DNA of 62,648 bases, filler included. It is 8 parts of 8 records of this genome, joined end to end, with 100 filler letters (N's around TTAATTAATTAA, not from the genome) between each part and the next. Parts side by side here need not be neighbours in the genome. Positions count along the whole stretch, not along the records: positions 56,857 to 62,648 come from DRR723986_8079; 7 more parts are not named here. The stretch is one strand, 5' to 3'. The position numbers were made by a program, and so were the translations under genes. Position 1 is the stretch's first letter. Each line of letters begins with the position of its first letter. The notes below the pieces were generated by a model. It did not search any database, was not told the origin of the DNA, and saw only the letters and a program-made list of their open reading frames with translations. Below are positions 1 through 62,648 of the stretch, piece by piece.

Positions 1-27
1 GCCGCCGCCACCGCCACCGCCACCACC
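1..27 (-). repeat. Poly-glycine (GGY)n tract at the window edge
   Basis: gccgccgccaccgccaccgccaccacc reads GGT GGT GGC GGT GGC GGT GGC GGC GGC in the coding frame. Confidence 0.85.
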
Positions 28-3000
28 GCTGACGTCGCGCGCCTCGAGGTCGACCAGCGCGCGGTTCTGGATGGGGGCCGCGCTGAGGCGGCCAAAGGCC
101 GGGTCGCCGTCGCGGTACAGCCGCACCACGTCCTCGCGCGTCAGCGCGTAGCCGTACGCGCGCACGGTGGACACCCAGCCGTCGAACGCCGCGCCGTCCC
201 TGGCGGCGTGCTTGCCCAGCACCAGGTCGTGGCGCCCGAGCATCGGCGAGCCGTGCTTGGACACAAAGTGGGGGAAGCCGTTCTTGTACAGGGTGATCTC
301 GCCGTCCTGCGTCCACACGCCGACAAAGTGGACGTAGCGGTTGGTCTCCAGGCCCGAGAAGATGGACCGGTACGTGCGCCCCACGCCGATCGCCGACGCC
401 CCGGCCGCGCCGAACTCGTTGCTGTGCGCGACGATGCACCGGCTCAGGTCGAGCGACGCCTGCTCCGAGGAGACGAGGAACGCCTCGTCGTTGGTCAGGT
501 TGCTCGCCATGGCCCACACCTCGATCGACAGCGACGGCGTGGTGTCCGCGGTGAGCCCCGCGTTGTCGATGGTCGCGTAGCTGCTGTCCTTGCCCTGGAA
601 GCGCACGCCGCCCGCCTCGGCGTCGAACCTGGCGCCGAACGCCACCACGGTGCCCCTCCCGCGCGGGGCCGACGCGCCGCGGTGGTCGGGCCACGCCGCG
701 CCGGCGGCGGCGTCCGCACCGGCGTCCGCACCGGCGGCAGCGTCGCGCAGGTCGCCCGCCTGCAGCCACACGAGCGCCGACTGCTTGATGTCGCGCACGG
801 TGCGCTGGGCGGGGGCTTGCGCGTTGGGCGACGACGCGCTGTCGTGGCCCATGGCGAACAGGCTGACCACCTCGTCGGCGCTGAGCGCGCGCTGGTAGAC
901 GCGGGCGGAGGCGACAAAGCCGTCGAGGAAGCTGCGCTCGTCCTGGGGGTGCGCGCCGAGCACGAGGTACGGCAGGCCCTCGAAGTTCTCGGTCTCCGCA
1001 GAGGCGAGGTCGGGCACGCCGTTGACGTACAGGAACGAGCGGCCGCCTTGCCTCCACGTCCCGACCACGTGCACCCACTCGCCCACGGACACGGGGCCGG
1101 CGGCGGCGGCGTACGCGCGCCCCACGCCCACCGCGGGCACGGGGTACCAGCCGGCGACGTGGAAGCGCGGGTCGTGCAGGACGAGGGAGCGGTCAAAGTC
1201 GCCGTTGTCGTGGCCGAAGAACCAGCCCGTGTTGCGCGCGCGGACGGCGGCGGGCTGCACCCACGCCTCCAGCGTGAGCTCGGCCATCTCCGCCGGGCCA
1301 ATGTCGAGGTTGAAGATCTTGACGAACGTCGTCCCGTCGCGGAAGCGCGCGCCGCCCGCCACGTCGTCGTAGAGCACGTTGTTGACGTCGACGACGAAGC
1401 CCGCGCTGAAGCGCTGGCCGCGGTGGTCGGCCCACGTGGGGCGGGACCCCTCCACCCCGGGGTCCGCGGCGACCAGGTCGCTCGCCTCCAGCCACAGCAG
1501 CGCGTCCTCGCGCACGTCCGTGGAGCCCACCCCGTCGGCGGAGAAGCCCGGGCGGCACTTGACCTCGCACGTGTCGCCGTGGTTCTTGTTGGCGCACTCG
1601 GAGAAGCTGACCCCCGTGACGCCCTCGGGCACGGGGCACGCGCGCTCCAGGCACGTGGGCAGCTGGCCCGCGAACGTGCCGTCCTCCGAGCACGTCAGCG
1701 GGAACGACTCGCGCTCGGCGTACACGCGCAGCGCCGAGACCTCGCCCTGCAGCACCTGCTCGTGCTTGTCGTGGCAGCCGCTGAGGAACGACACGATGTA
1801 GCCCTTGTCCCCCGTGGCCTCCAGCGGGAGCTCCCGCTCCACCGACACGCGCTCCTCGTCGTTGACGCTGATCGTCGCCGCGCCGCCGCCGTACGCCACC
1901 TCCACCGAGTACAGCACGTCGCGCTCAAAGTCGCAGCCCGTCAGCACCACGCGGTCGGTGCACTGCACGCCAAAGCCGATGGCGAACTTGGACGACCCCG
2001 CCGGGCAGCCCGCGGCGTTGCCCGAGCGCGCAAAGGCGTAGTAGTGGCCCCCGCAGCAGGACGTCTTGGAGCCGCCCAGCGAGAAGAACGCCACCGTCCC
2101 TTCCTCCCCCGCCTGCCCCGTCGCGGACGACACCAGGCCGTTGAACGAGATGGTGAAAGGGGCGCCCGAGGGCATGGCGGAGACGTACGAGTCGGCGAGC
2201 GACGCGACGCGGTAGGCCGCGGACGCCTCGTAGGCCACGTCCACGCTCGGCTCGCCGTCCACGCACGACACGTCGCACGACTGGCCCACGGCCTTGCCGG
2301 CGCAGTTGGAAAAGTCGACCTGCAGCGGGGCGCGGGGGACGGGGCACGTCTTCTCGAGGCACGGGTTGGTGCCGGTGAAGGCGCCGTTGGCGCCGCACTC
2401 GAGCGTGGCCGTGGAGCGGTCGCCCCACGCGCGGACGAACTGCACGGAGCTGGAGACGTGGTCCGCGGCGCCGGCGCTCGAGTGGCACGACGTCAGGTAG
2501 GACACGAGGTAGCGCCCGGAGGCGTCGCTCGCCTCCAGCGGGAACGCGGCGCGCACCGTCTGCTGCCTCTCGCCGTCGACGTAGAGCGCGCTCTTGCCGT
2601 CCTCGTCCAGCGCCGCGCGCACGGTGTACGAGACGCCCTTGGAGAACTTGCAGGCCGAGAACACGGGGGCGGACTGCTTGCACGCGGGCGCAAAGCCGAA
2701 CGCGAACCGCCCCGACCCGTGCGAGCAGCCCACCTCGCCCGAGGAGACGGTGAACACCTCGACGCCGCGGCTGCAGCACTCTTGCGCGCCGCCGAGCAGC
2801 ACGAGGGCGCCGTGGTCCCACGCCTCGGGGGCGTCGGTGTTGACCCTGGCCACAAAGCCGACGTTGAGCGGGCCCTCGGGCAGGCGCTCCAGGAGCGAGT
2901 ACCTTGGCACGGGCGCGCTGACGGTGGTGGCCAGGTCGTACACCACGTCCGGCGACTCGTGGTTGGGCAGGCACTTGGCGGTGCAGCGCTCGCCGGTCTT

Positions 3001-5283
3001 CTTGCCCACGCAGTCGGCAAAGTCGGTGCCCGAGTGGCGCGGCAGCGCGCACTGGTTGGCGGTGCACACGGGGTACTCGCCGGCGAACGAGCCGTCGGCG
3101 GCGCACTCGAGGGCGCTCTCGCACACCACGGCGTCCACGAACGCGAACGGCAGGCCCACCAGCTTGCCCGCGCTCAGGCCCAGCAAGGGGGTGGTGGCCT
3201 GCGCCCACGCGGCGTCGCCGAACACGGCGCTGGTGGGGTTGTCGTTGGCGGCCGCGACGACGGCGCTGACGCTGGAGGTCAGGTCCTCGAGGTTCTTGAA
3301 GCGGCCCTCCGAGTACTTGTCAAAGCCGATGGGGACGCGCGCCGCCGCCTTGCCGCTGCGCTTGACGGCGTTGAGCACCTTCTCCAGCTTCTCCTCGGTG
3401 CGCACGGACACGAGCGACAGGCCCAGGTACGCGCCGCACACCCGCCTGAGGTCGTCGATGCCCTTGACCTGGAGGCCCGCGGTGCTGACCACCACCAGGT
3501 CGCCCTGCATGGCGAAGAACGTGGCGTCGCTGGACGCGTGGGGGTCGAAGCGCGGCACCTCCCTGGCGCGGCAGCACCGCCCGACCCGCGGGCCGCTCGT
3601 GTCGACCGAGAAGAACCGGCAGCCCGGCGTGTCGGCGCACCAGTTGCGGCAGCTCGTCACGGGGTTGTCCGGGTTGCACGGGTAGGCGGCGTACGGCCCG
3701 GACCCGCACGTCAGGCAGGCGTTGATGCCGTCCCACAGCACCGCCTCAATGTCCTCCACGGGCTGCTGGCCGCGCATCAGCGCCGTCGACGTCCCGAACC
3801 CGGCGTTGCAGCGCACGAAGCACCGCTCGCCCGTGCGCGCGCCGCGGCACGCGGACGTGTCCAGGCTGGCCGGCTGCGGGCCCGCCCGGCACATGTTGGG
3901 CACGCACGTGGGGTGGGTGCCGGTGAACTTGGCGTCCATGCCGCACTCGTACACGCCGTCCTCCGAGTCGGGGCGCACGGTGTAGCCCGGCAGGCAGCGC
4001 ACCACGCACTGCTCGCCGTTGGTGAGCCCGCTGCACTCGGAGAAGTCCACGCCGTCCACGGGCTCCGGGTCCCTGCACCCCTTGGGCTCGCACGCGGGCG
4101 GGATCCCCAGCAGCACGCCGCCGCGCGCGCACGTGTACTTGGAGCGCACCGTGGAGGGGAGGAAGGAGATCTTGGGGTCCAGCACGAACGTGGCGCTGTT
4201 CTTGAACTCGTCCGTGTCCTCCGCGACGGTGGCCACCTTGACCACCCCCGAGGCGGCCGAGTACACGACGTAGTCGCCCGGCTGCAAGATGGGGCGGAAG
4301 CTGTGCCCGTCCCTGGCGCCGTTCAGCGCGTCGTCCAGGTAGAACGAGCACCCCTCGGCGTACAGGGTGCCCTGCTCGAACTCCGCGAACAGCAGCTTCT
4401 GGGTCTGGTAGCACAGGTACTTGGCGGCGTCGGGCGAGAAGATGCTGACCGCGCCCTCGGTGCCCGACAGCGACGGCCGGATGGTGAGCTGGTGGCTCGG
4501 CGGGTCCACCATGCGCACGTCCCTCCCGCCGTCGATCTGCATCGACAGCGTCGCGCGCTGCGACGACAGGAAGTGGTGCCTGGTCGGCGACTGGGTGGCG
4601 ACGTACCCCTCCTTGCACGCGATGGTGGTCGACTCGTAGATGGCCAGCGGGGGGGCGGTGACGGGCCCAAGGTCCACGTTGTCCAGCGGTTGGGGCGGCG
4701 CGCAGCTCGACACCTCGCAGTCCGGCAGCGTGCCCAGCAGCAGGCCAGAGGTGCCGCACCGGAAGGTCTGCTCGCTCGGGCCGTGGCCGGGGTGCACGTA
4801 GTGGCCCGGCGAGCACTTGGCCGTGCACTCTTGCGTGGTCTTCCTGCCCTTGCAGGCGGAGGTGTCCACCTCGGCCGACTCGGGCAGGTCGGCGCACGTG
4901 TTCGCGGGGCAGTGCACCGTGTCTCCGTGGAACGCCCCGTCCGGGTTGCACGTCAGCTCCACCGTCTCCCCCGTGTACCCCGGCTGGCAGACCGCGCTGC
5001 AGCGCTCCGTGGTGGTCTTGCCCACGCACGAGGCCACGTCCACGCCCGCCACCTGCTCGGGCTGCGCGCACTGGTTGGCCTGGCACCCCAGCGCGCCCTT
5101 GCCAAACACCCCCGACGGGAGGCACTCGTACGACGACGCCTCGCCCGTGTAGCCCGGCGAGCACCGCGCCGTGCACCCCTCGGTCGTGCGCTTGCCCACG
5201 CAGTCGGCAAAGTCGCCCCCGGCCACCGTCGCGCGCAGCGCCTCGACATCGCACAGGTTCGGTGAGCAGGTGAAGCTGGTGCC
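1..5283 (-). CDS. Internal exon (1761 codons, runs off the contig) of a very large eukaryotic extracellular protein: sushi/CCP-like Cys repeats with AbfB-like, PAN-like, C-type-lectin-like and LamG/ConA-like modules
   Basis: I translated the minus frame 5283->1 by hand and found no stop; third codon positions are almost all G/C. It begins GTSFTCSPNLCDVEA...DFADCVGKRTTEGCTARCSPGYTG and contains LTLEAWVQP...GEWVHVVGTW...LYVNG...ARVYQRALSADEV (Laminin_G_3-type). It is absent from the ORF track because there is no stop inside the window. Confidence 0.92.
1545..5255 (-). repeat. Array of nine sushi/CCP-like protein repeats (C..D(F/T)S.C.G..TG..C...C.PGY...Y.C..DG.F.G..P.C)
   Basis: Recurring units in the translation, e.g. 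CRDPEPVDGVDFSECSGLTNGEQCVVRCLPGYTVRPDSEDGVYECGMDAKFTGTHPTC and CAQPEQVAGVDVASCVGKTTTERCSAVCQPGYTGETVELTCNPDGAFHGDTVHC. Boundaries are approximate. Confidence 0.8.
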
Positions 5284-5355
5284 CTGCAAGAAGGGGCAAC
5301 CAAACCCAACCCCAGAACAAAAAGCGCAGGCGGTGTGTGTGTGTGTGTGTGTGTG
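5284..5355 (-). other. 3' end of a spliceosomal intron (pyrimidine tract + TTGCAG acceptor)
   Basis: The minus strand reads ...cctgcgctttttgttctggggttgggtttggttgccccttcttgcag|GGC ACC AGC. The AG at 5285-5284 abuts the in-frame exon, and composition changes abruptly here. Confidence 0.8.
5333..5355. repeat. (GT)n/(AC)n microsatellite, intronic, at the contig end
   Basis: Run of gtgtgt... up to the N spacer. Confidence 0.95.
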
Positions 5356-5455
5356 NNNNNNNNNNNNNNNNNNNNNNNNNNNNNNNNNNNNNNNNNNNNT
5401 TAATTAATTAANNNNNNNNNNNNNNNNNNNNNNNNNNNNNNNNNNNNNNNNNNNN
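5356..5455. other. Artificial contig spacer
   Basis: N44-TTAATTAATTAA-N44 (stops in all frames); seven identical copies in the window. Confidence 0.98.
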
Positions 5456-5465
5456 CGCCAATCTG

Positions 5466-5496
5466 AAAAGCCCCGAGCCAGAAGCCCGGGGCTTTT
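5466..5496. terminator. Bidirectional intrinsic-terminator-like hairpin
   Basis: aaaagccccg...cggggctttt inverted repeat flanked by A and T tracts. Confidence 0.6.
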
Positions 5497-5585
5497 CCTT
5501 GTTTGGGGGATCGACCCCATGCCGCGCAGGGGCGGGGCTGGGTATCGTGGGGTCAGAAACACGCTCATCCACAGGAGATCCCCCG

Positions 5586-5933
5586 ATGACCCGCCTTTTT
5601 GCCGCTGCCCTGACCGCCCTGACCCTGACCACCGCTGCGGCCCATGCCGAATGCCGGGTGGTGGAATTTGCCCCCGGAACGAATTCCGCACAGGTGCAAG
5701 CCACGTCCTATCACGCATTGACCGAATGCTTCTTCCTTCGCGTCCGCCCCGGTCAGGTCGCGAATGTGCGGATCATCGGTGGAACGGATACGACCTTTGA
5801 CACGCCGGAAACCGGCCCCGATCAGATCGACACGTCCTTCCTGCTGCATTCCAATTGGCTGGAGGTCTACATCCAGAAAGGATCAGCCTACCCGGACCGG
5901 GAAAACGTGATCGTGGAGTTCACCATCAACTGA
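5586..5933 (+). CDS. Small secreted hypothetical protein (115 aa), possibly a PliG/PPC-like beta-sandwich
   Basis: AGGAG RBS, signal peptide MTRLFAAALTALTLTTAAAHA, then VEFAPGTNSA...FLRVRPGQVANVRI. Confidence 0.65.
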   Translation: MTRLFAAALTALTLTTAAAHAECRVVEFAPGTNSAQVQATSYHALTECFFLRVRPGQVANVRIIGGTDTTFDTPETGPDQIDTSFLLHSNWLEVYIQKGSAYPDRENVIVEFTIN

Positions 5934-7059
5934 GCCGCGCCGTCAACTGCGCCAGATCGTTGCGGATCTGACCCCGGATATCCCCCTCGCGCGGTGTGTC
6001 GCGCAGGGTGGTGAACCAATGATCCGGCGGGGTCTTGCCGCGCCGGGCCTTGTCCCAGGTCAGCGCACGGAGCACCGATTCGGCCTCGCTCGGCAAGCGG
6101 TCGGGGATATCGTGGCCGTTCAGCGTGGCCCAGACCCCGGTCCAGAGACGACCCACGGACCACGGGTTATAGCCGCCCCCGCCCAATACCAGAAGGCGCG
6201 GGGCGTTCAGATCCATCAGCGCGCGGACCACGGCCCAATGGGCGTTGTTCGACAGGGTCAGGCGCGACAGCGGGTCTTCCTCGACCGCGTCGGCCCCGCA
6301 TTGAAGAACGATGGCATCAGGGCGAAAGGCGTGCAGGGCGGGCAGGATCAGCGTGTCGCGGATCAGGGCCATTTCGCTGTCATTCAGTCCGCGTGGAACC
6401 GGCAGGTTAAAGCAATTGCCACCGCCGTCATCAACAAGTGCCCCGGTAAAGGGCCAGCGCCGGTCCTCATGCACCGAGATCAGCAGCGTATCGGGATCAC
6501 CGGCAAAGCCATGTTCGACCCCGTCGCAATGATGGGCGTCGATATCGACATAGGCGATCCGTTGCGCACCTGCATGGCGTAGGGACAGCATCGCCAGCAC
6601 CGGATCGTTGAGGTAGCAAAACCCGCCCGCGCGGTCTGGAAATCCGTGATGGGTTCCGCCGCCGGGGTGGTAGATGACGCCGCCATCTGCCAGCAGCTCG
6701 CCCGCCAGCAGGGATGCCCCGGCGGCGGTGGCGGGACGGCGGAACATCTCGGCATAGACCGGGTTTGACACGGTGCCGAGCCCGTGGCGATCGCGGGTTT
6801 CGGCGCTGACCTGTTGTCGGGTTTCTGCCTCTTGCAGGGCCGTCAGGTAATCGGGCGTGTGCCAGATCGTCAGCGCGGCGGGCTTGGCGCGGGGGCTGTT
6901 GCGGTATTGTTGCGGCGGCAACCAGCCCATGGCGCGCGACAGGTCCATGACGGTGGACACGCGCGGCACCCGCAATGGATGGTGCGCCCCGTAGGAGGAA
7001 TGGCGATAGATCTCGGAGCCGAAGAAAAGCGGGTCTTCAAGGGCCGGTTGGTCGGTCAT
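5926..7059 (-). CDS. acuC: Acetoin utilization protein AcuC / histone deacetylase family
   Basis: HPLRVPRV, GGGTHHG...AGGFCYLND, YVDIDAHHCDG, QCGADA..DPL and GGGGY motifs. Confidence 0.9.
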   Translation of the reverse strand: MTDQPALEDPLFFGSEIYRHSSYGAHHPLRVPRVSTVMDLSRAMGWLPPQQYRNSPRAKPAALTIWHTPDYLTALQEAETRQQVSAETRDRHGLGTVSNPVYAEMFRRPATAAGASLLAGELLADGGVIYHPGGGTHHGFPDRAGGFCYLNDPVLAMLSLRHAGAQRIAYVDIDAHHCDGVEHGFAGDPDTLLISVHEDRRWPFTGALVDDGGGNCFNLPVPRGLNDSEMALIRDTLILPALHAFRPDAIVLQCGADAVEEDPLSRLTLSNNAHWAVVRALMDLNAPRLLVLGGGGYNPWSVGRLWTGVWATLNGHDIPDRLPSEAESVLRALTWDKARRGKTPPDHWFTTLRDTPREGDIRGQIRNDLAQLTARLS

Positions 7060-7196
7060 GCGTGATTTCCCTGCCATTGTCGGGAAAGACTTCGCTTCAG
7101 CCGCATGAAATTCAACCCCATCTGTTTGCGGTCGCGGAATTTCTGATTAGATTGGGGCAGAGCAGAACGGTCGCAACAAGAGGCACCCAAGCGCAG

Positions 7197-7673
7197 ATGG
7201 GCAGCTTTCGGACATATCAATCGCCAATGCGCCTGGACGGCGCGGGCAAGCGCGAACCGCGGATGCAGTTCGCCGCTCTGCCCTTTCGGCGGCGAAAGAC
7301 CGAGGTCGAGATCCTGCTGATGACCAGCCGCGATACCGGGCGCTGGATCATTCCCAAGGGCTGGCCCATGGATGGCAAGACCCCTGCCGAGGCTGCTGCA
7401 CAGGAAGCATGGGAAGAGGGGGGGCTGCGCGGGGTGATCAGCGAAACCTGCGCGGGCTTCTATTCCTACACCAAATCCTTGCCGGAGGAGGAGGGCCGCA
7501 CGCCCTGCATCGTTGCCGTCTTCCCGCTGGAGGTGCGAAAGCTGGCCAGTGATTTTCCCGAAGAGGGGATGCGCAAGCTGAAATGGTTTTCCCAACGCAA
7601 GGCTGCGGCGCGTGTCGAAGAGCCCGAGCTGAAGAAAATCATCCGCAATTTCGCACCCGGCAAATATATGTGA
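7197..7673 (+). CDS. NUDIX hydrolase
   Basis: QFAALPFR...ILLMTSRDTGRWIIPKGW and Nudix-like box AAAQEAWEEGG. Confidence 0.88.
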   Translation: MGSFRTYQSPMRLDGAGKREPRMQFAALPFRRRKTEVEILLMTSRDTGRWIIPKGWPMDGKTPAEAAAQEAWEEGGLRGVISETCAGFYSYTKSLPEEEGRTPCIVAVFPLEVRKLASDFPEEGMRKLKWFSQRKAAARVEEPELKKIIRNFAPGKYM

Positions 7674-7732
7674 CAGCCTCGTGACGTTGCAGGGCTTGAT
7701 TCTGCACCCGCGAAGATTACTGTTCTGCAATC

Positions 7733-8176
7733 ATGATCCGCTACACGCTCAAATGCGCCGATGGCCACAGCTTTGACAGCTGGTTCAAATCCGCCGAAGC
7801 CTTCGAGGCGCTCGAAGGACGCGGAATGCTGTCTTGTTCGGTTTGCGGCGGTGGAGACGTGCAAAAGGCGATGATGGCGCCGCGGGTGGCGACCAAGGCT
7901 GCGGTGGCGACGGAAGACGCCGGACCCGCGAAGACAAGCCTTTCGCAATCCGACAACCCCATGGAAGAGGCGCTGAAAGCGTTGCGCAAACATGTGGAGG
8001 AAAACTCCACCTATGTGGGCGGCAATTTTGCCAGTGAGGCGCGCAAGATCCATCTGGGCGAAGCGCCCGACCGGCTGATCCATGGCGAAGCGAAACCCGA
8101 AGAGGCCAAGGCGCTGATAGAGGATGGCATTCCCGTCGCACCCCTGCCGATCATTCCCAAGAACCGGAGCACCTGA
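7733..8176 (+). CDS. DUF1178 family protein
   Basis: MIRYTLKC..GHSFDSWF...CSVCG...KAMMAP...YVGGNFASEARKIH.GEAP.R.IHGEA. Confidence 0.88.
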   Translation: MIRYTLKCADGHSFDSWFKSAEAFEALEGRGMLSCSVCGGGDVQKAMMAPRVATKAAVATEDAGPAKTSLSQSDNPMEEALKALRKHVEENSTYVGGNFASEARKIHLGEAPDRLIHGEAKPEEAKALIEDGIPVAPLPIIPKNRST

Positions 8177-8179
8177 GAC

Positions 8180-8836
8180 ATGCACGCAGTCGTGACCGGG
8201 GCGTCCCGTGGGATCGGACTTGAACTGGTCAGGCAGTTGTCCGAACGGGGCGATGCGGTTTTGGGGACATGCCGCGATGGTCAGACCCATGGCGTGGGTG
8301 CGTGGCATCCGCTGGACGTGACGGACCCTGCCTCGGTTCAGGCGCTATCCGGCGCGCATCCGGGGGCGGTTGATCTGCTGGTGTGTAATGCCGGTGTGTA
8401 TCTGGACAAGCTGCATCAGCTGGACAGCGGCTTTCCACCCGAGATGTGGGCCCAGACCTTTGCGGTCAACGTGACGGGCGTATTTCTGACCGTGCAGGCG
8501 CTGCTGCCGCAACTGCGCGCGGCGGGGGGCGCGAAGATTGCCATTATCGGATCGCAGATGGGCAGCGATACCAAGGCGCCGGGCGGGTCGTTCATCTACC
8601 GTGCGTCGAAGGCGGCGGTGTTGAACCTCGGGCGTAATCTGGCGGCGGAACTGCTGCCAGAGGGGATTGCTGTGGGCATCTATCACCCCGGTTGGGTGCA
8701 GACCGATATGGGTGGAACTGCGGCCGATATCACGGCGGTTGCCTCCGCCGAGGGGTTGCTGACACGGTTCGAGGCGCTGTCGCTGGCCTCCACGGGGTGT
8801 TTTCAGACATGGGACGGGCGCGACCACCCTTATTGA
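8180..8836 (+). CDS. Short-chain dehydrogenase/reductase (CsgA-like)
   Basis: TGASRGIG, CNAG, YRASK and HPGWVQTDMGG motifs. Confidence 0.9.
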   Translation: MHAVVTGASRGIGLELVRQLSERGDAVLGTCRDGQTHGVGAWHPLDVTDPASVQALSGAHPGAVDLLVCNAGVYLDKLHQLDSGFPPEMWAQTFAVNVTGVFLTVQALLPQLRAAGGAKIAIIGSQMGSDTKAPGGSFIYRASKAAVLNLGRNLAAELLPEGIAVGIYHPGWVQTDMGGTAADITAVASAEGLLTRFEALSLASTGCFQTWDGRDHPY

Positions 8837-11223
8837 GCCGCGACCTCTGACAGGGTGTCGCTTTCCACGAATTCGCGCAATTCCGGGTCTTCGAGCTGCA
8901 TTTCGATGGTGCGCAGGGCGCTGTCCAGCGTCGCGCGCTGCAATGCCGCCAGATCGGTGTCTTGCAGCATCTCGTCCATGCAGCCTTGCAGATCGCCCGA
9001 GCGGATCGAGGCATCTTCGCAGGAATTCAGATCGAACTTGTCCCAGTAGCCCAGGTCGATGCGGCCTTTATCCTTGGAATTCGCGGTGCCGCGCAGGCGC
9101 TTGAGCAGAAATTCCTCTCGGCTTTTAATCGCGTAATGGTTCATCTGCGCGAAGTCATAGGCGACAATGTCCTTGTTCGACCGCCAGCCGCTGCGCAGAT
9201 ATTTCTCGCCCATGGGTTCACCACGCGCGCTGACCCAGTTGACCTGATCGGGGTGGATGTCCACCTTCTTTTCAAAGCGGGGCCGGTGAACGCCGAAATA
9301 GTCGAAACTGGCAGGACGGAAGAGCGTTTTGAACCCCCAGACAAGGCCGTTTTCAGGCTCATCCACGCGGCAGGCGCGGGTGAAGCGTTGGGTCACCGGT
9401 TCGGGCATCATGTGGCGGTGTCCGGCCGATCCGAAAAGCCGCCAGTTGATCGAGACGGCTTCGGTATTGTCCGGGCAGGCGTCGATCAGCGCATCAACGG
9501 TGCCGTCGCCCGCATGGACATTCAGGAATTCATCGGCATCTGCGATCAGCACCCAAGAGGCATCGCGCACCACATCCATCTGGTTGGCGCGGCTATAGGC
9601 GCGGCGCTGCGGGTCCATGCGGTGACCGATGGGGTTGTCGAAATGATGCACGATCCCCATGGCATCTAGCCGGTTCAGCAGCAGGTTGGTGCCATCGGTG
9701 CAATCGTTGGAAAACAGGACGAAATCATCGAAGCCCAGATTGCGGTAATGGGCGATCCATTCCAGCAGGTAGGGCCCTTCGTTCTTCATGGTGGACAGCA
9801 CCACCTTGCGCCCGTTGCCGGGGAAGGGCGCTGACATCTTTGGGCGGATGGCCGGGGCGGCGGGCGTGGCCGGTTCCGGATCTGGCACCGCGGCCCCGGC
9901 TTCGTCGATCACCTCACCGGTTTTGCGGGCCTTCTGGATCAGCGAAATCAATCGCGCGCGGGTTTCGGGGTTCAGATCCGGGGCAGGGGGCGTATCTTGC
10001 TGGTCCGGCTGAGCGGACGGGTCCAGCGCGACGCCGGTCAGCTTCGACAGTTCCTCGGCGTCTGTGGCGTCCTGCCGTTTCTCTGCGTTTCTGATGCCGG
10101 TGGACCGGGCGATCATCTTGGCGATGGTCTTGTTGGGCACGCCATCGGCCTGCATCTTGCGCACCAGTTCCTGGGTGTCCTTAGGCAGATGCTGGGTAAA
10201 GAGCACCTCGTCCAGTTGGTCGATGCGCACTGCGCCGGCTTCCCTCAGGCTTTCGACCCATTCGTCATATTCACCGGTGTGGCGCAACTGTTCGACGCGG
10301 GCGGCGTGATAGGCCAGCGCCTTGTCCTGAAGCGCGGCCAGCTTGGCGTCTTTCAGCATCTCAGCCATCAGCGCCTTGACCTTGGGCGCGTGGCGCGCGG
10401 CGCTGACGGTCGGTTCCTGTTCGTTGCGGTCGAAGATCGAGAAATAGGAGGCGTTATATTTGTCCTCCTTGTTGTTCACGTTGCCGCGCAGGCGGCGCAG
10501 CAGATAGGCCTCGTAGCTTTTCACCGCATAATGGTTCAGTTCAACGAAGTCATAGGACAGCGTCGGCCCGGTTGACCGCCAGCCGCTTTTCTTGAAGCTT
10601 TCGGTCATCGGCTTGCCGCCGCCATTCATCCATTTCAGCGCCAGCAGTTTTTCGACCTGCCCTTCCTTCGACGCCTTGTGCTTGATCGACGGGCGGTGGA
10701 TGCCGAATTTCATATCGGGGAAGGGTCGCACCATCGACTTGACGCCCCAGCCCTTGCGGAACCGGTCCGGCGCGCCGTGGGTATAGCTTTCGGTCACCAG
10801 GCCGGGCCGCCAGTCGAGCACGTTGTTGGACCCGTAGAAGCGCCAGGTGATCATGACGCCCTCGGTCCCGTCCGGCATCGCTTCGATCAGTTCCTGCACG
10901 GTGCCGTCGCCAAGCTTGATGTTGACGAATTCATCGGCGTCCATGGTCAAGACCCAGTCGCTGTCGCAAACCTCGGGGTTTTTTCCGGCCAGCCACAGCG
11001 CGTGCGGTTGCGGTTTCTTGCCCTTGGGCACCTCGTTGCGGAAATGCTGACAATAGCCCATTTCCTGCAACCGGATCAGCATGTCGTCGGTGCCGTCCTG
11101 ACAGTTGTTGGTGTAGACGCAGATGTTATCGAAGCCGATCAGGTGGTGATAGGCCACCCATTCGAGTAGGCAATGCCCCTCGTCCTTCATCATCGACAGG
11201 ATCGTATGCCTGTGTTTCGGCAT
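8830..11223 (-). CDS. Tandem two-domain glycosyltransferase family 2-like protein (~797 aa)
   Basis: Two homologous halves, each with MK(D/N)EG..LLEW.A...GFD...N.C.DGT, DADEF and NHYA.KS, joined by a Pro/Ala-rich linker. The start MPKHRH is chosen by domain start. Confidence 0.85.
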   Translation of the reverse strand: MPKHRHTILSMMKDEGHCLLEWVAYHHLIGFDNICVYTNNCQDGTDDMLIRLQEMGYCQHFRNEVPKGKKPQPHALWLAGKNPEVCDSDWVLTMDADEFVNIKLGDGTVQELIEAMPDGTEGVMITWRFYGSNNVLDWRPGLVTESYTHGAPDRFRKGWGVKSMVRPFPDMKFGIHRPSIKHKASKEGQVEKLLALKWMNGGGKPMTESFKKSGWRSTGPTLSYDFVELNHYAVKSYEAYLLRRLRGNVNNKEDKYNASYFSIFDRNEQEPTVSAARHAPKVKALMAEMLKDAKLAALQDKALAYHAARVEQLRHTGEYDEWVESLREAGAVRIDQLDEVLFTQHLPKDTQELVRKMQADGVPNKTIAKMIARSTGIRNAEKRQDATDAEELSKLTGVALDPSAQPDQQDTPPAPDLNPETRARLISLIQKARKTGEVIDEAGAAVPDPEPATPAAPAIRPKMSAPFPGNGRKVVLSTMKNEGPYLLEWIAHYRNLGFDDFVLFSNDCTDGTNLLLNRLDAMGIVHHFDNPIGHRMDPQRRAYSRANQMDVVRDASWVLIADADEFLNVHAGDGTVDALIDACPDNTEAVSINWRLFGSAGHRHMMPEPVTQRFTRACRVDEPENGLVWGFKTLFRPASFDYFGVHRPRFEKKVDIHPDQVNWVSARGEPMGEKYLRSGWRSNKDIVAYDFAQMNHYAIKSREEFLLKRLRGTANSKDKGRIDLGYWDKFDLNSCEDASIRSGDLQGCMDEMLQDTDLAALQRATLDSALRTIEMQLEDPELREFVESDTLSEVAAQ

Positions 11224-11577
11224 GAACTGCCCCCTGGGCGTGTGCCCGTTACTCGTATCCTCGTGCCGGGCCGTCTGGCGGGACCGGTCATTCATGTTGG
11301 TCAGGAGTAAAGCGCAAATCGTGCGCAATTGCGAGGGGCCTCGTGGGGATGGCTAAAATTCCAGGCATTTTGTTGCTTCAAGAGATGCGTTGATCACTCT
11401 CTCGTGATGCGCGTAAAAATTCCGTCGCGGAAATTTGTGTGCGTTTACGCGCAGAACTCTCTGCCGATTTCGCCGTTTTGGTCGGCCCAAGCCGGGCCTA
11501 TCTGCTGTCTCACAAGGCGGGTCGCACCGCCGCCACAACACCGCAAACACAGATAAGACACTCGAAAGGAAAGACCC

Positions 11578-11943
11578 ATGAAAACCCTCGCAATCACCGC
11601 TTCGCTCGTTGCTGCCCTGTCCGCCCCGGCCTTCGCCAATGACAACCTTGCAGCCTCTGTCGGCGTTGAACCCGGCCTGTACACCGTGGCCGAACTGATC
11701 CAGCTGCGCGACGCCCTGGAAGGCAATGACCAGGTCGAAGCAGCCTTCATTCTGAACGGCAACGCCAACCCGGTCGATGGCGCGGTTGCTTACGAAGCCC
11801 GCCTGCGCCAGGCAGAGGAAGATGGCGACTATGCCATCGCCGCCTATCTGCGCAACAGCGGTTCGGAAGTGATCTCGACCCAGAGCTTCGGCCAGAACGA
11901 CGTTGCCGCGCGCATCTTTGCAGAACTGGCTGCAGCGGACTGA
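11578..11943 (+). CDS. Secreted acidic hypothetical protein (121 aa)
   Basis: AAGGAAAG RBS, signal peptide ending APAFA, strong codon bias, LAASVGVEPGLYTVAELIQL motif. Confidence 0.8.
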   Translation: MKTLAITASLVAALSAPAFANDNLAASVGVEPGLYTVAELIQLRDALEGNDQVEAAFILNGNANPVDGAVAYEARLRQAEEDGDYAIAAYLRNSGSEVISTQSFGQNDVAARIFAELAAAD

Positions 11944-11954
11944 TATCGACTGCC

Positions 11955-11977
11955 GGGCAGGCCGGATCGGCCTGCCC
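11955..11977. terminator. GC-rich hairpin between convergent genes
   Basis: gggcaggccg-gat-cggcctgccc, a 10-bp perfect stem without a U-tract. Confidence 0.45.
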
Positions 11978-12110
11978 TGACCGCCCTCATCCCTGACTGT
12001 CCCCCTGTTCCTGATCCGACCCTCCCCCAAGCGGATCATCCCAGGATGCGGTGCGGTGAACCGGTTCCGACGCGCAAGTGTCGGGGCCGGTTTGCGTTAT
12101 GGGAAAGCCG

Positions 12111-13019
12111 TCAGCCGGTGGATAGAACCGTGCGGGCCAGCGCCTCGACATAGTCATCCACAGTGCCTGGCGACATGCCGCAGCGCAGGCTGTCATGATA
12201 GAGCATCCGCAGCAGCAGCTCGTCATGGCGGGTCAGAACGCCAAACTCCTCATCATCGTTGAAGATCGACGGCCGGGCCTCGGGGCTGTCATTGGCCAGA
12301 CCCATGCCCTGCGCCAGTTCTTCCTCTATGCAGGACCGGCGCATCAAGGGCGGGTGTTCGGCGCGCACGATGGCGATGGCCTGCTGATAGCCGTCGGCAG
12401 GATTGGCGCCGGGGATTGCCACAACCATGCAGAATGTATTGGGACGCATCCGCAGGATCGCCCCCTGCGCGGCGCGGCTTAACCCCGGAGCGATCTGCTG
12501 AAGCACCGACCGGGCATTGGCGCGTTCCTCGTCGTTCAGGATCAGAACGTGAAAGTTCGGGTTGGACGTGACGACGCGGATCGGGTGTCCGCTGGCCCGA
12601 TGCAGGCGCTGCGCCACGCTTTGCACGGTGGAGAGGTCGCGCCGTTGCTGCGCGCCGCTGACCGAGGGGCCAAAATGCACGCCAAGCCGGATCGGCTGTT
12701 CCCATCTGCGCAGCGGGGCAGCGCCGCCGCCCTGCGCCGCGCCCCCGCCGTGCAGGGAGTATTCGGACCGCATGGCGATAGCCATGAAGTTTCGCGCAAG
12801 CGTCGCGGCATCAAGACCCGAGGTCCATCTTTCCTGACGCAGGCGACCCTCCGACACCAGTTGATGTTCCATCTGCTGATAATAACTGGCCAGTTGCACG
12901 ACTGGTTGATGCTGGGCCATGGCCTGCGTTGCCCCAAGCGCACAGACCGCGCAGGCAGCGAGGGAACGGATCAGTCTGGCAAACGCACCCTTTGCGGGCG
13001 TGTTGCGGGTAAAGATCAT
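12111..13019 (-). CDS. DUF2927 domain protein (exported)
   Basis: LARNFMAIA..SEY, LRRWEQPIR, RAEHP.LMR.SCIEEELAQGMGLANDS..ARPSIFNDDEEF. Confidence 0.85.
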   Translation of the reverse strand: MIFTRNTPAKGAFARLIRSLAACAVCALGATQAMAQHQPVVQLASYYQQMEHQLVSEGRLRQERWTSGLDAATLARNFMAIAMRSEYSLHGGGAAQGGGAAPLRRWEQPIRLGVHFGPSVSGAQQRRDLSTVQSVAQRLHRASGHPIRVVTSNPNFHVLILNDEERANARSVLQQIAPGLSRAAQGAILRMRPNTFCMVVAIPGANPADGYQQAIAIVRAEHPPLMRRSCIEEELAQGMGLANDSPEARPSIFNDDEEFGVLTRHDELLLRMLYHDSLRCGMSPGTVDDYVEALARTVLSTG

Positions 13020-13285
13020 GTCAGTCTCCGGCACCGGGTCGGATTGCGACCCGGTGCGTGATCCGGATCGTTCGCCGACCAGTGTTCGGGGGGGGCAATC
13101 GTCTGTCAACAGCCGCGCGCAAAACGTGATCATGCACGGGAATGGCTTTCCCCTCGGGAATCAAAGTAACCGTCTGACATATAAGGTGGAAATCCACCTG
13201 ACAGGGCCGAGGGGCGGAGGATCACGTTTTTCGGTCGTACCGGCAGTTGGCGCTGTACCGGGGCCAGAGAATCGAAAGGCCGAGG

Positions 13286-15031
13286 TCAGAGCGGTGTCGT
13301 CACGCCCGCACTTTGCAACTGGTGCAGCCGCGCATAGGCGCCGTCTGCTTGCATCAGCGCCTCATGGCTGCCCTGTTCGACCACACGGCCCTTGTCCATC
13401 ACCACGATCAGGTCCGCGTTGCGGATGGTGGACAGGCGATGTGCGATGACCAGCGTCGTGCGCCCCTTGGACAGGCGGGCCAGCGCCTCGCCCACCAGTT
13501 TTTCGGATTGCGCATCGAGGGCCGAGGTGGGTTCGTCCAGCAGCAGGATCGGCGCGTCGCGGAGCATCGCGCGGGCGATGGTCACGCGCTGGCGCTGTCC
13601 GCCGGACAGGCCCGACCCGCGCGGCCCAACGGGCGTGTCCAGCCCAAGCGGCAGGGCATCGGCGAAGTCCAGCACCGAGGCAGCTTGGGCAGCGGCGCGC
13701 ACCTGCTCATCGCTTGCGTCGAGCCGCCCGAGGCGGATGTTTTGCGCGATGGTTTCGTCAAACAGCGCCTCGGCCTGACCAACAAGCGCGATGGAATCGC
13801 GCAAGCGTTCTATGTCCGCGTCGGTCGTCGCGGTGCCGCCCAGGGTAATCTGGCCAGAAGACGGATCGACCAGCCGCGACAGCAGCGAAAAGACCGTGCT
13901 TTTTCCGGCGCCGGAGGGTCCGACAAGGGCGGTGGTCTGGCCTTGGGCGGCGGTGAAGGTGAGGCCCTGAAGCACCGGCATGTTGTCATAGGCGAAATCG
14001 ACCCTGTCGAAGATCACATCGCCCTGGGTCAGAGGCTTGGGCTTTGCCGGGGGCAGGATCGTCGGGCGCGCCTCCAGCACATCGTAAAGCCGTTCAAGCG
14101 AGGCCATTGCCGCTTGTATGTTGCCGGCAAGTGCCGACAGCCGCCGCATCGGGTCGAAGACCAGAGCCAGCGCGGTGAAAAAGGACATGAACTGCCCGAC
14201 GGTCTTGTCGCCCGACATGATCTGTTGGCCGCCATAGATCAGCACCGCCAGAAAGCCGATGGCCGCGATGATGTCGATCAGCGCCGGGTTGGCGGCCTTG
14301 CCCCGCTCGGCCCGCAACTGCGCGGCAAGGAACCCGTTCACTTCGCGGTCAAAGCGGCGGGCCTCGTGGCTTTCGAGGCGGTTGACCTTGATCGAAACGA
14401 TGCCGTGAAAGATCTCATCGAGTTGCGTCGACAGGCGCGAGGCCGCTTCCCGCGCGACTCTCGTGGTCTTGCGGATCAGCTTTTGCACGAAGGTCAGCGG
14501 CAAAATCAGCAGCGGAACACCTGTAAGCGCCAGCAGCGCCCATTGCCAATCCGACCAGATCATCACCGCCAGAAGCGAAATGACCGAGATCGTATCCCGC
14601 CCGAGCGTCATCAGAGTGGCGCTGGCCATGCCCTGCAACGCCAGCGTATCGCCGCGCACCCGTTCAATCAGCGCCCCCGGCGCGTGGTCCTGAAAATAGC
14701 GCGCATCGAGCCCCAGAAGATGCGACAGCAGGCGCGATTGCAGATTGGTGGTCACGCGCAGGCCAATGGTAACAATCAGAAGGCGCTGGCCGAACCCGGA
14801 AATCGCCCGCAGGATGAACACGCCCGAAATGGCCAGAGCCACCCAGGTGACCGCCCCTGAATTGCCCGCAACAAAGAACTGATCGAACAGCGGCTGAATG
14901 AGATAGGAGATCGCGCCGAGCGAACTGCCTTCGATCACCATCAGCAGGAACGCCACGATCAGCAGTGGCCAGAACTGCACCACATGGTCTCGCCACAGGC
15001 GGATCAGAAGGTTCGATTTGGGGTCACTCAC
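13286..15031 (-). CDS. ABC transporter, fused TMD+NBD, MsbA-like lipid exporter
   Basis: N-terminal TM region, GPSGAGKS, LSGGQRQR, LLLDEPTSALD, IAHRLST. Confidence 0.92.
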   Translation of the reverse strand: MSDPKSNLLIRLWRDHVVQFWPLLIVAFLLMVIEGSSLGAISYLIQPLFDQFFVAGNSGAVTWVALAISGVFILRAISGFGQRLLIVTIGLRVTTNLQSRLLSHLLGLDARYFQDHAPGALIERVRGDTLALQGMASATLMTLGRDTISVISLLAVMIWSDWQWALLALTGVPLLILPLTFVQKLIRKTTRVAREAASRLSTQLDEIFHGIVSIKVNRLESHEARRFDREVNGFLAAQLRAERGKAANPALIDIIAAIGFLAVLIYGGQQIMSGDKTVGQFMSFFTALALVFDPMRRLSALAGNIQAAMASLERLYDVLEARPTILPPAKPKPLTQGDVIFDRVDFAYDNMPVLQGLTFTAAQGQTTALVGPSGAGKSTVFSLLSRLVDPSSGQITLGGTATTDADIERLRDSIALVGQAEALFDETIAQNIRLGRLDASDEQVRAAAQAASVLDFADALPLGLDTPVGPRGSGLSGGQRQRVTIARAMLRDAPILLLDEPTSALDAQSEKLVGEALARLSKGRTTLVIAHRLSTIRNADLIVVMDKGRVVEQGSHEALMQADGAYARLHQLQSAGVTTPL

Positions 15032-15758
15032 GGCGCAGTACCCAGTCCAGCAATCGGTTTCCGCCTCGGGTCTCGGTAAACCGGGCCGTCAGCGCTTCGG
15101 GATCATAGACCGTATCGACCCAGTCCAGAAAGCCGATACCTGTTCTGCGGCGATCTTCCGCGTAAGCGTCTATGAACGCATCCAGAATGCCGGTGCGTGT
15201 GAACCGGAAATGGGCGTGTTTCCACGACAATTGCCGGGCGACGTCCCGGGGCTCTGCCCCATGCGCCAGCAAATAGAGCACCGAGGCCAGTCCGGCCCGG
15301 TCAGCACCTGATTTGCAATGCATCAGCATCGGCTTTTCGGCGGCATCCATCAACGCCAGCGCGGCGTGGATTTCCTCGCGCGTGGGTGCGGTGTTGGAAT
15401 AGAGCCGCCCGTTGACCAGCGTTATTCCATGGGCGGCGCAGGCCTCGGCCTCCAGCAGGTAGCTGCCCCACTGGTTGGCTCCGCGGAAGTTCAGGATCGT
15501 GCGAATGCCCATATCCGCCAGCACCGCCACCTGTTCCGGCGAAGGTTGGTTCGATCGCCAGACACCGGGAGAGATCTCAAAGCGGTTGGTCCAGAGCCAT
15601 CGCACAACACCGTGGTCAAGCACGTTCATATCATAGCGCGCCGATCTGCGCGCGCCGGGGGCATCCAGATCTGCCGACCAGCCTGCACGCCACCGGGACA
15701 GCACCGCACGGCGGCGGGCGCGGTGATTGCGCAGGGCTGTCTTGAGGGCGGTGATCAC
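15024..15758 (-). CDS. Cys-based tyrosine-phosphatase-superfamily protein (CtpA-like)
   Basis: RSNQP, GIRTILNFRG and HCKSGADRAG P-loop; overlaps the start of the MsbA-like gene. Confidence 0.85.
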   Translation of the reverse strand: MITALKTALRNHRARRRAVLSRWRAGWSADLDAPGARRSARYDMNVLDHGVVRWLWTNRFEISPGVWRSNQPSPEQVAVLADMGIRTILNFRGANQWGSYLLEAEACAAHGITLVNGRLYSNTAPTREEIHAALALMDAAEKPMLMHCKSGADRAGLASVLYLLAHGAEPRDVARQLSWKHAHFRFTRTGILDAFIDAYAEDRRRTGIGFLDWVDTVYDPEALTARFTETRGGNRLLDWVLRRE

Positions 15759-15826
15759 GGGGGCAGGGGCCTCGGGCTGTTTCGGGTAGGGCTGATTACG
15801 CTGGACAGGGCCGTTTCACAAGCGCG

Positions 15827-16759
15827 TCAGGGCAACAGCAACAGCCAGCCCGAGGCGGTCAGAACCGTGGCTGCGGTGCCGATCAGCACGGCAGAGGCCG
15901 CAACCCGCTTGGCCGCGCCATACATATTGGCAAACAGATAGGCGTTGACGCCGGGGGCCATGGCCGCCGTCAGCACCGCGCCGCGCAGTTGGTCTGTTGT
16001 CAGGTCGGTCACCATGCGGCCCATTCCGTAGGCAATCGCCGGGTGAACCAGTAGCGACAGTACGCAGACATAGGCGATGACCTTGGCGTCGCCCTCGGGC
16101 CGGTAGCGGTACAGGACTCCGCCAAGGCCGAACAGCGCGGCAGGCAGGGCGGCGCGGATCATCAGCGACAAGGCCTCATCCACGATACCGGGCAGGGGCA
16201 GGGCGGTGAGGTTGACGATGAACCCCAACACGATGCCAATCATCAGCGCGTTCGAGAAAATCGCCTTGCCCACGGTTTTCAGCAGCCGCAGCGGATCGCG
16301 GGTCTGGGCGATGGCGATCTCCATCGTGGTGATACCAAGAAGGTAGCAGAACGGCGCATGGATCGAGATGATCGCATAGTTCGGCACCAGCGCCTCGGCC
16401 CCATACGCACGCTCCATGATCGGCAGGCCAAGCAGCACGGAATTGGCGAAAAGCGCTACAAACCCGATGGCGATGCTGTCAGGCAGGCTGCGCCCGAAGA
16501 TGTATCGCGCGCCAAGGATGCCAAGAACGAAACAGGCGGTGGAGCCGGTGTAGTAGCTCAGCAGCAGGCGCCAGTCGAAGCTTTGACCAAGATCGAGCGA
16601 GGAAATGGCCGCAAACAGCAGGCAAGGCACCGCGAATTTCTGGGTAAAGACCATAAGCCCGTCAACGCCGCTGTCGGAAAACAGCCCGCGCCAGACGGCC
16701 AGATACCCGGCCCCAAGCACCAGGAAGACCGGCAGGACGACGTCTAGAAGGGCGGTCAT
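15827..16759 (-). CDS. AEC family transporter
   Basis: VLPVFLVLGAGY, F.NSVLLGLPIMERAYG, AMAPGVNAYLFA; about 10 TM segments. Confidence 0.88.
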   Translation of the reverse strand: MTALLDVVLPVFLVLGAGYLAVWRGLFSDSGVDGLMVFTQKFAVPCLLFAAISSLDLGQSFDWRLLLSYYTGSTACFVLGILGARYIFGRSLPDSIAIGFVALFANSVLLGLPIMERAYGAEALVPNYAIISIHAPFCYLLGITTMEIAIAQTRDPLRLLKTVGKAIFSNALMIGIVLGFIVNLTALPLPGIVDEALSLMIRAALPAALFGLGGVLYRYRPEGDAKVIAYVCVLSLLVHPAIAYGMGRMVTDLTTDQLRGAVLTAAMAPGVNAYLFANMYGAAKRVAASAVLIGTAATVLTASGWLLLLP

Positions 16760-17557
16760 TCAGACCTCGTACCGGATCACCAGCCCGTCATGGGCGGGTA
16801 TGATGTGGTCAGGCGTTTCATCGGCAACGGTCTGATAATCCAGATCAATGTGCATATTGGTCAGCACCGCGCGGCGGGGGGCGGCGCGCTCGATCCAGCC
16901 AAGGGTCTTGTCCAGATGTGCGTGGCTGGGGTGGGGCATGCGGCGCAGGGCGTCGACGATCCAGTAGTCGAGGTTGGCGAGGGCAGGCCATGTGGCCTCG
17001 GGAATGTCGGAGGCGTCCGGCAGATAGGCCAGATCGCCAATGCGAAAGCCCAGACTGTCGATATTTCCATGCTCTACCTCGAACGGGGTCAGGCGGATCA
17101 GGCCGCCGGGGCCGTCGATCTCGATGTCGCCATCAATGGAACAGAGGTTCAGGATCGGCGGATAGGCAGAGCCTGCCGGTTGCACGAAGGCATAGCCAAA
17201 GCGGTTGAGCAGGTCGTTCTGCGTCGCGCCATCGGCATAGACATTCAGCCGTTCGCGCATGTTGAAGACGATCATGCGCAGGTCGTCCAGCCCGTGGACA
17301 TGGTCGGCATGGCCGTGGGAATAGACCACGCCGTTCAGCTCTCCCACGCCCGCATCGAGCAGTTGAGACCGCAGGTCGGGCGAGCTGTCGATCAACACGC
17401 GGGTGATGCCGCCCGTGTCCTCGCGCTCGATCAGCATAGAGCAGCGGCGGCGGCGGTTTTTCGGGTTTTCCGGGTCACAATCGCCCCAGTGCCCGCCAAG
17501 ACGCGGCACTCCGCCAGACGATCCACAGCCCAGAATGGTAAAGCGCAGCTCGGCCAT
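16760..17557 (-). CDS. MBL-fold metallo-hydrolase (PhnP-like)
   Basis: ILGCGSSGGVP and HGHADHVHGLDD motifs; usual position after tatD. Confidence 0.9.
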   Translation of the reverse strand: MAELRFTILGCGSSGGVPRLGGHWGDCDPENPKNRRRRCSMLIEREDTGGITRVLIDSSPDLRSQLLDAGVGELNGVVYSHGHADHVHGLDDLRMIVFNMRERLNVYADGATQNDLLNRFGYAFVQPAGSAYPPILNLCSIDGDIEIDGPGGLIRLTPFEVEHGNIDSLGFRIGDLAYLPDASDIPEATWPALANLDYWIVDALRRMPHPSHAHLDKTLGWIERAAPRRAVLTNMHIDLDYQTVADETPDHIIPAHDGLVIRYEV

Positions 17558-18363
17558 CAGGCGGCGTGCCTCCATTCCTTGGCCTTCCAGAACAGCCGGT
17601 CAAAATTGGCGGTGGTCTGGGCGAAAAACTCGGTCTCGGACAGGCCGAACGTCTCGGCTGCACGACGCGCAGTGTGAAACGTATACGCCGGTTCATTGCG
17701 TTTGCCGCGATAAGGTGGGGGCGCAAGATAGGGGGCATCGGTTTCCACGAGGATGCGATCCAGCGGCGCCGCGGCGAAGATATCGCGTAGATCGGACGAG
17801 CGCGGGAAGGCGGTGATGCCTGACATCGACAGGTAAAAGCCAAGTCCAAGCGCCGTCTCGGCCAGCGCGGGCGACGAGGTGAAGCAATGCATCACGCAGG
17901 TGAACGCGCCCTTTGCGTGCTCTTCGGTCAGGATGCGGGCCATGTCATCATCGGCATCGCGCGAATGGATGATCAGAGGCAGGCCGGTCTGGCGCGCGGC
18001 CTCGATATGCAAACGCAGGCTGCTTTGTTGCACTTGGGCGCTGTCGGCGGTGTAGTGGTAGTCAAGCCCTGTCTCGCCGATGCCGACAAACTTGGGGTGA
18101 TTGGCCAATGCCACCAATTCCGCAACCGTGGCCATGGGCTCATCCGCTGCACTCATCGGGTGGGTGCCTGCGGCCCAGAAGACGGGCGCATGGGCGTCGG
18201 CGATGGCCTGAACCTGAGGCACATTGCGCAGCTTGGTGCAGATCGTCACCATGCGCGTCACGCCCTGATCGACAGCACGTTGAACGACCTCTGGCAGTTC
18301 CTCGGCGAAATCGGGAAAGTCGAGGTGGCAATGGCTGTCGACGATATCCGGCAGGTCACTCAT
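17557..18363 (-). CDS. tatD: TatD family DNase
   Basis: DSHCHLD, GIGETGLDY, IIHSR, MHCF and LVETDAPYLAP motifs. Confidence 0.93.
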   Translation of the reverse strand: MSDLPDIVDSHCHLDFPDFAEELPEVVQRAVDQGVTRMVTICTKLRNVPQVQAIADAHAPVFWAAGTHPMSAADEPMATVAELVALANHPKFVGIGETGLDYHYTADSAQVQQSSLRLHIEAARQTGLPLIIHSRDADDDMARILTEEHAKGAFTCVMHCFTSSPALAETALGLGFYLSMSGITAFPRSSDLRDIFAAAPLDRILVETDAPYLAPPPYRGKRNEPAYTFHTARRAAETFGLSETEFFAQTTANFDRLFWKAKEWRHAA

Positions 18364-18396
18364 CAAGCGTCGTCCTTTGCGCCTTCCGTGGATGGT

Positions 18397-19533
18397 TCAG
18401 AGGGGCAGGCGCGCGGCGGTGCTGCCAATCCTGAGACACATATCAAGGAGAAGCGCGGCAGGGTCAAGGTTGACCGCCTTGCCGCGCCGGGCCCGTGACG
18501 TGAGGTCCGCGGAAAGGTCAGCCCATGCCCGACCTGCCCGCATATCAGGCGCAAGACGGGTCAGCAGATCGGCCTCGCCCGGCAGGATTTCCTGTGGCGG
18601 CTGGCCGGTAGCCCCGGTGCGCGCCAATCGTGACATCATCCGGTCCATCAGGTCGAGCGTCAGATCGAACCGCGCTTCGGCCCCGCGCGCGCCGCCGCTG
18701 TCGGCCAGCTTGGTGGCGCGGGTGCGGTCCATGCGGGGCAGGGTAGCAAACAGCTCCATGATCTCGGCATAGAGCGTCAGGCCCTCCTGCTGGATCAGTG
18801 CCACAGCCTCACCCGCCGATCCGGCAGCAAGTTCCGCCAATGCGGCGCTGTCCACGGCCTCGATCCCCGCCTGCCCAAGGGCGCGGCCCATGTCTTCGGG
18901 CCCGAGCGTGCCAAGCGTCAGGGTCCGGCAGCGGGACCGGATGGTCGGCAAAAGCCGCGAGGGTTGATGCGAGACGAGCAGCAGCGTCGCATTTTTCGGC
19001 GGCTCTTCCAGCATCTTCAACAGCGCGTTGGCGGCGTTCTGGTTCATCTCTTCTGCGGCATCCACGATTACCACGCGGCGGCCATTGCCCCCTGCGGACA
19101 GGCCGAAGAATTCCTTCATCTTGCGGACTTCCTCGACCGTGATCACCGTTTTGAGCCGCTTCTTTTCGCGGTCCCATGGTCGGCGGATCAGGCAAAGCCC
19201 CGGTTCAGACAGCGCATGAATGCGATGTGCAACGGGGTTCTCCGGCGAAATGTCCAGCCGGTCGGGGGCCGGGGGCGCGCCGAACAGCGCGTCGCCCTCA
19301 TCCACTGGGGCGGCCAGAAGAAACCGCGCGATGCGCCAGGCGAGCGTCGCCTTGCCGATGCCCTTTGGCCCGGTGATCAGCCAGGCGTGATGCATCCGGC
19401 CGGAATTATAGGCGTCCAGAAAGGCCGCTTCGGCATTGGCGTGCCCGTAGAGGTCATGGGCCTCGCGCGGATGTGGCGCACCTTCGGCCCGGTCGGCTTC
19501 GGGCAGCGCCTCGGCTTCGCCAAGCGTCTTCAT
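18397..19533 (-). CDS. holB: DNA polymerase III subunit delta'
   Basis: HHAWLITGPKGIGKATLA, AANALLKMLEEPP, LLPTIRSRC; follows tmk. Confidence 0.93.
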   Translation of the reverse strand: MKTLGEAEALPEADRAEGAPHPREAHDLYGHANAEAAFLDAYNSGRMHHAWLITGPKGIGKATLAWRIARFLLAAPVDEGDALFGAPPAPDRLDISPENPVAHRIHALSEPGLCLIRRPWDREKKRLKTVITVEEVRKMKEFFGLSAGGNGRRVVIVDAAEEMNQNAANALLKMLEEPPKNATLLLVSHQPSRLLPTIRSRCRTLTLGTLGPEDMGRALGQAGIEAVDSAALAELAAGSAGEAVALIQQEGLTLYAEIMELFATLPRMDRTRATKLADSGGARGAEARFDLTLDLMDRMMSRLARTGATGQPPQEILPGEADLLTRLAPDMRAGRAWADLSADLTSRARRGKAVNLDPAALLLDMCLRIGSTAARLPL

Positions 19534-20141
19534 GGTAGGGCCGCCGTGACAGCGGTCAGGACATCGTTCGCCACCATGTCCGGCGCGCGGCCTGCGTCGA
19601 TCAGGCGGCAGCGGTTGGGAAATTGCTGCGCCAGCGCGCGGAACCCGTTGCGCAAGGCAAGCTGGAAGGGCAGGCCGAATTCTTCGAACCGGTCTTCGCC
19701 TGAATTGCGGGCCAGCCCTCGGGACAGGGCGGTTTCGGGGTCCATGTCGAGGATCAGCGTCAGGTCGGGTTCGCAGCCGATGGCCAGGTCATGAATGCCG
19801 TCGACCAGCCCGCGCAGATCGCCGCGCGTGGCGCCCTGATAGACGCGGGTGGAATCGGCAAACCGATCGGTGATCACCACTTTGCCCTCGGCCAGCGCCG
19901 GGCGGATCGTGCGTTCCAGATGATCACGCCGGGCGGCGGTAAAGAGCAATATCTCGGTTTCGGCAGACCAGCGATCCGGTTCGCCCTCGACCAGCAGGCG
20001 GCGAATATCCTCGGCCCCCGGCGCGCCACCCGGTTCGCGGGTCAGCACGACCTTACGGCCCTGGGCGCGCAAGGCCTCGGCCAGCAGCCGTGCCTGGGTG
20101 CTCTTGCCGGACCCGTCGATGCCTTCAAGCGAGATGAACAT
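19530..20141 (-). CDS. tmk: Thymidylate kinase
   Basis: FISLEGIDGSGKSTQ, TREPGG, DRFADST.VYQG. Confidence 0.95.
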   Translation of the reverse strand: MFISLEGIDGSGKSTQARLLAEALRAQGRKVVLTREPGGAPGAEDIRRLLVEGEPDRWSAETEILLFTAARRDHLERTIRPALAEGKVVITDRFADSTRVYQGATRGDLRGLVDGIHDLAIGCEPDLTLILDMDPETALSRGLARNSGEDRFEEFGLPFQLALRNGFRALAQQFPNRCRLIDAGRAPDMVANDVLTAVTAALP

Positions 20142-21307
20142 CAGCCTGCCAGCGGATCGCCGCCGCCAAACACCCTCTGCATGACCTGTTCGAAGGCGGT
20201 GCGCAGGCGCAGGCCGATCCCGGCGGTGCCGACATTCTGCGTGGCCAGCAATGGCACGCGGCGTTCCTCCATATCGGGCACGCGGATCACCAGTTCGCCC
20301 AGTTCCTGACCGGCGACGATGGGGGCCTGAACGGGGCCGGTGTAGATGACCTCTGCTTCCATCTCGCTATCGAGCAGAGCGGGCAGCAGCATGGTGACGC
20401 TTTCAGCCGCGGCCATGCCGACCGTCGCGGCATCGCCCAGGAACACCTCGGCTTGTGCGACTTCCGTGCCTTCGGTCACGACCTCTCGTTCGGCAAACTG
20501 GCGAAACGCCCAGTTGACGATACGTTCGCTTTCGCGGGCCCGCGCCTCGGCGGTTTCCAGGCCGGAAATCACGAAGGTCACCCGCCGATTACCCTGCGCG
20601 GCAGAGCCCACAAGCCCAAAGCCGGCCTCTTGCGTATGGCCGGTCTTGAGCCCGTCTGCCCCGATCCCAAGCCCAAGCAGCGGGTTGCGGTTGAAGCGGT
20701 TGTCAGGGGCACGCCCGTCAAAGGGAAATTCGCGCTCGTTGAAGTAGTGGTAGTACTGCGGAAATTCGGTAATCAGTCGTTCGGCCAGAATACCCAGATC
20801 GCGGGCCGACATCACATGACCCGGTTCCGGCCAGCCGTTTGAATTGCGGAAGGTGGAGTTCATCATTCCCAATTGCCGCGCGCGCTGAGTCATCAGATCG
20901 GCGAAGCCAGCCTCGGTGCCATCGGGCGACAGAGCCTCTGCCAGAACGGCGGTGGCGTCGTTGCCCGACAAAACGATAACGCCCAGGATCAGATCCTCGA
21001 CACTGACCCGGTCACGGGTGTTAAGGAACATGGTCGAGCCGCCATAATCCATCGCGTGCTGACTGACTGGCAGCAGCGTATCCAGCGCCAGCCGCCCGTC
21101 CTCCAACGCCTCGAACACCATGTTCAGTGTCATCAGCTTGGACATGGAAGCCGGGGGCAGGGGCACGTCGGCATTCAGATCCAGCAGCACCTGCCCGGTG
21201 TTGTGGTCGATCACATAGGCGGCCGTCGCCTCGGTTTCGAACGCGGCCGCGGGCAGGGTGAGACACCCGATGAGGAAGGCAAAGACAAGGTGAAGCCGGG
21301 CGAACAT
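20141..21307 (-). CDS. D-alanyl-D-alanine carboxypeptidase (peptidase S11)
   Basis: PASMSKLMT (SxxK), SGND (SxN) and KTG motifs; signal peptide. Confidence 0.93.
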   Translation of the reverse strand: MFARLHLVFAFLIGCLTLPAAAFETEATAAYVIDHNTGQVLLDLNADVPLPPASMSKLMTLNMVFEALEDGRLALDTLLPVSQHAMDYGGSTMFLNTRDRVSVEDLILGVIVLSGNDATAVLAEALSPDGTEAGFADLMTQRARQLGMMNSTFRNSNGWPEPGHVMSARDLGILAERLITEFPQYYHYFNEREFPFDGRAPDNRFNRNPLLGLGIGADGLKTGHTQEAGFGLVGSAAQGNRRVTFVISGLETAEARARESERIVNWAFRQFAEREVVTEGTEVAQAEVFLGDAATVGMAAAESVTMLLPALLDSEMEAEVIYTGPVQAPIVAGQELGELVIRVPDMEERRVPLLATQNVGTAGIGLRLRTAFEQVMQRVFGGGDPLAG

Positions 21308-21325
21308 GGATCCTCTTTGAGCAGG

Positions 21326-22162
21326 TCAGTGTGTTACGAAATAGGCGTCGGTAAAGCCAAGTCCACGCACGGTTTCACGCATGCGGTTTCGGTCTGCCGT
21401 TGTCTGTGCCGGGCCGATCACCACACGCCAGAAGGTGCGTCCGCTGCTGGTCTGTTCGTGCACGGTCGGGGACAGGTCCGCGTCGCGCATCATCCGGGCA
21501 GTGCGGTCGGCATTGGCCTCGACACTGAAGATGCCGATCTGGATGTAGGGCCGGTCGAGGCTGCTTGTCTGCGGGGCGGGGGCCGCAGCCTCTGCCTCTG
21601 CCGCGTCGATGGCAGCAGCAGCGGCGCTGATCGGGTCGATGGCGGTGGTTTCGATCTCGCCCGCAGGCGCAGCGGCAGCGGCGGCCGGGGCGGGCTCGGG
21701 GTCGGCCACTTCCTCGCGGCGCAGCGCTGTGACGTTCAGGTCGGTCGGCGAACCCGCAACCATGTTCAGCGCTGCGGCGGCATCAGAGGAAACCTGCAAG
21801 GCCGGCCCGGGGTTTTCGCGTTCGCGCCGGAACAGTGCTCCAATCACGAAACGGCCATTTGCCTCGTTGCGGATGATCACCCGTTCGGGATCGCTCGCAT
21901 CGGGATGCGCCACCCAGACCCCGCCAAGCGAAGGCCGCCCGTCCCAAAGTCCCTGATCGGTGACCTGAAAGACCTCGGGGGCTTCGACATCGCGTTCCAC
22001 CAGCCGGGTCGAGCCTGAGCGTTCAGACGTTGCGCCGCCGCCCGGGCCCGCGCCCTGCCCAAAGGGCAGTTGAAACCCGTCCTCGCAGCCCGCGACCGCA
22101 AATACGAGCGCAAGCGCCCCGATAATCCGCACCGGCTGTCTGTCGCCCTTCAGGAAGCTCAT
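21326..22162 (-). CDS. SPOR-domain lipoprotein
   Basis: Lipobox VAGC, LWDGRPSLGGVWVAHPD, C-terminal YIQIGIFSVEANA...WRVVIGP...GFTDAY. Confidence 0.85.
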   Translation of the reverse strand: MSFLKGDRQPVRIIGALALVFAVAGCEDGFQLPFGQGAGPGGGATSERSGSTRLVERDVEAPEVFQVTDQGLWDGRPSLGGVWVAHPDASDPERVIIRNEANGRFVIGALFRRERENPGPALQVSSDAAAALNMVAGSPTDLNVTALRREEVADPEPAPAAAAAAPAGEIETTAIDPISAAAAAIDAAEAEAAAPAPQTSSLDRPYIQIGIFSVEANADRTARMMRDADLSPTVHEQTSSGRTFWRVVIGPAQTTADRNRMRETVRGLGFTDAYFVTH

Positions 22163-22393
22163 GATATTTCCCCTGCTCTGCCGCCCATTGCGCCTTTTGA
22201 TCTGCGCTTTCTTGCCTGGCGTTGCCGTCCATGCCGCCGGGTCATGCCCGGCCATTCGCGCGAAGGATACAGCTTCACCCGCGCGCTGCAAACCCATCCT
22301 TGTCGTTATCGGCAACATCCTGCGGTTCAAGAGCGATCCGCGACCACTTTCAGAATCGCATGAGGGGCGATAAGGGAAGCTTCCGACCCAGCC

Positions 22394-22414
22394 GGAGGAG
22401 TGGCAGAGTGGTCG
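22394..22414 (+). tRNA. tRNA-Ser 5' fragment (truncated by contig end)
   Basis: GGAGGAGTGGCAGAGTGGTCG acceptor/D-arm start. The anticodon is not visible; identity is inferred from sequence and the SPOR-dac-tmk context. Confidence 0.7.
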
Positions 22415-22514
22415 NNNNNNNNNNNNNNNNNNNNNNNNNNNNNNNNNNNNNNNNNNNNTTAATTAATTAANNNNNNNNNNNNNNNNNNNNNNNNNNNNNN
22501 NNNNNNNNNNNNNN
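22415..22514. other. Artificial contig spacer
   Basis: N44-TTAATTAATTAA-N44. Confidence 0.98.
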
Positions 22515-22637
22515 AAAATCATCCCTGATTTTGACGATCCCGGAAAGCTCCCCCGCTCACTGTCCCGAACGTTATTGGGGGCATCGAAGGGTACGAATTT
22601 ATAGATCGAAATTCAGGATATAGAGAGACATCTACAA

Positions 22638-23399
22638 ATGCTGAGTATCAAAAACCTGCACGCTTCCGTTGAGGGCAAAGAAATCCTCAAGGGCATTAAC
22701 CTGGAGATCAAGGCCGGGGAAGTTCACGCCATCATGGGCCCGAACGGTTCCGGTAAGAGTACCCTGTCACAGGTTCTGGCAGGCAACGACGCATTTGAAG
22801 TCACCGAGGGCGAAGTCACCCTGAACGGAGACAACCTCCTGGATCTGGAAACCGAAGAACGCGCCCGCGAAGGCATCTTCCTGGCCTTCCAGTACCCGGT
22901 GGAAATCCCGGGCGTGAGCAACCTGCAGTTCCTGCGCACCGCCGTCAACGCCATGCGCAAGCACAAGGGCCAGGACGAGATGAACGCGGCTGAGTTCATG
23001 AAGCTGGCCAAGGAAGTTTCCAAACAGGTAGACCTGGACCCGGCCTTCCTGAAACGCGGCGTGAACGAAGGCTTCTCCGGTGGCGAGAAGAAACGTAACG
23101 AGATCATGCAGGCCCTGCTGCTGCAGCCGAAACTGGCCATTCTGGATGAAACCGATTCCGGCCTGGACATCGACGCCCTGAAAGTGGTTTCCGATGGCGT
23201 GAATGCTCTACGCTCGGAAGACCGCGCCATTCTTATGGTCACTCACTACCAGCGCCTGCTGAACCACATTGTTCCGGATTATGTGCACGTACTGGCTGGT
23301 GGCAAGATCATCAAGTCGGGCGGTCGTGAACTGGCCCTGGAACTGGAAGAGAAAGGTTACGGCTGGCTGGGCATTAAAGACGACGACACCAGCAACTGA
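22638..23399 (+). CDS. sufC: Fe-S cluster assembly ATPase SufC
   Basis: GPNGSGKST, FLAFQYPVEIPGV, NEGFSGGEKKRNE, DETDSGLDIDAL. Confidence 0.97.
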   Translation: MLSIKNLHASVEGKEILKGINLEIKAGEVHAIMGPNGSGKSTLSQVLAGNDAFEVTEGEVTLNGDNLLDLETEERAREGIFLAFQYPVEIPGVSNLQFLRTAVNAMRKHKGQDEMNAAEFMKLAKEVSKQVDLDPAFLKRGVNEGFSGGEKKRNEIMQALLLQPKLAILDETDSGLDIDALKVVSDGVNALRSEDRAILMVTHYQRLLNHIVPDYVHVLAGGKIIKSGGRELALELEEKGYGWLGIKDDDTSN

Positions 23400-23414
23400 T
23401 CAGGAGGCCGTGGA

Positions 23415-24701
23415 ATGAAATCTGTACCCATGCTTTCCAGCGCCTTCCTGCACCCGGCCGGGGCATCCCTGCCGGAGCCGTTGCTGGCGCTGCGCAAGGA
23501 GCGGGCCAGCGCGCTGGTAGATATGCCGCTGCCTACTCGCAAGACCGAGAACTGGAAGTACTCCAGCAAGTACCTGAAGCTGGCCGACGATATGGCCATT
23601 TCCCTGCCGGCCGAAGGCAAGACCGGCAACAGTCTCGCTGTGCCCGGCTACAAAGTGGTTTTCATCAACGGCGTGATGATTCCTGAAGCCAGCGAGTATC
23701 CGGATCTCGACGGTATCGAGATCCTGAGCTTCAACGATCTGGCTAACGACGAAGCTGAAGCCCTGTCTGCAAAGCTGGGCAGCACCCTGAATCACGATCA
23801 GGTCCAATTCGCCCGCCTGAACGGGGCGCGCTTCGAGGATGGCCTGTTCATTCGCCTGAAACCCGACGCGGTGCTGGATCAGCCGTTGTTCATCATCCAT
23901 GAAACCAGCGCTGACGCCAGCGGCTCCGCCTATCCACGTATCTACGTGGAAGCCGGCGCCAACAGCCAGCTGACTCTGGTAGAGGAATACACCTCCAGTG
24001 GTGAAGCATCCGCCTTGGTCAGCACAGTAACCGAATTCAATCTGGCCGATGGCGCCAACGTCACCAGCATCCGCCTGAACATGGAAGGCGAGAATGTTCA
24101 GCACATTGGTGCTACCGGTGTACTGCAACAACGCAGCTCGCGCTTCGAGAGCCATTGCGTTGGCTTTGGCGGCCCACTGCGCCGGCACGATCTGCAGGTG
24201 CGGCTTGAAGGCGAAGGTGCGGAAACCAAGCTCAATGGCGTGGTGGTTACCCAGGGCAAACAGCACTACGACAACCACACGTCTATCGACCATGTCGCGG
24301 CCCACTGCAACAGCGAAGAGACCTATCGCAATATTGCAGCCGACCAGTCCCATGCCGTGTTCAACGGCCGGATTCATATCCACCAGGACGCCCAGAAGTC
24401 CAATGCGGATATGAACAACAAGAACCTGCTGCTGTCCAACGGGGCAGAGATTGACACCAAACCGGAACTGGAAATCTACGCCGACGATGTGAAGTGTGCG
24501 CACGGCGCCACCATCGGTCAGTTGGACGAGACTTCCGTGTTCTACCTGGTATCGCGCGGGATCGGCCGCCGGCAGGCCAATGTTCTGCTCACCATGGCGT
24601 TTATTAACGAGCTGGTGCAACAGATTCCGGTCGAAGCCGTGCGTGAAACCGCCCAAGCGCGGTTGAGTGATTTCTTTGAGCAAACCTTTCAGGAGGCCTG
24701 A
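23415..24701 (+). CDS. sufD: Fe-S cluster assembly protein SufD
   Basis: PTRKTENWKY and IDTKPELEIYADDVKCAHGATIGQLD. Confidence 0.96.
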   Translation: MKSVPMLSSAFLHPAGASLPEPLLALRKERASALVDMPLPTRKTENWKYSSKYLKLADDMAISLPAEGKTGNSLAVPGYKVVFINGVMIPEASEYPDLDGIEILSFNDLANDEAEALSAKLGSTLNHDQVQFARLNGARFEDGLFIRLKPDAVLDQPLFIIHETSADASGSAYPRIYVEAGANSQLTLVEEYTSSGEASALVSTVTEFNLADGANVTSIRLNMEGENVQHIGATGVLQQRSSRFESHCVGFGGPLRRHDLQVRLEGEGAETKLNGVVVTQGKQHYDNHTSIDHVAAHCNSEETYRNIAADQSHAVFNGRIHIHQDAQKSNADMNNKNLLLSNGAEIDTKPELEIYADDVKCAHGATIGQLDETSVFYLVSRGIGRRQANVLLTMAFINELVQQIPVEAVRETAQARLSDFFEQTFQEA

Positions 24702-24706
24702 GGGGC

Positions 24707-25960
24707 ATGACTGATCTGTCCGTGGCAAACAACACCCAGTCGATGGCGTTTGATGTACAAGCCATTCGCCGCGACTTCCCGATTCTCCATCAAGAGATCA
24801 ACGGGAAGCCGCTGGTGTATCTGGACAATGGCGCATCGGCGCAGAAGCCACAGGCCGTGCTGGATGCCATGGACCGCTATTACCGCGAGATGCACTCCAA
24901 CGTACACCGTGGCGCCCATACCCTGGGTGATCGTGCGACGGCTGCGTTTGAAGGCTCCCGGGAAACCGTGCGCGAATTCCTTAATGCGCCCAGCACCCGC
25001 GAAATCATCTGGACCCGCGGCACCACGGAAGCCATCAACCTGGTGGCCAACGGCCTGGCCCCACGCCTGAAAGCCGGCGATGAGATTCTGGTCAGCCACA
25101 TGGAACACCACGCCAACATTGTGCCCTGGCAGATGGTGGCCGAGCGCACCGGTGCCAGGGTTGTGCCCATTCAGGTGACACCGCAAGGCGAGCTGGACCT
25201 GGATTCGTTCAACAGCCTGCTGAATGAGCGCACCCGGGTGCTGGCGATCACCCACGTGTCCAACGTGCTGGGCACCGTCAACCCGATTGCGCCCCTGATC
25301 GAACAGGCGAAAAAACAGGGTGTACTGACCCTGGTTGACGGCGCCCAGGCGGTGCCCCACTTCCAGCCGGACGTTCAGGCTCTGGGCTGTGATTTCTATG
25401 TATTCTCTTCCCACAAACTGTTCGGGCCCACGGGCATTGGCGTGCTTTATGGCCGCGCCGAACTGCTGGAAGAAATGCCACCTTACCAGGGCGGTGGCGA
25501 AATGATTGAGCGGGTATCGTTCGAACGAACCACCTGGAATGTGCTGCCCTACAAATTCGAGGCTGGCACCCCGGCTATTGCCGAAGCAGTGGGCCTGGGT
25601 GCCGCTATCGACTATCTGAACTCTCTGGACAGAAAGGCCATGGAAGCGGCAGAGAATGCCTTGCTGCGCCAGGCCAATGAACTGGTCGAAACCGTACCAG
25701 GCATGGAGATTATCGGCACCGCGAAGCAGAAAGTACCGGTGATGTCGTTCAAGATTGCCGGCCTGCACCCAAGCGACATCGGCACTCTGCTGGATCAGCA
25801 AGGCATCGCCATCCGCACCGGCCACCATTGCGCCATGCCATTGATGGATTTCTACGGAGTACCCGGTACAGCCCGGGCTTCGTTTGCGTTCTACAATACG
25901 CTGGAAGAGGTCGAGAAACTGTTTACCGGCCTGCAAAAGGTCCAGCGCCTGTTTGCCTGA
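24707..25960 (+). CDS. sufS: Cysteine desulfurase SufS
   Basis: YLDNGASAQKP, MEHHANIVPW, SSHKLFGPTG, RTGHHCA. Confidence 0.96.
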   Translation: MTDLSVANNTQSMAFDVQAIRRDFPILHQEINGKPLVYLDNGASAQKPQAVLDAMDRYYREMHSNVHRGAHTLGDRATAAFEGSRETVREFLNAPSTREIIWTRGTTEAINLVANGLAPRLKAGDEILVSHMEHHANIVPWQMVAERTGARVVPIQVTPQGELDLDSFNSLLNERTRVLAITHVSNVLGTVNPIAPLIEQAKKQGVLTLVDGAQAVPHFQPDVQALGCDFYVFSSHKLFGPTGIGVLYGRAELLEEMPPYQGGGEMIERVSFERTTWNVLPYKFEAGTPAIAEAVGLGAAIDYLNSLDRKAMEAAENALLRQANELVETVPGMEIIGTAKQKVPVMSFKIAGLHPSDIGTLLDQQGIAIRTGHHCAMPLMDFYGVPGTARASFAFYNTLEEVEKLFTGLQKVQRLFA

Positions 25961-25972
25961 GGAGGTGGAAAC

Positions 25973-26329
25973 ATGACAGCCGAAGTCTTCACCCCAAGCG
26001 ATGTGAACGTGACTATGACCCCAACGGCGGTCAAACACGTTCGCAAACAACTGGACAAGAAACCGGAAGCCAAAGGCATTCGCCTGGCCATCAAAAAGAG
26101 TGGCTGTTCCGGCTTCAAGTATGAAACCCAGTGGGTAGAAACACCGGAATCCGATGATCGTATTTTTACCATCGACGGCGTGGATGTGTTCGTAAAACAG
26201 GAACACCTGCCACTGGTGAACGGCATCGAAATCGACTTTGTCACCGAGGGTGTGAACTCCCTGTTCCGCTTCCGCAATCCCAACGCCACCGCTGAATGCG
26301 GCTGTGGTGAAAGCTTCACGGTGGCGTAA
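25973..26329 (+). CDS. sufA: A-type Fe-S carrier (SufA/HesB family)
   Basis: KKSGCSGFKY and NPNATAECGCGESF. Confidence 0.92.
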   Translation: MTAEVFTPSDVNVTMTPTAVKHVRKQLDKKPEAKGIRLAIKKSGCSGFKYETQWVETPESDDRIFTIDGVDVFVKQEHLPLVNGIEIDFVTEGVNSLFRFRNPNATAECGCGESFTVA

Positions 26330-26354
26330 AGCACAGAGATAGGACTGATCAAAC

Positions 26355-26897
26355 ATGCAAGAACGCGAAGTCGTCCTGACCAAACGCGAAGTGGAAGCCC
26401 GCCTGGTACCTGCCGGAACGGAAATCATGATTCCGTCAGACACCTTTGTGACCATTACCCAATCCCTCGGCGGTAGCTTCACCGTGGCGGTCAACGGCAA
26501 TCTTGCCCGCATTGAAGGCCACGACGCCGATGCCCTGGGCAAGCAGCCGCTGGAAAGCAGCTTCGAGACCCCGGAAGACGGCACCATCAACGAAAACCAG
26601 GTATGGGAAGCGCTGCGTAACTGCTACGACCCGGAAATCCCGGTGGACGTAGTCAACCTCGGCCTGATTTACGAATGCCGGATTGAGAACGGCACAGAAG
26701 ACGGCAATCACGTTTACATCAAAATGACCCTGACCGCAGCTGGCTGCGGCATGGGGCCGGTAATCACCGACGATGTGAAGCGAAAGGTGGAGCATGTACC
26801 CAATGTGGACAAGGTAACCGTTGAGCTCACCTTTGATCCGCCCTGGAACAACGATATGCTCACCGACGAAGCCAAACTTGAACTGGGAATGCTATGA
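26355..26897 (+). CDS. sufT: Fe-S assembly protein SufT (DUF59)
   Basis: YDPEIPVDVVNLGLIY, MTLTAAGCGMGP, LTFDPPW. Confidence 0.92.
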   Translation: MQEREVVLTKREVEARLVPAGTEIMIPSDTFVTITQSLGGSFTVAVNGNLARIEGHDADALGKQPLESSFETPEDGTINENQVWEALRNCYDPEIPVDVVNLGLIYECRIENGTEDGNHVYIKMTLTAAGCGMGPVITDDVKRKVEHVPNVDKVTVELTFDPPWNNDMLTDEAKLELGML

Positions 26898-27352
26898 CCG
26901 CCAGCAAGGAACAATTTCTGAACAATCCCCTGGGCAAAGACACCACCCTTGAAGACGTTCTGGATGCGTTTGAGTTTCTGGACGACTGGGAAGAACGTTA
27001 CGCCTACATCATCGACCTGGGCAAACAGCTGCCAGGTTTTCCCGATGATGAGCGGGTTGAAGAAAACTACGTGCATGGCTGCCAGAGTCAGGTATGGCTG
27101 ATTCACCTGTACGATGAGGACAGTGGCAAACTGTTCCTGCTGATCGACTCCGATGCCATGATTGTGCGCGGCCTGGCCGCCATCATTCTGGTGGCTCTGA
27201 ACGGCAAGACGCCTCGAGAGCTGCTGGCCACCGATATCGATGAACTGTTCGAGCAGCTGGATCTGTTCCGCCATATCTCCCCCACCCGGGGCAACGGCCT
27301 GCGGGCCATGGTCGGCAAGATCCGGGATATTGCGGCGGCCGAGGCCGCCTGA
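26894..27352 (+). CDS. sufE: SufE family sulfur acceptor
   Basis: DDWEERYAYIIDLGK, VHGCQSQVW, DSDAMIVRGL, SPTRGNGL. Confidence 0.94.
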   Translation: MTASKEQFLNNPLGKDTTLEDVLDAFEFLDDWEERYAYIIDLGKQLPGFPDDERVEENYVHGCQSQVWLIHLYDEDSGKLFLLIDSDAMIVRGLAAIILVALNGKTPRELLATDIDELFEQLDLFRHISPTRGNGLRAMVGKIRDIAAAEAA

Positions 27353-27355
27353 GAC

Positions 27356-27853
27356 TTACCAGATAATGGCCAGGTCATCGCGCTGAACGTTGATCAGGCC
27401 ACCTTCCGTGGGGATTCGCCCGTTACTGAAATCCGGATGCACGTTGTCCAGTGTCAGCGTCACCCCGGTATCGGACAGCTCAGGCGTACCATCCAGTGAA
27501 TCGAAGTATCGCTGGCTGCGGTACAGATCGAGTTCATCCCCCGGGCGCAGCCCCGCCGTTGCGCCGAAGGCAAGAGTCACCCGGTTGCCATCCACACGGG
27601 TTATCCGGGCCATGAATGGCTGACAGGCCAGAGCATTGTTGACGGCGGCGGTCATCTCGGCAATGACACCTTCAACCGCCTGCCCCCACTCAGAGCCTTC
27701 AAAGCCCGCCGAAGCAAAACCTCCAGTACCACTGCCATCCGGCTGCCAACGTGCCGAGGTTTCAAACCGCTGCCGGAAGACCGGGGAACCGCTGAAGCCA
27801 TCAAACACCATCACTTCGACCTCAAACCGGCGGGTGGTGTCAGCCATTCCGAT
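27356..27853 (-). CDS. FlgT-like flagellar assembly protein, C-terminal part (5' truncated)
   Basis: VFDGFSG..VF...F..SEWGQAV...ALACQPFMARITRVDGNRVTL..GA.AGLRPGDEL. Confidence 0.7.
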   Translation of the reverse strand: MGMADTTRRFEVEVMVFDGFSGSPVFRQRFETSARWQPDGSGTGGFASAGFEGSEWGQAVEGVIAEMTAAVNNALACQPFMARITRVDGNRVTLAFGATAGLRPGDELDLYRSQRYFDSLDGTPELSDTGVTLTLDNVHPDFSNGRIPTEGGLINVQRDDLAIIW

Positions 27854-27953
27854 NNNNNNNNNNNNNNNNNNNNNNNNNNNNNNNNNNNNNNNNNNNNTTA
27901 ATTAATTAANNNNNNNNNNNNNNNNNNNNNNNNNNNNNNNNNNNNNNNNNNNN
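27854..27953. other. Artificial contig spacer
   Basis: N44-TTAATTAATTAA-N44. Confidence 0.98.
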
Positions 27954-27991
27954 TGTTGGGCTGGTTGACCGCCGGCCAGGTCGTGGCATGA
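27954..27991 (+). CDS. C-terminal tail of the upstream gene, probably cdsA
   Basis: [11 protein letters not shown] ends in an ATGA overlap with dxr. Identity rests only on the conserved cdsA-dxr-rseP order. Confidence 0.45.
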
Positions 27992-29172
27992 CGAAACGCT
28001 CGATTACGGTTCTTGGCGCAACCGGCTCCATCGGCTTGAGTACCCTGGATGTTATTCGCAGGCATCCGGATCGCTTTTCAGTGTATGCCCTGACCGCAGG
28101 AACCCGGGCAGAGGAATTGGCAACCCTGTGCCGTGAATTTCGACCGGCCGTTGCGGTGATGGCCGATTCAGAAGCTGCTGAACGCCTGAAGGCGCTGTTG
28201 GCGGATATGCCCGAGCCCCGAGTGCTGGCGGGAGAAACGGGGCTCTGTGAGGTGGCGGCTTCAGCGGAGTCGGACACCGTGATGGCTGCCATTGTCGGCG
28301 CTGCCGGCCTGGCGCCAACGCTGGCCGCAGTCCGAGCCGGCAAACGCGTTCTTCTTGCCAACAAAGAAGCGTTGGTGATGTCCGGCAAACTGTTTATGGA
28401 CGCGGTTGAGCGCCACGGGGCCGAGCTGCTGCCCATTGACTCCGAGCATAATGCCATTTTTCAGTGTATGCCGGCGGACAAGGTGCGAGACCCTCATGGC
28501 GCGGGTATTACCCGTATCCTTCTGACCGCCTCCGGCGGACCTTTCCGGGAGTCTGCGGCTGAGGACCTGCGGGCGGTGACGCCGGCCCAGGCCTGCGCCC
28601 ATCCTAACTGGTCAATGGGCCAGAAGATTTCTGTGGACTCTGCAACCCTGATGAACAAGGGCCTGGAGTTGATTGAAGCCTGCTGGCTGTTCAATACCAC
28701 GCCGGCAAACGTGCAGGTTCATGTCCACCCCGAAAGCATCATTCACTCCATGGTTGAATATGCCGACGGCTCGGTGCTTGCCCAGTTGGGAAGCCCGGAT
28801 ATGCGTACACCCATTGCCAATGGCTTGGCCTGGCCTGAGCGTATTGAGGCTGGTGTTGCGCCCCTGGATTTGTTCGCCATTGGCCGTTTTCACTTTGAGC
28901 GCCCGGATTTGCAGCGTTTCCCCTGTTTGCGCCTTGCGGCCGAAGCCTTTGCTGCCGGCGGTACAGCGCCAGCGGTACTCAATGCGGCGAACGAGGTTGC
29001 AGTGGCGGCGTTTCTGGAAGGCCGGCTGTGCTTTGCCGATATCCCCGTTATTATAGAGCGAACCCTGACGGCCACAGAAGTTGTGCCGGCGGACAGCTTT
29101 GACACTATTTTCGCGAAAGATGCCGAGGCTCGCCGCCGGGCCAGGGAACAGATCAGCCTGCTGGCTGTCTGA
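27988..29172 (+). CDS. dxr: 1-deoxy-D-xylulose-5-phosphate reductoisomerase
   Basis: [48 protein letters not shown]. Confidence 0.97.
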
Positions 29173-29221
29173 CGTCCCTGGGCCTGACAGGCCGCTCATT
29201 CAGCCATAAACCGGAACGTCT

Positions 29222-30571
29222 ATGCAGATCATTCAAACCGTACTGGCACTGGCGCTTACCCTTGGAATTCTGGTAACGCTGCATGAATACGGCCATTTCT
29301 GGGTGGCACGCCGATTCGGTGTGAAGGTGCTTCGTTTTTCCGTGGGGTTCGGTAAGCCATTGTTCTCATGGTATGACCGTCACGGAACCGAATTTGCGGT
29401 GGCGGCTATCCCCCTGGGTGGCTACGTGAAAATGCTGGATGAGCGGGAAGGGCCGGTACCGGAAGAACTGCGCGATCAGGCGTTTACCTCGAAACCGCCC
29501 TCCGAGCGCATCGCCATTGCGGCTGCCGGCCCAATTGCCAATTTTCTGTTCGCGATTCTCGCTTACTGGGTGTTGAGCGTGGTCGGTGTTACCACGGTTG
29601 CGCCGGTCGTTGGCGAGGTGGCTCAGGGCAGTGTTGCCGAACGGGCAGGGCTGGAAAGCGGAATGGAGATCCATGCCGTTGACGGCCACCGGGTGACGTC
29701 CTGGCGAGACGTTAACATGCGGTTGCTCGAAAGGGCAGGAGAGTACGGTCAGGTTTCTCTGGAGATTTCCCGGGATGGCTCTCGGGGCACCGTAGCGGGT
29801 TCATTGGACGGATGGCGCCTGAGCGATGATACTCCGAACCCGCTGGCGGAATTCGGGATATCCCCCTGGCGGCCGGATGTGCCTGCGGTGCTGGGTGAGG
29901 TGACTGCCGATGGTCGGGCAAACGCGGCCGGGCTGAAAGGCGGTGACCGCATACTGGCTGTTGATGGCGAGCCGGTACCGGACTGGTTCGCTCTGGTGGA
30001 GCATATTCGGAACGCCCCGGAACAGACTCTGGAACTGACCATTGAGCGCTCTGGCGATGAATTGAATGTTCCGGTAACACCTGCTTCGAGAACGCTTGAG
30101 GATGGTCAGGTCGTTGGTTTCGTAGGTGCCGGCGTAAGCGCAGTGAACTGGCCTGACGAACTGTTGCGGGAGGTCCGCTACGGGCCTTTGGCGGCGATAC
30201 CGAATGCTGTGAATGAAACCTGGGCCGACACACGCCTGACCCTGGTGGCGATTAAAAAAATGATCACCGGGCTGCTGTCTCCGACCAATCTCAGTGGACC
30301 GATTACCATTGCCCGGGTTGCCGAGGCGAGTGTCAGCTCGGGGTTCGAAGACTTTGTGCGCTTTCTGGCGTATCTGAGTGTCAGTCTTGGCGTACTTAAC
30401 CTGCTCCCCGTTCCGGTTCTGGATGGTGGGCACATTGTGTACTACACCATCGAAGCCATTCGCCGGAAGCCACTTTCCGAGCAGGCCCAGGCCTTTGGAT
30501 TACGAATCGGTATGGCTTTGATACTGACTTTAATGGTGTTTGCTCTTTACAACGACCTGATGCGGTTGTGA
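29222..30571 (+). CDS. rseP: RIP metalloprotease RseP
   Basis: HEYGH, two PDZ-like domains, NLLPVPVLDGGH. Confidence 0.96.
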   Translation: MQIIQTVLALALTLGILVTLHEYGHFWVARRFGVKVLRFSVGFGKPLFSWYDRHGTEFAVAAIPLGGYVKMLDEREGPVPEELRDQAFTSKPPSERIAIAAAGPIANFLFAILAYWVLSVVGVTTVAPVVGEVAQGSVAERAGLESGMEIHAVDGHRVTSWRDVNMRLLERAGEYGQVSLEISRDGSRGTVAGSLDGWRLSDDTPNPLAEFGISPWRPDVPAVLGEVTADGRANAAGLKGGDRILAVDGEPVPDWFALVEHIRNAPEQTLELTIERSGDELNVPVTPASRTLEDGQVVGFVGAGVSAVNWPDELLREVRYGPLAAIPNAVNETWADTRLTLVAIKKMITGLLSPTNLSGPITIARVAEASVSSGFEDFVRFLAYLSVSLGVLNLLPVPVLDGGHIVYYTIEAIRRKPLSEQAQAFGLRIGMALILTLMVFALYNDLMRL

Positions 30572-30616
30572 GAATTGCGGGCTCCTTACCGCACATTAAC
30601 CAGGCGAAATAACTGA

Positions 30617-32935
30617 ATGAGACGTTCCCTTCTAGCTGTAGCCGTTGGCCTAGCAATTACCGCAACCGGTATAAAGCCAGCGCTGGCGGATGAATTCACG
30701 GTTGCGGATATCGAGGTAGAGGGCCTTCAGCGGGTTTCAGCGGGTTCTGTGTTTTCGGCTTTTCCGGTGAACATCGGCGAGCGTATGGACGAGACCCGGT
30801 TGGGCGACGCCATCAAGGATCTGTTCCGGACCGGATTGTTTACGGATATTCAGGCCAGTCGTGATGAGGGTGTGCTGATTCTGTCGGTGCGTGAACGCCC
30901 GTCGATTTCCTCTATTGAGATCGAGGGTAACAAGAATATCGAAACCGAGATGCTGATGGATGCCCTGGCCGGTGCGGGCCTGGAGGAAGGTCAGGTATTT
31001 CGGCGTGCTACCCTGGAGAAACTGGAACTGGAGATCCTTCGCTCCTACATCGCCCAGGGCCGCTACAACGCAAGAGTAAAAGCCACCGCGGAAGAGTTAC
31101 CCAGGAACCGTGTTGCCATTCGCCTGGACATCAACGAGGGTTCTGTCGCTGCCATTCAACACATCAATATTGTTGGGAACGAAGATTTCAGTGATGAAGA
31201 ACTCATCGGCCTCTTCGAGTTGCGTACCAGTAGCTGGTGGAACTCGCTGACCAACAAAGATAAATACGCCCGGGAACGTCTGAGCGGGGATCTGGAGTCT
31301 CTGCGTTCGTTTTATCTTGATCGCGGCTATCTGGACTTCAACGTTGAATCCAGCCAGGTGTCCATCTCGCCGGACAAGCAGGAAGTCTTTATCGCCATCG
31401 CCGTTAATGAAGGCCCCCAATACACCATCTCCGACATTCGCTTGCGCGGTGAGCTGATTGTCGGTGAGGAAGAGCTACGGAAATTCATTCCGGTTAAAGA
31501 AGGCGATGTATTCTCCCGTGCACAGATGACGGCGATTTCCGAAGCGCTCTCGTTCCGGCTCGGCCGCGAAGGCTATGCGTTTGCCAACGTCAATGCGGTA
31601 CCGGAGCCGGGTGAAGACAATACAGCTGCGGTTACCTTCTTCGTGGAGCCCGGCAAACGGGCCTATGTCCGCCGGGTGAACTTCGACGGCAACGTGTCCA
31701 CTAAGGATGAGGTGCTGCGCCAGGAGATGACCCAGATGGAGGGCGGGGTAGCCTCGTCCGATCGCATCGAGTTCTCCAAGACCCGTCTTGAGCGCCTGGG
31801 TTACTTCCAGACTGTTGATGTTGAAACGGTCCCGGTACCCGGCACCGATGACCTGGTCGATGTGAACTACAGCGTGCAGGAACAACCAACGGGCAGCTTG
31901 TCCGCATCGGTGGGTTTCTCGCAAAACTCGGGCGTGATTCTGGGCGCGTCTGTGTCCGAGAATAATTTCTTCGGTACCGGTAAGCGCGTCTCGTTTGGTG
32001 TGAACGTCAGCGATTCGGTGAAAAGCGCCAATATTTCTTATCTGGATCCATACTATACGGTGGACGGGGTAAGCCGGGGCTTCAGTTTGTTTGCCCGTGA
32101 GACCGATTACGAGGAAGAGGATATTTCCTCCTACCTGCTGGATGAATACGGTGGCAGGATAACGTTCGGGTATCCGACAGATTCCATCACCCGTTTGAAT
32201 TTTGGTGCCGGCGTTACCCAATCCCATATCAAGCCGGGTGTGTTTTCAGCGCAGGAAGTTCGCGATTTTATTGCCGATGAGGGGGATTCGTTTACCAACT
32301 ACTTCCTGTTTGGTAGCTGGCGTCGCAGTACCCTTAACCGGGGGGTTCTGCCAACCAACGGATATAGTCACTCCTTTTCCATTGATGTAGCCGTTCCGGG
32401 TAGCGACCTGACTTTCTACAAGGCAAGCTATAAAACAGATTTCTATTATCCGCTGACAGATTCCAACAACTGGGTGTTCCGGGCGAGATCCGAGCTTGGG
32501 TATGGAGACGGTTACGGAGACCGAAGTCAGATGCCGTTCTTCGAACATTTCTATTCCGGCGGCTATGGCTCTGTCCGGGGATATGAAGCAAACTCTCTGG
32601 GCAATAAAGCGGAGCGGGCTGAAGGGGATTTCTCGGATCCTGATCCGTTCGGCGGTAACGTTCTGACAGAAGGCGGGCTGGAGCTGATCTTCCCGACGCC
32701 CTTTGCTGGCGATACCCGATCAATGCGCACCTCTCTCTTTGTAGACGCCGGCCAGGTGTTTGATACTGAAAGGGGTTTTGATCCCGAGTTAGGAGAGGTA
32801 CGGACTTCGGCCGGAATCAGTTTCCAGTGGATTACTGCGGTAGGTCCGCTGGCTTTCAGTCTGGCCAAGCCGCTGAACGATAAATCTGGTGACGATACCC
32901 AGGTCTTCCAGTTCTCACTGGGGCAGACGTTCTGA
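30617..32935 (+). CDS. bamA: Outer-membrane assembly factor BamA
   Basis: POTRA repeats, VRGY motif, C-terminal FQFSLGQTF. Confidence 0.97.
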   Translation: MRRSLLAVAVGLAITATGIKPALADEFTVADIEVEGLQRVSAGSVFSAFPVNIGERMDETRLGDAIKDLFRTGLFTDIQASRDEGVLILSVRERPSISSIEIEGNKNIETEMLMDALAGAGLEEGQVFRRATLEKLELEILRSYIAQGRYNARVKATAEELPRNRVAIRLDINEGSVAAIQHINIVGNEDFSDEELIGLFELRTSSWWNSLTNKDKYARERLSGDLESLRSFYLDRGYLDFNVESSQVSISPDKQEVFIAIAVNEGPQYTISDIRLRGELIVGEEELRKFIPVKEGDVFSRAQMTAISEALSFRLGREGYAFANVNAVPEPGEDNTAAVTFFVEPGKRAYVRRVNFDGNVSTKDEVLRQEMTQMEGGVASSDRIEFSKTRLERLGYFQTVDVETVPVPGTDDLVDVNYSVQEQPTGSLSASVGFSQNSGVILGASVSENNFFGTGKRVSFGVNVSDSVKSANISYLDPYYTVDGVSRGFSLFARETDYEEEDISSYLLDEYGGRITFGYPTDSITRLNFGAGVTQSHIKPGVFSAQEVRDFIADEGDSFTNYFLFGSWRRSTLNRGVLPTNGYSHSFSIDVAVPGSDLTFYKASYKTDFYYPLTDSNNWVFRARSELGYGDGYGDRSQMPFFEHFYSGGYGSVRGYEANSLGNKAERAEGDFSDPDPFGGNVLTEGGLELIFPTPFAGDTRSMRTSLFVDAGQVFDTERGFDPELGEVRTSAGISFQWITAVGPLAFSLAKPLNDKSGDDTQVFQFSLGQTF

Positions 32936-32978
32936 CCGGGCTATAAAAAAAGAAAGAATGAAACAAAGGAGAAGATTG

Positions 32979-33476
32979 ATGACCCGTTTGATGACTATCC
33001 TAGCCGCCGCTCTTATGGCTTTCTCGGCCCAGGTGGCGGCGGAGACCCGTATTGGTGTGGTGGATCTGCGCCAGGCCCTGTTCTCTTCCAATGATGCCCA
33101 GGCCTTCAGCGAAAAACTCCAGCAGGATTTTGCCGGCGACGAAGCCCAGGTGCGTGAAGCTCAGGAGGCCGCTCGCAAGTTAAAGGATCGGCTTGAGAAG
33201 GACGGCGCCATGATGAACGAGAGCGAGCGTAATCAGTTGGCCGCCGAGTTTCAGGAAAAGGTAAAGGAGTTCAATTTCCTCAAGCAGCGCCTCGACGCTA
33301 CTGTTAACCAGCGCAAGCAGCAGTTTCTGGAAGGTGCGCGCCCTGAGGTAGACGCCGCTGTGAAGGAGCTCCTGGAGGAAAATGACCTTGATCTGATTCT
33401 GCCCAGCGAAGCGGTGGTTTACGTTAAGCCGGAGATGAATCTGACCACACAACTGCTTGAAAAACTGAACCAGTGA
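32979..33476 (+). CDS. skp: OmpH/Skp periplasmic chaperone
   Basis: AGGAGA RBS, signal peptide, IGVVD, coiled-coil body; lies between bamA and lpxD. Confidence 0.92.
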   Translation: MTRLMTILAAALMAFSAQVAAETRIGVVDLRQALFSSNDAQAFSEKLQQDFAGDEAQVREAQEAARKLKDRLEKDGAMMNESERNQLAAEFQEKVKEFNFLKQRLDATVNQRKQQFLEGARPEVDAAVKELLEENDLDLILPSEAVVYVKPEMNLTTQLLEKLNQ

Positions 33477-33517
33477 TGTAGAAAGGGGCTCCCCGGCCCC
33501 TGTGTTTGGAGAAAACG

Positions 33518-34543
33518 ATGACACAGAAGTCCTATCGGCTGCAGGAGATTGCCGAGGCATTGGGAGCGAGCCTCCGGGGAGACCCTGATATCCGTATTAC
33601 CGGGCTTGCCACCTTGCAGGCGGCCGTCCCTGGCCAGATCAGTTTTCTGGCAAATCCCTCCTATGCCAAATACCTGAGAGATACCCGGGCGTCAGCGGTG
33701 ATTGTGTCCTCGGCTGCGGCGGATGATGTTCCGACCAATGTCCTGTTACTGGACAACCCCTACCTGGGCTATGCTCACCTCAGTCATTGGTTTGATCCGG
33801 CTCCCAAGGCTTCCCCAGGCATTCATCCAACTGCCGTGGTTGATGAGTCTGCCAGTATTCCCGAATCCGCATCCATAGGCCCGCATGTTGTGATTGAGGC
33901 CGGGGTTTGTATTGGTGAGCGCGTAGCGATCGGTGCTGGCAGTTTTATCGGGGCGAGAGCGAGTATCGGAGACGACAGTATCCTTCGGCCCCGTGTCACG
34001 CTTGCACATGATGTGGTTGTCGGTAAGCGCTGTCACATTCTCAGTGGTGCGGTGATTGGTTCCGACGGCTTCGGCTTTGCCAACGAAAAAGGCGTCTGGC
34101 ACCGCATCGCGCAGCTTGGTGCCGTGGTGCTGGGCGACGACGTGGAGGTTGGCGCCAATACCACCATAGACCGTGGCGCCCTGAACGACACCACCATAGG
34201 TAACGGCGTAAAGCTGGACAATCTGATTCAGATTGCCCACAACGTACAGATTGGTGATCACAGCGCAATGGCGGCCAAAGTCGGAATTGCAGGTAGCACC
34301 CGGATTGGCAATCACTGCGTGTTTGGTGGCGCCTCTGGCGTGGCTGGCCACCTTGAGATAGCCGATCAGGTTCACCTCACCGGCATGACTCTGGTAACGG
34401 GTGATATTCGTGAATCGGGGGTCTACTCCTCCGGCACCAGTGCGGATACCAATCGCCAATGGCGGAAAAATGCCGTCCGTTTTCGTCAACTGGATGCTCT
34501 GGCGCGACGGATCAAAGAACTGGAAAAGAAATTAGAGGGCTGA
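33518..34543 (+). CDS. lpxD: UDP-3-O-acyl-glucosamine N-acyltransferase
   Basis: Hexapeptide repeats, [29 protein letters not shown]. Confidence 0.96.
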
Positions 34544-34554
34544 GGCCGATCAAG

Positions 34555-34992
34555 ATGATGCACATCGATGAAATTCTGGAGTACCTGCCGCACCGTTACC
34601 CCTTTTTGCTGGTGGATCGGGTGACTGAGGTCGAAAAAGGGAAGTCGATCAAGGGGTACAAGAATGTATCGTTCAATGAGCCCTTTTTTACTGGTCATTT
34701 TCCGGACAATCCGATTATGCCGGGTGTCCTGATTATTGAAGCCATGGCGCAATTGTCGGGGATTCTTGGTTTTGTGACTGTGGAACGGAAACCGTCGGAC
34801 GGCGTGGTACAATATCTGGCTGGATCCAGTAAAGCGCGTTTCAAGCGCCCCGTTTTACCGGGTGATCGCTTGGATATGGAGTCTGAGTTTATCTCCGGCA
34901 AGCGCGGTATCTGGAAGTTTGATTGCCGTGCTCTCGTAGATGGCGAGGTAGTGTGCGTGGCAGAAATACTTACCGCTGAGAGAGAAGTTTGA
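34555..34992 (+). CDS. fabZ: 3-hydroxyacyl-ACP dehydratase
   Basis: [13 protein letters not shown] and [21 protein letters not shown]. Confidence 0.97.
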
Positions 34993-35783
34993 TGGCGACA
35001 AATGACTGGTCGGGTGTCCATCCTCAAGCGATTGTGGACCCGTCAGCCAAACTGGCGGATAACGTGACGGTTGGCCCCTGGAGCTATATTGGTCCGGGGG
35101 TGGAGATTGGTGAAGGCACCGAGATTCTCTCTCACGTGGTCATCAAGGGGCCGACGGTAATTGGCCGTAACAACCGAATCTTCCAGTTCTCCAGCATCGG
35201 CGAAGAGTGCCAGGACAAGAAATACGCTGGTGAGCCGACCACGCTGGTCATTGGTGATTACAATGTTATCCGCGAGAATTGCACTATTCATCGTGGCACC
35301 ATTCAGGATCGGGGTGAGACCAGGATCGGTAATGGCAATTTGCTGATGGCTTATGTGCACGTGGCTCACGACTGTATTGTCGGCAACCATACCATTCTGG
35401 CCAACTGTGCCACGCTGGCAGGGCATGTATCGGTAGGAGATCATGCCATTCTGGGCGGCGGTACCATGGTGCATCAGTTCTGCCATATCGGGCCCCACAG
35501 CATGGCTGCCGGGGGCAGTATCGTGCTCAAGGATATTCCCGCCTATGTCATGGCCAGCGGCCAGTCTGCCCAACCTCATGGAATGAATGTGGAAGGGCTG
35601 AAGCGTCGTGGTTTTGCCAAGGATACGCTCCTGAGTCTCCGCAGAGCCTATAAGGTGGTCTACCGCCAGGGTCTGACGACGGAGCAGGCCATCGAAGAGC
35701 TTGAGCGCAACTTTGCCGATGTCCCTGAGGTTCTCCCGTTGATTGACTCGCTCAAGGGAGCGGATCGCGGCATCATCCGTTAA
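34992..35783 (+). CDS. lpxA: UDP-N-acetylglucosamine acyltransferase
   Basis: QDKKY.GE.T, IHRGT, MAYVHVAHDC, LAGHV, HQFC. Confidence 0.97.
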   Translation: MATNDWSGVHPQAIVDPSAKLADNVTVGPWSYIGPGVEIGEGTEILSHVVIKGPTVIGRNNRIFQFSSIGEECQDKKYAGEPTTLVIGDYNVIRENCTIHRGTIQDRGETRIGNGNLLMAYVHVAHDCIVGNHTILANCATLAGHVSVGDHAILGGGTMVHQFCHIGPHSMAAGGSIVLKDIPAYVMASGQSAQPHGMNVEGLKRRGFAKDTLLSLRRAYKVVYRQGLTTEQAIEELERNFADVPEVLPLIDSLKGADRGIIR

Positions 35784-35801
35784 GCCAGCCGGAGGCCGCT
35801 G

Positions 35802-36980
35802 GTGACAAAGCTAAAGGCCAATTCGGCCACATTCTCAGGGCGAACCATCGCCATCATTGCCGGCGAGGCATCGGGAGATATTCTCGGTGCCGGGCTGATT
35901 CGTGCGCTACGAAAGCGTTACCCGAAGGCTCGTTTTGTCGGTATCGGCGGTGATGAAATGATCGCTGAGGGTTTTCACTCGCTGGTGCCAATGGAACGGC
36001 TTTCCGTGATGGGTCTGGTGGAAGTGCTTGGCCGGATCCGTGAGCTGTTCAGTATCCGTGCGCGCTTGCTGGATTATCTGTTTACTACCCCTCCGGATGT
36101 TGTGATTGGAATCGATTCACCGGATTTTACGTTGGCCATCGAACGTCGGTGCCGGGAAGCAGGCATTCCCTCTGCACACTACGTGAGTCCTTCAGTTTGG
36201 GCCTGGCGCCAGAAGCGTATCTTCAAGATTGCCAAGTCTGTCGACCTTATGCTGACGTTGTTCCCCTTTGAGGCCCGGTTTTATGAGGAGCACCATGTGC
36301 CTGTGTCGTTTGTGGGGCACCCCCTGGCTGACAGGATAGCGCTGGAACCGGATACTCTGGCTGCGCGTGAGAGCCTCGGTCTTGAGGTGGATAAACCTGT
36401 GCTGGCGGTGTTGCCGGGTAGTCGGGGTGGTGAGGTTGAGCGCCTCGGCACTCTGTTTCTCGAAGCGTCCCGTTGGCTCCAGGCACGTCGCCCGGATCTG
36501 CAGCTGGTTATTCCCTGCGTCAATCGGGATCGTGAGCGGCAGGTGCGTGAGCTGGTTGAATCCCTGGAGGTGAGCTTGCCGGTCACGCTGGTTCGTGGTC
36601 GGTCGAGGGAGGTGATGGCTGCCAGCGATGTGGTGCTGCTGGCGTCGGGTACCGCGACACTGGAGGCGATGTTACTGAAAAAACCGATGGTGGTAGGTTA
36701 CCGGCTCAGCGATTTCAGTTACAAGATACTGTCCAGATTGGTCAAGGTTCCCTGGGTGGCGCTTCCTAATTTGCTGGCCCAGGAGCAACTGGTGCCCGAG
36801 TTGTTACAGGACGACGCAACGCCGGAGAAGTTGGGGGCGGCGGTTCTGGAAAGGCTGGAAAACGAACAGGAGCGCGACAGGCTGCATCAGGCGTTTCTGG
36901 AGTTGCACCAGACGCTGCGCCAGAGCGCCGACGAACGTGCGGCGGCAGCGGTGTCTGAGCTGCTGGAGTCCCGAAGCTGA
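35802..36980 (+). CDS. lpxB: Lipid-A-disaccharide synthase
   Basis: [37 protein letters not shown]. Confidence 0.96.
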
Positions 36981-37663
36981 TGGCGGCCAAGGCATTACCT
37001 CCTTTTGAATGTTCCTATCGCGGCTCGCTGCTGGCCGGTGTGGATGAAGTGGGGCGCGGCCCGCTCATCGGAGCGGTTGTGACGGCCGCTGTGATTCTTG
37101 ATCCAGCGCGGCCTATCCCCGGGCTGGCGGATTCCAAAAAGCTTACCGAAAAGAAACGCCTGCGATTATATGACGATATTCTGGAAAACGCGGCTGCCTG
37201 GAGCCTGGGCCGATGCGAGGCCAGTGAAATCGACGAGCTGAATATCTATCAGGCGACAATGCTGGCCATGAAGCGTGCCGTTGAAGGGCTCTCGATAGCC
37301 CCGGAGTACGTTCTTGTGGACGGGAACCGTTGCCCGAAGTGGCGTTGGCCATCCGAGCCCGTGATCAAAGGTGATAGTCGGGTTGAGGCGATCAGTGCTG
37401 CCTCCATCCTGGCAAAGGTGACGCGAGATCGCGAGATGGAGGCGCTGGATGTCCGGTTTCCGGGTTTTGGGCTCGCCCAGCACAAAGGGTACCCCACGCC
37501 TGTGCATCTCGAGGCGCTCAATCGCCTTGGGGTGACCCCGGAGCATCGCCGATCCTTTCGGCCGGTAAAGATGGCGCTGGATACCGTCGGGGTTTATGGA
37601 GGTTCGTCCGCGCCTGTTCAGGAGTTGAACTATCCTGCCGATTTATTTGAAAATATCGATTGA
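36980..37663 (+). CDS. rnhB: Ribonuclease HII
   Basis: [37 protein letters not shown]. Confidence 0.96.
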
Positions 37664-37688
37664 CAGGGTGCGGGGCCGGCGGTAGTAT
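37660..37688 (+). promoter_or_regulatory. Sigma70 promoter for the tRNA gene, with GC-rich discriminator
   Basis: TTGACA (37660-65), 17-nt spacer, TAGTAT (37683-88), then ACGCGCCAC. Confidence 0.8.
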
Positions 37689-37732
37689 ACGCGCCACGTT
37701 GACAGGGGTAGCCCGGTTGACAAACAGTTTGA

Positions 37733-37762
37733 TGCGGGGTGGAGCAGTCTGGTAGCTCGTCG
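37733..37762 (+). tRNA. Initiator tRNA-Met 5' fragment (truncated)
   Basis: TGCGGGGTGGAGCAGTCTGGTAGCTCGTCG matches the bacterial tRNA-fMet 5' half; the anticodon is not visible. Confidence 0.85.
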
Positions 37763-37862
37763 NNNNNNNNNNNNNNNNNNNNNNNNNNNNNNNNNNNNNN
37801 NNNNNNTTAATTAATTAANNNNNNNNNNNNNNNNNNNNNNNNNNNNNNNNNNNNNNNNNNNN
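37763..37862. other. Artificial contig spacer
   Basis: N44-TTAATTAATTAA-N44. Confidence 0.98.
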
Positions 37863-38082
37863 CGCCATCGCGATGGAGCCGATGGGCCATATCGCTGGCA
37901 TGGCGGCCAGTGTGATCGGCTCGGTTGCAACGGTGGCGGGGGCGGTTTTTGCAATGCCTGTCGGGCTGGTCTTTGACGGCACGCTTTTGCCGCTGTCAGC
38001 GGGGTTGACGGCTGTGAACCTAGGCGCCTGGGCCACGCTGGTATATATGCGCAAGGTCGAACAGCGCCTGGGCCTGCGCTAG
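37863..38082 (+). CDS. C-terminus of a Bcr/CflA-type MFS efflux transporter (5' truncated)
   Basis: AIAMEPMGHIAGMAASVIGSVAT...VGLVFDGTLLPL. Confidence 0.8.
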
Positions 38083-38220
38083 CCCTACCCGGCTGGGCGC
38101 GCCCCTATCCGTTTGGCCCTGCGCGCCGCGCTACACCGCGGCAATCCTGCGCCGTTTGGCTTTGTGGAAACGCGCTGCACCCTGCCTATGGCACCTATCT
38201 GTGAAAGGAGTGCTGTTTTT

Positions 38221-38427
38221 ATGTCAGCACCAGATACGAACACGATCAGATCGCTGATCGTGACCAATGCCGATTTGTCCGGCATGTCGCTTGCAACGCG
38301 CATTTTTATTGGCCGCCTGCGCATCGAGGTGGCCAACAACCCCTCTTGCCTGGAAGACAAGATCGCCGAGCTATCGGGGTTTGTGGGCACAAACACCTTT
38401 GCCGCCACCGATTTGGCCCTGATTTAA
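38221..38427 (+). CDS. Small hypothetical protein (68 aa), probably co-transcribed with the FIST-like gene
   Basis: GAAAGGAG RBS, ATG at 38221, amphipathic-helical sequence MSAPDTNTIRSLIVTNADLSGMSLATRIFIGRLRIEV...; 12-nt gap to the next gene. Confidence 0.7.
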   Translation: MSAPDTNTIRSLIVTNADLSGMSLATRIFIGRLRIEVANNPSCLEDKIAELSGFVGTNTFAATDLALI

Positions 38428-38439
38428 GCGGATAATATC

Positions 38440-39429
38440 ATGAAAAATATGCTTCTTACCGTGGCCGAAACTGCGGCCCTGATCGAAACCGGTGCCATCC
38501 TTAGCCTGGCCGCAGACCCCGATTTGCTGGCCAGCCTGCCCAAGGGCAACTGGATTGGCGGATCATCGGTGTATTTCCTGACCGATACGGGCGGTGCCAT
38601 GCTGCGCGACCGGGTGTTTTGCACCCAGTTCAGCGATGCAAGCGATGCCGATATTCAGGTGCTCAGCGCGCAAACCCTGCCCAATCTGGCCCAAGGTTAC
38701 GCGCCAAACGGCGCCACGATCGTGCTGATCCCGGCCTTTAGCCCCGCGCACGAGGAATTTGCCCTGGGCAGCCAAACCTATGCGGGGCTGTTTAACCAAC
38801 CGCTGATGGGTTGGATTGCCGGTGTGCATCTTGATGACGTGGGCCGAAAGGCTGCGCAGGTATTTAACGGGCGCACCGGGCAAAGCCACCAGGCCGAGGC
38901 GGTGGCCATGTATCTAACCCTGCCCAACACCGCGCAGGCGAGCATTGATATCGTGAATCTTTTCCAGCCCGGCGCCAGCGATAGCCCCAGTTTCCAATTT
39001 GAAACCAGCGGCTTTGGCGCCAGCACCGCAAAGGTTAATGGGCAAAGCGTGAATTTGGCCCAATATATCGAAGAGAACGCATTGGATATCCGCCTGCCCT
39101 TGGTGGCAGATTATGGTGGCGCAATGGTGAACGTGGCCATTCGCGCGGTGGATGCAACGGCGGGGCAAGTCTCGTTCTTTGCGCCCGTTGTGGCGGGTGT
39201 CACCTATCGCCAGGCCCGCCCCGTGGCGGATTATGCCGCCAGCTTTGCCCAGGAAACCCAAGGGGCCGGCGCGGGCGAATATGCCTGCAACTGCATCTTG
39301 AACTACGTCTATGGCGAGCTGGAAGGCAAAACCACAGGCGCCTTTACGGGCCCCGCCACATTTGGCGAGATCGCCTATATGCTGCTGAACCAAACTTTGG
39401 TGCGGCTCGATATCCAAAACGCGGCATAA
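38440..39429 (+). CDS. FIST-like protein (DUF6976 family)
   Basis: LPKGNWIGG..YF, PLMGWIAGVHL, PLVADY.GAM.NV, and C-terminal CNCILNY.YGELEGK...GP.TFGEIAY.LLNQT resembling the FIST_C end. Confidence 0.75.
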   Translation: MKNMLLTVAETAALIETGAILSLAADPDLLASLPKGNWIGGSSVYFLTDTGGAMLRDRVFCTQFSDASDADIQVLSAQTLPNLAQGYAPNGATIVLIPAFSPAHEEFALGSQTYAGLFNQPLMGWIAGVHLDDVGRKAAQVFNGRTGQSHQAEAVAMYLTLPNTAQASIDIVNLFQPGASDSPSFQFETSGFGASTAKVNGQSVNLAQYIEENALDIRLPLVADYGGAMVNVAIRAVDATAGQVSFFAPVVAGVTYRQARPVADYAASFAQETQGAGAGEYACNCILNYVYGELEGKTTGAFTGPATFGEIAYMLLNQTLVRLDIQNAA

Positions 39430-39491
39430 GGGGCGTTTTTTCTTGCCCAGACCGCCCCGGCCCTGCAAAGACAGGGCCGGAGGCGATACGA

Positions 39492-39824
39492 ATGAAAACC
39501 TACCTGATCTTGCTAGTGGCTGTGGCATTTGAAACCGTTGGCACCTCGGCCCTGCAGGCCAGCCAGCAATTCACCCGGTTTTGGCCATCGGTATTGGTGG
39601 TGCTGGCCTATGGCATCAGCTTTTATCTGCTTTCAACCACGCTTAAGGTGCTGCCTGTGGGCGTGGTCTATGCGCTGTGGTCGGGCTTTGGTATCGTGCT
39701 GATTGCCTTGATTGGCTATGTGGTGTTTGGCCAGGCGCTGGATTGGCCCGCAGTGCTGGGCTTGGCGTTGATATTAAGCGGCATTTTGGTGATCCATCTG
39801 TTTTCAAACGCGCGCCCGCACTAG
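39492..39824 (+). CDS. SMR family transporter (EmrE/Qac-like)
   Basis: Four TM segments, membrane Glu in AVAFETVGTSAL, PVGVVYALWSG. Confidence 0.9.
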   Translation: MKTYLILLVAVAFETVGTSALQASQQFTRFWPSVLVVLAYGISFYLLSTTLKVLPVGVVYALWSGFGIVLIALIGYVVFGQALDWPAVLGLALILSGILVIHLFSNARPH

Positions 39825-39881
39825 GGGCAAGGCGCATATTTGGGGCTGGCACTGGCGCCATGCATTGGATAGATTTTGCCC

Positions 39882-40292
39882 ATGTCTGAAACCGTTCTCA
39901 GCCGCTGTCAGGCCTTGGGCCTGCGCATGACCAAACAGCGCTGCCTGATCGCAGAGCTGTTGGATACAGCCCAAGGCCACCCCGATGTCGAGGCGCTGCA
40001 CGCCCAAGCCCAGGCGCGGGATGCGAAACTGTCGTTGGCTACGGTCTATCGCACGGTAAAACTGTTCGAAGAGGCAGGCATTTTAGACCGGCGCGAATTT
40101 GGCGATGGGCGCGCGCGCTACGAGGATGCCGAACGCGCCCATCACGACCACCTGATCGATACCACCACCGGCGAGGTGATCGAATTTTGCGACCCCGAAA
40201 TTGAAGCGCTGCAAGAGCGTATCGCGCGGCGGCTGGGCTATCGGCTGTTGGGGCACCGTCTGGAATTATATGGCCAACGCCTGAAAAACTGA
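39882..40292 (+). CDS. Fur/Mur family transcriptional regulator
   Basis: GLRMT.QR, HPDVE, SLATVYRTVKLFEEAG, HHDHLID. Confidence 0.92.
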   Translation: MSETVLSRCQALGLRMTKQRCLIAELLDTAQGHPDVEALHAQAQARDAKLSLATVYRTVKLFEEAGILDRREFGDGRARYEDAERAHHDHLIDTTTGEVIEFCDPEIEALQERIARRLGYRLLGHRLELYGQRLKN

Positions 40293-40380
40293 CATCTTGC
40301 CGCGCCCCTTGGGGCAAGCTATGGCACGGGGGGCGCCCGCCCCGTTTCAGGGGCTATTGGTCGCGCATTCAGGGGGCATT

Positions 40381-41268
40381 TTGGACAATATTCGCGGTAT
40401 CGCCTTGGTGGTTTTGTCGATGGCGGCCTTTACCATCGAGGATATGTTCATCAAATCGCTGACAACAGCGGTGCCGACCGGGCAAGTCTTGTTTTTCCTG
40501 GGCACGGGCGGGGCCATGTTTTTTGCGCTGATGGCGCGGGCCAAGGGCCACCGCCTGCTGCGCCCGTTTTTCACCATGCCCACCTTGCGCATCCGCACCT
40601 TGGGCGAGGCGGTGGCATCGGTGTTTTTCGTCACCTCCCTATCGCTGGTGCCGCTGGCCACGGTGGCGGCCGTGTTTCAGGCCCTGCCCCTGGCCGCCAC
40701 ATTGGCGGCGGCGCTTTTCATGGGCGAGCGCGTGGGCTGGCGCCGCTGGGCGGCCATTTGCGTGGGGTTTTCCGGCGTGGTCTTGATTATCCGCCCCGGC
40801 ATGGCGGGGTTTAATGCCGCCTCGCTGTTGGTGCTGGCGGCGGTGGCGGGCATCACCTTGCGCGATTTGATCTCGCGCCGCTTGCCGCGCGATCTGCCCA
40901 GCACGGTGGTGTCGTTTCACGGCTTTATGGCGCTGGTGGTTGTGGGGCCGCTGTTGGTATGGGGGCGCGGCCAAACCTTGGTGGCGCTTGATCTGCACCA
41001 AAGCCTGTTTATGGCGGCGGCCATCGGGTTTGGGGTGTTGGGCTATTATGCCATTGTGATTGCCACGCGCACCGCCGATGCCAGCGTGATCACGCCGTTT
41101 CGCTACACAAGGCTGCTGTTTTCCATCCTGATTGGCATCGCGGTTTTCAACGAGATCCCCGATGGTTTGACCTATGCGGGCGCGGCACTGATCGTGGGCA
41201 GTGGGCTATATACCTTTATGCGCGAGCGCCGTTTGGCCCGCCAATCCGCGGCAATTGGTGCCCGTTAA
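40381..41268 (+). CDS. DMT/EamA family transporter
   Basis: TTG start; GERVGWRRW.AI.VGF.GV..IIRPG, PFRYTRLLF; about 10 TM segments. Confidence 0.88.
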   Translation: MDNIRGIALVVLSMAAFTIEDMFIKSLTTAVPTGQVLFFLGTGGAMFFALMARAKGHRLLRPFFTMPTLRIRTLGEAVASVFFVTSLSLVPLATVAAVFQALPLAATLAAALFMGERVGWRRWAAICVGFSGVVLIIRPGMAGFNAASLLVLAAVAGITLRDLISRRLPRDLPSTVVSFHGFMALVVVGPLLVWGRGQTLVALDLHQSLFMAAAIGFGVLGYYAIVIATRTADASVITPFRYTRLLFSILIGIAVFNEIPDGLTYAGAALIVGSGLYTFMRERRLARQSAAIGAR

Positions 41269-41370
41269 CGCAAACGTCGCCCCACCCCCCTTTTCACCCT
41301 GCGCGCCCCTGTCTAAAAGCAGCCGCAGAGACAGCCCCGGCTGTGGCCACCCTAACCAAGGAATAGGTAG

Positions 41371-42645
<1,275 letters not shown>

Positions 42646-42662
42646 GCATTCCTGTCGCTGTG

Positions 42663-42689
42663 AAAGGCCCCGCTTTGCGGGGCTTTTTT
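42663..42689 (+). terminator. Intrinsic terminator after eno (probably bidirectional)
   Basis: aaaggccccgc-ttt-gcggggctttttt. Confidence 0.85.
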
Positions 42690-42696
42690 GCGCCCT

Positions 42697-42736
42697 TGTG
42701 CTAGTATGTGCTAGTATGTGCTAGTGTGTGCTAGTG
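42697..42736. repeat. Four tandem copies of the 10-bp unit TGTGCTAGT(A/G)
   Basis: tgtgctagta tgtgctagta tgtgctagtg tgtgctagtg; the last copy contains the usg stop codon. Confidence 0.92.
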
Positions 42737-42997
42737 GTAGCGAAATTCACCCACCTGATTTTGCCACTGCCCTGCCCCGATCATACGCCGGTGCGTAAAG
42801 CGCACCGAATGCAATGGCCCTTCGATCTTTTCCTGCCAAAATTCGATAAACTTGAACAGGCGCGGGTGATCTGGGGCGATATCGTATTCTTGCCAGATAA
42901 AACTGTTTAGCACATGCACATGATCTGGCATGTGGTAGAAAAATTCGGCCGTTGTCAGGCCGTAGCCCTTTAGCATCAGCTTGGTTTCTTCATGCAT
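42731..42997 (-). CDS. usg: Usg family protein
   Basis: GYGLTTAEFFYHMPDH...FIWQEYDIAPD.P.L.KF.EFW..KIEGPLHSV. Confidence 0.9.
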   Translation of the reverse strand: MHEETKLMLKGYGLTTAEFFYHMPDHVHVLNSFIWQEYDIAPDHPRLFKFIEFWQEKIEGPLHSVRFTHRRMIGAGQWQNQVGEFRYH

Positions 42998-43070
42998 GTT
43001 TTTTCCCCAATTTGGAAAGCCCTGCAGAAATAGTGCCATAAGGAAATTACTTTTCAATAAAAACAGTGTG

Positions 43071-43097
43071 TTAGCAGCATATACCCCTGGCTGCCAA
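43071..43097. promoter_or_regulatory. Degenerate CIRCE-like (HrcA) inverted repeat upstream of usg
   Basis: TTAGCAG-N13-CTGCCAA has the same 27-bp geometry as TTAGCAC-N13-GTGCTAA. Confidence 0.5.
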
Positions 43098-43191
43098 TAG
43101 CATGGGCACCCACCCATTGCACCCTATATGATGGCTCTGATATAGTCGGGCCAACAATATCTAGACCGCGAGCACAGGACGGGCAGAGAAC

Positions 43192-45000
43192 GTGAACGAC
43201 ACGCCAGAAACCCCTGAAAACGAAGAAGAAAACACAATCAGCCGTTCTGCTTATGATGGCCCGGCCGTATCCATTACAGACGAGCTGAAATCCTCGTATC
43301 TTGATTACGCGATGTCGGTGATTGTCAGCCGCGCCATCCCTGATCTGCGCGATGGGTTAAAGCCGGTGCATCGCCGCATTCTGTATGCGATGCACGAAAG
43401 CGGCAATACGCATGACAAATCTTACCGCAAATCCGCCCGTCCTGTGGGGGATGTCATGGGTAAATACCACCCCCATGGCGATAGCGCGATTTACGACGCG
43501 CTGGTGCGGATGGCCCAAGATTTTTCGATGTCGCTGCCCTTGCTGGATGGGCAGGGCAACTTTGGCTCGATGGATGGCGACAGCCCTGCCGCCATGCGCT
43601 ATACCGAAGTGCGCATGGACAAACCTGCCGCGGCCCTGCTGGCCGATATCGAAAAAGACACGGTTAACTTTCAAGACAATTACGACGGCAAAGATCGCGA
43701 ACCCACGGTTCTGCCGGCGCGCTTTCCCAATATGTTGGTCAATGGTGCGGGCGGTATTGCCGTGGGCATGGCCACCAACATTCCGCCCCATAACCTGGGC
43801 GAGGTGATCGATGCCACATTGGCGCTGATCGAGGCGCCCGATCTTAGCTCGGAACAGCTGATTGCCTATGTGCCTGGCCCCGATTTTCCCACAGGTGGCA
43901 TCATGCTGGGCCGCTCGGGCGCGCGCAAAGCCTATCTCGAGGGGCGCGGCAGCGTCATTTTGCGCGCCCGCACCCATGTAGAAGAGCTGCGCCGCGATCG
44001 CTATGCCATTATTATTTCGGAAATTCCCTATCAGGTGAACAAGGCCACCATGATAGAAAAGATCGCCGCCGAAGTGCGCGAAAAGCGCATCGAGGGCATC
44101 GCCCATGTGCAAGACGAATCCGATCGTAACGGCGTGCGCGTGGTGATCGAGCTGAAACGCGATGCCACGCCCGATGTGGTGCTGAACCAGCTGTACCGCT
44201 TTACGCCCATGCAAACCTCGTTTGGGTGCAACATGCTGGCGCTGAACGGTGGCAAGCCCGAAACGCTAACCTTGCGTGGCTTTTTGACAGCCTTCATTGG
44301 CTTTCGCGAAGAGGTGGTGGCGCGCCGCACGGCCTATGATCTGCGCCGCGCGCGCGAGCGCAGCCATGTGCTGTGTGGCTTGGCGGTGGCTGTATCAAAT
44401 GTCGACGAGGTGGTTGCCACCATCCGGGCCTCGGCCGATGCGGCAGAGGCGCGCGAAAAGCTGATGACGCGCCGCTGGCCTGCAGCGGAAATTGCCCCCT
44501 TCATCCGGTTGATCGATGATCCGACCCATACGATGAACGACGATGGCACCTATAACCTGTCTGAAATTCAGGCCCGCGCCATTTTGGATCTGCGCCTGCA
44601 GCGCCTGACCCAACTGGGCGTGAAAGAGGTGACAGACGAGCTGGAAGAACTGGCTGCCAAGATCAAGGAATACCTGGAAATTCTGGCCTCGCGCGAGCGG
44701 ATCATGGGCATCATCAGCGCCGAGCTGCAAGAGGTCAAAGACCAGTTTGCCGTGCCGCGCCGCACCGAGATTGTCGATTGGTCCGGCGATATGGACGATG
44801 AAGACCTGATCGAGCGCGAAGACATGGTGGTGACGATCACCCAAACGGGCTATATCAAACGCACGCCCTTGGGTGATTTCCGCGCCCAACGCCGCGGCGG
44901 CAAGGGCCTGTCGGGGATGCAAACCAAAGACGACGACGTTGTGACCAACCTGTTTGTGGCCAATACCCACACGCAGCTGTTGTTCTTCACCACCGATGGC
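43192..45000 (+). CDS. gyrA: DNA gyrase subunit A (3' truncated)
   Basis: [46 protein letters not shown], and GyrA-box QRRGGKG. Confidence 0.97.
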
Positions 45001-45100
45001 NNNNNNNNNNNNNNNNNNNNNNNNNNNNNNNNNNNNNNNNNNNNTTAATTAATTAANNNNNNNNNNNNNNNNNNNNNNNNNNNNNNNNNNNNNNNNNNNN
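45001..45100. other. Artificial contig spacer
   Basis: N44-TTAATTAATTAA-N44. Confidence 0.98.
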
Positions 45101-45130
45101 GGGAGTGCTCTACCTCTGAGCTACAGCAGC
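45101..45130 (-). tRNA. tRNA-Thr 5' fragment (truncated)
   Basis: Reverse complement GCTGCTGTAGCTCAGAGGTAGAGCACTCCC, divergent from murA. The anticodon is not visible. Confidence 0.75.
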
Positions 45131-45142
45131 GCCGTGAGGGGG

Positions 45143-45171
45143 GATTTAGACTCAAACGAAACAGGGCGCAA
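45143..45171 (-). promoter_or_regulatory. Candidate promoter for the tRNA
   Basis: Minus strand TTGCGC-17 nt-TAAATC, about 12 nt upstream of the tRNA. Confidence 0.4.
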
Positions 45172-45214
45172 GGGGTATCTAGACGCTTTTTTTCCGCTCC
45201 TGTAGAGAGTGTGT

Positions 45215-45370
45215 ATGGCAGAGCAAAAAACACCCAAAAAGCCCGGAAAGTCCAACGCAGCACGCGAGGATCGGTTAAAGGCAGCCCTTAAAGCGAATCT
45301 TGGCCGCCGTAAGACGCAGGCCAAAGCACGGGCGGATGATGTGGTGCAAAACGATAAAAGTAAGGGGTAA
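45215..45370 (+). CDS. Small basic protein (51 aa) upstream of murA
   Basis: [51 protein letters not shown]; ends 5 nt before murA; below the ORF-track cutoff. Confidence 0.7.
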
Positions 45371-45375
45371 GGCAG

Positions 45376-46644
45376 ATGGATTCGATTCTTGTAACAGGCG
45401 GCGGCCCGCTAAATGGCCAAATTCCAATTGCAGGTGCAAAAAATGCCTGTTTGACCCTGATGCCAGCCACGCTGCTCAGTGATGAACCGCTGACGTTGAC
45501 CAATGCGCCGCGTCTGTCAGATATCGCCACCATGACGACGCTGCTGCAATCGCTGGGCGCCGAAGTGTCCAGCCTGCAGGGCGGACAGGTGCTGGCGATG
45601 TCCAGCCATGATCTGAACAACCTGACAGCGGACTATGACATCGTGCGCAAAATGCGTGCTTCTATTCTGGTGCTGGGCCCGATGCTGGCGCGGGCAGGGC
45701 AGGCGGTTGTATCGCTGCCCGGTGGCTGTGCCATTGGTGCGCGCCCGGTTGATCTGCATCTCAAAGCGCTCGAAGCGTTGGGTGCCGAGATGGAGCTGAA
45801 AGACGGCTATGTCCACGCCAAAGCCCCCGGCGGGCTGAAGGGCGGTGTGGTGGATTTCCCCATCGTTTCGGTTGGGGCCACGGAAAACGTGCTGATGGCA
45901 GCGACGCTGGCCAAAGGCACAACCGTGATTAACAATGCCGCGCGCGAACCTGAAATCGTCGATCTGGCCCATTGCCTGCAAAAGATGGGCGCCCAGATCA
46001 GCGGCGAAGGCACATCAACCATCACCGTTCAGGGCGTGGATCGCCTGCACGGCGCAACACACCCGGTTGTCACTGACCGGATCGAATTGGGCACCTATAT
46101 GCTCGCCCCGGTGATCTGCGGTGGCGAAGTCGAATTGCTCGGCGGGCGTCTCGACCTTGTTGGCGCCTTTGTTGAAAAGCTGGACCAGTGCGGCGTTGAT
46201 GTGACGGAAACCAAGTCCGGCCTGCTCGTGAAACGGCGCGGCGACCGGGTGCAGGCGGTGGATGTGGTCACCGAACCATTCCCCGGTTTCCCAACCGATC
46301 TGCAGGCGCAGATGATGGCGTTGTTGTGCACTGCCGAAGGCACCAGCGTGCTGGAAGAAAAGATTTTCGAAAACCGGTTCATGCATGCGCCAGAATTGAT
46401 CCGCATGGGGGCCAACATCGAGGTGCACGGCGGCACTGCCACCGTCACAGGTGTTGATCGGCTCAAAGGTGCGCCCGTGATGGCCACCGATCTGCGCGCC
46501 TCGGTATCGCTCATTCTGGCGGGGCTCGCCGCCGAGGGTGAAACCCGCGTTAGCCGGGTCTATCATCTGGATCGCGGCTATGAACGTGTGGTGTCCAAGC
46601 TAGAAGCCGTCGGCGCAAAAATCGAAAGGATCTCGGGTCAATGA
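45376..46644 (+). CDS. murA: UDP-N-acetylglucosamine 1-carboxyvinyltransferase
   Basis: [47 protein letters not shown]. Confidence 0.98.
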
Positions 46645-47117
46645 CAGACGCATCATTCCACGAAGGCGGCGAAGCGCCGCTGAACCTCGGGGCCGAGGGC
46701 GTCGATGACCTGCAAGTGATTTCGACACTCACCCAGGACGCGGTGTTTCCGATTACTGAAATGTCCTGGCGCGCGTCCGAGCGCCGCTTTGCCTTGTTGC
46801 TCAACCGCTTCCGCTGGGAAGACAAAGAGGCCGCAAGCCAACGTGACCGCCCCTTTGAGCGGGTGCAATCCCTGCTGGTGATCGACAATGTGCAGGGCGT
46901 CTCTAGTCAGGGCGTGGATCGCTCGGACAAGGACGTTATCCTTTCGATCTTGTCGGTTGATTTTGAAACCGGCGAAGATGGCGCCGGGCAAATTCTGCTG
47001 ACATTGGCAGGCGACGGAGCTTTGCGCCTGACCGTCGAAGCCATCGGCGTCTCGCTGCGTGATGTGACACGCCCTTATAAGGCGCCATCGGGTCAAGCCC
47101 CGCACCACGAAGATTAA
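46641..47117 (+). CDS. DUF2948 family protein
   Basis: [38 protein letters not shown]...LRDVTRPY. Confidence 0.88.
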
Positions 47118-47159
47118 CACCAAGCAAATCGCCTTGTTGGGGCAAAGGACGGGCAGGCC

Positions 47160-47669
47160 ATGCAAAACAAACGCGGTATTGCACAGGCCTTTGCCCACCC
47201 CAAAACCGGTTTGGCGCTGCGCCCGGCCACGGTGTTTGATGTTTTTGACCTCAGCACTATCTTAAGCAGCTCAATCCGGCATCTCTGCGGTGCGGATCAT
47301 AACAATGATCCGCAGATCATCGCAGACTGGACCGCGAATAAATCGCCTGAGTCGCTGCGTCGCTGGCTGGCAGGGGATCACACGTTTTGGCTGGCCACTC
47401 TGAATGGCGCTGCGGCAGGCGTGGGGGCGGTGTCCCCGACTGCGGACATTTCGCTGCTCTACGTCAGCCCACAGGCTGTGGGGCAGGGGGCCGGCGCAGC
47501 GCTCTTGGTACAGCTCGAAGCCACCGCACAGAACGCGGGCCATCGAACCGCCTTTTTGTCCAGCACCGCAACCGCTCAGGGGTTTTATGCCAAACACGGG
47601 TGGGTCTCCGTTGGACCGGCCAACCCCGGCCCCTTAGGCCCATCTTACCCAATGCAAAAAAACATCTAG
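47160..47669 (+). CDS. GNAT family acetyltransferase (start uncertain)
   Basis: LRPAT..D, SIRHLC..DH.ND, LLYVSP...GQGAG..LL..LE, STATAQGFY.KHGW. Confidence 0.8.
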   Translation: MQNKRGIAQAFAHPKTGLALRPATVFDVFDLSTILSSSIRHLCGADHNNDPQIIADWTANKSPESLRRWLAGDHTFWLATLNGAAAGVGAVSPTADISLLYVSPQAVGQGAGAALLVQLEATAQNAGHRTAFLSSTATAQGFYAKHGWVSVGPANPGPLGPSYPMQKNI

Positions 47670-47738
47670 ACCGTCGCGACGGAACCCAACAACTGCCGCG
47701 TATTACTGTGACAGATTTCAATGATACTGGATTTTGAT

Positions 47739-48242
47739 ATGCGTTTTCTGCTTTCCTCTCTCGCCCTGCTGTCCCTATTGCTGTCAGGCGCTATTTTTGG
47801 TTTTTTCTATGCATGGATCTGCTCCACCATGTGGGGGCTGGACCAAGCTGACCCCAATGTTGCGGTTCAGGCGATGCAGGCCATGAACGCCAGCGTCCGC
47901 AATGGCGTTTTTGCTCCGGCCTTTTTCGGCACGCCCTTTGTTTTGCTGCTTACCGCCTTTGTCGCCTATCGCGCCCAACGGACACAGGCGGCACTGTGCT
48001 TTGGTCTTGGTGGGCTAATCTATCTCTTTGGCGGGATGATCCTGACCATGGCCGTCAATGTTCCAATGAATGAGGCCTTGGCTCTGGTGGAAACACCCCT
48101 GACCCCTGAACAGGCGCAACAGATCTGGTCCGACTATTCCAGCCCTTGGCAGGTCTGGAACCAGATCCGCACCGGATTTTCCGGTTTGACCCTGCTTTTG
48201 ACGGGCCTCGGCCTGCTCGCATTGCCGCAGCGCGCAGCATAA
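47739..48242 (+). CDS. DUF1772 / anthrone oxygenase family membrane protein
   Basis: GFFYAW.CS.MWGL, AMQAMNASVRN..FAPAFFG, T.AVNVPMN..LA, W..WN..RT. Confidence 0.85.
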   Translation: MRFLLSSLALLSLLLSGAIFGFFYAWICSTMWGLDQADPNVAVQAMQAMNASVRNGVFAPAFFGTPFVLLLTAFVAYRAQRTQAALCFGLGGLIYLFGGMILTMAVNVPMNEALALVETPLTPEQAQQIWSDYSSPWQVWNQIRTGFSGLTLLLTGLGLLALPQRAA

Positions 48243-48304
48243 CACGGCATAAATCTTGAGGCTCTCCTCTGCTCCGGTTATGGGGAGGGCCAAAGGAGAG
48301 CCGC

Positions 48305-49606
48305 ATGCCCCAGTTTCTGGACACCACGTCGCCCGATTTCGAAGCCGCCTTTACCGCTCTGCTGTCTGCCAAACGCGAAGACAGCCCCGACGTAGATGCA
48401 ATTGTTGCCGAGATTATTGCCGATGTGCGCCATCGGGGCGATGCAGCGGTGATTGAGCTGACGTCGAAATTCGACCGGCTTGACCTGACGCCAGAGACGC
48501 TGGCCTTTACGCCCGAGGAAATCGAACAGGCTGCCGCGCAAGTCTCAACCGAAGATCGCGCCGCGCTTGAATTGGCCGCCGCGCGTATCCGCGCCTATCA
48601 CGCGCGTCAAATGCCCCAAGATGATCAGTGGACCGATGAAAGCGGGGCTACATTGGGCTGGCGCTGGTCGGCTGTGTCTGCTGCGGGGCTGTATGTGCCC
48701 GGCGGACTGGCTTCTTATCCATCCTCGGTGTTGATGAATGCCATCCCCGCCAAAGTGGCCGGGGTGGGTCGTCTGGCCATCGCCGTTCCCACCCCCGATG
48801 GTGTTGTGAACCCGCTGGTCTTGCTGGCAGCGCAAATCTCAGGCGTGGACGAAGTTTACCGCATTGGCGGTGCGCAAGCGATTGCTGCACTGGCCTATGG
48901 CACAGACAGCATCGCACCGGTCGACAAAATCACCGGCCCCGGCAATGCCTTTGTGGCGGCTGCCAAGCGCCGGGTATTCGGCAAGGTGGGCATCGACATG
49001 ATCGCTGGCCCCTCTGAAATTCTGGTGATCGCGGACAAAGACAACGATCCCGACTGGATCGCGCTGGACCTGCTCAGCCAGGCTGAACACGACGAAAGCG
49101 CGCAATCGATCCTCATCACCGACGACGCCGCGTTTGGCCGCGCTGTTGCGCAGGCCGTCGAGCAACGTCTCACCACCCTGCAACGCCGCGCCATCGCCGG
49201 TCCGAGCTGGCGCGATTTTGGCGCCGTCATCACGGTCCGTGATCTGGCTGAGGCCGCGCATCTATCCAACCGTATTGCGCCGGAACACCTAGAGCTCTGC
49301 GTGGCCGATCCGGTGGCATTGAGCGAGAAAACCATCCACGCCGGGGCCATCTTCATCGGCAGCTACACCCCCGAAGCCATTGGCGATTATGTCGGCGGTC
49401 CCAACCACGTCCTGCCCACAGCCCGTTCGGCGCGGTTCTCGTCTGGCCTGTCGGTGATGGACTTCCTCAAACGCACCACGCTCAGCCAGATGACTCCTGA
49501 CGCCCTGCGCGCCATCGGTCCCTCAGCAGAACGGCTCGCCCAATCCGAAAGCCTCGAGGCACACGGCTTGTCCGTGCGCGTGCGACTGGATGCGCTCAAC
49601 CGCTGA
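48305..49606 (+). CDS. hisD: Histidinol dehydrogenase
   Basis: GLYVPGG, GGAQAIAALAYGT, KITGPGN, DMIAGPSE, SQAEHD, APEHLE, GPNHVLPT. Confidence 0.97.
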   Translation: MPQFLDTTSPDFEAAFTALLSAKREDSPDVDAIVAEIIADVRHRGDAAVIELTSKFDRLDLTPETLAFTPEEIEQAAAQVSTEDRAALELAAARIRAYHARQMPQDDQWTDESGATLGWRWSAVSAAGLYVPGGLASYPSSVLMNAIPAKVAGVGRLAIAVPTPDGVVNPLVLLAAQISGVDEVYRIGGAQAIAALAYGTDSIAPVDKITGPGNAFVAAAKRRVFGKVGIDMIAGPSEILVIADKDNDPDWIALDLLSQAEHDESAQSILITDDAAFGRAVAQAVEQRLTTLQRRAIAGPSWRDFGAVITVRDLAEAAHLSNRIAPEHLELCVADPVALSEKTIHAGAIFIGSYTPEAIGDYVGGPNHVLPTARSARFSSGLSVMDFLKRTTLSQMTPDALRAIGPSAERLAQSESLEAHGLSVRVRLDALNR

Positions 49607-49690
49607 ACCAACCATACAACAGGTCGTTGCCCCCTGTGATGTGGTGTTGTAGGTCTTGGTCGAAACATTTCTGGCCAAGGCCCACATCCG

Positions 49691-50170
49691 ATGAACCGCA
49701 TCAGCCATATCGAACTGGACGACAGCAATCTGCCGCCCCCAACCCCTGAAATCGAACAAGAGCGCAAAGTCGCGATGTTTGATCTGTTGGAAGAGAACAG
49801 CTTTGCGCTGCCAGCCCGCGATGATCGTACGGCCCTCAATGGCCCCTATCACCTGAACCTGTCGATCAAAGAGAAACGTCTCGTCTTTGATATTCAGACC
49901 GAAGCGGCTGAAAAAGCAGCGGAATTCCACCTGTCGCTTGGCCCCTTCCGGCAGGTCGTGAAAGATTACTTTCAGATCTGCGAAAGCTACTTCAACGCTG
50001 TGAAAACCATGCCCCCCAGCCAGATCGAAACCATCGACATGGCCCGGCGTGGTATCCACAACGAGGGCAGCCGCGTGTTGCAAGAGCGTCTTGAGGGAAA
50101 AGCCGACATTGACACTGACACCGCCCGCCGCCTCTTCACGCTGATCTGCGTGCTGCATTTCGGGGGCTAA
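49691..50170 (+). CDS. UPF0262 family protein
   Basis: EQERKVAMFDLLEEN.F, KDYFQICESY, IETIDMARRGIHNEG, TARRLFTLICVLH. Confidence 0.92.
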   Translation: MNRISHIELDDSNLPPPTPEIEQERKVAMFDLLEENSFALPARDDRTALNGPYHLNLSIKEKRLVFDIQTEAAEKAAEFHLSLGPFRQVVKDYFQICESYFNAVKTMPPSQIETIDMARRGIHNEGSRVLQERLEGKADIDTDTARRLFTLICVLHFGG

Positions 50171-50173
50171 CAG

Positions 50174-50260
50174 GTGAAGCAGCTTCCGCAGTCGGTTCTG
50201 TTTTGCTGTGACCACAACGCGGTCCGCTCACCCATGGCCGAGGGGATCATGAAAAAGTTC
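50174..50260 (+). CDS. Low-molecular-weight phosphatase family protein, N-terminus (truncated)
   Basis: GTG start; MKQLPQSVLFCCDHNAVRSPMAEGIMKKF with CX5R-like loop. Confidence 0.8.
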
Positions 50261-50360
50261 NNNNNNNNNNNNNNNNNNNNNNNNNNNNNNNNNNNNNNNN
50301 NNNNTTAATTAATTAANNNNNNNNNNNNNNNNNNNNNNNNNNNNNNNNNNNNNNNNNNNN
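50261..50360. other. Artificial contig spacer
   Basis: N44-TTAATTAATTAA-N44. Confidence 0.98.
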
Positions 50361-51692
50361 GAGCCGGTCGTAGAGCGCGCCCGCGTCTTCCTCCGGCGGT
50401 GCGGCGCGCAGCGCCTCTGCCTTGGGGTCGCGCAGGTCGTAGCCCGTGCCGTCATCCCGTGCGCCGCGCGTGTAGCGCATCCACGCGGCGGTGGCGAAGG
50501 CGAAGGCATCCAGCGGCTGACCGCGCCGCAGCGCCTCGGCGGCGGGGGCGAGGATGCGCTGCGGCAGTTTCTCGGTCCCGTCCATGGCGATCTGGTAGGT
50601 CTCATGCCCCAGATGCGGATTGGCGAAACGGCGCGAGAGCGCCTGCGCGTAACCGTCCAGATCGACGCCGGGCAGGGGGTCCAGCGTGCCCGCCGCTGCC
50701 CGCAGGTGCCGGTCGACCAGCGGCGCCAGCGCGGCATCCGCCATCACGTCGCGCACGTAGCGGTGCCCGGACAGGAAGCCTGCGTAGGCCAGCATCGAAT
50801 GCGCGCCGTTGAGCATCCGCAGCTTCATCAGCTCGAAGGGACGCACCTCTGGCACGAAGAGCGCGCCGCCGGCCTGCCAAGCGGGGCGGCCGGTGGAAAA
50901 GTTATCCTCGATCACCCATTGGCGAAAGCTCTCGGCCTCGATGGCGGCGCGGTCCTCATGGCCGGTCATCTCCTGCGAGAGCGCCAGCGTGGCAGGCGTG
51001 CGCGCGGGGGTGATCCGGTCGACCATGCTGCCGGGGAAGGCGACGTCGGTCGAGATGTGCTCGACGAGGCCAGGTGCCACATGGCGCGCCATGTCGATCA
51101 GCAGCGAGCGGGTCAGAGCGCCGTTGTCCGGCAGGTTGTCGCAACTGAGCACCGTGAAGGGCGGCACGCCCGCCGCGTGACGCTTCGCCAAAGCCCGCAC
51201 CAGAAGGCCGGCAAGGCCCTGCGGTGCCTCGGGGGTGTCGAGGTCGGCGAGGATGGCGGGGTGGGAGCGGTCGATGCCGCCGGTGGCGCGGTCGAGGCCG
51301 TAGCCCTTTTCGGTGACGGTGATGGTCACGATCCGGGTCTCGGGCGCGCAGAGCGCCTGCATCACCGCCTCGGGGTCGGTCCGGGCGCAGAGCGCGCGGG
51401 CCAGCGCGCCGATGACGCGGGCGCGGCTGCCGTCCACGTCGCGCTCGATCACCGTGAAGAGCCCGTCCTGCGGTGTCAGCTCCTCCGCCGGCTCGGGGCT
51501 GCGCAGGCTGACGCCGATGATGCGCCAGTCGCCGCCCTCGGCGGCCAGCGCGTCATCCGTGTAGACCGCCTGATGCGCCTTGTGAAAGGCGCCGAGGCCG
51601 ATGTGGACGATCCCCGCGCCATGGGCCGACGGATCGTAGCTGGGCCGCGCGACGGTGTCGGGCAGGCCTTCGAGCGTTGTCAGTCGGGTCAT
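50361..51692 (-). CDS. Mannitol-dehydrogenase-family oxidoreductase (UxuB-like fructuronate reductase), 3' truncated
   Basis: IVHIGLGAFHKAHQA, TVTEKGY, SCDNL, SMVDRITP, KLRMLNGAHS, QIAMDGTEKLPQR; ATGA-coupled to uxuA. Confidence 0.9.
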
Positions 51693-52897
51693 GCGGACAC
51701 GCGCGGCGACAGGGCGGCGATGATGCCGCGCAGTTCCGCAAGGCCCTTGAGCCGCCCGATCGACGGGTAGCCCGGCTGCGCGCGGCGCCCGAGGTCGTCG
51801 AGGATGTCCTGCCCGTGGTCGGGCCGGAAGGGGATCGACCAGTCGGCCCGGCCGGCCTTGCGGCGGCGCGCCTCTTCGACCAGCACCGCCTCGACCAGCG
51901 CGACCATGTCGGTGTCGCCGCCCAGATGCTCGGCCTCGTAGAACGATCCGCGGATGCCGTCGCTTTCGCGCTTCACGTTGCGCAGGTGCAGGAAATGCAC
52001 GCGGTCGCCCAGCCGCTGCATCATGCCCGGCAGATCGTTGTCGGGCCGCGCGCCCAGAGAGCCGGAGCAGAGCGTGATGCCGTTGGCGGGGAGGTTCACC
52101 GCCTGCATGACCTTGGTATACTGCGCCTCTGTCGACATGATGCGCGGCAGGCCCAGAAGCGGGAAGGGCGGATCGTCCGGGTGGCAGCAAAGCCGCAGCC
52201 CCAACTCCTGCGCGACCGGCGCGACCTCGGACAGGAAGTCGATCAGATGGCTGCGCAGGGTGTCCTCGGACATGGCGGCGTATTCGGCCAGATGCGCGCG
52301 CACGTCTCCCAGCGAGAAGCGTTCCGCCGCGCCGGGCAGGCCGAAGACCACGTTGCCCGCAAGCGCCTCGCGCGCGGGCTCGTCCATGGCGGCGAAGCGG
52401 CGGGCGGCCTCGTCGCGCAGCGCCTCGTCGTAATCCTCCGCCGCGCCGGGACGGGCGAGGATGTGCAGGTCGAAGGCCGCGAAGTCCACGAAGTCGAAGC
52501 GCATGCAGGTCGCGCCGCTTTTCACCCGCCATGCAAGGTCGGTGCGGGTCCAGTCCAGCACCGGCATGAAGTTGTAGCAGATCACCTCGATCCCGGCGTC
52601 GGCGAGGTTGCGCAGGCTGGTCTTGTAGTTGGCGATATGCTCGCGCCACGCGCCCTGCTGCTTCTTGATGTCCTCGGAGACGGGCAGGCTTTCGACCACC
52701 GCCCAGCCGAGGCCGGAGGGGCTGCCGTCGGTCATGCGCGCCACCTCTGCCTGCCGCTGCGCGATCTCCTCCGGCGTCCAGACCGCGCCGGTGGGAACGT
52801 GGTGCAGGGCAGAGACGATGCCCTCGGCGCCCGCCTGCGCGACATCATCCGTGGAAACAAGGTCCTTGGGTCCAAACCAGCGCCAGGTCTGCTTCAT
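51689..52897 (-). CDS. uxuA: Mannonate dehydratase
   Basis: MKQTWRWFGP, CYNFMPVLDWTRT, HPDDPP, RPDHG, PGY..IGRLKGLAE. Confidence 0.96.
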   Translation of the reverse strand: MKQTWRWFGPKDLVSTDDVAQAGAEGIVSALHHVPTGAVWTPEEIAQRQAEVARMTDGSPSGLGWAVVESLPVSEDIKKQQGAWREHIANYKTSLRNLADAGIEVICYNFMPVLDWTRTDLAWRVKSGATCMRFDFVDFAAFDLHILARPGAAEDYDEALRDEAARRFAAMDEPAREALAGNVVFGLPGAAERFSLGDVRAHLAEYAAMSEDTLRSHLIDFLSEVAPVAQELGLRLCCHPDDPPFPLLGLPRIMSTEAQYTKVMQAVNLPANGITLCSGSLGARPDNDLPGMMQRLGDRVHFLHLRNVKRESDGIRGSFYEAEHLGGDTDMVALVEAVLVEEARRRKAGRADWSIPFRPDHGQDILDDLGRRAQPGYPSIGRLKGLAELRGIIAALSPRVSA

Positions 52898-52954
52898 GCT
52901 GTCCTCCCGAGTCGAAGCGTTTCGTCAGACCTACCACCGGGCCGAGTTGAACGC

Positions 52955-52974
52955 TAGTATGGAAGTATGGTAGT
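52955..52974. promoter_or_regulatory. Candidate GntR operator in the divergent uxuA/gntR intergenic region
   Basis: TAGTATGGAAGTATGGTAGT: AGTATGG direct repeat in an AT-rich patch of a ~70% GC contig. Confidence 0.45.
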
Positions 52975-52998
52975 CCGAACCCGGGAGGACGACGAATC

Positions 52999-53745
52999 AT
53001 GAATGCCGATGCCCGGGAGGGATGGTCCCTCGACCCTGCGACGCCGATCACGCGGCAGATTTCCCGCATCCTGCGCGAGCGGATCATCCAGAACGATCTG
53101 AAGCCCGGCGACCGCCTGTCCGAATCCGAAGTGGCCCGCATCTATGACGTCAGCCGCCAGCCCGTGCGCGAGGCCTTCATCCGCCTTGCCGATCAGGGCC
53201 TGCTGGCCATCCTGCCGCAGCGGGGCACCATCGTCAGCCGCATCGGCTATCACGCGGTGCTGGACGCCCGCTTCCTGCGCGAGGCCATAGAGGCGGATAT
53301 CGCCAAGATCCTCGCCGATGCGCCGGACGCCGGCGCCATCCGCGAACTGCGCGCGCAACTGCGCCATCAGGCCGAGGTGGGGCAGGGCACGCCGAAGGAC
53401 TTCTTCGGCTACGACGACCTCTTTCACCGCACATTGGCAGAGGCGGCGGGCAAGGGCGGCGCGTGGAAGCAGATCGAGGGGCTCAAGTCACAGATGGACC
53501 GCGTGCGCTTTCTGTCCCTCGGACAGTTCCCGCTGCACAAGCTGATCGCCCAGCATGGTGCCATCGTCGACGCGATAGAGCGGGGCTCCGTGCCGCAGGC
53601 CAACACCGCCGTGCGGCTGCATCTGCGCGAGGTCCTGTCGGACCTGCCCGAGATCGTCGCCGCCAATACCGCTTATTTCGAATTGCCGGAGGGGGGACTT
53701 CCCCGGCCGGTCAACGCCCCGATCCAAGGAGGAGATCAAGAATGA
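52999..53745 (+). CDS. GntR family regulator (FCD domain)
   Basis: LKPGDRLSE..VA..YDVSRQPVREAF, LPQRGT, DDLFH..LA, AQHGAI. Confidence 0.92.
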   Translation: MNADAREGWSLDPATPITRQISRILRERIIQNDLKPGDRLSESEVARIYDVSRQPVREAFIRLADQGLLAILPQRGTIVSRIGYHAVLDARFLREAIEADIAKILADAPDAGAIRELRAQLRHQAEVGQGTPKDFFGYDDLFHRTLAEAAGKGGAWKQIEGLKSQMDRVRFLSLGQFPLHKLIAQHGAIVDAIERGSVPQANTAVRLHLREVLSDLPEIVAANTAYFELPEGGLPRPVNAPIQGGDQE

Positions 53746-54713
53746 CATTCGCTTTCAGAATGACCGCACTGGCCGCAGCCGTGGCCGCCATGGCCGCAGC
53801 GCCGGTCCACGCGCAGGACCTGACGCTGAAGCTGGGCCATCTCGCGAACGAGGACAACTCGTGGCACAAGGCCAGCGTGAAGTTCGGCGAAGAGCTGTCG
53901 GCGCTGACCGATGGCCGCATCGCCGTCGAGGTCTTCCCGAACGAGAGCCTCGGCAAGGAAATCGACCTCATCAACGGCATGCAGCTGGGTACGGTGGACA
54001 TGACCATCACCGGCGAGAGCCTGCAGAACTGGGCGCCCAAGGCGGCGCTGCTGGCGGTGCCCTATGCGTTCAAGACCATCGAGGACATGGACGCCTTCGC
54101 CTCTGGCCCGGTGGGGGACGAGATCGAGGCGCAGATCGTCGAGACCGTGCAGATCCGCCCGATCGCCTATTTCGCCCGGGGCGCGCGCGACCTGACGTCG
54201 AACCGTCCGATCACCACCCCCGCCGACCTTAACGGCCTGAAGATGCGCGTGCCGAACGTGCCGCTCTTCGTGGATGTCTGGAAGGCCCTTGGCGCGCAGC
54301 CCGGCCCGATGGCCTTCTCCGAGGTCTTCACCTCGCTTCAGAACGGCACCATCGAGGCGCAAGAGAACCCGCTGGCGCTGATCCGTTCGGCCTCGTTCAA
54401 CGAGGTGCAGAGCCACGTCAACCTGACCGACCACGTCCGGTCGTGGATCTACCTGACCATCGCCGAAAGCACCTGGAGCCAGCTGTCGGACGAGGACAAG
54501 GACGCCGTGATGGAGGCCGCCTCACGCGCGCAGGCCTACGAGCGTGAGCTTTTCGAGCAGAGCCTCGCAGACGACCGCGCCTATCTGGAAGAGAACGGCA
54601 TGACCTTCGTCGAGGTCGACGCCGCTGCGTTCCAGGCGGCTGCCAAGGATGCCGTGCTGGCCAACGTCAACGACGAGATCAAGCCGATCGTCGAAGAGTT
54701 GTTCGCGGAATAA
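53742..54713 (+). CDS. TRAP transporter substrate-binding protein (DctP family)
   Basis: Signal peptide, VFPNESLG.E, GLKMRVP, FSEVFTSLQNGTIEAQENP. Confidence 0.93.
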   Translation: MTFAFRMTALAAAVAAMAAAPVHAQDLTLKLGHLANEDNSWHKASVKFGEELSALTDGRIAVEVFPNESLGKEIDLINGMQLGTVDMTITGESLQNWAPKAALLAVPYAFKTIEDMDAFASGPVGDEIEAQIVETVQIRPIAYFARGARDLTSNRPITTPADLNGLKMRVPNVPLFVDVWKALGAQPGPMAFSEVFTSLQNGTIEAQENPLALIRSASFNEVQSHVNLTDHVRSWIYLTIAESTWSQLSDEDKDAVMEAASRAQAYERELFEQSLADDRAYLEENGMTFVEVDAAAFQAAAKDAVLANVNDEIKPIVEELFAE

Positions 54714-54780
54714 GACCGCTTTCACAAGACCTTGACCGGCGTCGTTCATGCGGCGCCGGTCGCCTTTCCGGGGGGCTTTC

Positions 54781-55287
54781 ATGACATATGTCGCACGCTT
54801 CATATCCGCCGTCAGCCTGCTGGCGCGCATCGGCGCCGGGCTGGCCTTCACCGTCCTCATGGGCGCGGTGCTGGTGCAGGTCGTGGGCCGCCTGACCGGC
54901 GGGGCGCCGGTCTGGTCCGAGGAACTGACCCGCTACGCGCTGCTCTACATGGTGGCCTTCGGGGCGGGCCTCGCCTTTCGCACCGGCGACCTCGTCAACG
55001 TCGACGTGATCTCCGAATCCTTGCCCGGGCGGCTGCCGTGGCTGCTGCGTCTGCTGGCGGGCATCGCCACGGCGGGGCTTGCGCTCTTCCTGATGTGGCA
55101 CGCCTGGCGCTTCGTCTCCATCGGGCGGATGCAGACCTCTCCGGCGCTGGGCATCAAGATGACATGGGCCCACCTGACCGTCTGGCTGATGCTGGGAGGC
55201 CTTGGCCTCTTCGGCCTTCTCCGCGTCTTCGGCATGCTTGCGGGCAGCGAGGACGGCAAGCCGCAACTCCCCACCGAAGAGGACTAA
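54781..55287 (+). CDS. TRAP small permease (DctQ)
   Basis: QVVGR, WSEELTRY, GDLVNVD, QTSPALG; four TM segments. Confidence 0.9.
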   Translation: MTYVARFISAVSLLARIGAGLAFTVLMGAVLVQVVGRLTGGAPVWSEELTRYALLYMVAFGAGLAFRTGDLVNVDVISESLPGRLPWLLRLLAGIATAGLALFLMWHAWRFVSIGRMQTSPALGIKMTWAHLTVWLMLGGLGLFGLLRVFGMLAGSEDGKPQLPTEED

Positions 55288-55290
55288 CCC

Positions 55291-56568
55291 TTGGACGTCA
55301 CCATCCTGTTCGCGGTCTTCGTCGCGGGGCTGTGCCTTGGCATTCCCGTCGCGATCACCCTCGGCCTGTCTTCGCTGGCCTATATCCTTTACGCCGGCAT
55401 GCCGCCGGTGGTCATGCCGCAGAAGATGTACGCCGGCATGGACGTCTTCGTCCTGCTGTCGATCCCGGGCTTCATCCTTGCGGGCAACCTGATGAACCAG
55501 GGCGGCATCACCCAGCGCATCATCCGCTTCGCCAATGCCATCGTCGGCTGGATCAAGGGCGGGCTGGGCCTGACCAACATCTCGGCCTCGATGCTCTTTG
55601 GCGGCATCACCGGCACCGCCGTGGCGGACGCCGCCTCGCTCGGGGGCGTGCTGATCCCGGGCATGAAGAAGGCGGGCTACCCGGCCGACTTCTCGGCCGC
55701 CGTGACCGCCGCCTCGTCGACCGTCGGCCCGATCATCCCGCCCTCCGTGCCGATGATCATCGTGGGCGCGCTATCCGGCATCTCCGTCGGCAAGATGTTC
55801 CTCGCGGGCGCGATCCCCGGCATCCTGATGGGGCTGGCGATGATGGTGACCTGCTACATCATCTCGGTGCGCCGGGGCTTCCCGCATCAGCCCTGGCAGG
55901 GCTGGGGAGAGGTCGCGCGCGCCTTCGGCGGGGCCTTCTGGGCCATCGCCATGACCTTCCTCATCATCTACGGGCTGCTCTCGGGCTATGCCACGCCCAC
56001 GGAAACCGCCGTCGTCGCCTCTGTCTACGCCTTCATCGTCGGCGCCTTCATCTACCGTGAATTGCCGCTGCGAAAGGTGCCGGGAATCGTCGCCGACAGC
56101 GCCGTCTCTGCGGCGGGCATCCTTGCGCTCGTGGGCTTCGCCAATGTCTTCGGCTGGATCCTCGTGTCCGAGCGCATTCCGCAGGCCATCGCGGACGGGG
56201 TGCTGGGCCTGACCACCAACAAGCTGCTGGTGATCCTGCTGATCAACCTGTTGCTGCTCTTCGTCGGCATGTTCATGGAAACGATCGCCGCGCTGATCAT
56301 CCTCTTCGTGCCGCTGCTGTCCTTGGCAGAGGCGGTGGGCATCGACCCGCTGCATTTCGCCACCTTCGCGGTGCTGAACCTGATGATCGGCCTGACCACG
56401 CCGCCGGTGGGGGTCTGCCTCTTCGTCTGCGCCAATATCGCACGGCTGCCGCTGGCGCCGGTGGTGCGGGCGATCCTGCCCTTCCTGCTGACCAACATCC
56501 TCGTCCTGCTGGCGGTGTCCTACTTCCCGCCGCTGGCCACATGGCTGCCCTCGGTCCTCACGGACTGA
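55291..56568 (+). CDS. TRAP large permease (DctM)
   Basis: IPGFILAGNLM, GTAVADAA, GPIIPPS, TPTE, IGLTTPPVG. Confidence 0.94.
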   Translation: MDVTILFAVFVAGLCLGIPVAITLGLSSLAYILYAGMPPVVMPQKMYAGMDVFVLLSIPGFILAGNLMNQGGITQRIIRFANAIVGWIKGGLGLTNISASMLFGGITGTAVADAASLGGVLIPGMKKAGYPADFSAAVTAASSTVGPIIPPSVPMIIVGALSGISVGKMFLAGAIPGILMGLAMMVTCYIISVRRGFPHQPWQGWGEVARAFGGAFWAIAMTFLIIYGLLSGYATPTETAVVASVYAFIVGAFIYRELPLRKVPGIVADSAVSAAGILALVGFANVFGWILVSERIPQAIADGVLGLTTNKLLVILLINLLLLFVGMFMETIAALIILFVPLLSLAEAVGIDPLHFATFAVLNLMIGLTTPPVGVCLFVCANIARLPLAPVVRAILPFLLTNILVLLAVSYFPPLATWLPSVLTD

Positions 56569-56599
56569 GCGCCGCCGCATCCCCACGGAGGAGAGCGCC

Positions 56600-56756
56600 T
56601 TGACCACCGACCGGCATTTCGCCCGAGACGACCTGAAGACCCTCGCCCAAGGCCTGATGACCGGCGCCGGTCTCGACGCCGCCATGGCCGGGGTGGTGTC
56701 GGAGCTGCTGGTGCAAACCGACGAGCTTGGGGTCAGCACGCATGGCATCTCCATGG
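56600..56756 (+). CDS. Ldh_2 (malate/lactate/ureidoglycolate dehydrogenase) family, N-terminus (truncated)
   Basis: GGAGGAG RBS, TTG start, L..AGL...A..V...LV..D..GVSTHG. Confidence 0.75.
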
Positions 56757-56856
56757 NNNNNNNNNNNNNNNNNNNNNNNNNNNNNNNNNNNNNNNNNNNN
56801 TTAATTAATTAANNNNNNNNNNNNNNNNNNNNNNNNNNNNNNNNNNNNNNNNNNNN
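56757..56856. other. Artificial contig spacer
   Basis: N44-TTAATTAATTAA-N44. Confidence 0.98.
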
Positions 56857-57804
56857 ATCCGTGCCTTCGAGGACAACGCCAACCAGTTGTACCTGTCCGC
56901 CAAGATGCCCGGACTGACCCATATGTATTCCGGCGAGGAAGCAGTCGCCGTGGGTATCTGCGAGGCGCTCACTGACAATGACCGCATCACCTCGACCCAT
57001 CGGGGTCATGGGCATTGCGTGGCCAAGGGCGCAGATTTCAGGCAGATGTTCTGCGAACTTCTGGGCAAGGAAGAGGGCTATTGCCGTGGCAAGGGCGGGT
57101 CGATGCACATCGCCGACCAAAGCCACGGGAACCTCGGGGCCAATGCCATTGTCGGAGGGTCAATGGGTATTGCCACGGGCTCTGCTTTGCGCGCGAAGAT
57201 GCAAGGCTCCGACGATGTGACGGTGTGCTTTTTCGGCGACGGGGCCACCGCGCAGGGCTTGCTCTACGAGGTCATGAACATGGCCGCGCTTTGGAAGCTG
57301 CCGGTCATTTATGCCTGCGAAAACAACGGCTATTCCGAGTACACCAAAACGGATGAAATCGCTGCCGGGTCCATCACCGCTCGGGCTGAGGCCTTCGGGA
57401 TCGAGGCCTTCACCGTCGACGGGCAGGACGTGCTGGCCGTCAACGATCTGACCCAGAAACTTGTCGCGCGCGCCCGCAAGGGTGAAGGACCGTTCTTTGT
57501 GGAACTGATGACCTACCGCTATCACGGCCACCACGTGGGCGACATCAACCGCGACTATTACCGGTCGAAGGAAGAAGAAACGATCTGGAAGGAACGACGC
57601 GATCCGATCGTGAATTTCGGTGCATGGCTTTCGGGTGAAGGCATCGCCAGCGCCGAGGAATTGAAAGCCATCGAGGACGACATTCGCGCAGATGCGAAGG
57701 CCGCCGTCGACTACGCGCTGGCCGCGAAATATCCCGATGAGAGCGAGGTCGACATGCATGTCTTCGCCGAAACCGACCCTGCCACGCTGCGGCCCGGCGC
57801 CTGA
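56857..57804 (+). CDS. TPP-dependent dehydrogenase E1 alpha (AcoA/PdhA-like), 5' truncated
   Basis: IRAFED..., HMYSGEEA, STHRGHGH, GKGGSMH, GDGA...ENNGY TPP motif, TYRYHGHH.GD. Confidence 0.93.
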   Translation: MRAFEDNANQLYLSAKMPGLTHMYSGEEAVAVGICEALTDNDRITSTHRGHGHCVAKGADFRQMFCELLGKEEGYCRGKGGSMHIADQSHGNLGANAIVGGSMGIATGSALRAKMQGSDDVTVCFFGDGATAQGLLYEVMNMAALWKLPVIYACENNGYSEYTKTDEIAAGSITARAEAFGIEAFTVDGQDVLAVNDLTQKLVARARKGEGPFFVELMTYRYHGHHVGDINRDYYRSKEEETIWKERRDPIVNFGAWLSGEGIASAEELKAIEDDIRADAKAAVDYALAAKYPDESEVDMHVFAETDPATLRPGA

Positions 57805-57815
57805 GGAGATCTGAC

Positions 57816-58811
57816 ATGCGTAGTATCACCCTGTCCCAGGCGGTAAACGAGGCGCTGGCCGAAGAAATGCGCCGCGACGCGACCGTCTTCATCATCGGCG
57901 AGGACGTGGCGGAGGCCGGCACGCCGTTCAAGGTGCTGTCCGGCCTCGTCGAGGAATTCGGCACGGACCGCGTTATCGACACTCCGATTGCTGAGCCCGG
58001 TTTCATGGGTCTTGCCGTTGGCGCAGCCATGACCGGCGCGCGGCCTGTCGTCGATCTGATGTTCGGGGATTTCCTCTTCCTGATCATGGATCAGCTCTGC
58101 AATCAGGCGGCGAAGACCCACTACATGTCGGGTGGCAAGCTGAACGTGCCGCTGGTACTTCGCACCAATCTGGGCGCAACTCGGCGGTCTGCCGCGCAGC
58201 ACAGCCAGTCCTTGCACGCTTTGGTGGCTCATATTCCGGGGTTGAAAGTAGCCCTGCCATCGAGCGCCTATGAGGCCAAGGGTCTGATGAAGACCGCGAT
58301 CCGAGACAACAACCCGGTCGTGATCTTCGAAGACAAGCTGATGTATAACGACAAGGCCCCGGTCCCCGAAGAAGAGTTCCTGATCCCCTTCGGCGAGGCC
58401 AATATCAAACGCGAAGGCAGCGACATCACGCTGATCGGCACCTCGTCGATGGTGCAGGTCTGTGAAAAGGCCGCCGAGATTCTGGCCAACGAGGGCATCA
58501 GCGCCGAAGTGATCGACCCGCGCACCATCGTGCCGCTGGATGAGGCGACGCTAATCGCTTCCGCCAAGAAGACCAGCCGTGTGATCGTGGTCGATGAGGG
58601 TCACCAGAGCTTCGGCATCACCGGCGAGATCGCGTCTCGCATCAACGAAAAGGCGTTCTACCATCTCGATGCGCCAGTGCTGCGCATGGGGGCGATGGAT
58701 GTGCCGGTGCCCTTCAGCCCGGCGCTAGAGGATATCACCGTGCCGACGCCCGAAGGCGTGGCCGAGAACGCCCGCAAGCTGATGTCCGGGGAGATGATAG
58801 ATGCCGCATGA
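57816..58811 (+). CDS. E1 beta (AcoB/PdhB-like)
   Basis: GEDV, RVIDTPIAE, DQLCNQAAK, AAQHSQS, EVIDPRT..PLD. Confidence 0.94.
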   Translation: MRSITLSQAVNEALAEEMRRDATVFIIGEDVAEAGTPFKVLSGLVEEFGTDRVIDTPIAEPGFMGLAVGAAMTGARPVVDLMFGDFLFLIMDQLCNQAAKTHYMSGGKLNVPLVLRTNLGATRRSAAQHSQSLHALVAHIPGLKVALPSSAYEAKGLMKTAIRDNNPVVIFEDKLMYNDKAPVPEEEFLIPFGEANIKREGSDITLIGTSSMVQVCEKAAEILANEGISAEVIDPRTIVPLDEATLIASAKKTSRVIVVDEGHQSFGITGEIASRINEKAFYHLDAPVLRMGAMDVPVPFSPALEDITVPTPEGVAENARKLMSGEMIDAA

Positions 58812-60057
58812 GGTGATCATGCCCGCCCTCGGCATGGCGCAGGATACCGGCAAGATCGTGAGCTGGCTGAAAAGCCCCGGCGACGCGGTCAAGGCGGGCG
58901 ATGCGCTGTTCGAGGTGGAAACCGACAAGGCGACGATGGAGGTCGAGGCCCCCGCCGACGGGTTCCTGACTGACGTGACCGCAGGCGATGGCGAGGACGT
59001 GCCCGTTGGCAACGTGATCGCGCTGATCTCGGACACGGCCGAGGGCAGTGGCACATCCGCCCCAGAGCCCGTTGCGGCCGCACCCACCAGCGATGACCTG
59101 CCCGACGGCACCGGCATCATCATGCCCGCGCTTGGCATGGCGCAGGACGAGGGCCTGATCGTCGCGTGGCACAAGGCACCGGGTGAGGCCGTGACCTCTG
59201 GCGACATCCTGTTCGAGGTGGAAACCGACAAGGCCACGATGGAGGTGGAGGCGGGCCATGACGGCTTCGTCGCGGCATTGCTGGCAAAGGCCGGAGAGGC
59301 CGCGCCCGTTGGCGAAGTCATTGCCATCATATCGGAAAAAGCACCGGCCAACCCCGTCAGCCGCAATTGGTCAGGCAGCGCCAGACCCGCGCCCGCGAAG
59401 GAAGAGACCAAGGCCGCTCCGGCACCGAAACCCGCCGCCAAACCTGCGGCGAAGACTTGCTCGCTGGTGCCCAGTGGCGGGCGCATCCTCGCCTCGCCCA
59501 AGGCGCGCAGGATCACACGGCAAGAGGGGTTGGATCTGCAAAGGCTGGTCGAGGCGGGCCTTCCGCAACCCTATCACACCGCCGATCTGAACGTGCTGCG
59601 CAGCCTGCCTGCCAAGGCTGAACCTGCCACGGCCAACGCGGCAGCGGTCAGTCGTCACCTTACAGCAGAAGTTCCCGCCAGGGCTCTTGCGGATTTCTGT
59701 GCCTGGGCCGCTGAGGAAACTGGCGCGCCTTTGGACCGCCCAGCACTGCTGGCCCGCTTCGCCACTGCCGCACTTGGCGAGCCGCACACTGCCGTTGCTG
59801 TCGAGGCCCATGGCCAGACGAGGACGATCCCGGAAGGCGCGGAGCCGCAGCTTGTTCTCCGTGACCTGGCTGGATCGCCCTTCACCTCGATCAGTCTGGG
59901 GGCTGAAAACACCCCGGTGTTGACGCTGACCGGCATGGGCGACACGCTGACCATCACACTCGAATGCGCGCCCGGGCACCTCTCTGCCGCACAGGCGCTG
60001 TCCCTCATGAGCGGATTTGCCGGTCGGCTTGCCGAACCGCTCCGCCATTTGCTCTGA
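58801..60057 (+). CDS. E2-like protein: two lipoyl domains, PSBD, and a shortened degenerate acyltransferase-like C-terminus
   Basis: Two EVETDKATMEVEA motifs, ILASPKARR PSBD; the C-terminus LTITLECAPGHLSAAQA...LAEPLRHLL lacks the DHR..DG motif. Confidence 0.88.
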   Translation: MPHEVIMPALGMAQDTGKIVSWLKSPGDAVKAGDALFEVETDKATMEVEAPADGFLTDVTAGDGEDVPVGNVIALISDTAEGSGTSAPEPVAAAPTSDDLPDGTGIIMPALGMAQDEGLIVAWHKAPGEAVTSGDILFEVETDKATMEVEAGHDGFVAALLAKAGEAAPVGEVIAIISEKAPANPVSRNWSGSARPAPAKEETKAAPAPKPAAKPAAKTCSLVPSGGRILASPKARRITRQEGLDLQRLVEAGLPQPYHTADLNVLRSLPAKAEPATANAAAVSRHLTAEVPARALADFCAWAAEETGAPLDRPALLARFATAALGEPHTAVAVEAHGQTRTIPEGAEPQLVLRDLAGSPFTSISLGAENTPVLTLTGMGDTLTITLECAPGHLSAAQALSLMSGFAGRLAEPLRHLL

Positions 60058-60073
60058 CCCCGCGAGGACCGAC

Positions 60074-61504
60074 ATGGATTACACCGATCTCTATATCAAC
60101 GGCCAATGGCGTGACGGCGCTGACAAGGTCCGTTTCGACGTTCTGAACCCTGCAACCGAGGAAGTGCTAGCGTCCGTTGCCTCTGCTGAGATTGCCGATG
60201 CCGACGCCGCGCTGGACGCTGCCGAGGCCGCGATGAAGGACTGGGCCGCGCGCACCCCGCGGCAGCGCTCCGAAGTCTTGCGCAAGGCGTGGGAGTTGAT
60301 GACCGTGAAGCTCGATCACTTCGCCCATCTGATCACGCTGGAAAACGGCAAGGCGCGCGTCGATGCCATGGGCGAGGCCGCCTATGCCGCCGAATTCTTC
60401 CGCTGGTTCGCGGAAGAAGCCGTGCGCGCCGACGGGCTGATCACTCATGCCCCCGCGTCCGGCGCGCGGATCATCGTCCAGCACAAGCCTGCGGGCCTCG
60501 CCGTGCTGATCACGCCGTGGAACTACCCTGCCGCCATGGGCACCCGCAAGATCGCGCCCGCTTTGGCCGCTGGCTGCGGCGTGATCATCAAGCCTGCCTC
60601 GGAAACCCCGCTGACCATGCTGGCGCTGATGCCGCTGCTTGAGGAAGCGGGCGTCCCTGCTGGTCTGGTAAACGTCTTGCCCTCGCGCCGCACGGGTGCG
60701 CTGGTCGATCACATGCTGCACGATCCGCGCGTGCGTGTGGTCAGCTTCACCGGCTCCACCGGCGTGGGCCGCAAGCTGCTTAAGGGGGCCGCAGATCAGG
60801 TGCTGAAACCGGCGATGGAACTGGGCGGCAACGCGCCCTGCATCGTGTTCGACGACGCCGATATGGAGACCGCCATCGAGGGCACGATGCTGGCCAAGAT
60901 GCGCAACCTGGGCGAGGCCTGCACCGCCGCCAACCGCATCTATGTGCATGAGGACGTGGCCGAGGACTTCACCCGCCGTCTGGTCGAACGCATGCAGGCG
61001 CTGAAACTGGGCGACGGCACCGATCCCACGGTCGATGTCGGCCCGCTGGTCAACGCAGACACCCGCGACAAGGTGGCGGAGTTCGTGGCGGACGCGCTGG
61101 CCAAGGGGGCGAAACTTGAATGCGGGGGCGCGGTGCCGACTGGCAAAGGGTATTTCTATCCGCCCACGGTGATCTCCAACGTGCCGGAAACCGCAGACTG
61201 TGTGCAGGACGAGATCTTCGGCCCAGTCGCCGCGATCCAGACCTTCACCGATCAGGAGGACGTGATCAAACGTGCCAACGACACCGAGTACGGGCTGGTG
61301 GCCTATGTCTTCAGCGAGGACATGAAGCGCGCGCTACAGGTTTGCGAGCGGCTGGACTATGGCATGGTAGGTCTCAACCGGGGCCTCGTCTCGGACCCCG
61401 CCGCGCCCTTTGGTGGCACCAAGCAATCGGGACTCGGTCGCGAAGGCGGACACGAGGGCATGCTGGAGTTCATGGAAACCCAATATATCTCGGCCAGTTG
61501 GTAA
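60074..61504 (+). CDS. NAD(P)-dependent aldehyde dehydrogenase (SSADH/GabD-like)
   Basis: ITPWNYP, KPASETP, SFTGST, MELGGNAP, GEACTAANR, EIFGP, PFGG.KQSGLGREG. Confidence 0.94.
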   Translation: MDYTDLYINGQWRDGADKVRFDVLNPATEEVLASVASAEIADADAALDAAEAAMKDWAARTPRQRSEVLRKAWELMTVKLDHFAHLITLENGKARVDAMGEAAYAAEFFRWFAEEAVRADGLITHAPASGARIIVQHKPAGLAVLITPWNYPAAMGTRKIAPALAAGCGVIIKPASETPLTMLALMPLLEEAGVPAGLVNVLPSRRTGALVDHMLHDPRVRVVSFTGSTGVGRKLLKGAADQVLKPAMELGGNAPCIVFDDADMETAIEGTMLAKMRNLGEACTAANRIYVHEDVAEDFTRRLVERMQALKLGDGTDPTVDVGPLVNADTRDKVAEFVADALAKGAKLECGGAVPTGKGYFYPPTVISNVPETADCVQDEIFGPVAAIQTFTDQEDVIKRANDTEYGLVAYVFSEDMKRALQVCERLDYGMVGLNRGLVSDPAAPFGGTKQSGLGREGGHEGMLEFMETQYISASW

Positions 61505-61515
61505 GGGGAGCGGTC

Positions 61516-62406
61516 ATGAAGATTCAGGCAAGCCCGAGCACCAGGTACTACGCCGCCAACAAGGGCGTCGATCTGGACGCACTGGCCATACAAACCGGCC
61601 GCATGACCCTCGGTCGCGAAGACGTGGATGCGCATCTAAACGGGGGCGGCAAGGCACCCACCCTCGACGCTAGCCGGTACTGGGATGTGGACCATGCGGC
61701 CTATGGACCGGTGAAGGAAGAGCCGCTTTCGCGCATCGCGCAGATCGCTTCGGCCAATCTGTCTGCGGCCAACACGATGATCCCGCAAGTGACCCATCAT
61801 GACCGCGCCGATATGCGTGCGGTCGAGGCGTTCCGCAAGACGCTGAGGGACGAGGGCGCGGCGCGGGGCGTGAAGATCACGGCGCTGGCCTTCCACGTCA
61901 TGGCACTGGCCCGGACGCTCAGGGCCATCCCACGGTTCAACGCGTCGCTGACGCCGGATGGCGAAACGCTTGTGCTCAAGGACTATGTCCATATCGGCAT
62001 CGCCGTGGACACGCCCCATGGCCTGATGGTCCCGGTCATCCGAGACGCGGACAAAAAGGGCCTTTGGCAGATCGCAACGGATATCGCGGATCTTGCTGCA
62101 CGCGCCGGGACGCGAAAGCTGAGCGGTGCAGACATGGGTGGCGGGTCGATGTCACTCTCGAACCTTGGTGGCATCGGCGGCAGCGCCTTTACCCCCATAG
62201 TGAACCCACCGGAGTTGGCGATCCTCGGCCTCACCCGCACCGAGACCGTGCCCGTCTGGGAGGGCGGAGAATGGACCCCCGTTCCGATGGCACCGCTTGA
62301 CCTGTCCTACGATCACCGCGTCATCAACGGTGCGGACGCGGCGCGGTTCCTGAGCTATTTCGCACGTCTTCTGGCCGATCCGCGCCGGCTCGTTCTTCCA
62401 GTCTGA
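61516..62406 (+). CDS. Dihydrolipoamide acyltransferase catalytic protein lacking lipoyl domains
   Basis: GGGGAG RBS; starts at PSBD-like QASPSTR; HIGIAVDTP.GL.VPVIR, SLSNLGGIGG, FTPIVNPPE, LSYDHRVINGADAARF. Confidence 0.9.
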   Translation: MKIQASPSTRYYAANKGVDLDALAIQTGRMTLGREDVDAHLNGGGKAPTLDASRYWDVDHAAYGPVKEEPLSRIAQIASANLSAANTMIPQVTHHDRADMRAVEAFRKTLRDEGAARGVKITALAFHVMALARTLRAIPRFNASLTPDGETLVLKDYVHIGIAVDTPHGLMVPVIRDADKKGLWQIATDIADLAARAGTRKLSGADMGGGSMSLSNLGGIGGSAFTPIVNPPELAILGLTRTETVPVWEGGEWTPVPMAPLDLSYDHRVINGADAARFLSYFARLLADPRRLVLPV

Positions 62407-62466
62407 CCTGTGCCTTCGTCACAAGCCGACACCCGGAAAAAGCGCCGCGCCAGCGCCGTTCCTTGT

Positions 62467-62499
62467 TGACCCTCCCCGACTGAAGTGGCCCGCCCCTAG
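62467..62499. mobile_element. Possible degenerate IS3-family terminal inverted repeat remnant
   Basis: TGACCTCCCCGACTGAAGTGGCCCGCCCCT resembles, from memory, TGA.CTGC.CCC....AAGTGGTCC IS3-type ends. No transposase is present. Confidence 0.3.
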
Positions 62500-62618
62500 T
62501 GCCTTGGGCTATCGGTGGCCAAGCGGTCTGCGGTGGAAGCTATGTGAAAGCCAAGGAACGGATGCGTGCCGACTCGCAAGAAGCGATCTACGCAAGTTTT
62601 TGATTGTATTTTGAAAAG

Positions 62619-62648
62619 TGGCGATCCCGCGAGGACTCGAACCCCGAA
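62619..62648 (-). tRNA. tRNA 3' fragment (T-arm, acceptor, CCA), possibly tRNA-Arg
   Basis: Reverse complement TTCGGGGTTCGAGTCCTCGCGGGATCGCCA; the anticodon lies outside the window. Confidence 0.8.

Follow-up and report, generated by a model that had tools for sequence, protein, structure and literature searches.

A probable protist gene fragment in which sushi repeats are interrupted at one loop by inserted domains

How can sushi (CCP) repeats that are each broken in the same loop by another domain be accommodated in one protein, and would such a chain still form a stalk? This question is raised by positions 1-5355 of the window, the window being the whole stretch of DNA that was analysed (62,648 nucleotides). 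The reading preferred here, to which a probability of approximately 0.72 is given, is that a protist gene fragment encodes split CCP modules that close, leaving a continuous stalk from which the inserts are displayed sideways for multivalent binding.

The window consists of eight contigs (GC 0.57-0.72) set apart by N44-TTAATTAATTAA-N44 spacers, and positions 1-5355 represent a contig of their own with a GC content of 72% and a GC3 of 98% (0.978). The minus-strand frame of positions 1-5286 was found to be open over 1762 codons, with residue 1 being the codon at 5286-5284. The opposite strand is likewise open (1754 codons), and because of the GC content open frames here are no proof of coding. 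Alignment of the exon with homologues P0002, P0003, P0007 and P0008 showed only small indels, and GC3 was 0.95-1.00 in each exon segment. The 3' end of the exon is open, as the contig stops in a (GGC)n-type repeat. At its other end an acceptor-like sequence was identified at 5284-5330, and an RNA contig of run X1 was found to match the exon up to 5284, followed by 148 unlike letters. Translated by hand, these loose letters give an in-frame G-Y-T-type peptide, which aligns with the Ephrin_rec_like segment upstream of the first repeat (R1) in P0003 and P0007. The minus strand of positions 1-5283 is one eukaryotic exon. It would derive from the nuclear genome of a marine protist with high GC, lying among bacteria-like contigs, and would encode a middle section of a multi-domain protein of very large size.

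The contigs joined to the first across the N spacers are bacteria-like. It is highly improbable that the contig itself is an assembly or binning artefact, namely a chimera of unrelated pieces. The window does string together heterogeneous contigs, and simple repeats are found at both ends of the contig, but the 1762 residues are colinear with four independent homologues drawn from JGI, EukProt and Logan, and codon usage is uniform. The misplacement among bacterial contigs is real, with the internal gene structure unaffected.

The features identified on this contig are as follows.

1..5283, minus strand: single uninterrupted coding exon of about 1761 codons (open frame; colinear with P0002, P0003, P0007 and P0008)
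5284..5355, minus strand: 3' end of an intron, with a (CA)n microsatellite, a pyrimidine-rich tract and a ...ttgcag acceptor (sequence reading; the contig stops here)
5083-5253, minus strand: R1, intact (own profile, 36-37.5 bits across R1-R3)
4909-5070, minus strand: R2, intact (own profile, same range)
4717-4896, minus strand: R3, intact (own profile, same range)
4594..4704, minus strand: R4 N-half, of the classical 4-Cys type and lacking the additional Cys pair (cysteine positions, repeat table)
4144..4593, minus strand: R4 insert, AbfB-type domain (Pfam PF05270)
4090..4143, minus strand: R4 C-half (repeat table, own profile)
3904..4077, minus strand: R5, intact (Pfam Sushi; own profile, 41.5 bits)
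3790..3891, minus strand: R6 N-half (own profile columns 2-37, 27.3 bits)
3118..3789, minus strand: R6 insert, Cys-rich PAN/apple-like module and, after it, a C-type-lectin-like fold (AF2 model)
3064..3117, minus strand: R6 C-half (own profile columns 38-55)
2953..3051, minus strand: R7 N-half (own profile)
2413..2952, minus strand: R7 insert, ConA-like/LamG/pentraxin/CBM40-type jelly roll with six Cys (AF2 model, VIA)
2359..2412, minus strand: R7 C-half (own profile)
2245..2346, minus strand: R8 N-half (own profile)
1705..2244, minus strand: R8 insert, paralogous to the jelly roll in R7 (whole-unit alignment)
1651..1704, minus strand: R8 C-half (own profile)
1534..1638, minus strand: R9 N-half (own profile columns 2-34, 26.3 bits), its C-half lying beyond the contig
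1..1533, minus strand: beginning of the R9 insert, comprising two Laminin_G_3 domains and the opening residues of one more (Pfam PF13385)

Nine sushi repeats were identified in the exon, four intact and five split, with the framework C1..Ca..Cb-x3-C2-(P/A)G(Y/F)..C3..G-x-F-x-G..C4. The intact repeats R1, R2, R3 and R5 occupy residues 12-68, 73-126, 131-190 and 404-461, with C2-C3 spacings of 12, 12, 18 and 16 aa respectively. For the split repeats R4 (195-399), R6 (466-741), R7 (746-976) and R8 (981-1212) these spacings are 161, 234, 191 and 190, while R9 begins at residue 1217 and the contig ends without its C-half. All four of C1 to C4 were found in each of the eight complete repeats (the intact ones being 54-60 aa in length), the C4-to-C1 linkers measure exactly 4 residues in eight of eight cases, and the extra Ca-Cb pair is present in every repeat except R4. 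The original prediction had placed the array at positions 1-4710; its start lies instead at about 5283, with R1-R3 (4717-5253), three of the four intact repeats, falling outside that range.

The Pfam Sushi profile (PF00084) matched two stretches with 24.1 bits (cutoff 20.7), the best of which is R5 (residues 404-461, profile positions 1-56 of 56). The canonical sushi Trp between C3 and C4 is replaced by Phe in R1, R2 and R5-R8 and by Leu in R3 and R4; the missing Trp is a feature of the subtype, common to dinoflagellate repeats. A further profile was built from 516 intact six-Cys repeats only. The N-halves of R6-R9 match this profile up to column 32-37 and the C-halves of R6-R8 from column 36-39; for the R4 halves the matches were partial and did not reach threshold (columns 26-36 and 38-54; scores -0.6 and 0.5). 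Pairs of N- and C-halves flank the inserts in the correct order and occur within the window at split repeats only; over the 1762 residues, each match to a C-half alone directly precedes a following repeat, and none was found elsewhere. Five sushi repeats are each broken in the C2-C3 loop, at matching profile columns. The sushi identity of the repeats, their division into four intact and five split at one loop and the likeness of the halves to intact repeats had all been predicted, and are upheld by the Pfam match, the cysteine spacing and the profile columns, the last of these at sub-threshold level for R4.

The inserts were found to be of several kinds. That of R4, predicted as AbfB-like, scored 24.1 bits with PF05270 (cutoff 22.8, E 4.3e-5), the match spanning positions 36-136 of the 137 in the profile, and Pfam also places AbfB at the equivalent position in P0002, P0003 and P0006. 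The AbfB domain is a beta-trefoil fold. For R6, a PAN-like and a CTLD-like module had been proposed. Comparison of the AF2 model of the R6 unit (mdcbdc45c2ffd; pLDDT 74.9, pTM 0.74, medium confidence) with known structures using VIA supported the latter as a fold, with matches to codakine (Z 11.0, 119 of 129 aligned, rmsd 2.6), tetranectin (Z 10.6) and CL-K1 (Z 10.5), CTLDs making up 49 of the 50 best rows; Foldseek also returned CTLD, with a probability of 0.98 and an E of only 1.4e-2. The PAN-like module beside it was matched to the HGF N domain at Z 7.1 (80 of 91 aligned, rank 50), where 8 is the caution level, and the first strand upstream of this module may tentatively be assigned to the CTLD. 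No Pfam match to PAN, CTLD or Lectin_C was obtained for the R6 insert at E <= 5, the sole row being a sub-threshold and unrelated one (ParG, E 0.19), and the EPN/QPD and WND Ca2+/sugar motifs were not seen in the CTLD-like part when it was read by eye.

The two inserts of approximately 180 aa that had been noted in R7 and R8 were identified as ConA-like jelly rolls. The AF2 model of the R7 unit (m76334cffcb69; pLDDT 79.7, pTM 0.73) gave AbnA domain 4 as its top VIA match (Z 13.5, 156 aligned, rmsd 2.9), followed by others at Z 13.4 and 13.0, CBM40 (Z 13.0) and PTX3 (Z 12.3), with Z of at least 8 in 151 chains and a Foldseek E of 2.6e-6. Model residues from 30 or 36 to 216 align with arabinan-binding, CBM40, pentraxin and LG domains, so that the jelly roll spans the insert, and neither the R7 nor the R8 insert matched a Pfam family. 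Over their full length, halves as well as insert, the R7 and R8 units can be aligned with each other (30% identity, E 1e-31), which, at the level of sequence, indicates duplication of the whole nested unit as one piece. The LamG_3 array proposed in R9 was confirmed by Laminin_G_3 (PF13385) in two stretches (112.7-114.9 bits, cutoff 27.6, E 4.7e-33), the best at residues 1335-1473, and homologues contain further Laminin_G_3 domains beyond the aligned 'LEARDV' start.

Five homologues keep the layout at 34-39% identity: P0002, P0003, P0007 and P0008 (36-39%), and P0009 (34%), a partial fragment spanning only part of it. In the four that span the region, each split lies at the equivalent place and the same insert is found in the same repeat. 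The original prediction of interchangeable heads is therefore unsupported, every insert keeping a fixed position in all homologues that cover it. The six sushi cysteines and the G-x-F-x-G and P-x-C of the C-half are invariant in the four-sequence alignment. The R9 C-half follows after 972 aa in P0003, 1006 aa in P0007 and 967 aa in P0008, and a tenth repeat in the homologues is also split, by an insert of about 88 aa, its C-half being paired by profile in P0003, P0006 and P0008 and seen in P0007 by regex scan and alignment only. Pfam Sushi scores were above cutoff in P0002 (21.3) and P0006 (35.3) and below it in P0003 (16.3). P0006 (3552 aa), of the P0003 cluster, begins with a signal-peptide-like hydrophobic segment, and a scan of this protein and of four other homologues revealed no further hydrophobic 19-mer; judged from this segment, the giant protein is probably secreted.

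A scan of 154 proteins returned 755 full-length repeat matches, with N-half/C-half pairs found in the family and in one 36-aa case. No domain-sized insert was found among these proteins outside the family, bar the unverified candidate P0106 and short loop expansions. Expansions at the split site (36 aa of low complexity in P0153, about 30 aa in P0044) indicate, as far as sequence can, that the C2-C3 loop is permissive in other sushi proteins too.

A different account treats the inserts as introns or cassette exons in frame by chance, with the mature protein consisting entirely of intact repeats. The sequence is GC-rich and stop-poor, the opposite strand is open, and the gene possesses at least one intron. 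Against this, GC3 within the inserts is 0.97-1.00 and the codon periodicity is the same in every one of them, compared to a GC content of 55% in the intron stub (5284..5355); the inserts hold Pfam domains or confident known folds, and are conserved as protein in the five homologues. RNA contigs (8 of 14 records listed) were found to bridge three of the nine repeat/insert borders without a joint: contig 3968-4210 at the R4 insert/C-half border, 2839-3009 at the R7 N-half/insert border and 1661-1869 at the R8 insert/C-half border. These contigs are short and only 90-97% identical to the genome, and so derive from a relative or paralogue; nevertheless they cross the borders without skipping, while another contig of that RNA run is spliced at 5284. 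In addition, P0007, which comes from a transcript assembly, is a complete ORF that contains all inserts. As originally expected, the inserts are kept in transcripts and are thus not introns; codon use, domains, homologues and RNA largely refute the intron or cassette-exon reading, which we regard as very improbable.

The halves of each split module would pair into one CCP fold through disulfides C1-C3 and C2-C4. It is also conceivable, but unlikely, that the insertions are real and the halves no longer re-associate, the N-half (C1-C2, Ca-Cb) and C-half (C3-C4) persisting as small, independent disulfide-stapled caps or linkers in what would functionally be a linear string of binding domains. 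The number of cysteines per half is even (4+2, and 2+2 in R4), making separate folding chemically possible, and the R9 insert of about 1,000 aa and six domains makes re-closure look demanding. Furthermore, insert domains fill the best-50 VIA lists for the R6 and R7 models, so the sushi halves were barely tested by them. Opposed to this are the invariance of the C-half core residues across four homologues, the match of the C-halves to a profile made from intact repeats alone, and the standard 4-residue linker after every C-half. The whole-unit models (pTM 0.73-0.74) also have confident halves, with mean pLDDT over 10-residue blocks of 74-90 in the N-half and 69-89 in the C-half of R7, although from shallow input alignments (6-7 rows) and with the other four models per run lower (60-75). 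In laminin, the published account describes repeat-to-repeat packing that stays regular despite an insert of about 220 aa (PMC5338690).

No report of domain insertion within sushi repeats was found in the literature. Lectin-sushi mosaics share with the present protein a CTLD and CCP vocabulary, extracellular recognition and CCP arrays as stalks; selectins (CTLD-EGF-CCP) and CD93 (CTLD and sushi-like) are both among the structural matches to the R6 model, and lecticans and Limulus factor C are further tandem examples. Their domains lie end to end, whereas here lectin-type domains lie within CCP modules. Dinoflagellate sushi proteins (P0010-P0015 and others, labelled Polykrikos kofoidii and Cladocopium sp.) have repeats of the same subtype (extra Ca-Cb pair, Phe for Trp; 31-35% identity to R5/R6) that are uninterrupted, with P0010 and P0011, the two compared with Pfam, reaching 54-84 bits against Sushi. 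In the integrin beta subunit the beta-I domain lies inside the hybrid domain and the hybrid inside PSI, which, like the split sushi repeats, is multi-level extracellular nesting with a small Cys-rich module outermost, but the folds are others, there is only one nest, and its allosteric role has been studied thoroughly.

The original prediction that the design is undescribed holds for sushi repeats only, as its principle is published for laminin. There, the L4 domain interrupts an LE repeat between its Cys3 and Cys4, and the LF domain lies between LE5 and LE6 (PMC5338690). Laminin short arms, as described there, are likewise rods of small disulfide-rich repeats with a globular domain, a CBM-like beta-sandwich, within a repeat's loop. 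Differences are the host module (CCP/sushi against LE, laminin-type EGF-like), the number of insertions per chain (five to six against one or two), the presence here of at least four insert types including a multi-domain one, and the setting (a protist protein against animal basement membrane). Nested insertion is therefore known from laminins and apparently not reported for sushi repeats.

In the preferred reading, six-cysteine sushi modules with 4-residue linkers would form the stalk, with a complete binding domain or array inserted in the C2-C3 loop of five of nine modules here and, in full-length homologues, of six out of approximately ten. Paired halves would keep the stalk continuous, and each inserted domain would be held on a two-stranded connector beside its module. 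The single-domain inserts (AbfB, CTLD, ConA-like jelly roll) are all folds with their N- and C-termini together, and insertion requires termini near each other in space (PMC2490766). Glycan binding, part of the original prediction, is supported at the family level for the AbfB insert and for the SUEL lectins that Pfam identifies in homologues, and not for the other heads; the term 'lectin' is unproven for most of them because the CTLD-like, R7 and R8 inserts are without a Pfam match. The most likely function would be multivalent binding of glycans or other surface polymers. If this is the case, such binding could serve adhesion, recognition of prey or partners, or matrix assembly.

Nine six-Cys sushi (CCP) repeats, R1-R9, were identified on the minus strand of window 1-5355, sharing the framework C1..Ca..Cb-x3-C2-(P/A)-G-(Y/F)...C3...G-x-F-x-G...C4 (from cysteine positions and the repeat table), in which C1-C4 are the framework sushi cysteines and Ca-Cb is an extra pair. 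The Pfam Sushi profile was matched at 24.1 bits (cutoff 20.7), with R5 covering the full profile, and Laminin_G_3 was also matched. The linker from C4 of one repeat to C1 of the next was found to be exactly four residues in all eight cases. The repeats fall into intact and split forms, the latter consisting of an N-half and a C-half that flank an insert.

Sushi repeats and their inserts (minus strand, window 1-5355)
R1, R2, R3 and R5: intact, C2-C3 spacing 12, 12, 18 and 16, respectively
R4: split, C2-C3 spacing 161; AbfB domain (PF05270, E 4.3e-5, above the cutoff), this family also occupying the corresponding position in homologues P0002, P0003 and P0006
R6: split, C2-C3 spacing 234; predicted PAN-like module plus CTLD fold (AF2, 6-row alignment, pLDDT 74.9, pTM 0.74)
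R7: split, C2-C3 spacing 191; predicted ConA-like jelly roll (AF2, 7-row alignment, pLDDT 79.7, pTM 0.73)
R8: split, C2-C3 spacing 190; paralogue of the R7 unit (30% identity, E 1e-31, for whole units including the halves)
R9: N-half only; Laminin_G_3 array (two domains plus the beginning of a third)

A profile of 57 columns was built from 516 intact six-Cys repeats of 154 retrieved proteins and searched back. The N-halves of R6-R9 were found to match it from column 2 to columns 32-37 and the C-halves of R6-R8 from columns 36-39 to columns 53-55, indicating that all breaks lie at one and the same loop. For R4, the matches were partial and sub-threshold (columns 26-36 and 38-54, scores -0.6 and 0.5). 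Matches to a C-half only directly preceded the next repeat in every instance, with no stray occurrences. Together with the C2-C3 spacings and the Sushi match, these breaks bear out the original prediction that modules are nested in sushi-like repeats at one loop. Its description of the repeats stands, while its coordinates (1-4710) require correction, as they omit R1-R3, located at 4717-5253.

Structure searches with the AF2 model of the R6 unit revealed likeness of residues ~128-264 to codakine (Z 11.0), tetranectin (Z 10.6) and CL-K1 (Z 10.5), and of the Cys-rich residues ~62-125 to the HGF N (PAN) domain at Z 7.1, a value under the caution level of the tool; Foldseek returned no matches for this model at E <= 0.001. 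Many of the CTLD alignments began at model residue 36-40 and not at ~130 (window ~3100-3790). The strand ahead of the PAN module (model residues 37-44) was modelled with a pLDDT of only ~55-68, and it is tentatively proposed that it replaces the N-terminal strand of the CTLD, such that the PAN module would be inserted in the CTLD as a third level of nesting. Residues 36-216 of the R7 unit resembled AbnA domain 4 (Z 13.5), CBM40 (Z 13.0) and pentraxin (Z 12.3), with a Foldseek E of 2.6e-6. No Pfam match was obtained for the CTLD-like insert of R6 or for the inserts of R7 and R8, and a PDB sequence search gave no matches at E <= 0.01. The best ESM Atlas score was 0.87, under the 0.9 level, with leads only to ConA-like, Laminin_G_3 and sialidase-N folds. 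A low-complexity Ala/Gly/Asp stretch was observed between two Laminin_G_3 domains (window ~690-740, residues ~1515-1530); it has no counterpart in any homologue and is probably a GC-driven repeat expansion.

Relatives were sought by a word-indexed search and an exhaustive search of representatives, covering 1.84 billion proteins, among which this layout was found in only six representative proteins (P0007, P0003, P0002, P0008, P0009 and P0022), with P0006 being a longer member of the P0003 cluster. In the other ~148 proteins the match is limited to the sushi repeats, those that are labelled coming from dinoflagellates (Polykrikos kofoidii, Cladocopium sp.). A metagenome contig scan with a smaller alignment gave 451 pattern matches, none of which was confirmed. 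Full-length alignment placed every split repeat and insert at the same position in the homologues covering the region (P0002, P0003, P0007 and P0008), and in a four-sequence alignment the sushi cysteines were all invariant, as were G-x-F-x-G and P-x-C of the C-half. The order of the inserts is fixed across these homologues, which have diverged to 34-39% overall identity, and the earlier idea of interchangeable heads is therefore not upheld. In P0003, P0007 and P0008, the N-half of R9 is followed by its C-half after 972, 1006 and 967 residues, respectively, and the R9 insert of these three proteins contains additional Laminin_G_3 domains along with a SUEL lectin. A tenth repeat of the homologues is also split, by a Cys-rich insert of ~88 aa, ahead of a SUEL lectin array; its halves were paired by profile in P0003, P0006 and P0008, with the C-half of P0007 coming only from pattern scan and alignment. 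GCC2/GCC3-type and SUEL modules are terminal in the homologues. The N-terminus of P0006 carries a signal-peptide-like segment and no other hydrophobic 19-mer was found in the homologues scanned, and thus P0006 looks, from its sequence, to be a secreted soluble protein.

Rather than a single molecule, the 62,648-base window comprises eight contigs (GC 0.57-0.72) separated by seven N44-TTAATTAATTAA-N44 spacers (5356-5455, then at 22415, 27854, 37763, 45001, 50261 and 56757). The nested-sushi gene lies wholly within the first contig (window 1-5355), which stands apart with a GC content of 72%; the second carries compact, bacteria-like ORFs. The first contig is eukaryotic, the second looks bacterial, and the record seems to represent a mixed bin or an assembly with contamination. 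On the minus strand, positions 1-5286 form 1762 open codons, with a GC3 of 0.978, that encode a Cys-rich mosaic protein. A frame of 1754 open codons was also observed opposite the gene, on the plus strand at 1-5265, encoding Ala/Arg/Gly/Val-rich filler; it is read as a by-product of the ~98% GC3 of the gene and not as a gene.

Upstream of the minus-strand frame, a (CA)n microsatellite and a T-rich tract are followed by ...ttgcag and then the first Gly codon, this intron stub of 69 bases having a GC content of only 55%. One contig of the metatranscriptome run X1 tracks the exon to 5284 and continues with 148 letters that differ from the genome. The first 30 of these, translated by hand in the exon frame, gave a peptide with an A-G-Y-T...G-T motif that aligns with the segment preceding repeat 1 in P0003 and P0007 (A-G-F-T / V-G-Y-T ... 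S-F-x-C). The departure at 5284 and this peptide match show that the acceptor is real. The gene is transcribed and spliced in a close relative, with a coding exon that extends from 5283 to the end of the contig, which breaks off in a (GGC)n-type repeat encoding poly-Gly. Simple repeats are present at both contig ends (1-30, (GCC)n-type, minus-strand poly-Gly; 5335-5355, (TG)n in the intron) and are probably the points where the assembly broke.

The possibility that the inserts are themselves removed as introns was examined in the same run. Contigs of X1 were found to cross three borders without a joint, namely R7 N-half/insert (2839-3009), R8 insert/C-half (1661-1869) and R4 insert/C-half (3968-4210), these contigs being 90-97% identical to the gene and thus from a relative or paralogue, in a type of library that can also contain DNA. 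Three of nine borders were bridged, among eight of 14 RNA records; the stretch was present in a single run only, with 5% of the sampled words, and uncovered parts of the window are uninformative either way. GC3 inside every insert was 0.97-1.00, equal to that of the sushi parts, the inserts encode conserved, recognisable domains, and all of them are present in P0007, a complete ORF from transcripts assembled with Trinity. As far as testable, the inserts are not spliced out, a conclusion supported by the GC3 values, the P0007 ORF and the three jointless contigs. Loose ends were also seen in X1 at 1054, 1088, 2679, 3015 and 4796, where RNA contigs diverge away from repeat/insert borders, and these may derive from paralogues or related species. 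An RNA joint from 3015 to 5109 (side 21, depth 2.2) was set aside as a likely repeat cross-match.

The case for the split halves closing into one CCP domain is indirect, drawing on sequence, models and analogy. The C-halves have conserved core residues, no linker deviates from four residues, all split repeats are broken at the same point, and the R7/R8 nested unit has been duplicated whole. Halves were modelled with confidence in whole-unit models (pTM 0.73-0.74), and every single-domain insert has a predicted fold with adjacent termini (beta-trefoil, CTLD or LG-type jelly roll). Adjacency of insert termini is described as a requirement for domain insertion in PMC2490766. In laminin, the L4 domain interrupts an LE repeat between its Cys3 and Cys4, the L4 and LF folds are described as CBM35-like, and interrupted LE arrays are reported to stay regularly packed (PMC5338690), a precedent that would favour closure. 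Each half has an even cysteine count and could in principle fold separately instead of closing, and an insert of 1,000 residues leaves a long way back. The best 50 VIA structure matches of the R6 and R7 models alike were all taken by the larger insert domains, and a complex prediction of the R8 halves in trans (977-1014 with 1187-1216), run without controls, scored 0.24 where the mark is 0.34 and is taken as evidence neither for nor against closure.

Length variation at the same loop was also observed in other sushi-repeat proteins. The C2-C3 loop is expanded by 36 aa of a low-complexity (N-H-S-A-G)-like repeat in P0153 (residues 775-856) and by ~30 aa in P0044 (residues 282-353), suggesting that it tolerates variation in length. 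In P0106 (residues ~2445-2800), an unrelated FG-GAP-containing protein, a six-Cys sushi N-half is followed by ~290 residues, a C-half-like Y-T-C-P-A-G-T-F and the next repeat, and this may be a candidate second, independent domain insertion.

The protein is proposed to be a secreted, multivalent binding protein in which a continuous CCP stalk bears ordered heads on two-stranded connectors, these being AbfB, PAN-CTLD, two jelly rolls and a Laminin_G_3/SUEL cluster. Family membership supports glycan binding by AbfB and SUEL only, the other heads being predicted binding folds. In lectin-CCP mosaics of animals, among them selectins and CD93, the domains are in tandem, whereas those of the present protein are nested. 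Insertion into a small disulfide-rich repeat of a rod is already established for laminin (PMC5338690); the open-access literature searched yielded no report of a domain inserted into a sushi module. The present architecture stands out by how many serial insertions it has, how varied and how large the inserts are, and a possible three-level nest. At slightly less than even odds (roughly 0.45), this six-Cys sushi subtype would have a general insertion hotspot in its C2-C3 loop, and no extracellular architecture seen so far would be as heavily nested as that of this family, with six of ~10 serial CCP modules each holding a different insert (domain or array), one of ~1,000 aa with Laminin_G_3 and SUEL and one maybe PAN-in-CTLD-in-sushi, and all closing into a continuous CCP rod with fixed, ordered heads displayed sideways.

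If the halves close, a CCP module of 60 residues can host inserts of 150 to ~1,000 residues, repeatedly per chain. Such a protein would offer a natural template for mounting binding domains along a rigid stalk. It would also be a demanding benchmark for domain parsers and structure predictors, whose normal assumption is that small extracellular modules are contiguous. The first contig of the window is also flagged as eukaryotic sequence amid bacteria-like contigs. The recognition repertoire of marine protists gains a large, formerly unannotated multi-lectin protein, whose nearest repeat relatives are dinoflagellate.

Follow-up and report, generated by a model that had tools for sequence, protein, structure and literature searches.

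2-Oxoacid dehydrogenase complexes are the textbook case of substrate channelling by swinging arms that are borne on the catalytic core itself. The marine bacterial locus described here raises the question of whether arms and catalysis can be given to two different proteins, as neither of its two E2-like products is a single chain holding every E2 part. One product, which we call LIP2, is the sole lipoyl carrier of its operon, and the other, CORE, is its sole intact acyltransferase.

Domain anatomy of LIP2 and CORE

The window, i.e. the whole stretch of DNA that was analysed (62,648 nucleotides), consists of contig pieces strung together by N linkers (seven TTAATTAATTAA linkers). The piece carrying the E2 genes begins at 56858, inside the gene for E1 alpha, stops 242 bases past CORE, and encodes E1 alpha, E1 beta, LIP2, an aldehyde dehydrogenase (ALDH) and CORE in that order, all on the plus strand. 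The TPP-dependent E1 alpha subunit (56858..57804; PF00676 E1_dh, E 9.2e-77) is truncated at its 5′ end by the start of the piece (N linker to 56857), with an open reading frame from 56887. The E1 beta subunit (57816..58811) carries Transket_pyr and Transketolase_C, scores 392.8 bits on NF006667 (cut-off 321), and overlaps with its 3′ end the first 11 bases of LIP2 (58801..60057, 418 aa), which has GGGGAG 7 nt upstream of its ATG. Between the E2 halves lies the succinate-semialdehyde-dehydrogenase-like ALDH (60074..61504), which matches PF00171 at E 1.5e-160 and scores 539 bits on TIGR01780, below the cut-off of 646. CORE (61516..62406, 296 aa) follows with its own ribosome binding site (RBS; GGGGAG at 61505-61510). 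Given the start/stop overlap and the short gaps with RBSs, the genes from E1 alpha to CORE appear to form one operon. A promoter and terminator scan gave signals no better than shuffled sequence, and ARAGORN found no tRNA in 62300-62648. Short, low-depth contigs were seen in four sequencing runs that are guessed, not recorded, to be RNA; two of these contigs, in run X5, run from LIP2 into ALDH or from ALDH into CORE, although a contig that spans a gene boundary does not demonstrate a single transcript.

The preliminary description read LIP2 as two lipoyl domains together with one peripheral-subunit-binding domain (PSBD) and a dead, shrunken core, and CORE as a protein with its own RBS, a PSBD-like start, an intact core and no lipoyl domain. 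Domain searches bear out both descriptions. PF00364 (Biotin_lipoyl) matches LIP2 at E 3.4e-37 in two stretches, each with an ETDKA lipoyl-lysine motif: lipoyl domain 1 takes up residues 1-80 (58801..59040, match over 3-76) and lipoyl domain 2 residues 104-180 (59110..59340), where the NCBIfam alignments begin (residues 105-106). The top NCBIfam model, AcoC NF011457, covers the lipoyl domains only and reaches 162.6 of the 307 bits that its cut-off demands, and residues 106-283 score 147 bits on the PDH E2 model TIGR01349. The LIP2 PSBD (residues ~228-268; 59482..59604) is predicted as three short helices (pLDDT 91-97), and its sequence diverges from the E1/E3-binding Geobacillus stearothermophilus type; the E3_binding match is weak (E 0.005, under the Pfam cut-off) and confined to the first helix, as is the likeness to solved PSBDs (E 0.25). 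Within it, an ASPKARR motif is nearly invariant among 38 orthologues.

Pfam finds no lipoyl domain in CORE. Its PSBD is of the canonical kind (residues 3-44; 61522..61647): the first 45 residues are a full-length match to that of G. stearothermophilus (1w85_I, E 3.4e-4), and the model has three helices in residues 7-41 (pLDDT 77-90). The catalytic domain (residues 57-294; 61684..62397) matches PF00198 at E 3.8e-74 and the structures 4n72 and 1eaa at E about 1e-68. From the PSBD through the C-terminus, CORE aligns with residues 328-630 of Escherichia coli AceF (7b9k, E 1.2e-68) and retains SNLG and DHRVING, the latter with His267 at 62314-62316. The lipoyl feature of a canonical E2 is accordingly found in LIP2 and absent from CORE alone, and the catalytic feature (the His of DHRxxDG/NG and the Ser of SN(L/I)G) is found in CORE and absent from LIP2.

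The C-terminal domain of LIP2, referred to here as the mini-core (59644..60054), has about 136-137 residues versus about 230 in a normal E2 core, of which structure comparison shows it to lack ~25-50 residues at the start and about 70 from the interior. PF00198 does not match LIP2 even at E<=10, and the mini-core matches no Pfam or NCBIfam family; a fold search returns E2 and CAT acyltransferases exclusively. Profile comparison of LIP2 with CORE aligned the PSBDs alone (probability 68%), and hhalign of the mini-core against CORE on trimmed alignments gave a probability of 13.8% (E 0.002), with the C-terminus as the sole confident stretch. Since this profile-profile similarity is weak, it is the fold, with the motif at the C-terminus, that leads us to regard the mini-core as homologous to the E2 core. 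The end of LIP2 had been said to parallel the end of E2 but to lack DHR..(D/N)G, and this agrees with the alignment, in which confident pairing is restricted to the last ~35 residues, at the end of CORE, and His267 falls opposite Pro391 of LIP2, a position that is variable (P, G, A, S, D and others) in the 38 orthologues. The conserved motifs of the mini-core are LRDL, PVLTLT, TLEC and FAGR..PLRHLL, the C-terminal tail paralleling that of E2; the Asp of LRDL and the Arg of FAGR are invariant in the same orthologues and Trp and Pro residues nearly so, and variability within the domain peaks in the region opposite the canonical active-site His.

Conservation, linkage and exceptions

Both architectures are conserved. 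The best 120 relatives of LIP2 align over 97-100% of the query at 53-98% identity, none with PF00198, and the best 120 relatives of CORE are 252-326 aa long, none with a lipoyl domain. At E<=1e-3 the mini-core family comprises 289 representative clusters, and at the stricter E<=1e-10 it still has 204. Its dN/dS is 0.18-0.30, compared with 0.11-0.16 for lipoyl domain 1 and 0.05-0.09 for lipoyl domain 2 of LIP2; the mini-core is under purifying selection, and neither LIP2 nor CORE is decaying.

Among 301 genomes of the Rhodobacterales, LIP2 occurs in 41, about one in seven, and in 38 of these a CORE orthologue lies on the same contig. The joint survey suggested in the preliminary description thus finds its proposed division of arms and catalysis between two complementary proteins to be widely kept. 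The two genes are separated by 1.44-1.49 kb in 34 genomes and are directly adjacent in two (G008, G014); every one of the 38 genomes with a lipoyl-less CORE orthologue has LIP2 beside it, a 39th having the fused form. In a search for related loci, 74 of the 80 retained were lipoyl-domain matches (Bacteroidota and others) and were excluded; six were orthologous, of which four have the complete order E1 alpha, E1 beta, LIP2, ALDH, CORE and two are cut by contig ends. On the conjugative plasmid pGal_E78 of Phaeobacter gallaeciensis, the genes SBP-SDR-M24-E1a-E1b-LIP2-SSADH-E2-lpdA form a single block; lpdA was found neither in the window nor in 12 related loci. As two to three ordinary full-length E2s are encoded elsewhere in each of the genomes G001-G004, the LIP2/CORE system is an extra, dedicated one.

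The pattern has exceptions. One of the orthologous clusters examined (G006) encodes an ordinary unsplit lipoyl-PSBD-core E2 of 410 aa, which shares 51% identity with CORE and 48% with the lipoyl and PSBD region of LIP2; the chemistry can thus do without the split. In a tree of E1 beta, with an unresolved base and a long outgroup branch, this sequence pairs with that of G014, where the split genes are adjacent (support 93/96), which fits a secondary fusion without proving one. An intact, highly conserved E1a-E1b-LIP2-ALDH cluster with no CORE nearby is present in G108, in G180 and at one of two loci in a third genome (G289), and at E<=1e-60 no CORE orthologue is present anywhere in G108 or G180. 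From these intact clusters it appears that LIP2 can function without CORE, which counts against an obligate heteromeric core. In the E1 beta phylogeny, two of these CORE-less clusters branch inside the clade to which the window's cluster belongs (support 98/96), so that the loss of CORE looks recent and tolerated. A further cluster (G036) is decayed, with LIP2 in three pieces and a fragment of ALDH. The preliminary description held that its reading would fall if homologous clusters had a full E2 and this copy showed decay, or if the two proteins did not co-occur. Decay is contradicted by the dN/dS values and separate occurrence by 38 of the 41 genomes; a full E2 in a homologous cluster was found once, and LIP2 without CORE in two genomes and at one of two loci in a third.

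The Pfam and NCBIfam names of the neighbouring genes are generic (sugar-type ABC transporter, solute-binding protein, SDR, M24). The SDR upstream in relatives scores 201 bits on an acetoin-reductase model (cut-off 304), and the M24 protein, also upstream, is DddP-like at 116 bits versus a cut-off of 600. Together with the ALDH, these two genes give a weak hint of a C-C cleavage of the acetoin type, with an aldehyde set free. The cluster marks an uncharacterised catabolic pathway, plasmid-borne in Phaeobacter.

A proposed two-protein E2 and its rivals

We slightly favour, with a probability of about 0.55, the reading that LIP2 and CORE make up a two-protein E2 of a specialised pyruvate- or acetoin-dehydrogenase-like system, in which they are obligate partners and the mini-core is an assembly domain. 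E1 alpha and beta, with thiamine diphosphate, would cleave or decarboxylate the substrate and acylate the lipoyl-lysines of LIP2; the acyl-dihydrolipoyl arm would then reach the active site of CORE, which would transfer the acyl group to CoA. E3 (dihydrolipoyl dehydrogenase) would re-oxidise the arm, being encoded in the cluster on the Phaeobacter plasmid and elsewhere presumably common to other complexes. The canonical PSBD of CORE should dock E1 and/or E3, LIP2 providing a second, divergent PSBD, and the dead mini-core may hold the arms at the CORE oligomer in the manner of the inner domain of E3BP in the mitochondrial pyruvate dehydrogenase complex (PDC). A more specific form of this proposal is that an E2/E3BP-like heteromeric core arose independently in Rhodobacterales and some other marine Alphaproteobacteria, with every arm on the dead subunit, the mini-core plugged into an arm-less active oligomer and the two PSBDs sorting E1 and E3. 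We put this forward tentatively, with the odds somewhat against it; if true, the mini-core would set the lower size limit for natural modules that can join an E2 core.

The strongest rival, which we consider rather unlikely, takes LIP2 to be a free-standing lipoyl carrier or scaffold, the mini-core of which only self-oligomerises LIP2 (for example into trimers) as the PSBD collects E1 and/or E3 and the arms visit CORE, or any E2 core, transiently, much as AceF lends its arms to OdhA in the actinobacterial hybrid complex. The CORE-less clusters are what such a carrier would lead one to expect, and ordinary E2s remain for its arms to visit, two to three in each of G001-G004; the LIP2 lipoyl domains score well on an ordinary PDH E2 model (TIGR01349), and CORE, with its own canonical PSBD, could recruit partners alone, as could LIP2. 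However, a free carrier does not call for the tight linkage with CORE in 38 of 41 genomes, nor would it need a core-like domain of 136 residues. The conserved PLRHLL tail is also against it, as it parallels the C-terminal tail of the E2 core, which in E2 structures mediates core-core contacts.

Still less probable is a new function for the mini-core other than assembly, be it binding of E1, binding of a small-molecule effector, or a hydrolase or transferase activity that uses other residues. The invariant Asp and Arg, the near-invariant Trp and Pro, the purifying selection and the retention of LIP2 where CORE was lost are all compatible with one, but such a function sits poorly with the variability of the region opposite the canonical His, with a fold search that returns acyltransferases of the E2 and CAT kinds only, and with the lack of any Pfam or NCBIfam family for the domain. 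That LIP2 is merely a decaying former E2 and CORE an unrelated truncated one, in an arrangement accidental to this genome or assembly, is barely credible, for the decayed G036 cluster and the normal E2 of the G006 cluster are outweighed by intact reading frames of the same architecture in the best 120 relatives, the 204 clusters at E<=1e-10, the low dN/dS and the conserved synteny and linkage, which refute decay of LIP2, and an assembly artefact or frameshifted single E2 is ruled out by conservation in many independent genomes.

If the two-protein reading holds, the operon would offer a bacterial example, natural and conserved, of arms and catalysis on separate polypeptides, convergent with the E2/E3BP pair of mitochondria and found in bacteria amenable to genetics. 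Work on it could reveal which elements of the E2 fold assembly requires and which catalysis requires, as unsplit (G006), adjacent split (G008, G014), ALDH-interrupted split and CORE-less clusters provide a natural comparative series. No description of the split E2 or its operon was found in the literature searched, most subscription journals lying outside the scope of that search.

Comparison with known systems

CORE is like the canonical E2s (the AceF type of E. coli and Azotobacter vinelandii, and E2p of G. stearothermophilus) over its PSBD and catalytic domain. In those proteins, however, the three modules are in a single chain, whereas here they are divided between two genes, usually with the ALDH between them, and are accompanied by one more PSBD and by the vestige of another core.

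The acetoin dehydrogenase system (AcoA/AcoB/AcoC/AcoL) is similar in its heteromeric E1 alpha/beta and lipoyl protein, in the SDR found upstream in relatives, and in the presence of an ALDH able to take the released aldehyde. LIP2 falls short of the curated score for an AcoC-type E2 (NF011457), and the known aco operons are without the DddP/creatinase-like M24 protein and the 560-aa solute-binding protein of the LIP2/CORE cluster.

In the actinobacterial PDH/ODH hybrid complex, OdhA relies on lipoyl domains supplied by AceF, and an acyltransferase without lipoyl domains forms one chain with E1o (OdhA/KGD). CORE shows no such fusion: its 296 residues, PSBD included, make up a protein of their own, and E1 is a separate alpha/beta pair. 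The lipoyl donors differ too, AceF having a fully active core and LIP2 a dead, shrunken one.

A likeness to E3BP (protein X) of eukaryotes had been pointed out, and for the eukaryotic PDC it stands up: LIP2 has the same series of lipoyl domain(s), PSBD and E2-fold domain without catalytic His. LIP2 is no more similar to E3BP than to any E2, and does not share descent with the eukaryotic E3BP lineage by this test; the bacterial system is of independent origin. Its dead domain is also shorter, at ~136 residues compared with about 205-230 in E3BP, and the allocation of the arms is different, for the eukaryotic E2 partner retains its lipoyl domains, whereas CORE has none and LIP2 carries them all.

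The operon and its two complementary proteins

At least eight contig pieces make up the window, with seven N-flanked TTAATTAATTAA linkers between them (at 5400, 22459, 27898, 37807, 45045, 50305 and 56801), and genes across a linker are not genomic neighbours. The finding is confined to the last piece (56858-62648), which starts within an E1 alpha gene and is filled by five genes, all in the same direction: E1 alpha (56858 to 57804, its 5' end outside the piece; PF00676, 9.2e-77), E1 beta (57816-58811), the di-lipoyl carrier LIP2 (58801-60057, 418 aa), an aldehyde dehydrogenase (ALDH, 60074-61504; PF00171, 1.5e-160) that is SSADH-like but under the curated cut-off, and CORE, a lipoyl-less E2 (61516-62406, 296 aa). 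The first 11 bases of LIP2 lie within E1 beta, gaps of 16 and 11 bases separate LIP2 from ALDH and ALDH from CORE, and GGGGAG lies 5' of both the LIP2 and CORE starts. Among the matches listed, the nearest named relatives of both proteins are from Nioella species (80-87% identity). The preceding contig piece (50313-56757) is separate from that carrying LIP2 and CORE; by eye, its ORFs resemble what we take to be a GntR-type regulator, a TRAP-type transporter and sugar-acid enzymes.

The anatomy proposed for the two proteins in the preliminary description holds. LIP2 carries two lipoyl domains (PF00364, 3.4e-37) with ETDKA motifs and a weak signal for a peripheral-subunit-binding domain (PSBD, E 0.005), and has no match to 2-oxoacid_dh, even at E<=10. 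CORE has PF00198 at 3.8e-74 and no lipoyl domain; its alignment to residues 328-630 of E. coli AceF (E 1.2e-68) shows SNLG and DHRVING retained, and in its AlphaFold model (mean pLDDT 80.4) the catalytic domain is preceded by three helices at the N-terminus. Residues 1-45 of CORE match a solved PSBD, that of G. stearothermophilus (1w85_I), end to end (E 3.4e-4), whereas the LIP2 PSBD resembles solved PSBDs in the first helix only (E 0.25). Judged from these matches, the canonical docking domain is therefore that of CORE and the divergent one that of LIP2.

Linkage, natural variants and genomic context

Our collection scan was dominated by the lipoyl motif, and 6 of 80 loci are orthologous. The order E1 alpha-E1 beta-LIP2-ALDH-CORE is identical in the Aquicoccus, Actibacterium, Hongsoonwoonella (Stappiaceae) and Sagittula loci, and those of Roseicyclus and Tritonibacter are interrupted by contig ends. 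Among 301 genomes from the order of Aquicoccus, LIP2 residues 215-418 have matches in 46, of which five match in the PSBD alone and the other 41 are true carriers; with CORE as query, an orthologue (55-88% identity) lies on the same contig and strand in 38 of these 41, showing co-occurrence of the two proteins. The LIP2-CORE gap is 1.44-1.49 kb in 34 genomes, which is the size of the ALDH gene (its identity being confirmed in the fetched loci only), 107 bases in genome G008 and about 220 in G014, both without ALDH, and 926, 1683 and 2240 bases in three other cases. No lipoyl-less CORE orthologue without LIP2 was found among the 301 genomes; about 37 further matches, at 42-49% identity, belong to full-length E2s of the ordinary kind, which lie in frames of 421-596 aa and have no E1 alpha/beta neighbours. 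Ordinary E2s also accompany the cluster (2-3 per genome, checked in G001-G004). In a class-level sample, 4 of 401 genomes have the full C-terminal domain of LIP2.

The exceptions to co-occurrence are three CORE-less clusters, in G108 (locus L119), G180 (L117) and one of the two clusters of G289 (L120), where an intact block of genes for a solute-binding protein (SBP), an SDR, an M24 protein, E1 alpha, E1 beta, LIP2 and ALDH is followed by unrelated genes; no CORE orthologue at E<=1e-60 was found anywhere in the G108 or G180 genomes. In an E1 beta tree, two of the three group inside the same clade as the cluster in the window (98/96). The CORE-less clusters keep alive a model in which LIP2 is a free scaffold whose arms could also be served by another E2.

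The preliminary description had raised a full E2 in homologous clusters together with decay of the present copy; most clusters keep an intact split, G006 has a full E2 and G036 has decayed. The G006 cluster (L111, contig C4) is orthologous (M24 80%, E1 alpha 74% and E1 beta 78% identical) and encodes a single ordinary 410-aa E2 with lipoyl domain, PSBD and PF00198 (7317-8549, minus strand). Its lipoyl/PSBD part, including a LIP2-type PSBD, resembles LIP2 (48%), and from the LWDMDH motif on it resembles CORE (51%), as would be expected if everything after the LIP2 PSBD, up to and including the CORE PSBD, had been deleted. This unsplit E2 could be the ancestral form, or a secondary fusion through such a loss between the PSBDs; the E1 beta tree, whose base is unresolved, joins G006 with G014 (93/96), where the split genes are adjacent. 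In G036 (L118, contig C43, about 7479-9741) the cluster is broken, LIP2 matches being three out-of-register pieces and the first ~100 residues of ALDH alone remaining.

Upstream in relatives are a sugar-type ABC transporter, a ~560-aa SBP, an SDR (201 bits on the acetoin-reductase model) and an M24 protein (116 bits on the DddP model), the first score being under the model's cut-off and the second far under it. SDR and ALDH are missing from G006, G008 and G014, and the minimal module common to the clusters is SBP-M24-E1 alpha/beta-E2. The SBP-domain protein (3792-5759 in locus L001), whose N-terminal part has no assigned family, and the creatinase/DddP-like M24 protein (6644-7942) lie beside E1 alpha/beta in all fetched clusters whose locus takes in the upstream region, even those without SDR/ALDH. 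The whole block is found at 5053-16021 of pGal_E78 (NC_023141.1), a 78-kb conjugative plasmid of Phaeobacter gallaeciensis, with the SBP at 5053-6744, M24 at 7638-8936 and lpdA (E3) as last gene; LIP2 is annotated there as "biotin/lipoyl-containing protein" and CORE as "2-oxo acid dehydrogenase subunit E2". Plasmid records with a LIP2 relative number 18, of which 12 are from Phaeobacter, 3 from Tritonibacter and the rest from others, indicating that the module is mobile. lpdA was not found in the window or in 12 other loci examined.

The mini-core of LIP2

LIP2 residues 215-418, folded from a 47-row alignment, give a predicted structure (mean pLDDT 91.3) that Foldseek matches at probability 1.00 to PDB entries for E2 catalytic cores and chloramphenicol acetyltransferases, with a best E of 1.1e-7. 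On this model, the shrunken C-terminal domain (mini-core) is a genuine E2 fold, minus the first ~25-50 residues and ~70 internal residues. At sequence level little of its relation to CORE is left: aligned profile to profile, it and the CORE family reach a probability of 13.8% (E 0.002), and confident pairing is limited to the C-terminal ~35 residues. This bears out the proposed parallel to the E2 end without a catalytic His, as A-P391-G of LIP2 lies opposite D-H267-R of CORE, and FAGRLAEPLRHLL opposite FARLLADPRRLVL. The His-equivalent position varies among 38 LIP2 orthologues, in which LRDL, PVLTLT, TLEC and FAGR..PLRHLL are conserved. A ~15-residue loop of most orthologues (columns 143-158 of their alignment) is missing from the window mini-core (compared over 59443-60054) and from its closest relatives (loci L081 and L084), placing the window copy among the shortest mini-cores.

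Each architecture is uniform across its best 120 relatives listed, those of LIP2 (418-448 aa, 97-100% query coverage, 53-98% identity) having no precomputed PF00198 and those of CORE (252-326 aa) all having PF00198 and no lipoyl domain. When all 1.84 billion representatives were scanned by HMMER with LIP2 215-418, 289 clusters passed E<=1e-3, of which 204 also passed 1e-10 and 30 passed 1e-30; the match is always C-terminal, and protein lengths fall around two sizes, ~330 aa with one lipoyl domain and ~440 aa with two. In comparisons with four close relatives, the lipoyl domains have a dN/dS of 0.05-0.16, the PSBD one of 0.13-0.26 and the mini-core one of 0.18-0.30. Decay of LIP2 is ruled out by its full-length relatives, the 204 clusters and the mini-core dN/dS.

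Proposed cooperation and likeness to known complexes

Since LIP2, the sole lipoyl carrier of the operon, is dead in its core, and CORE, the one active acyltransferase, lacks arms, the two must, on sequence grounds, cooperate: E1 would load the LIP2 lipoyl arms, CORE would discharge LIP2 to CoA and E3 would reoxidise it. As the mini-core is kept under selection and its conserved C-terminal tail is like that of E2 cores, our best guess is a role in assembly, with putative docking to CORE like that of E3BP, the dead E2-like partner in mitochondrial complexes. No description of the split-E2 architecture or the operon was found in the full-text literature, most subscription journals excepted. That the two PSBDs differ raises the possibility of E1 and E3 being sorted to different subunits by putative binding to one or the other, a sorting that the discussion of PMC10156792 argues for E2/E3BP. 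For a free scaffold with LIP2 arms served by another E2, the actinobacterial OdhA/AceF complex would, in outline, be the model.
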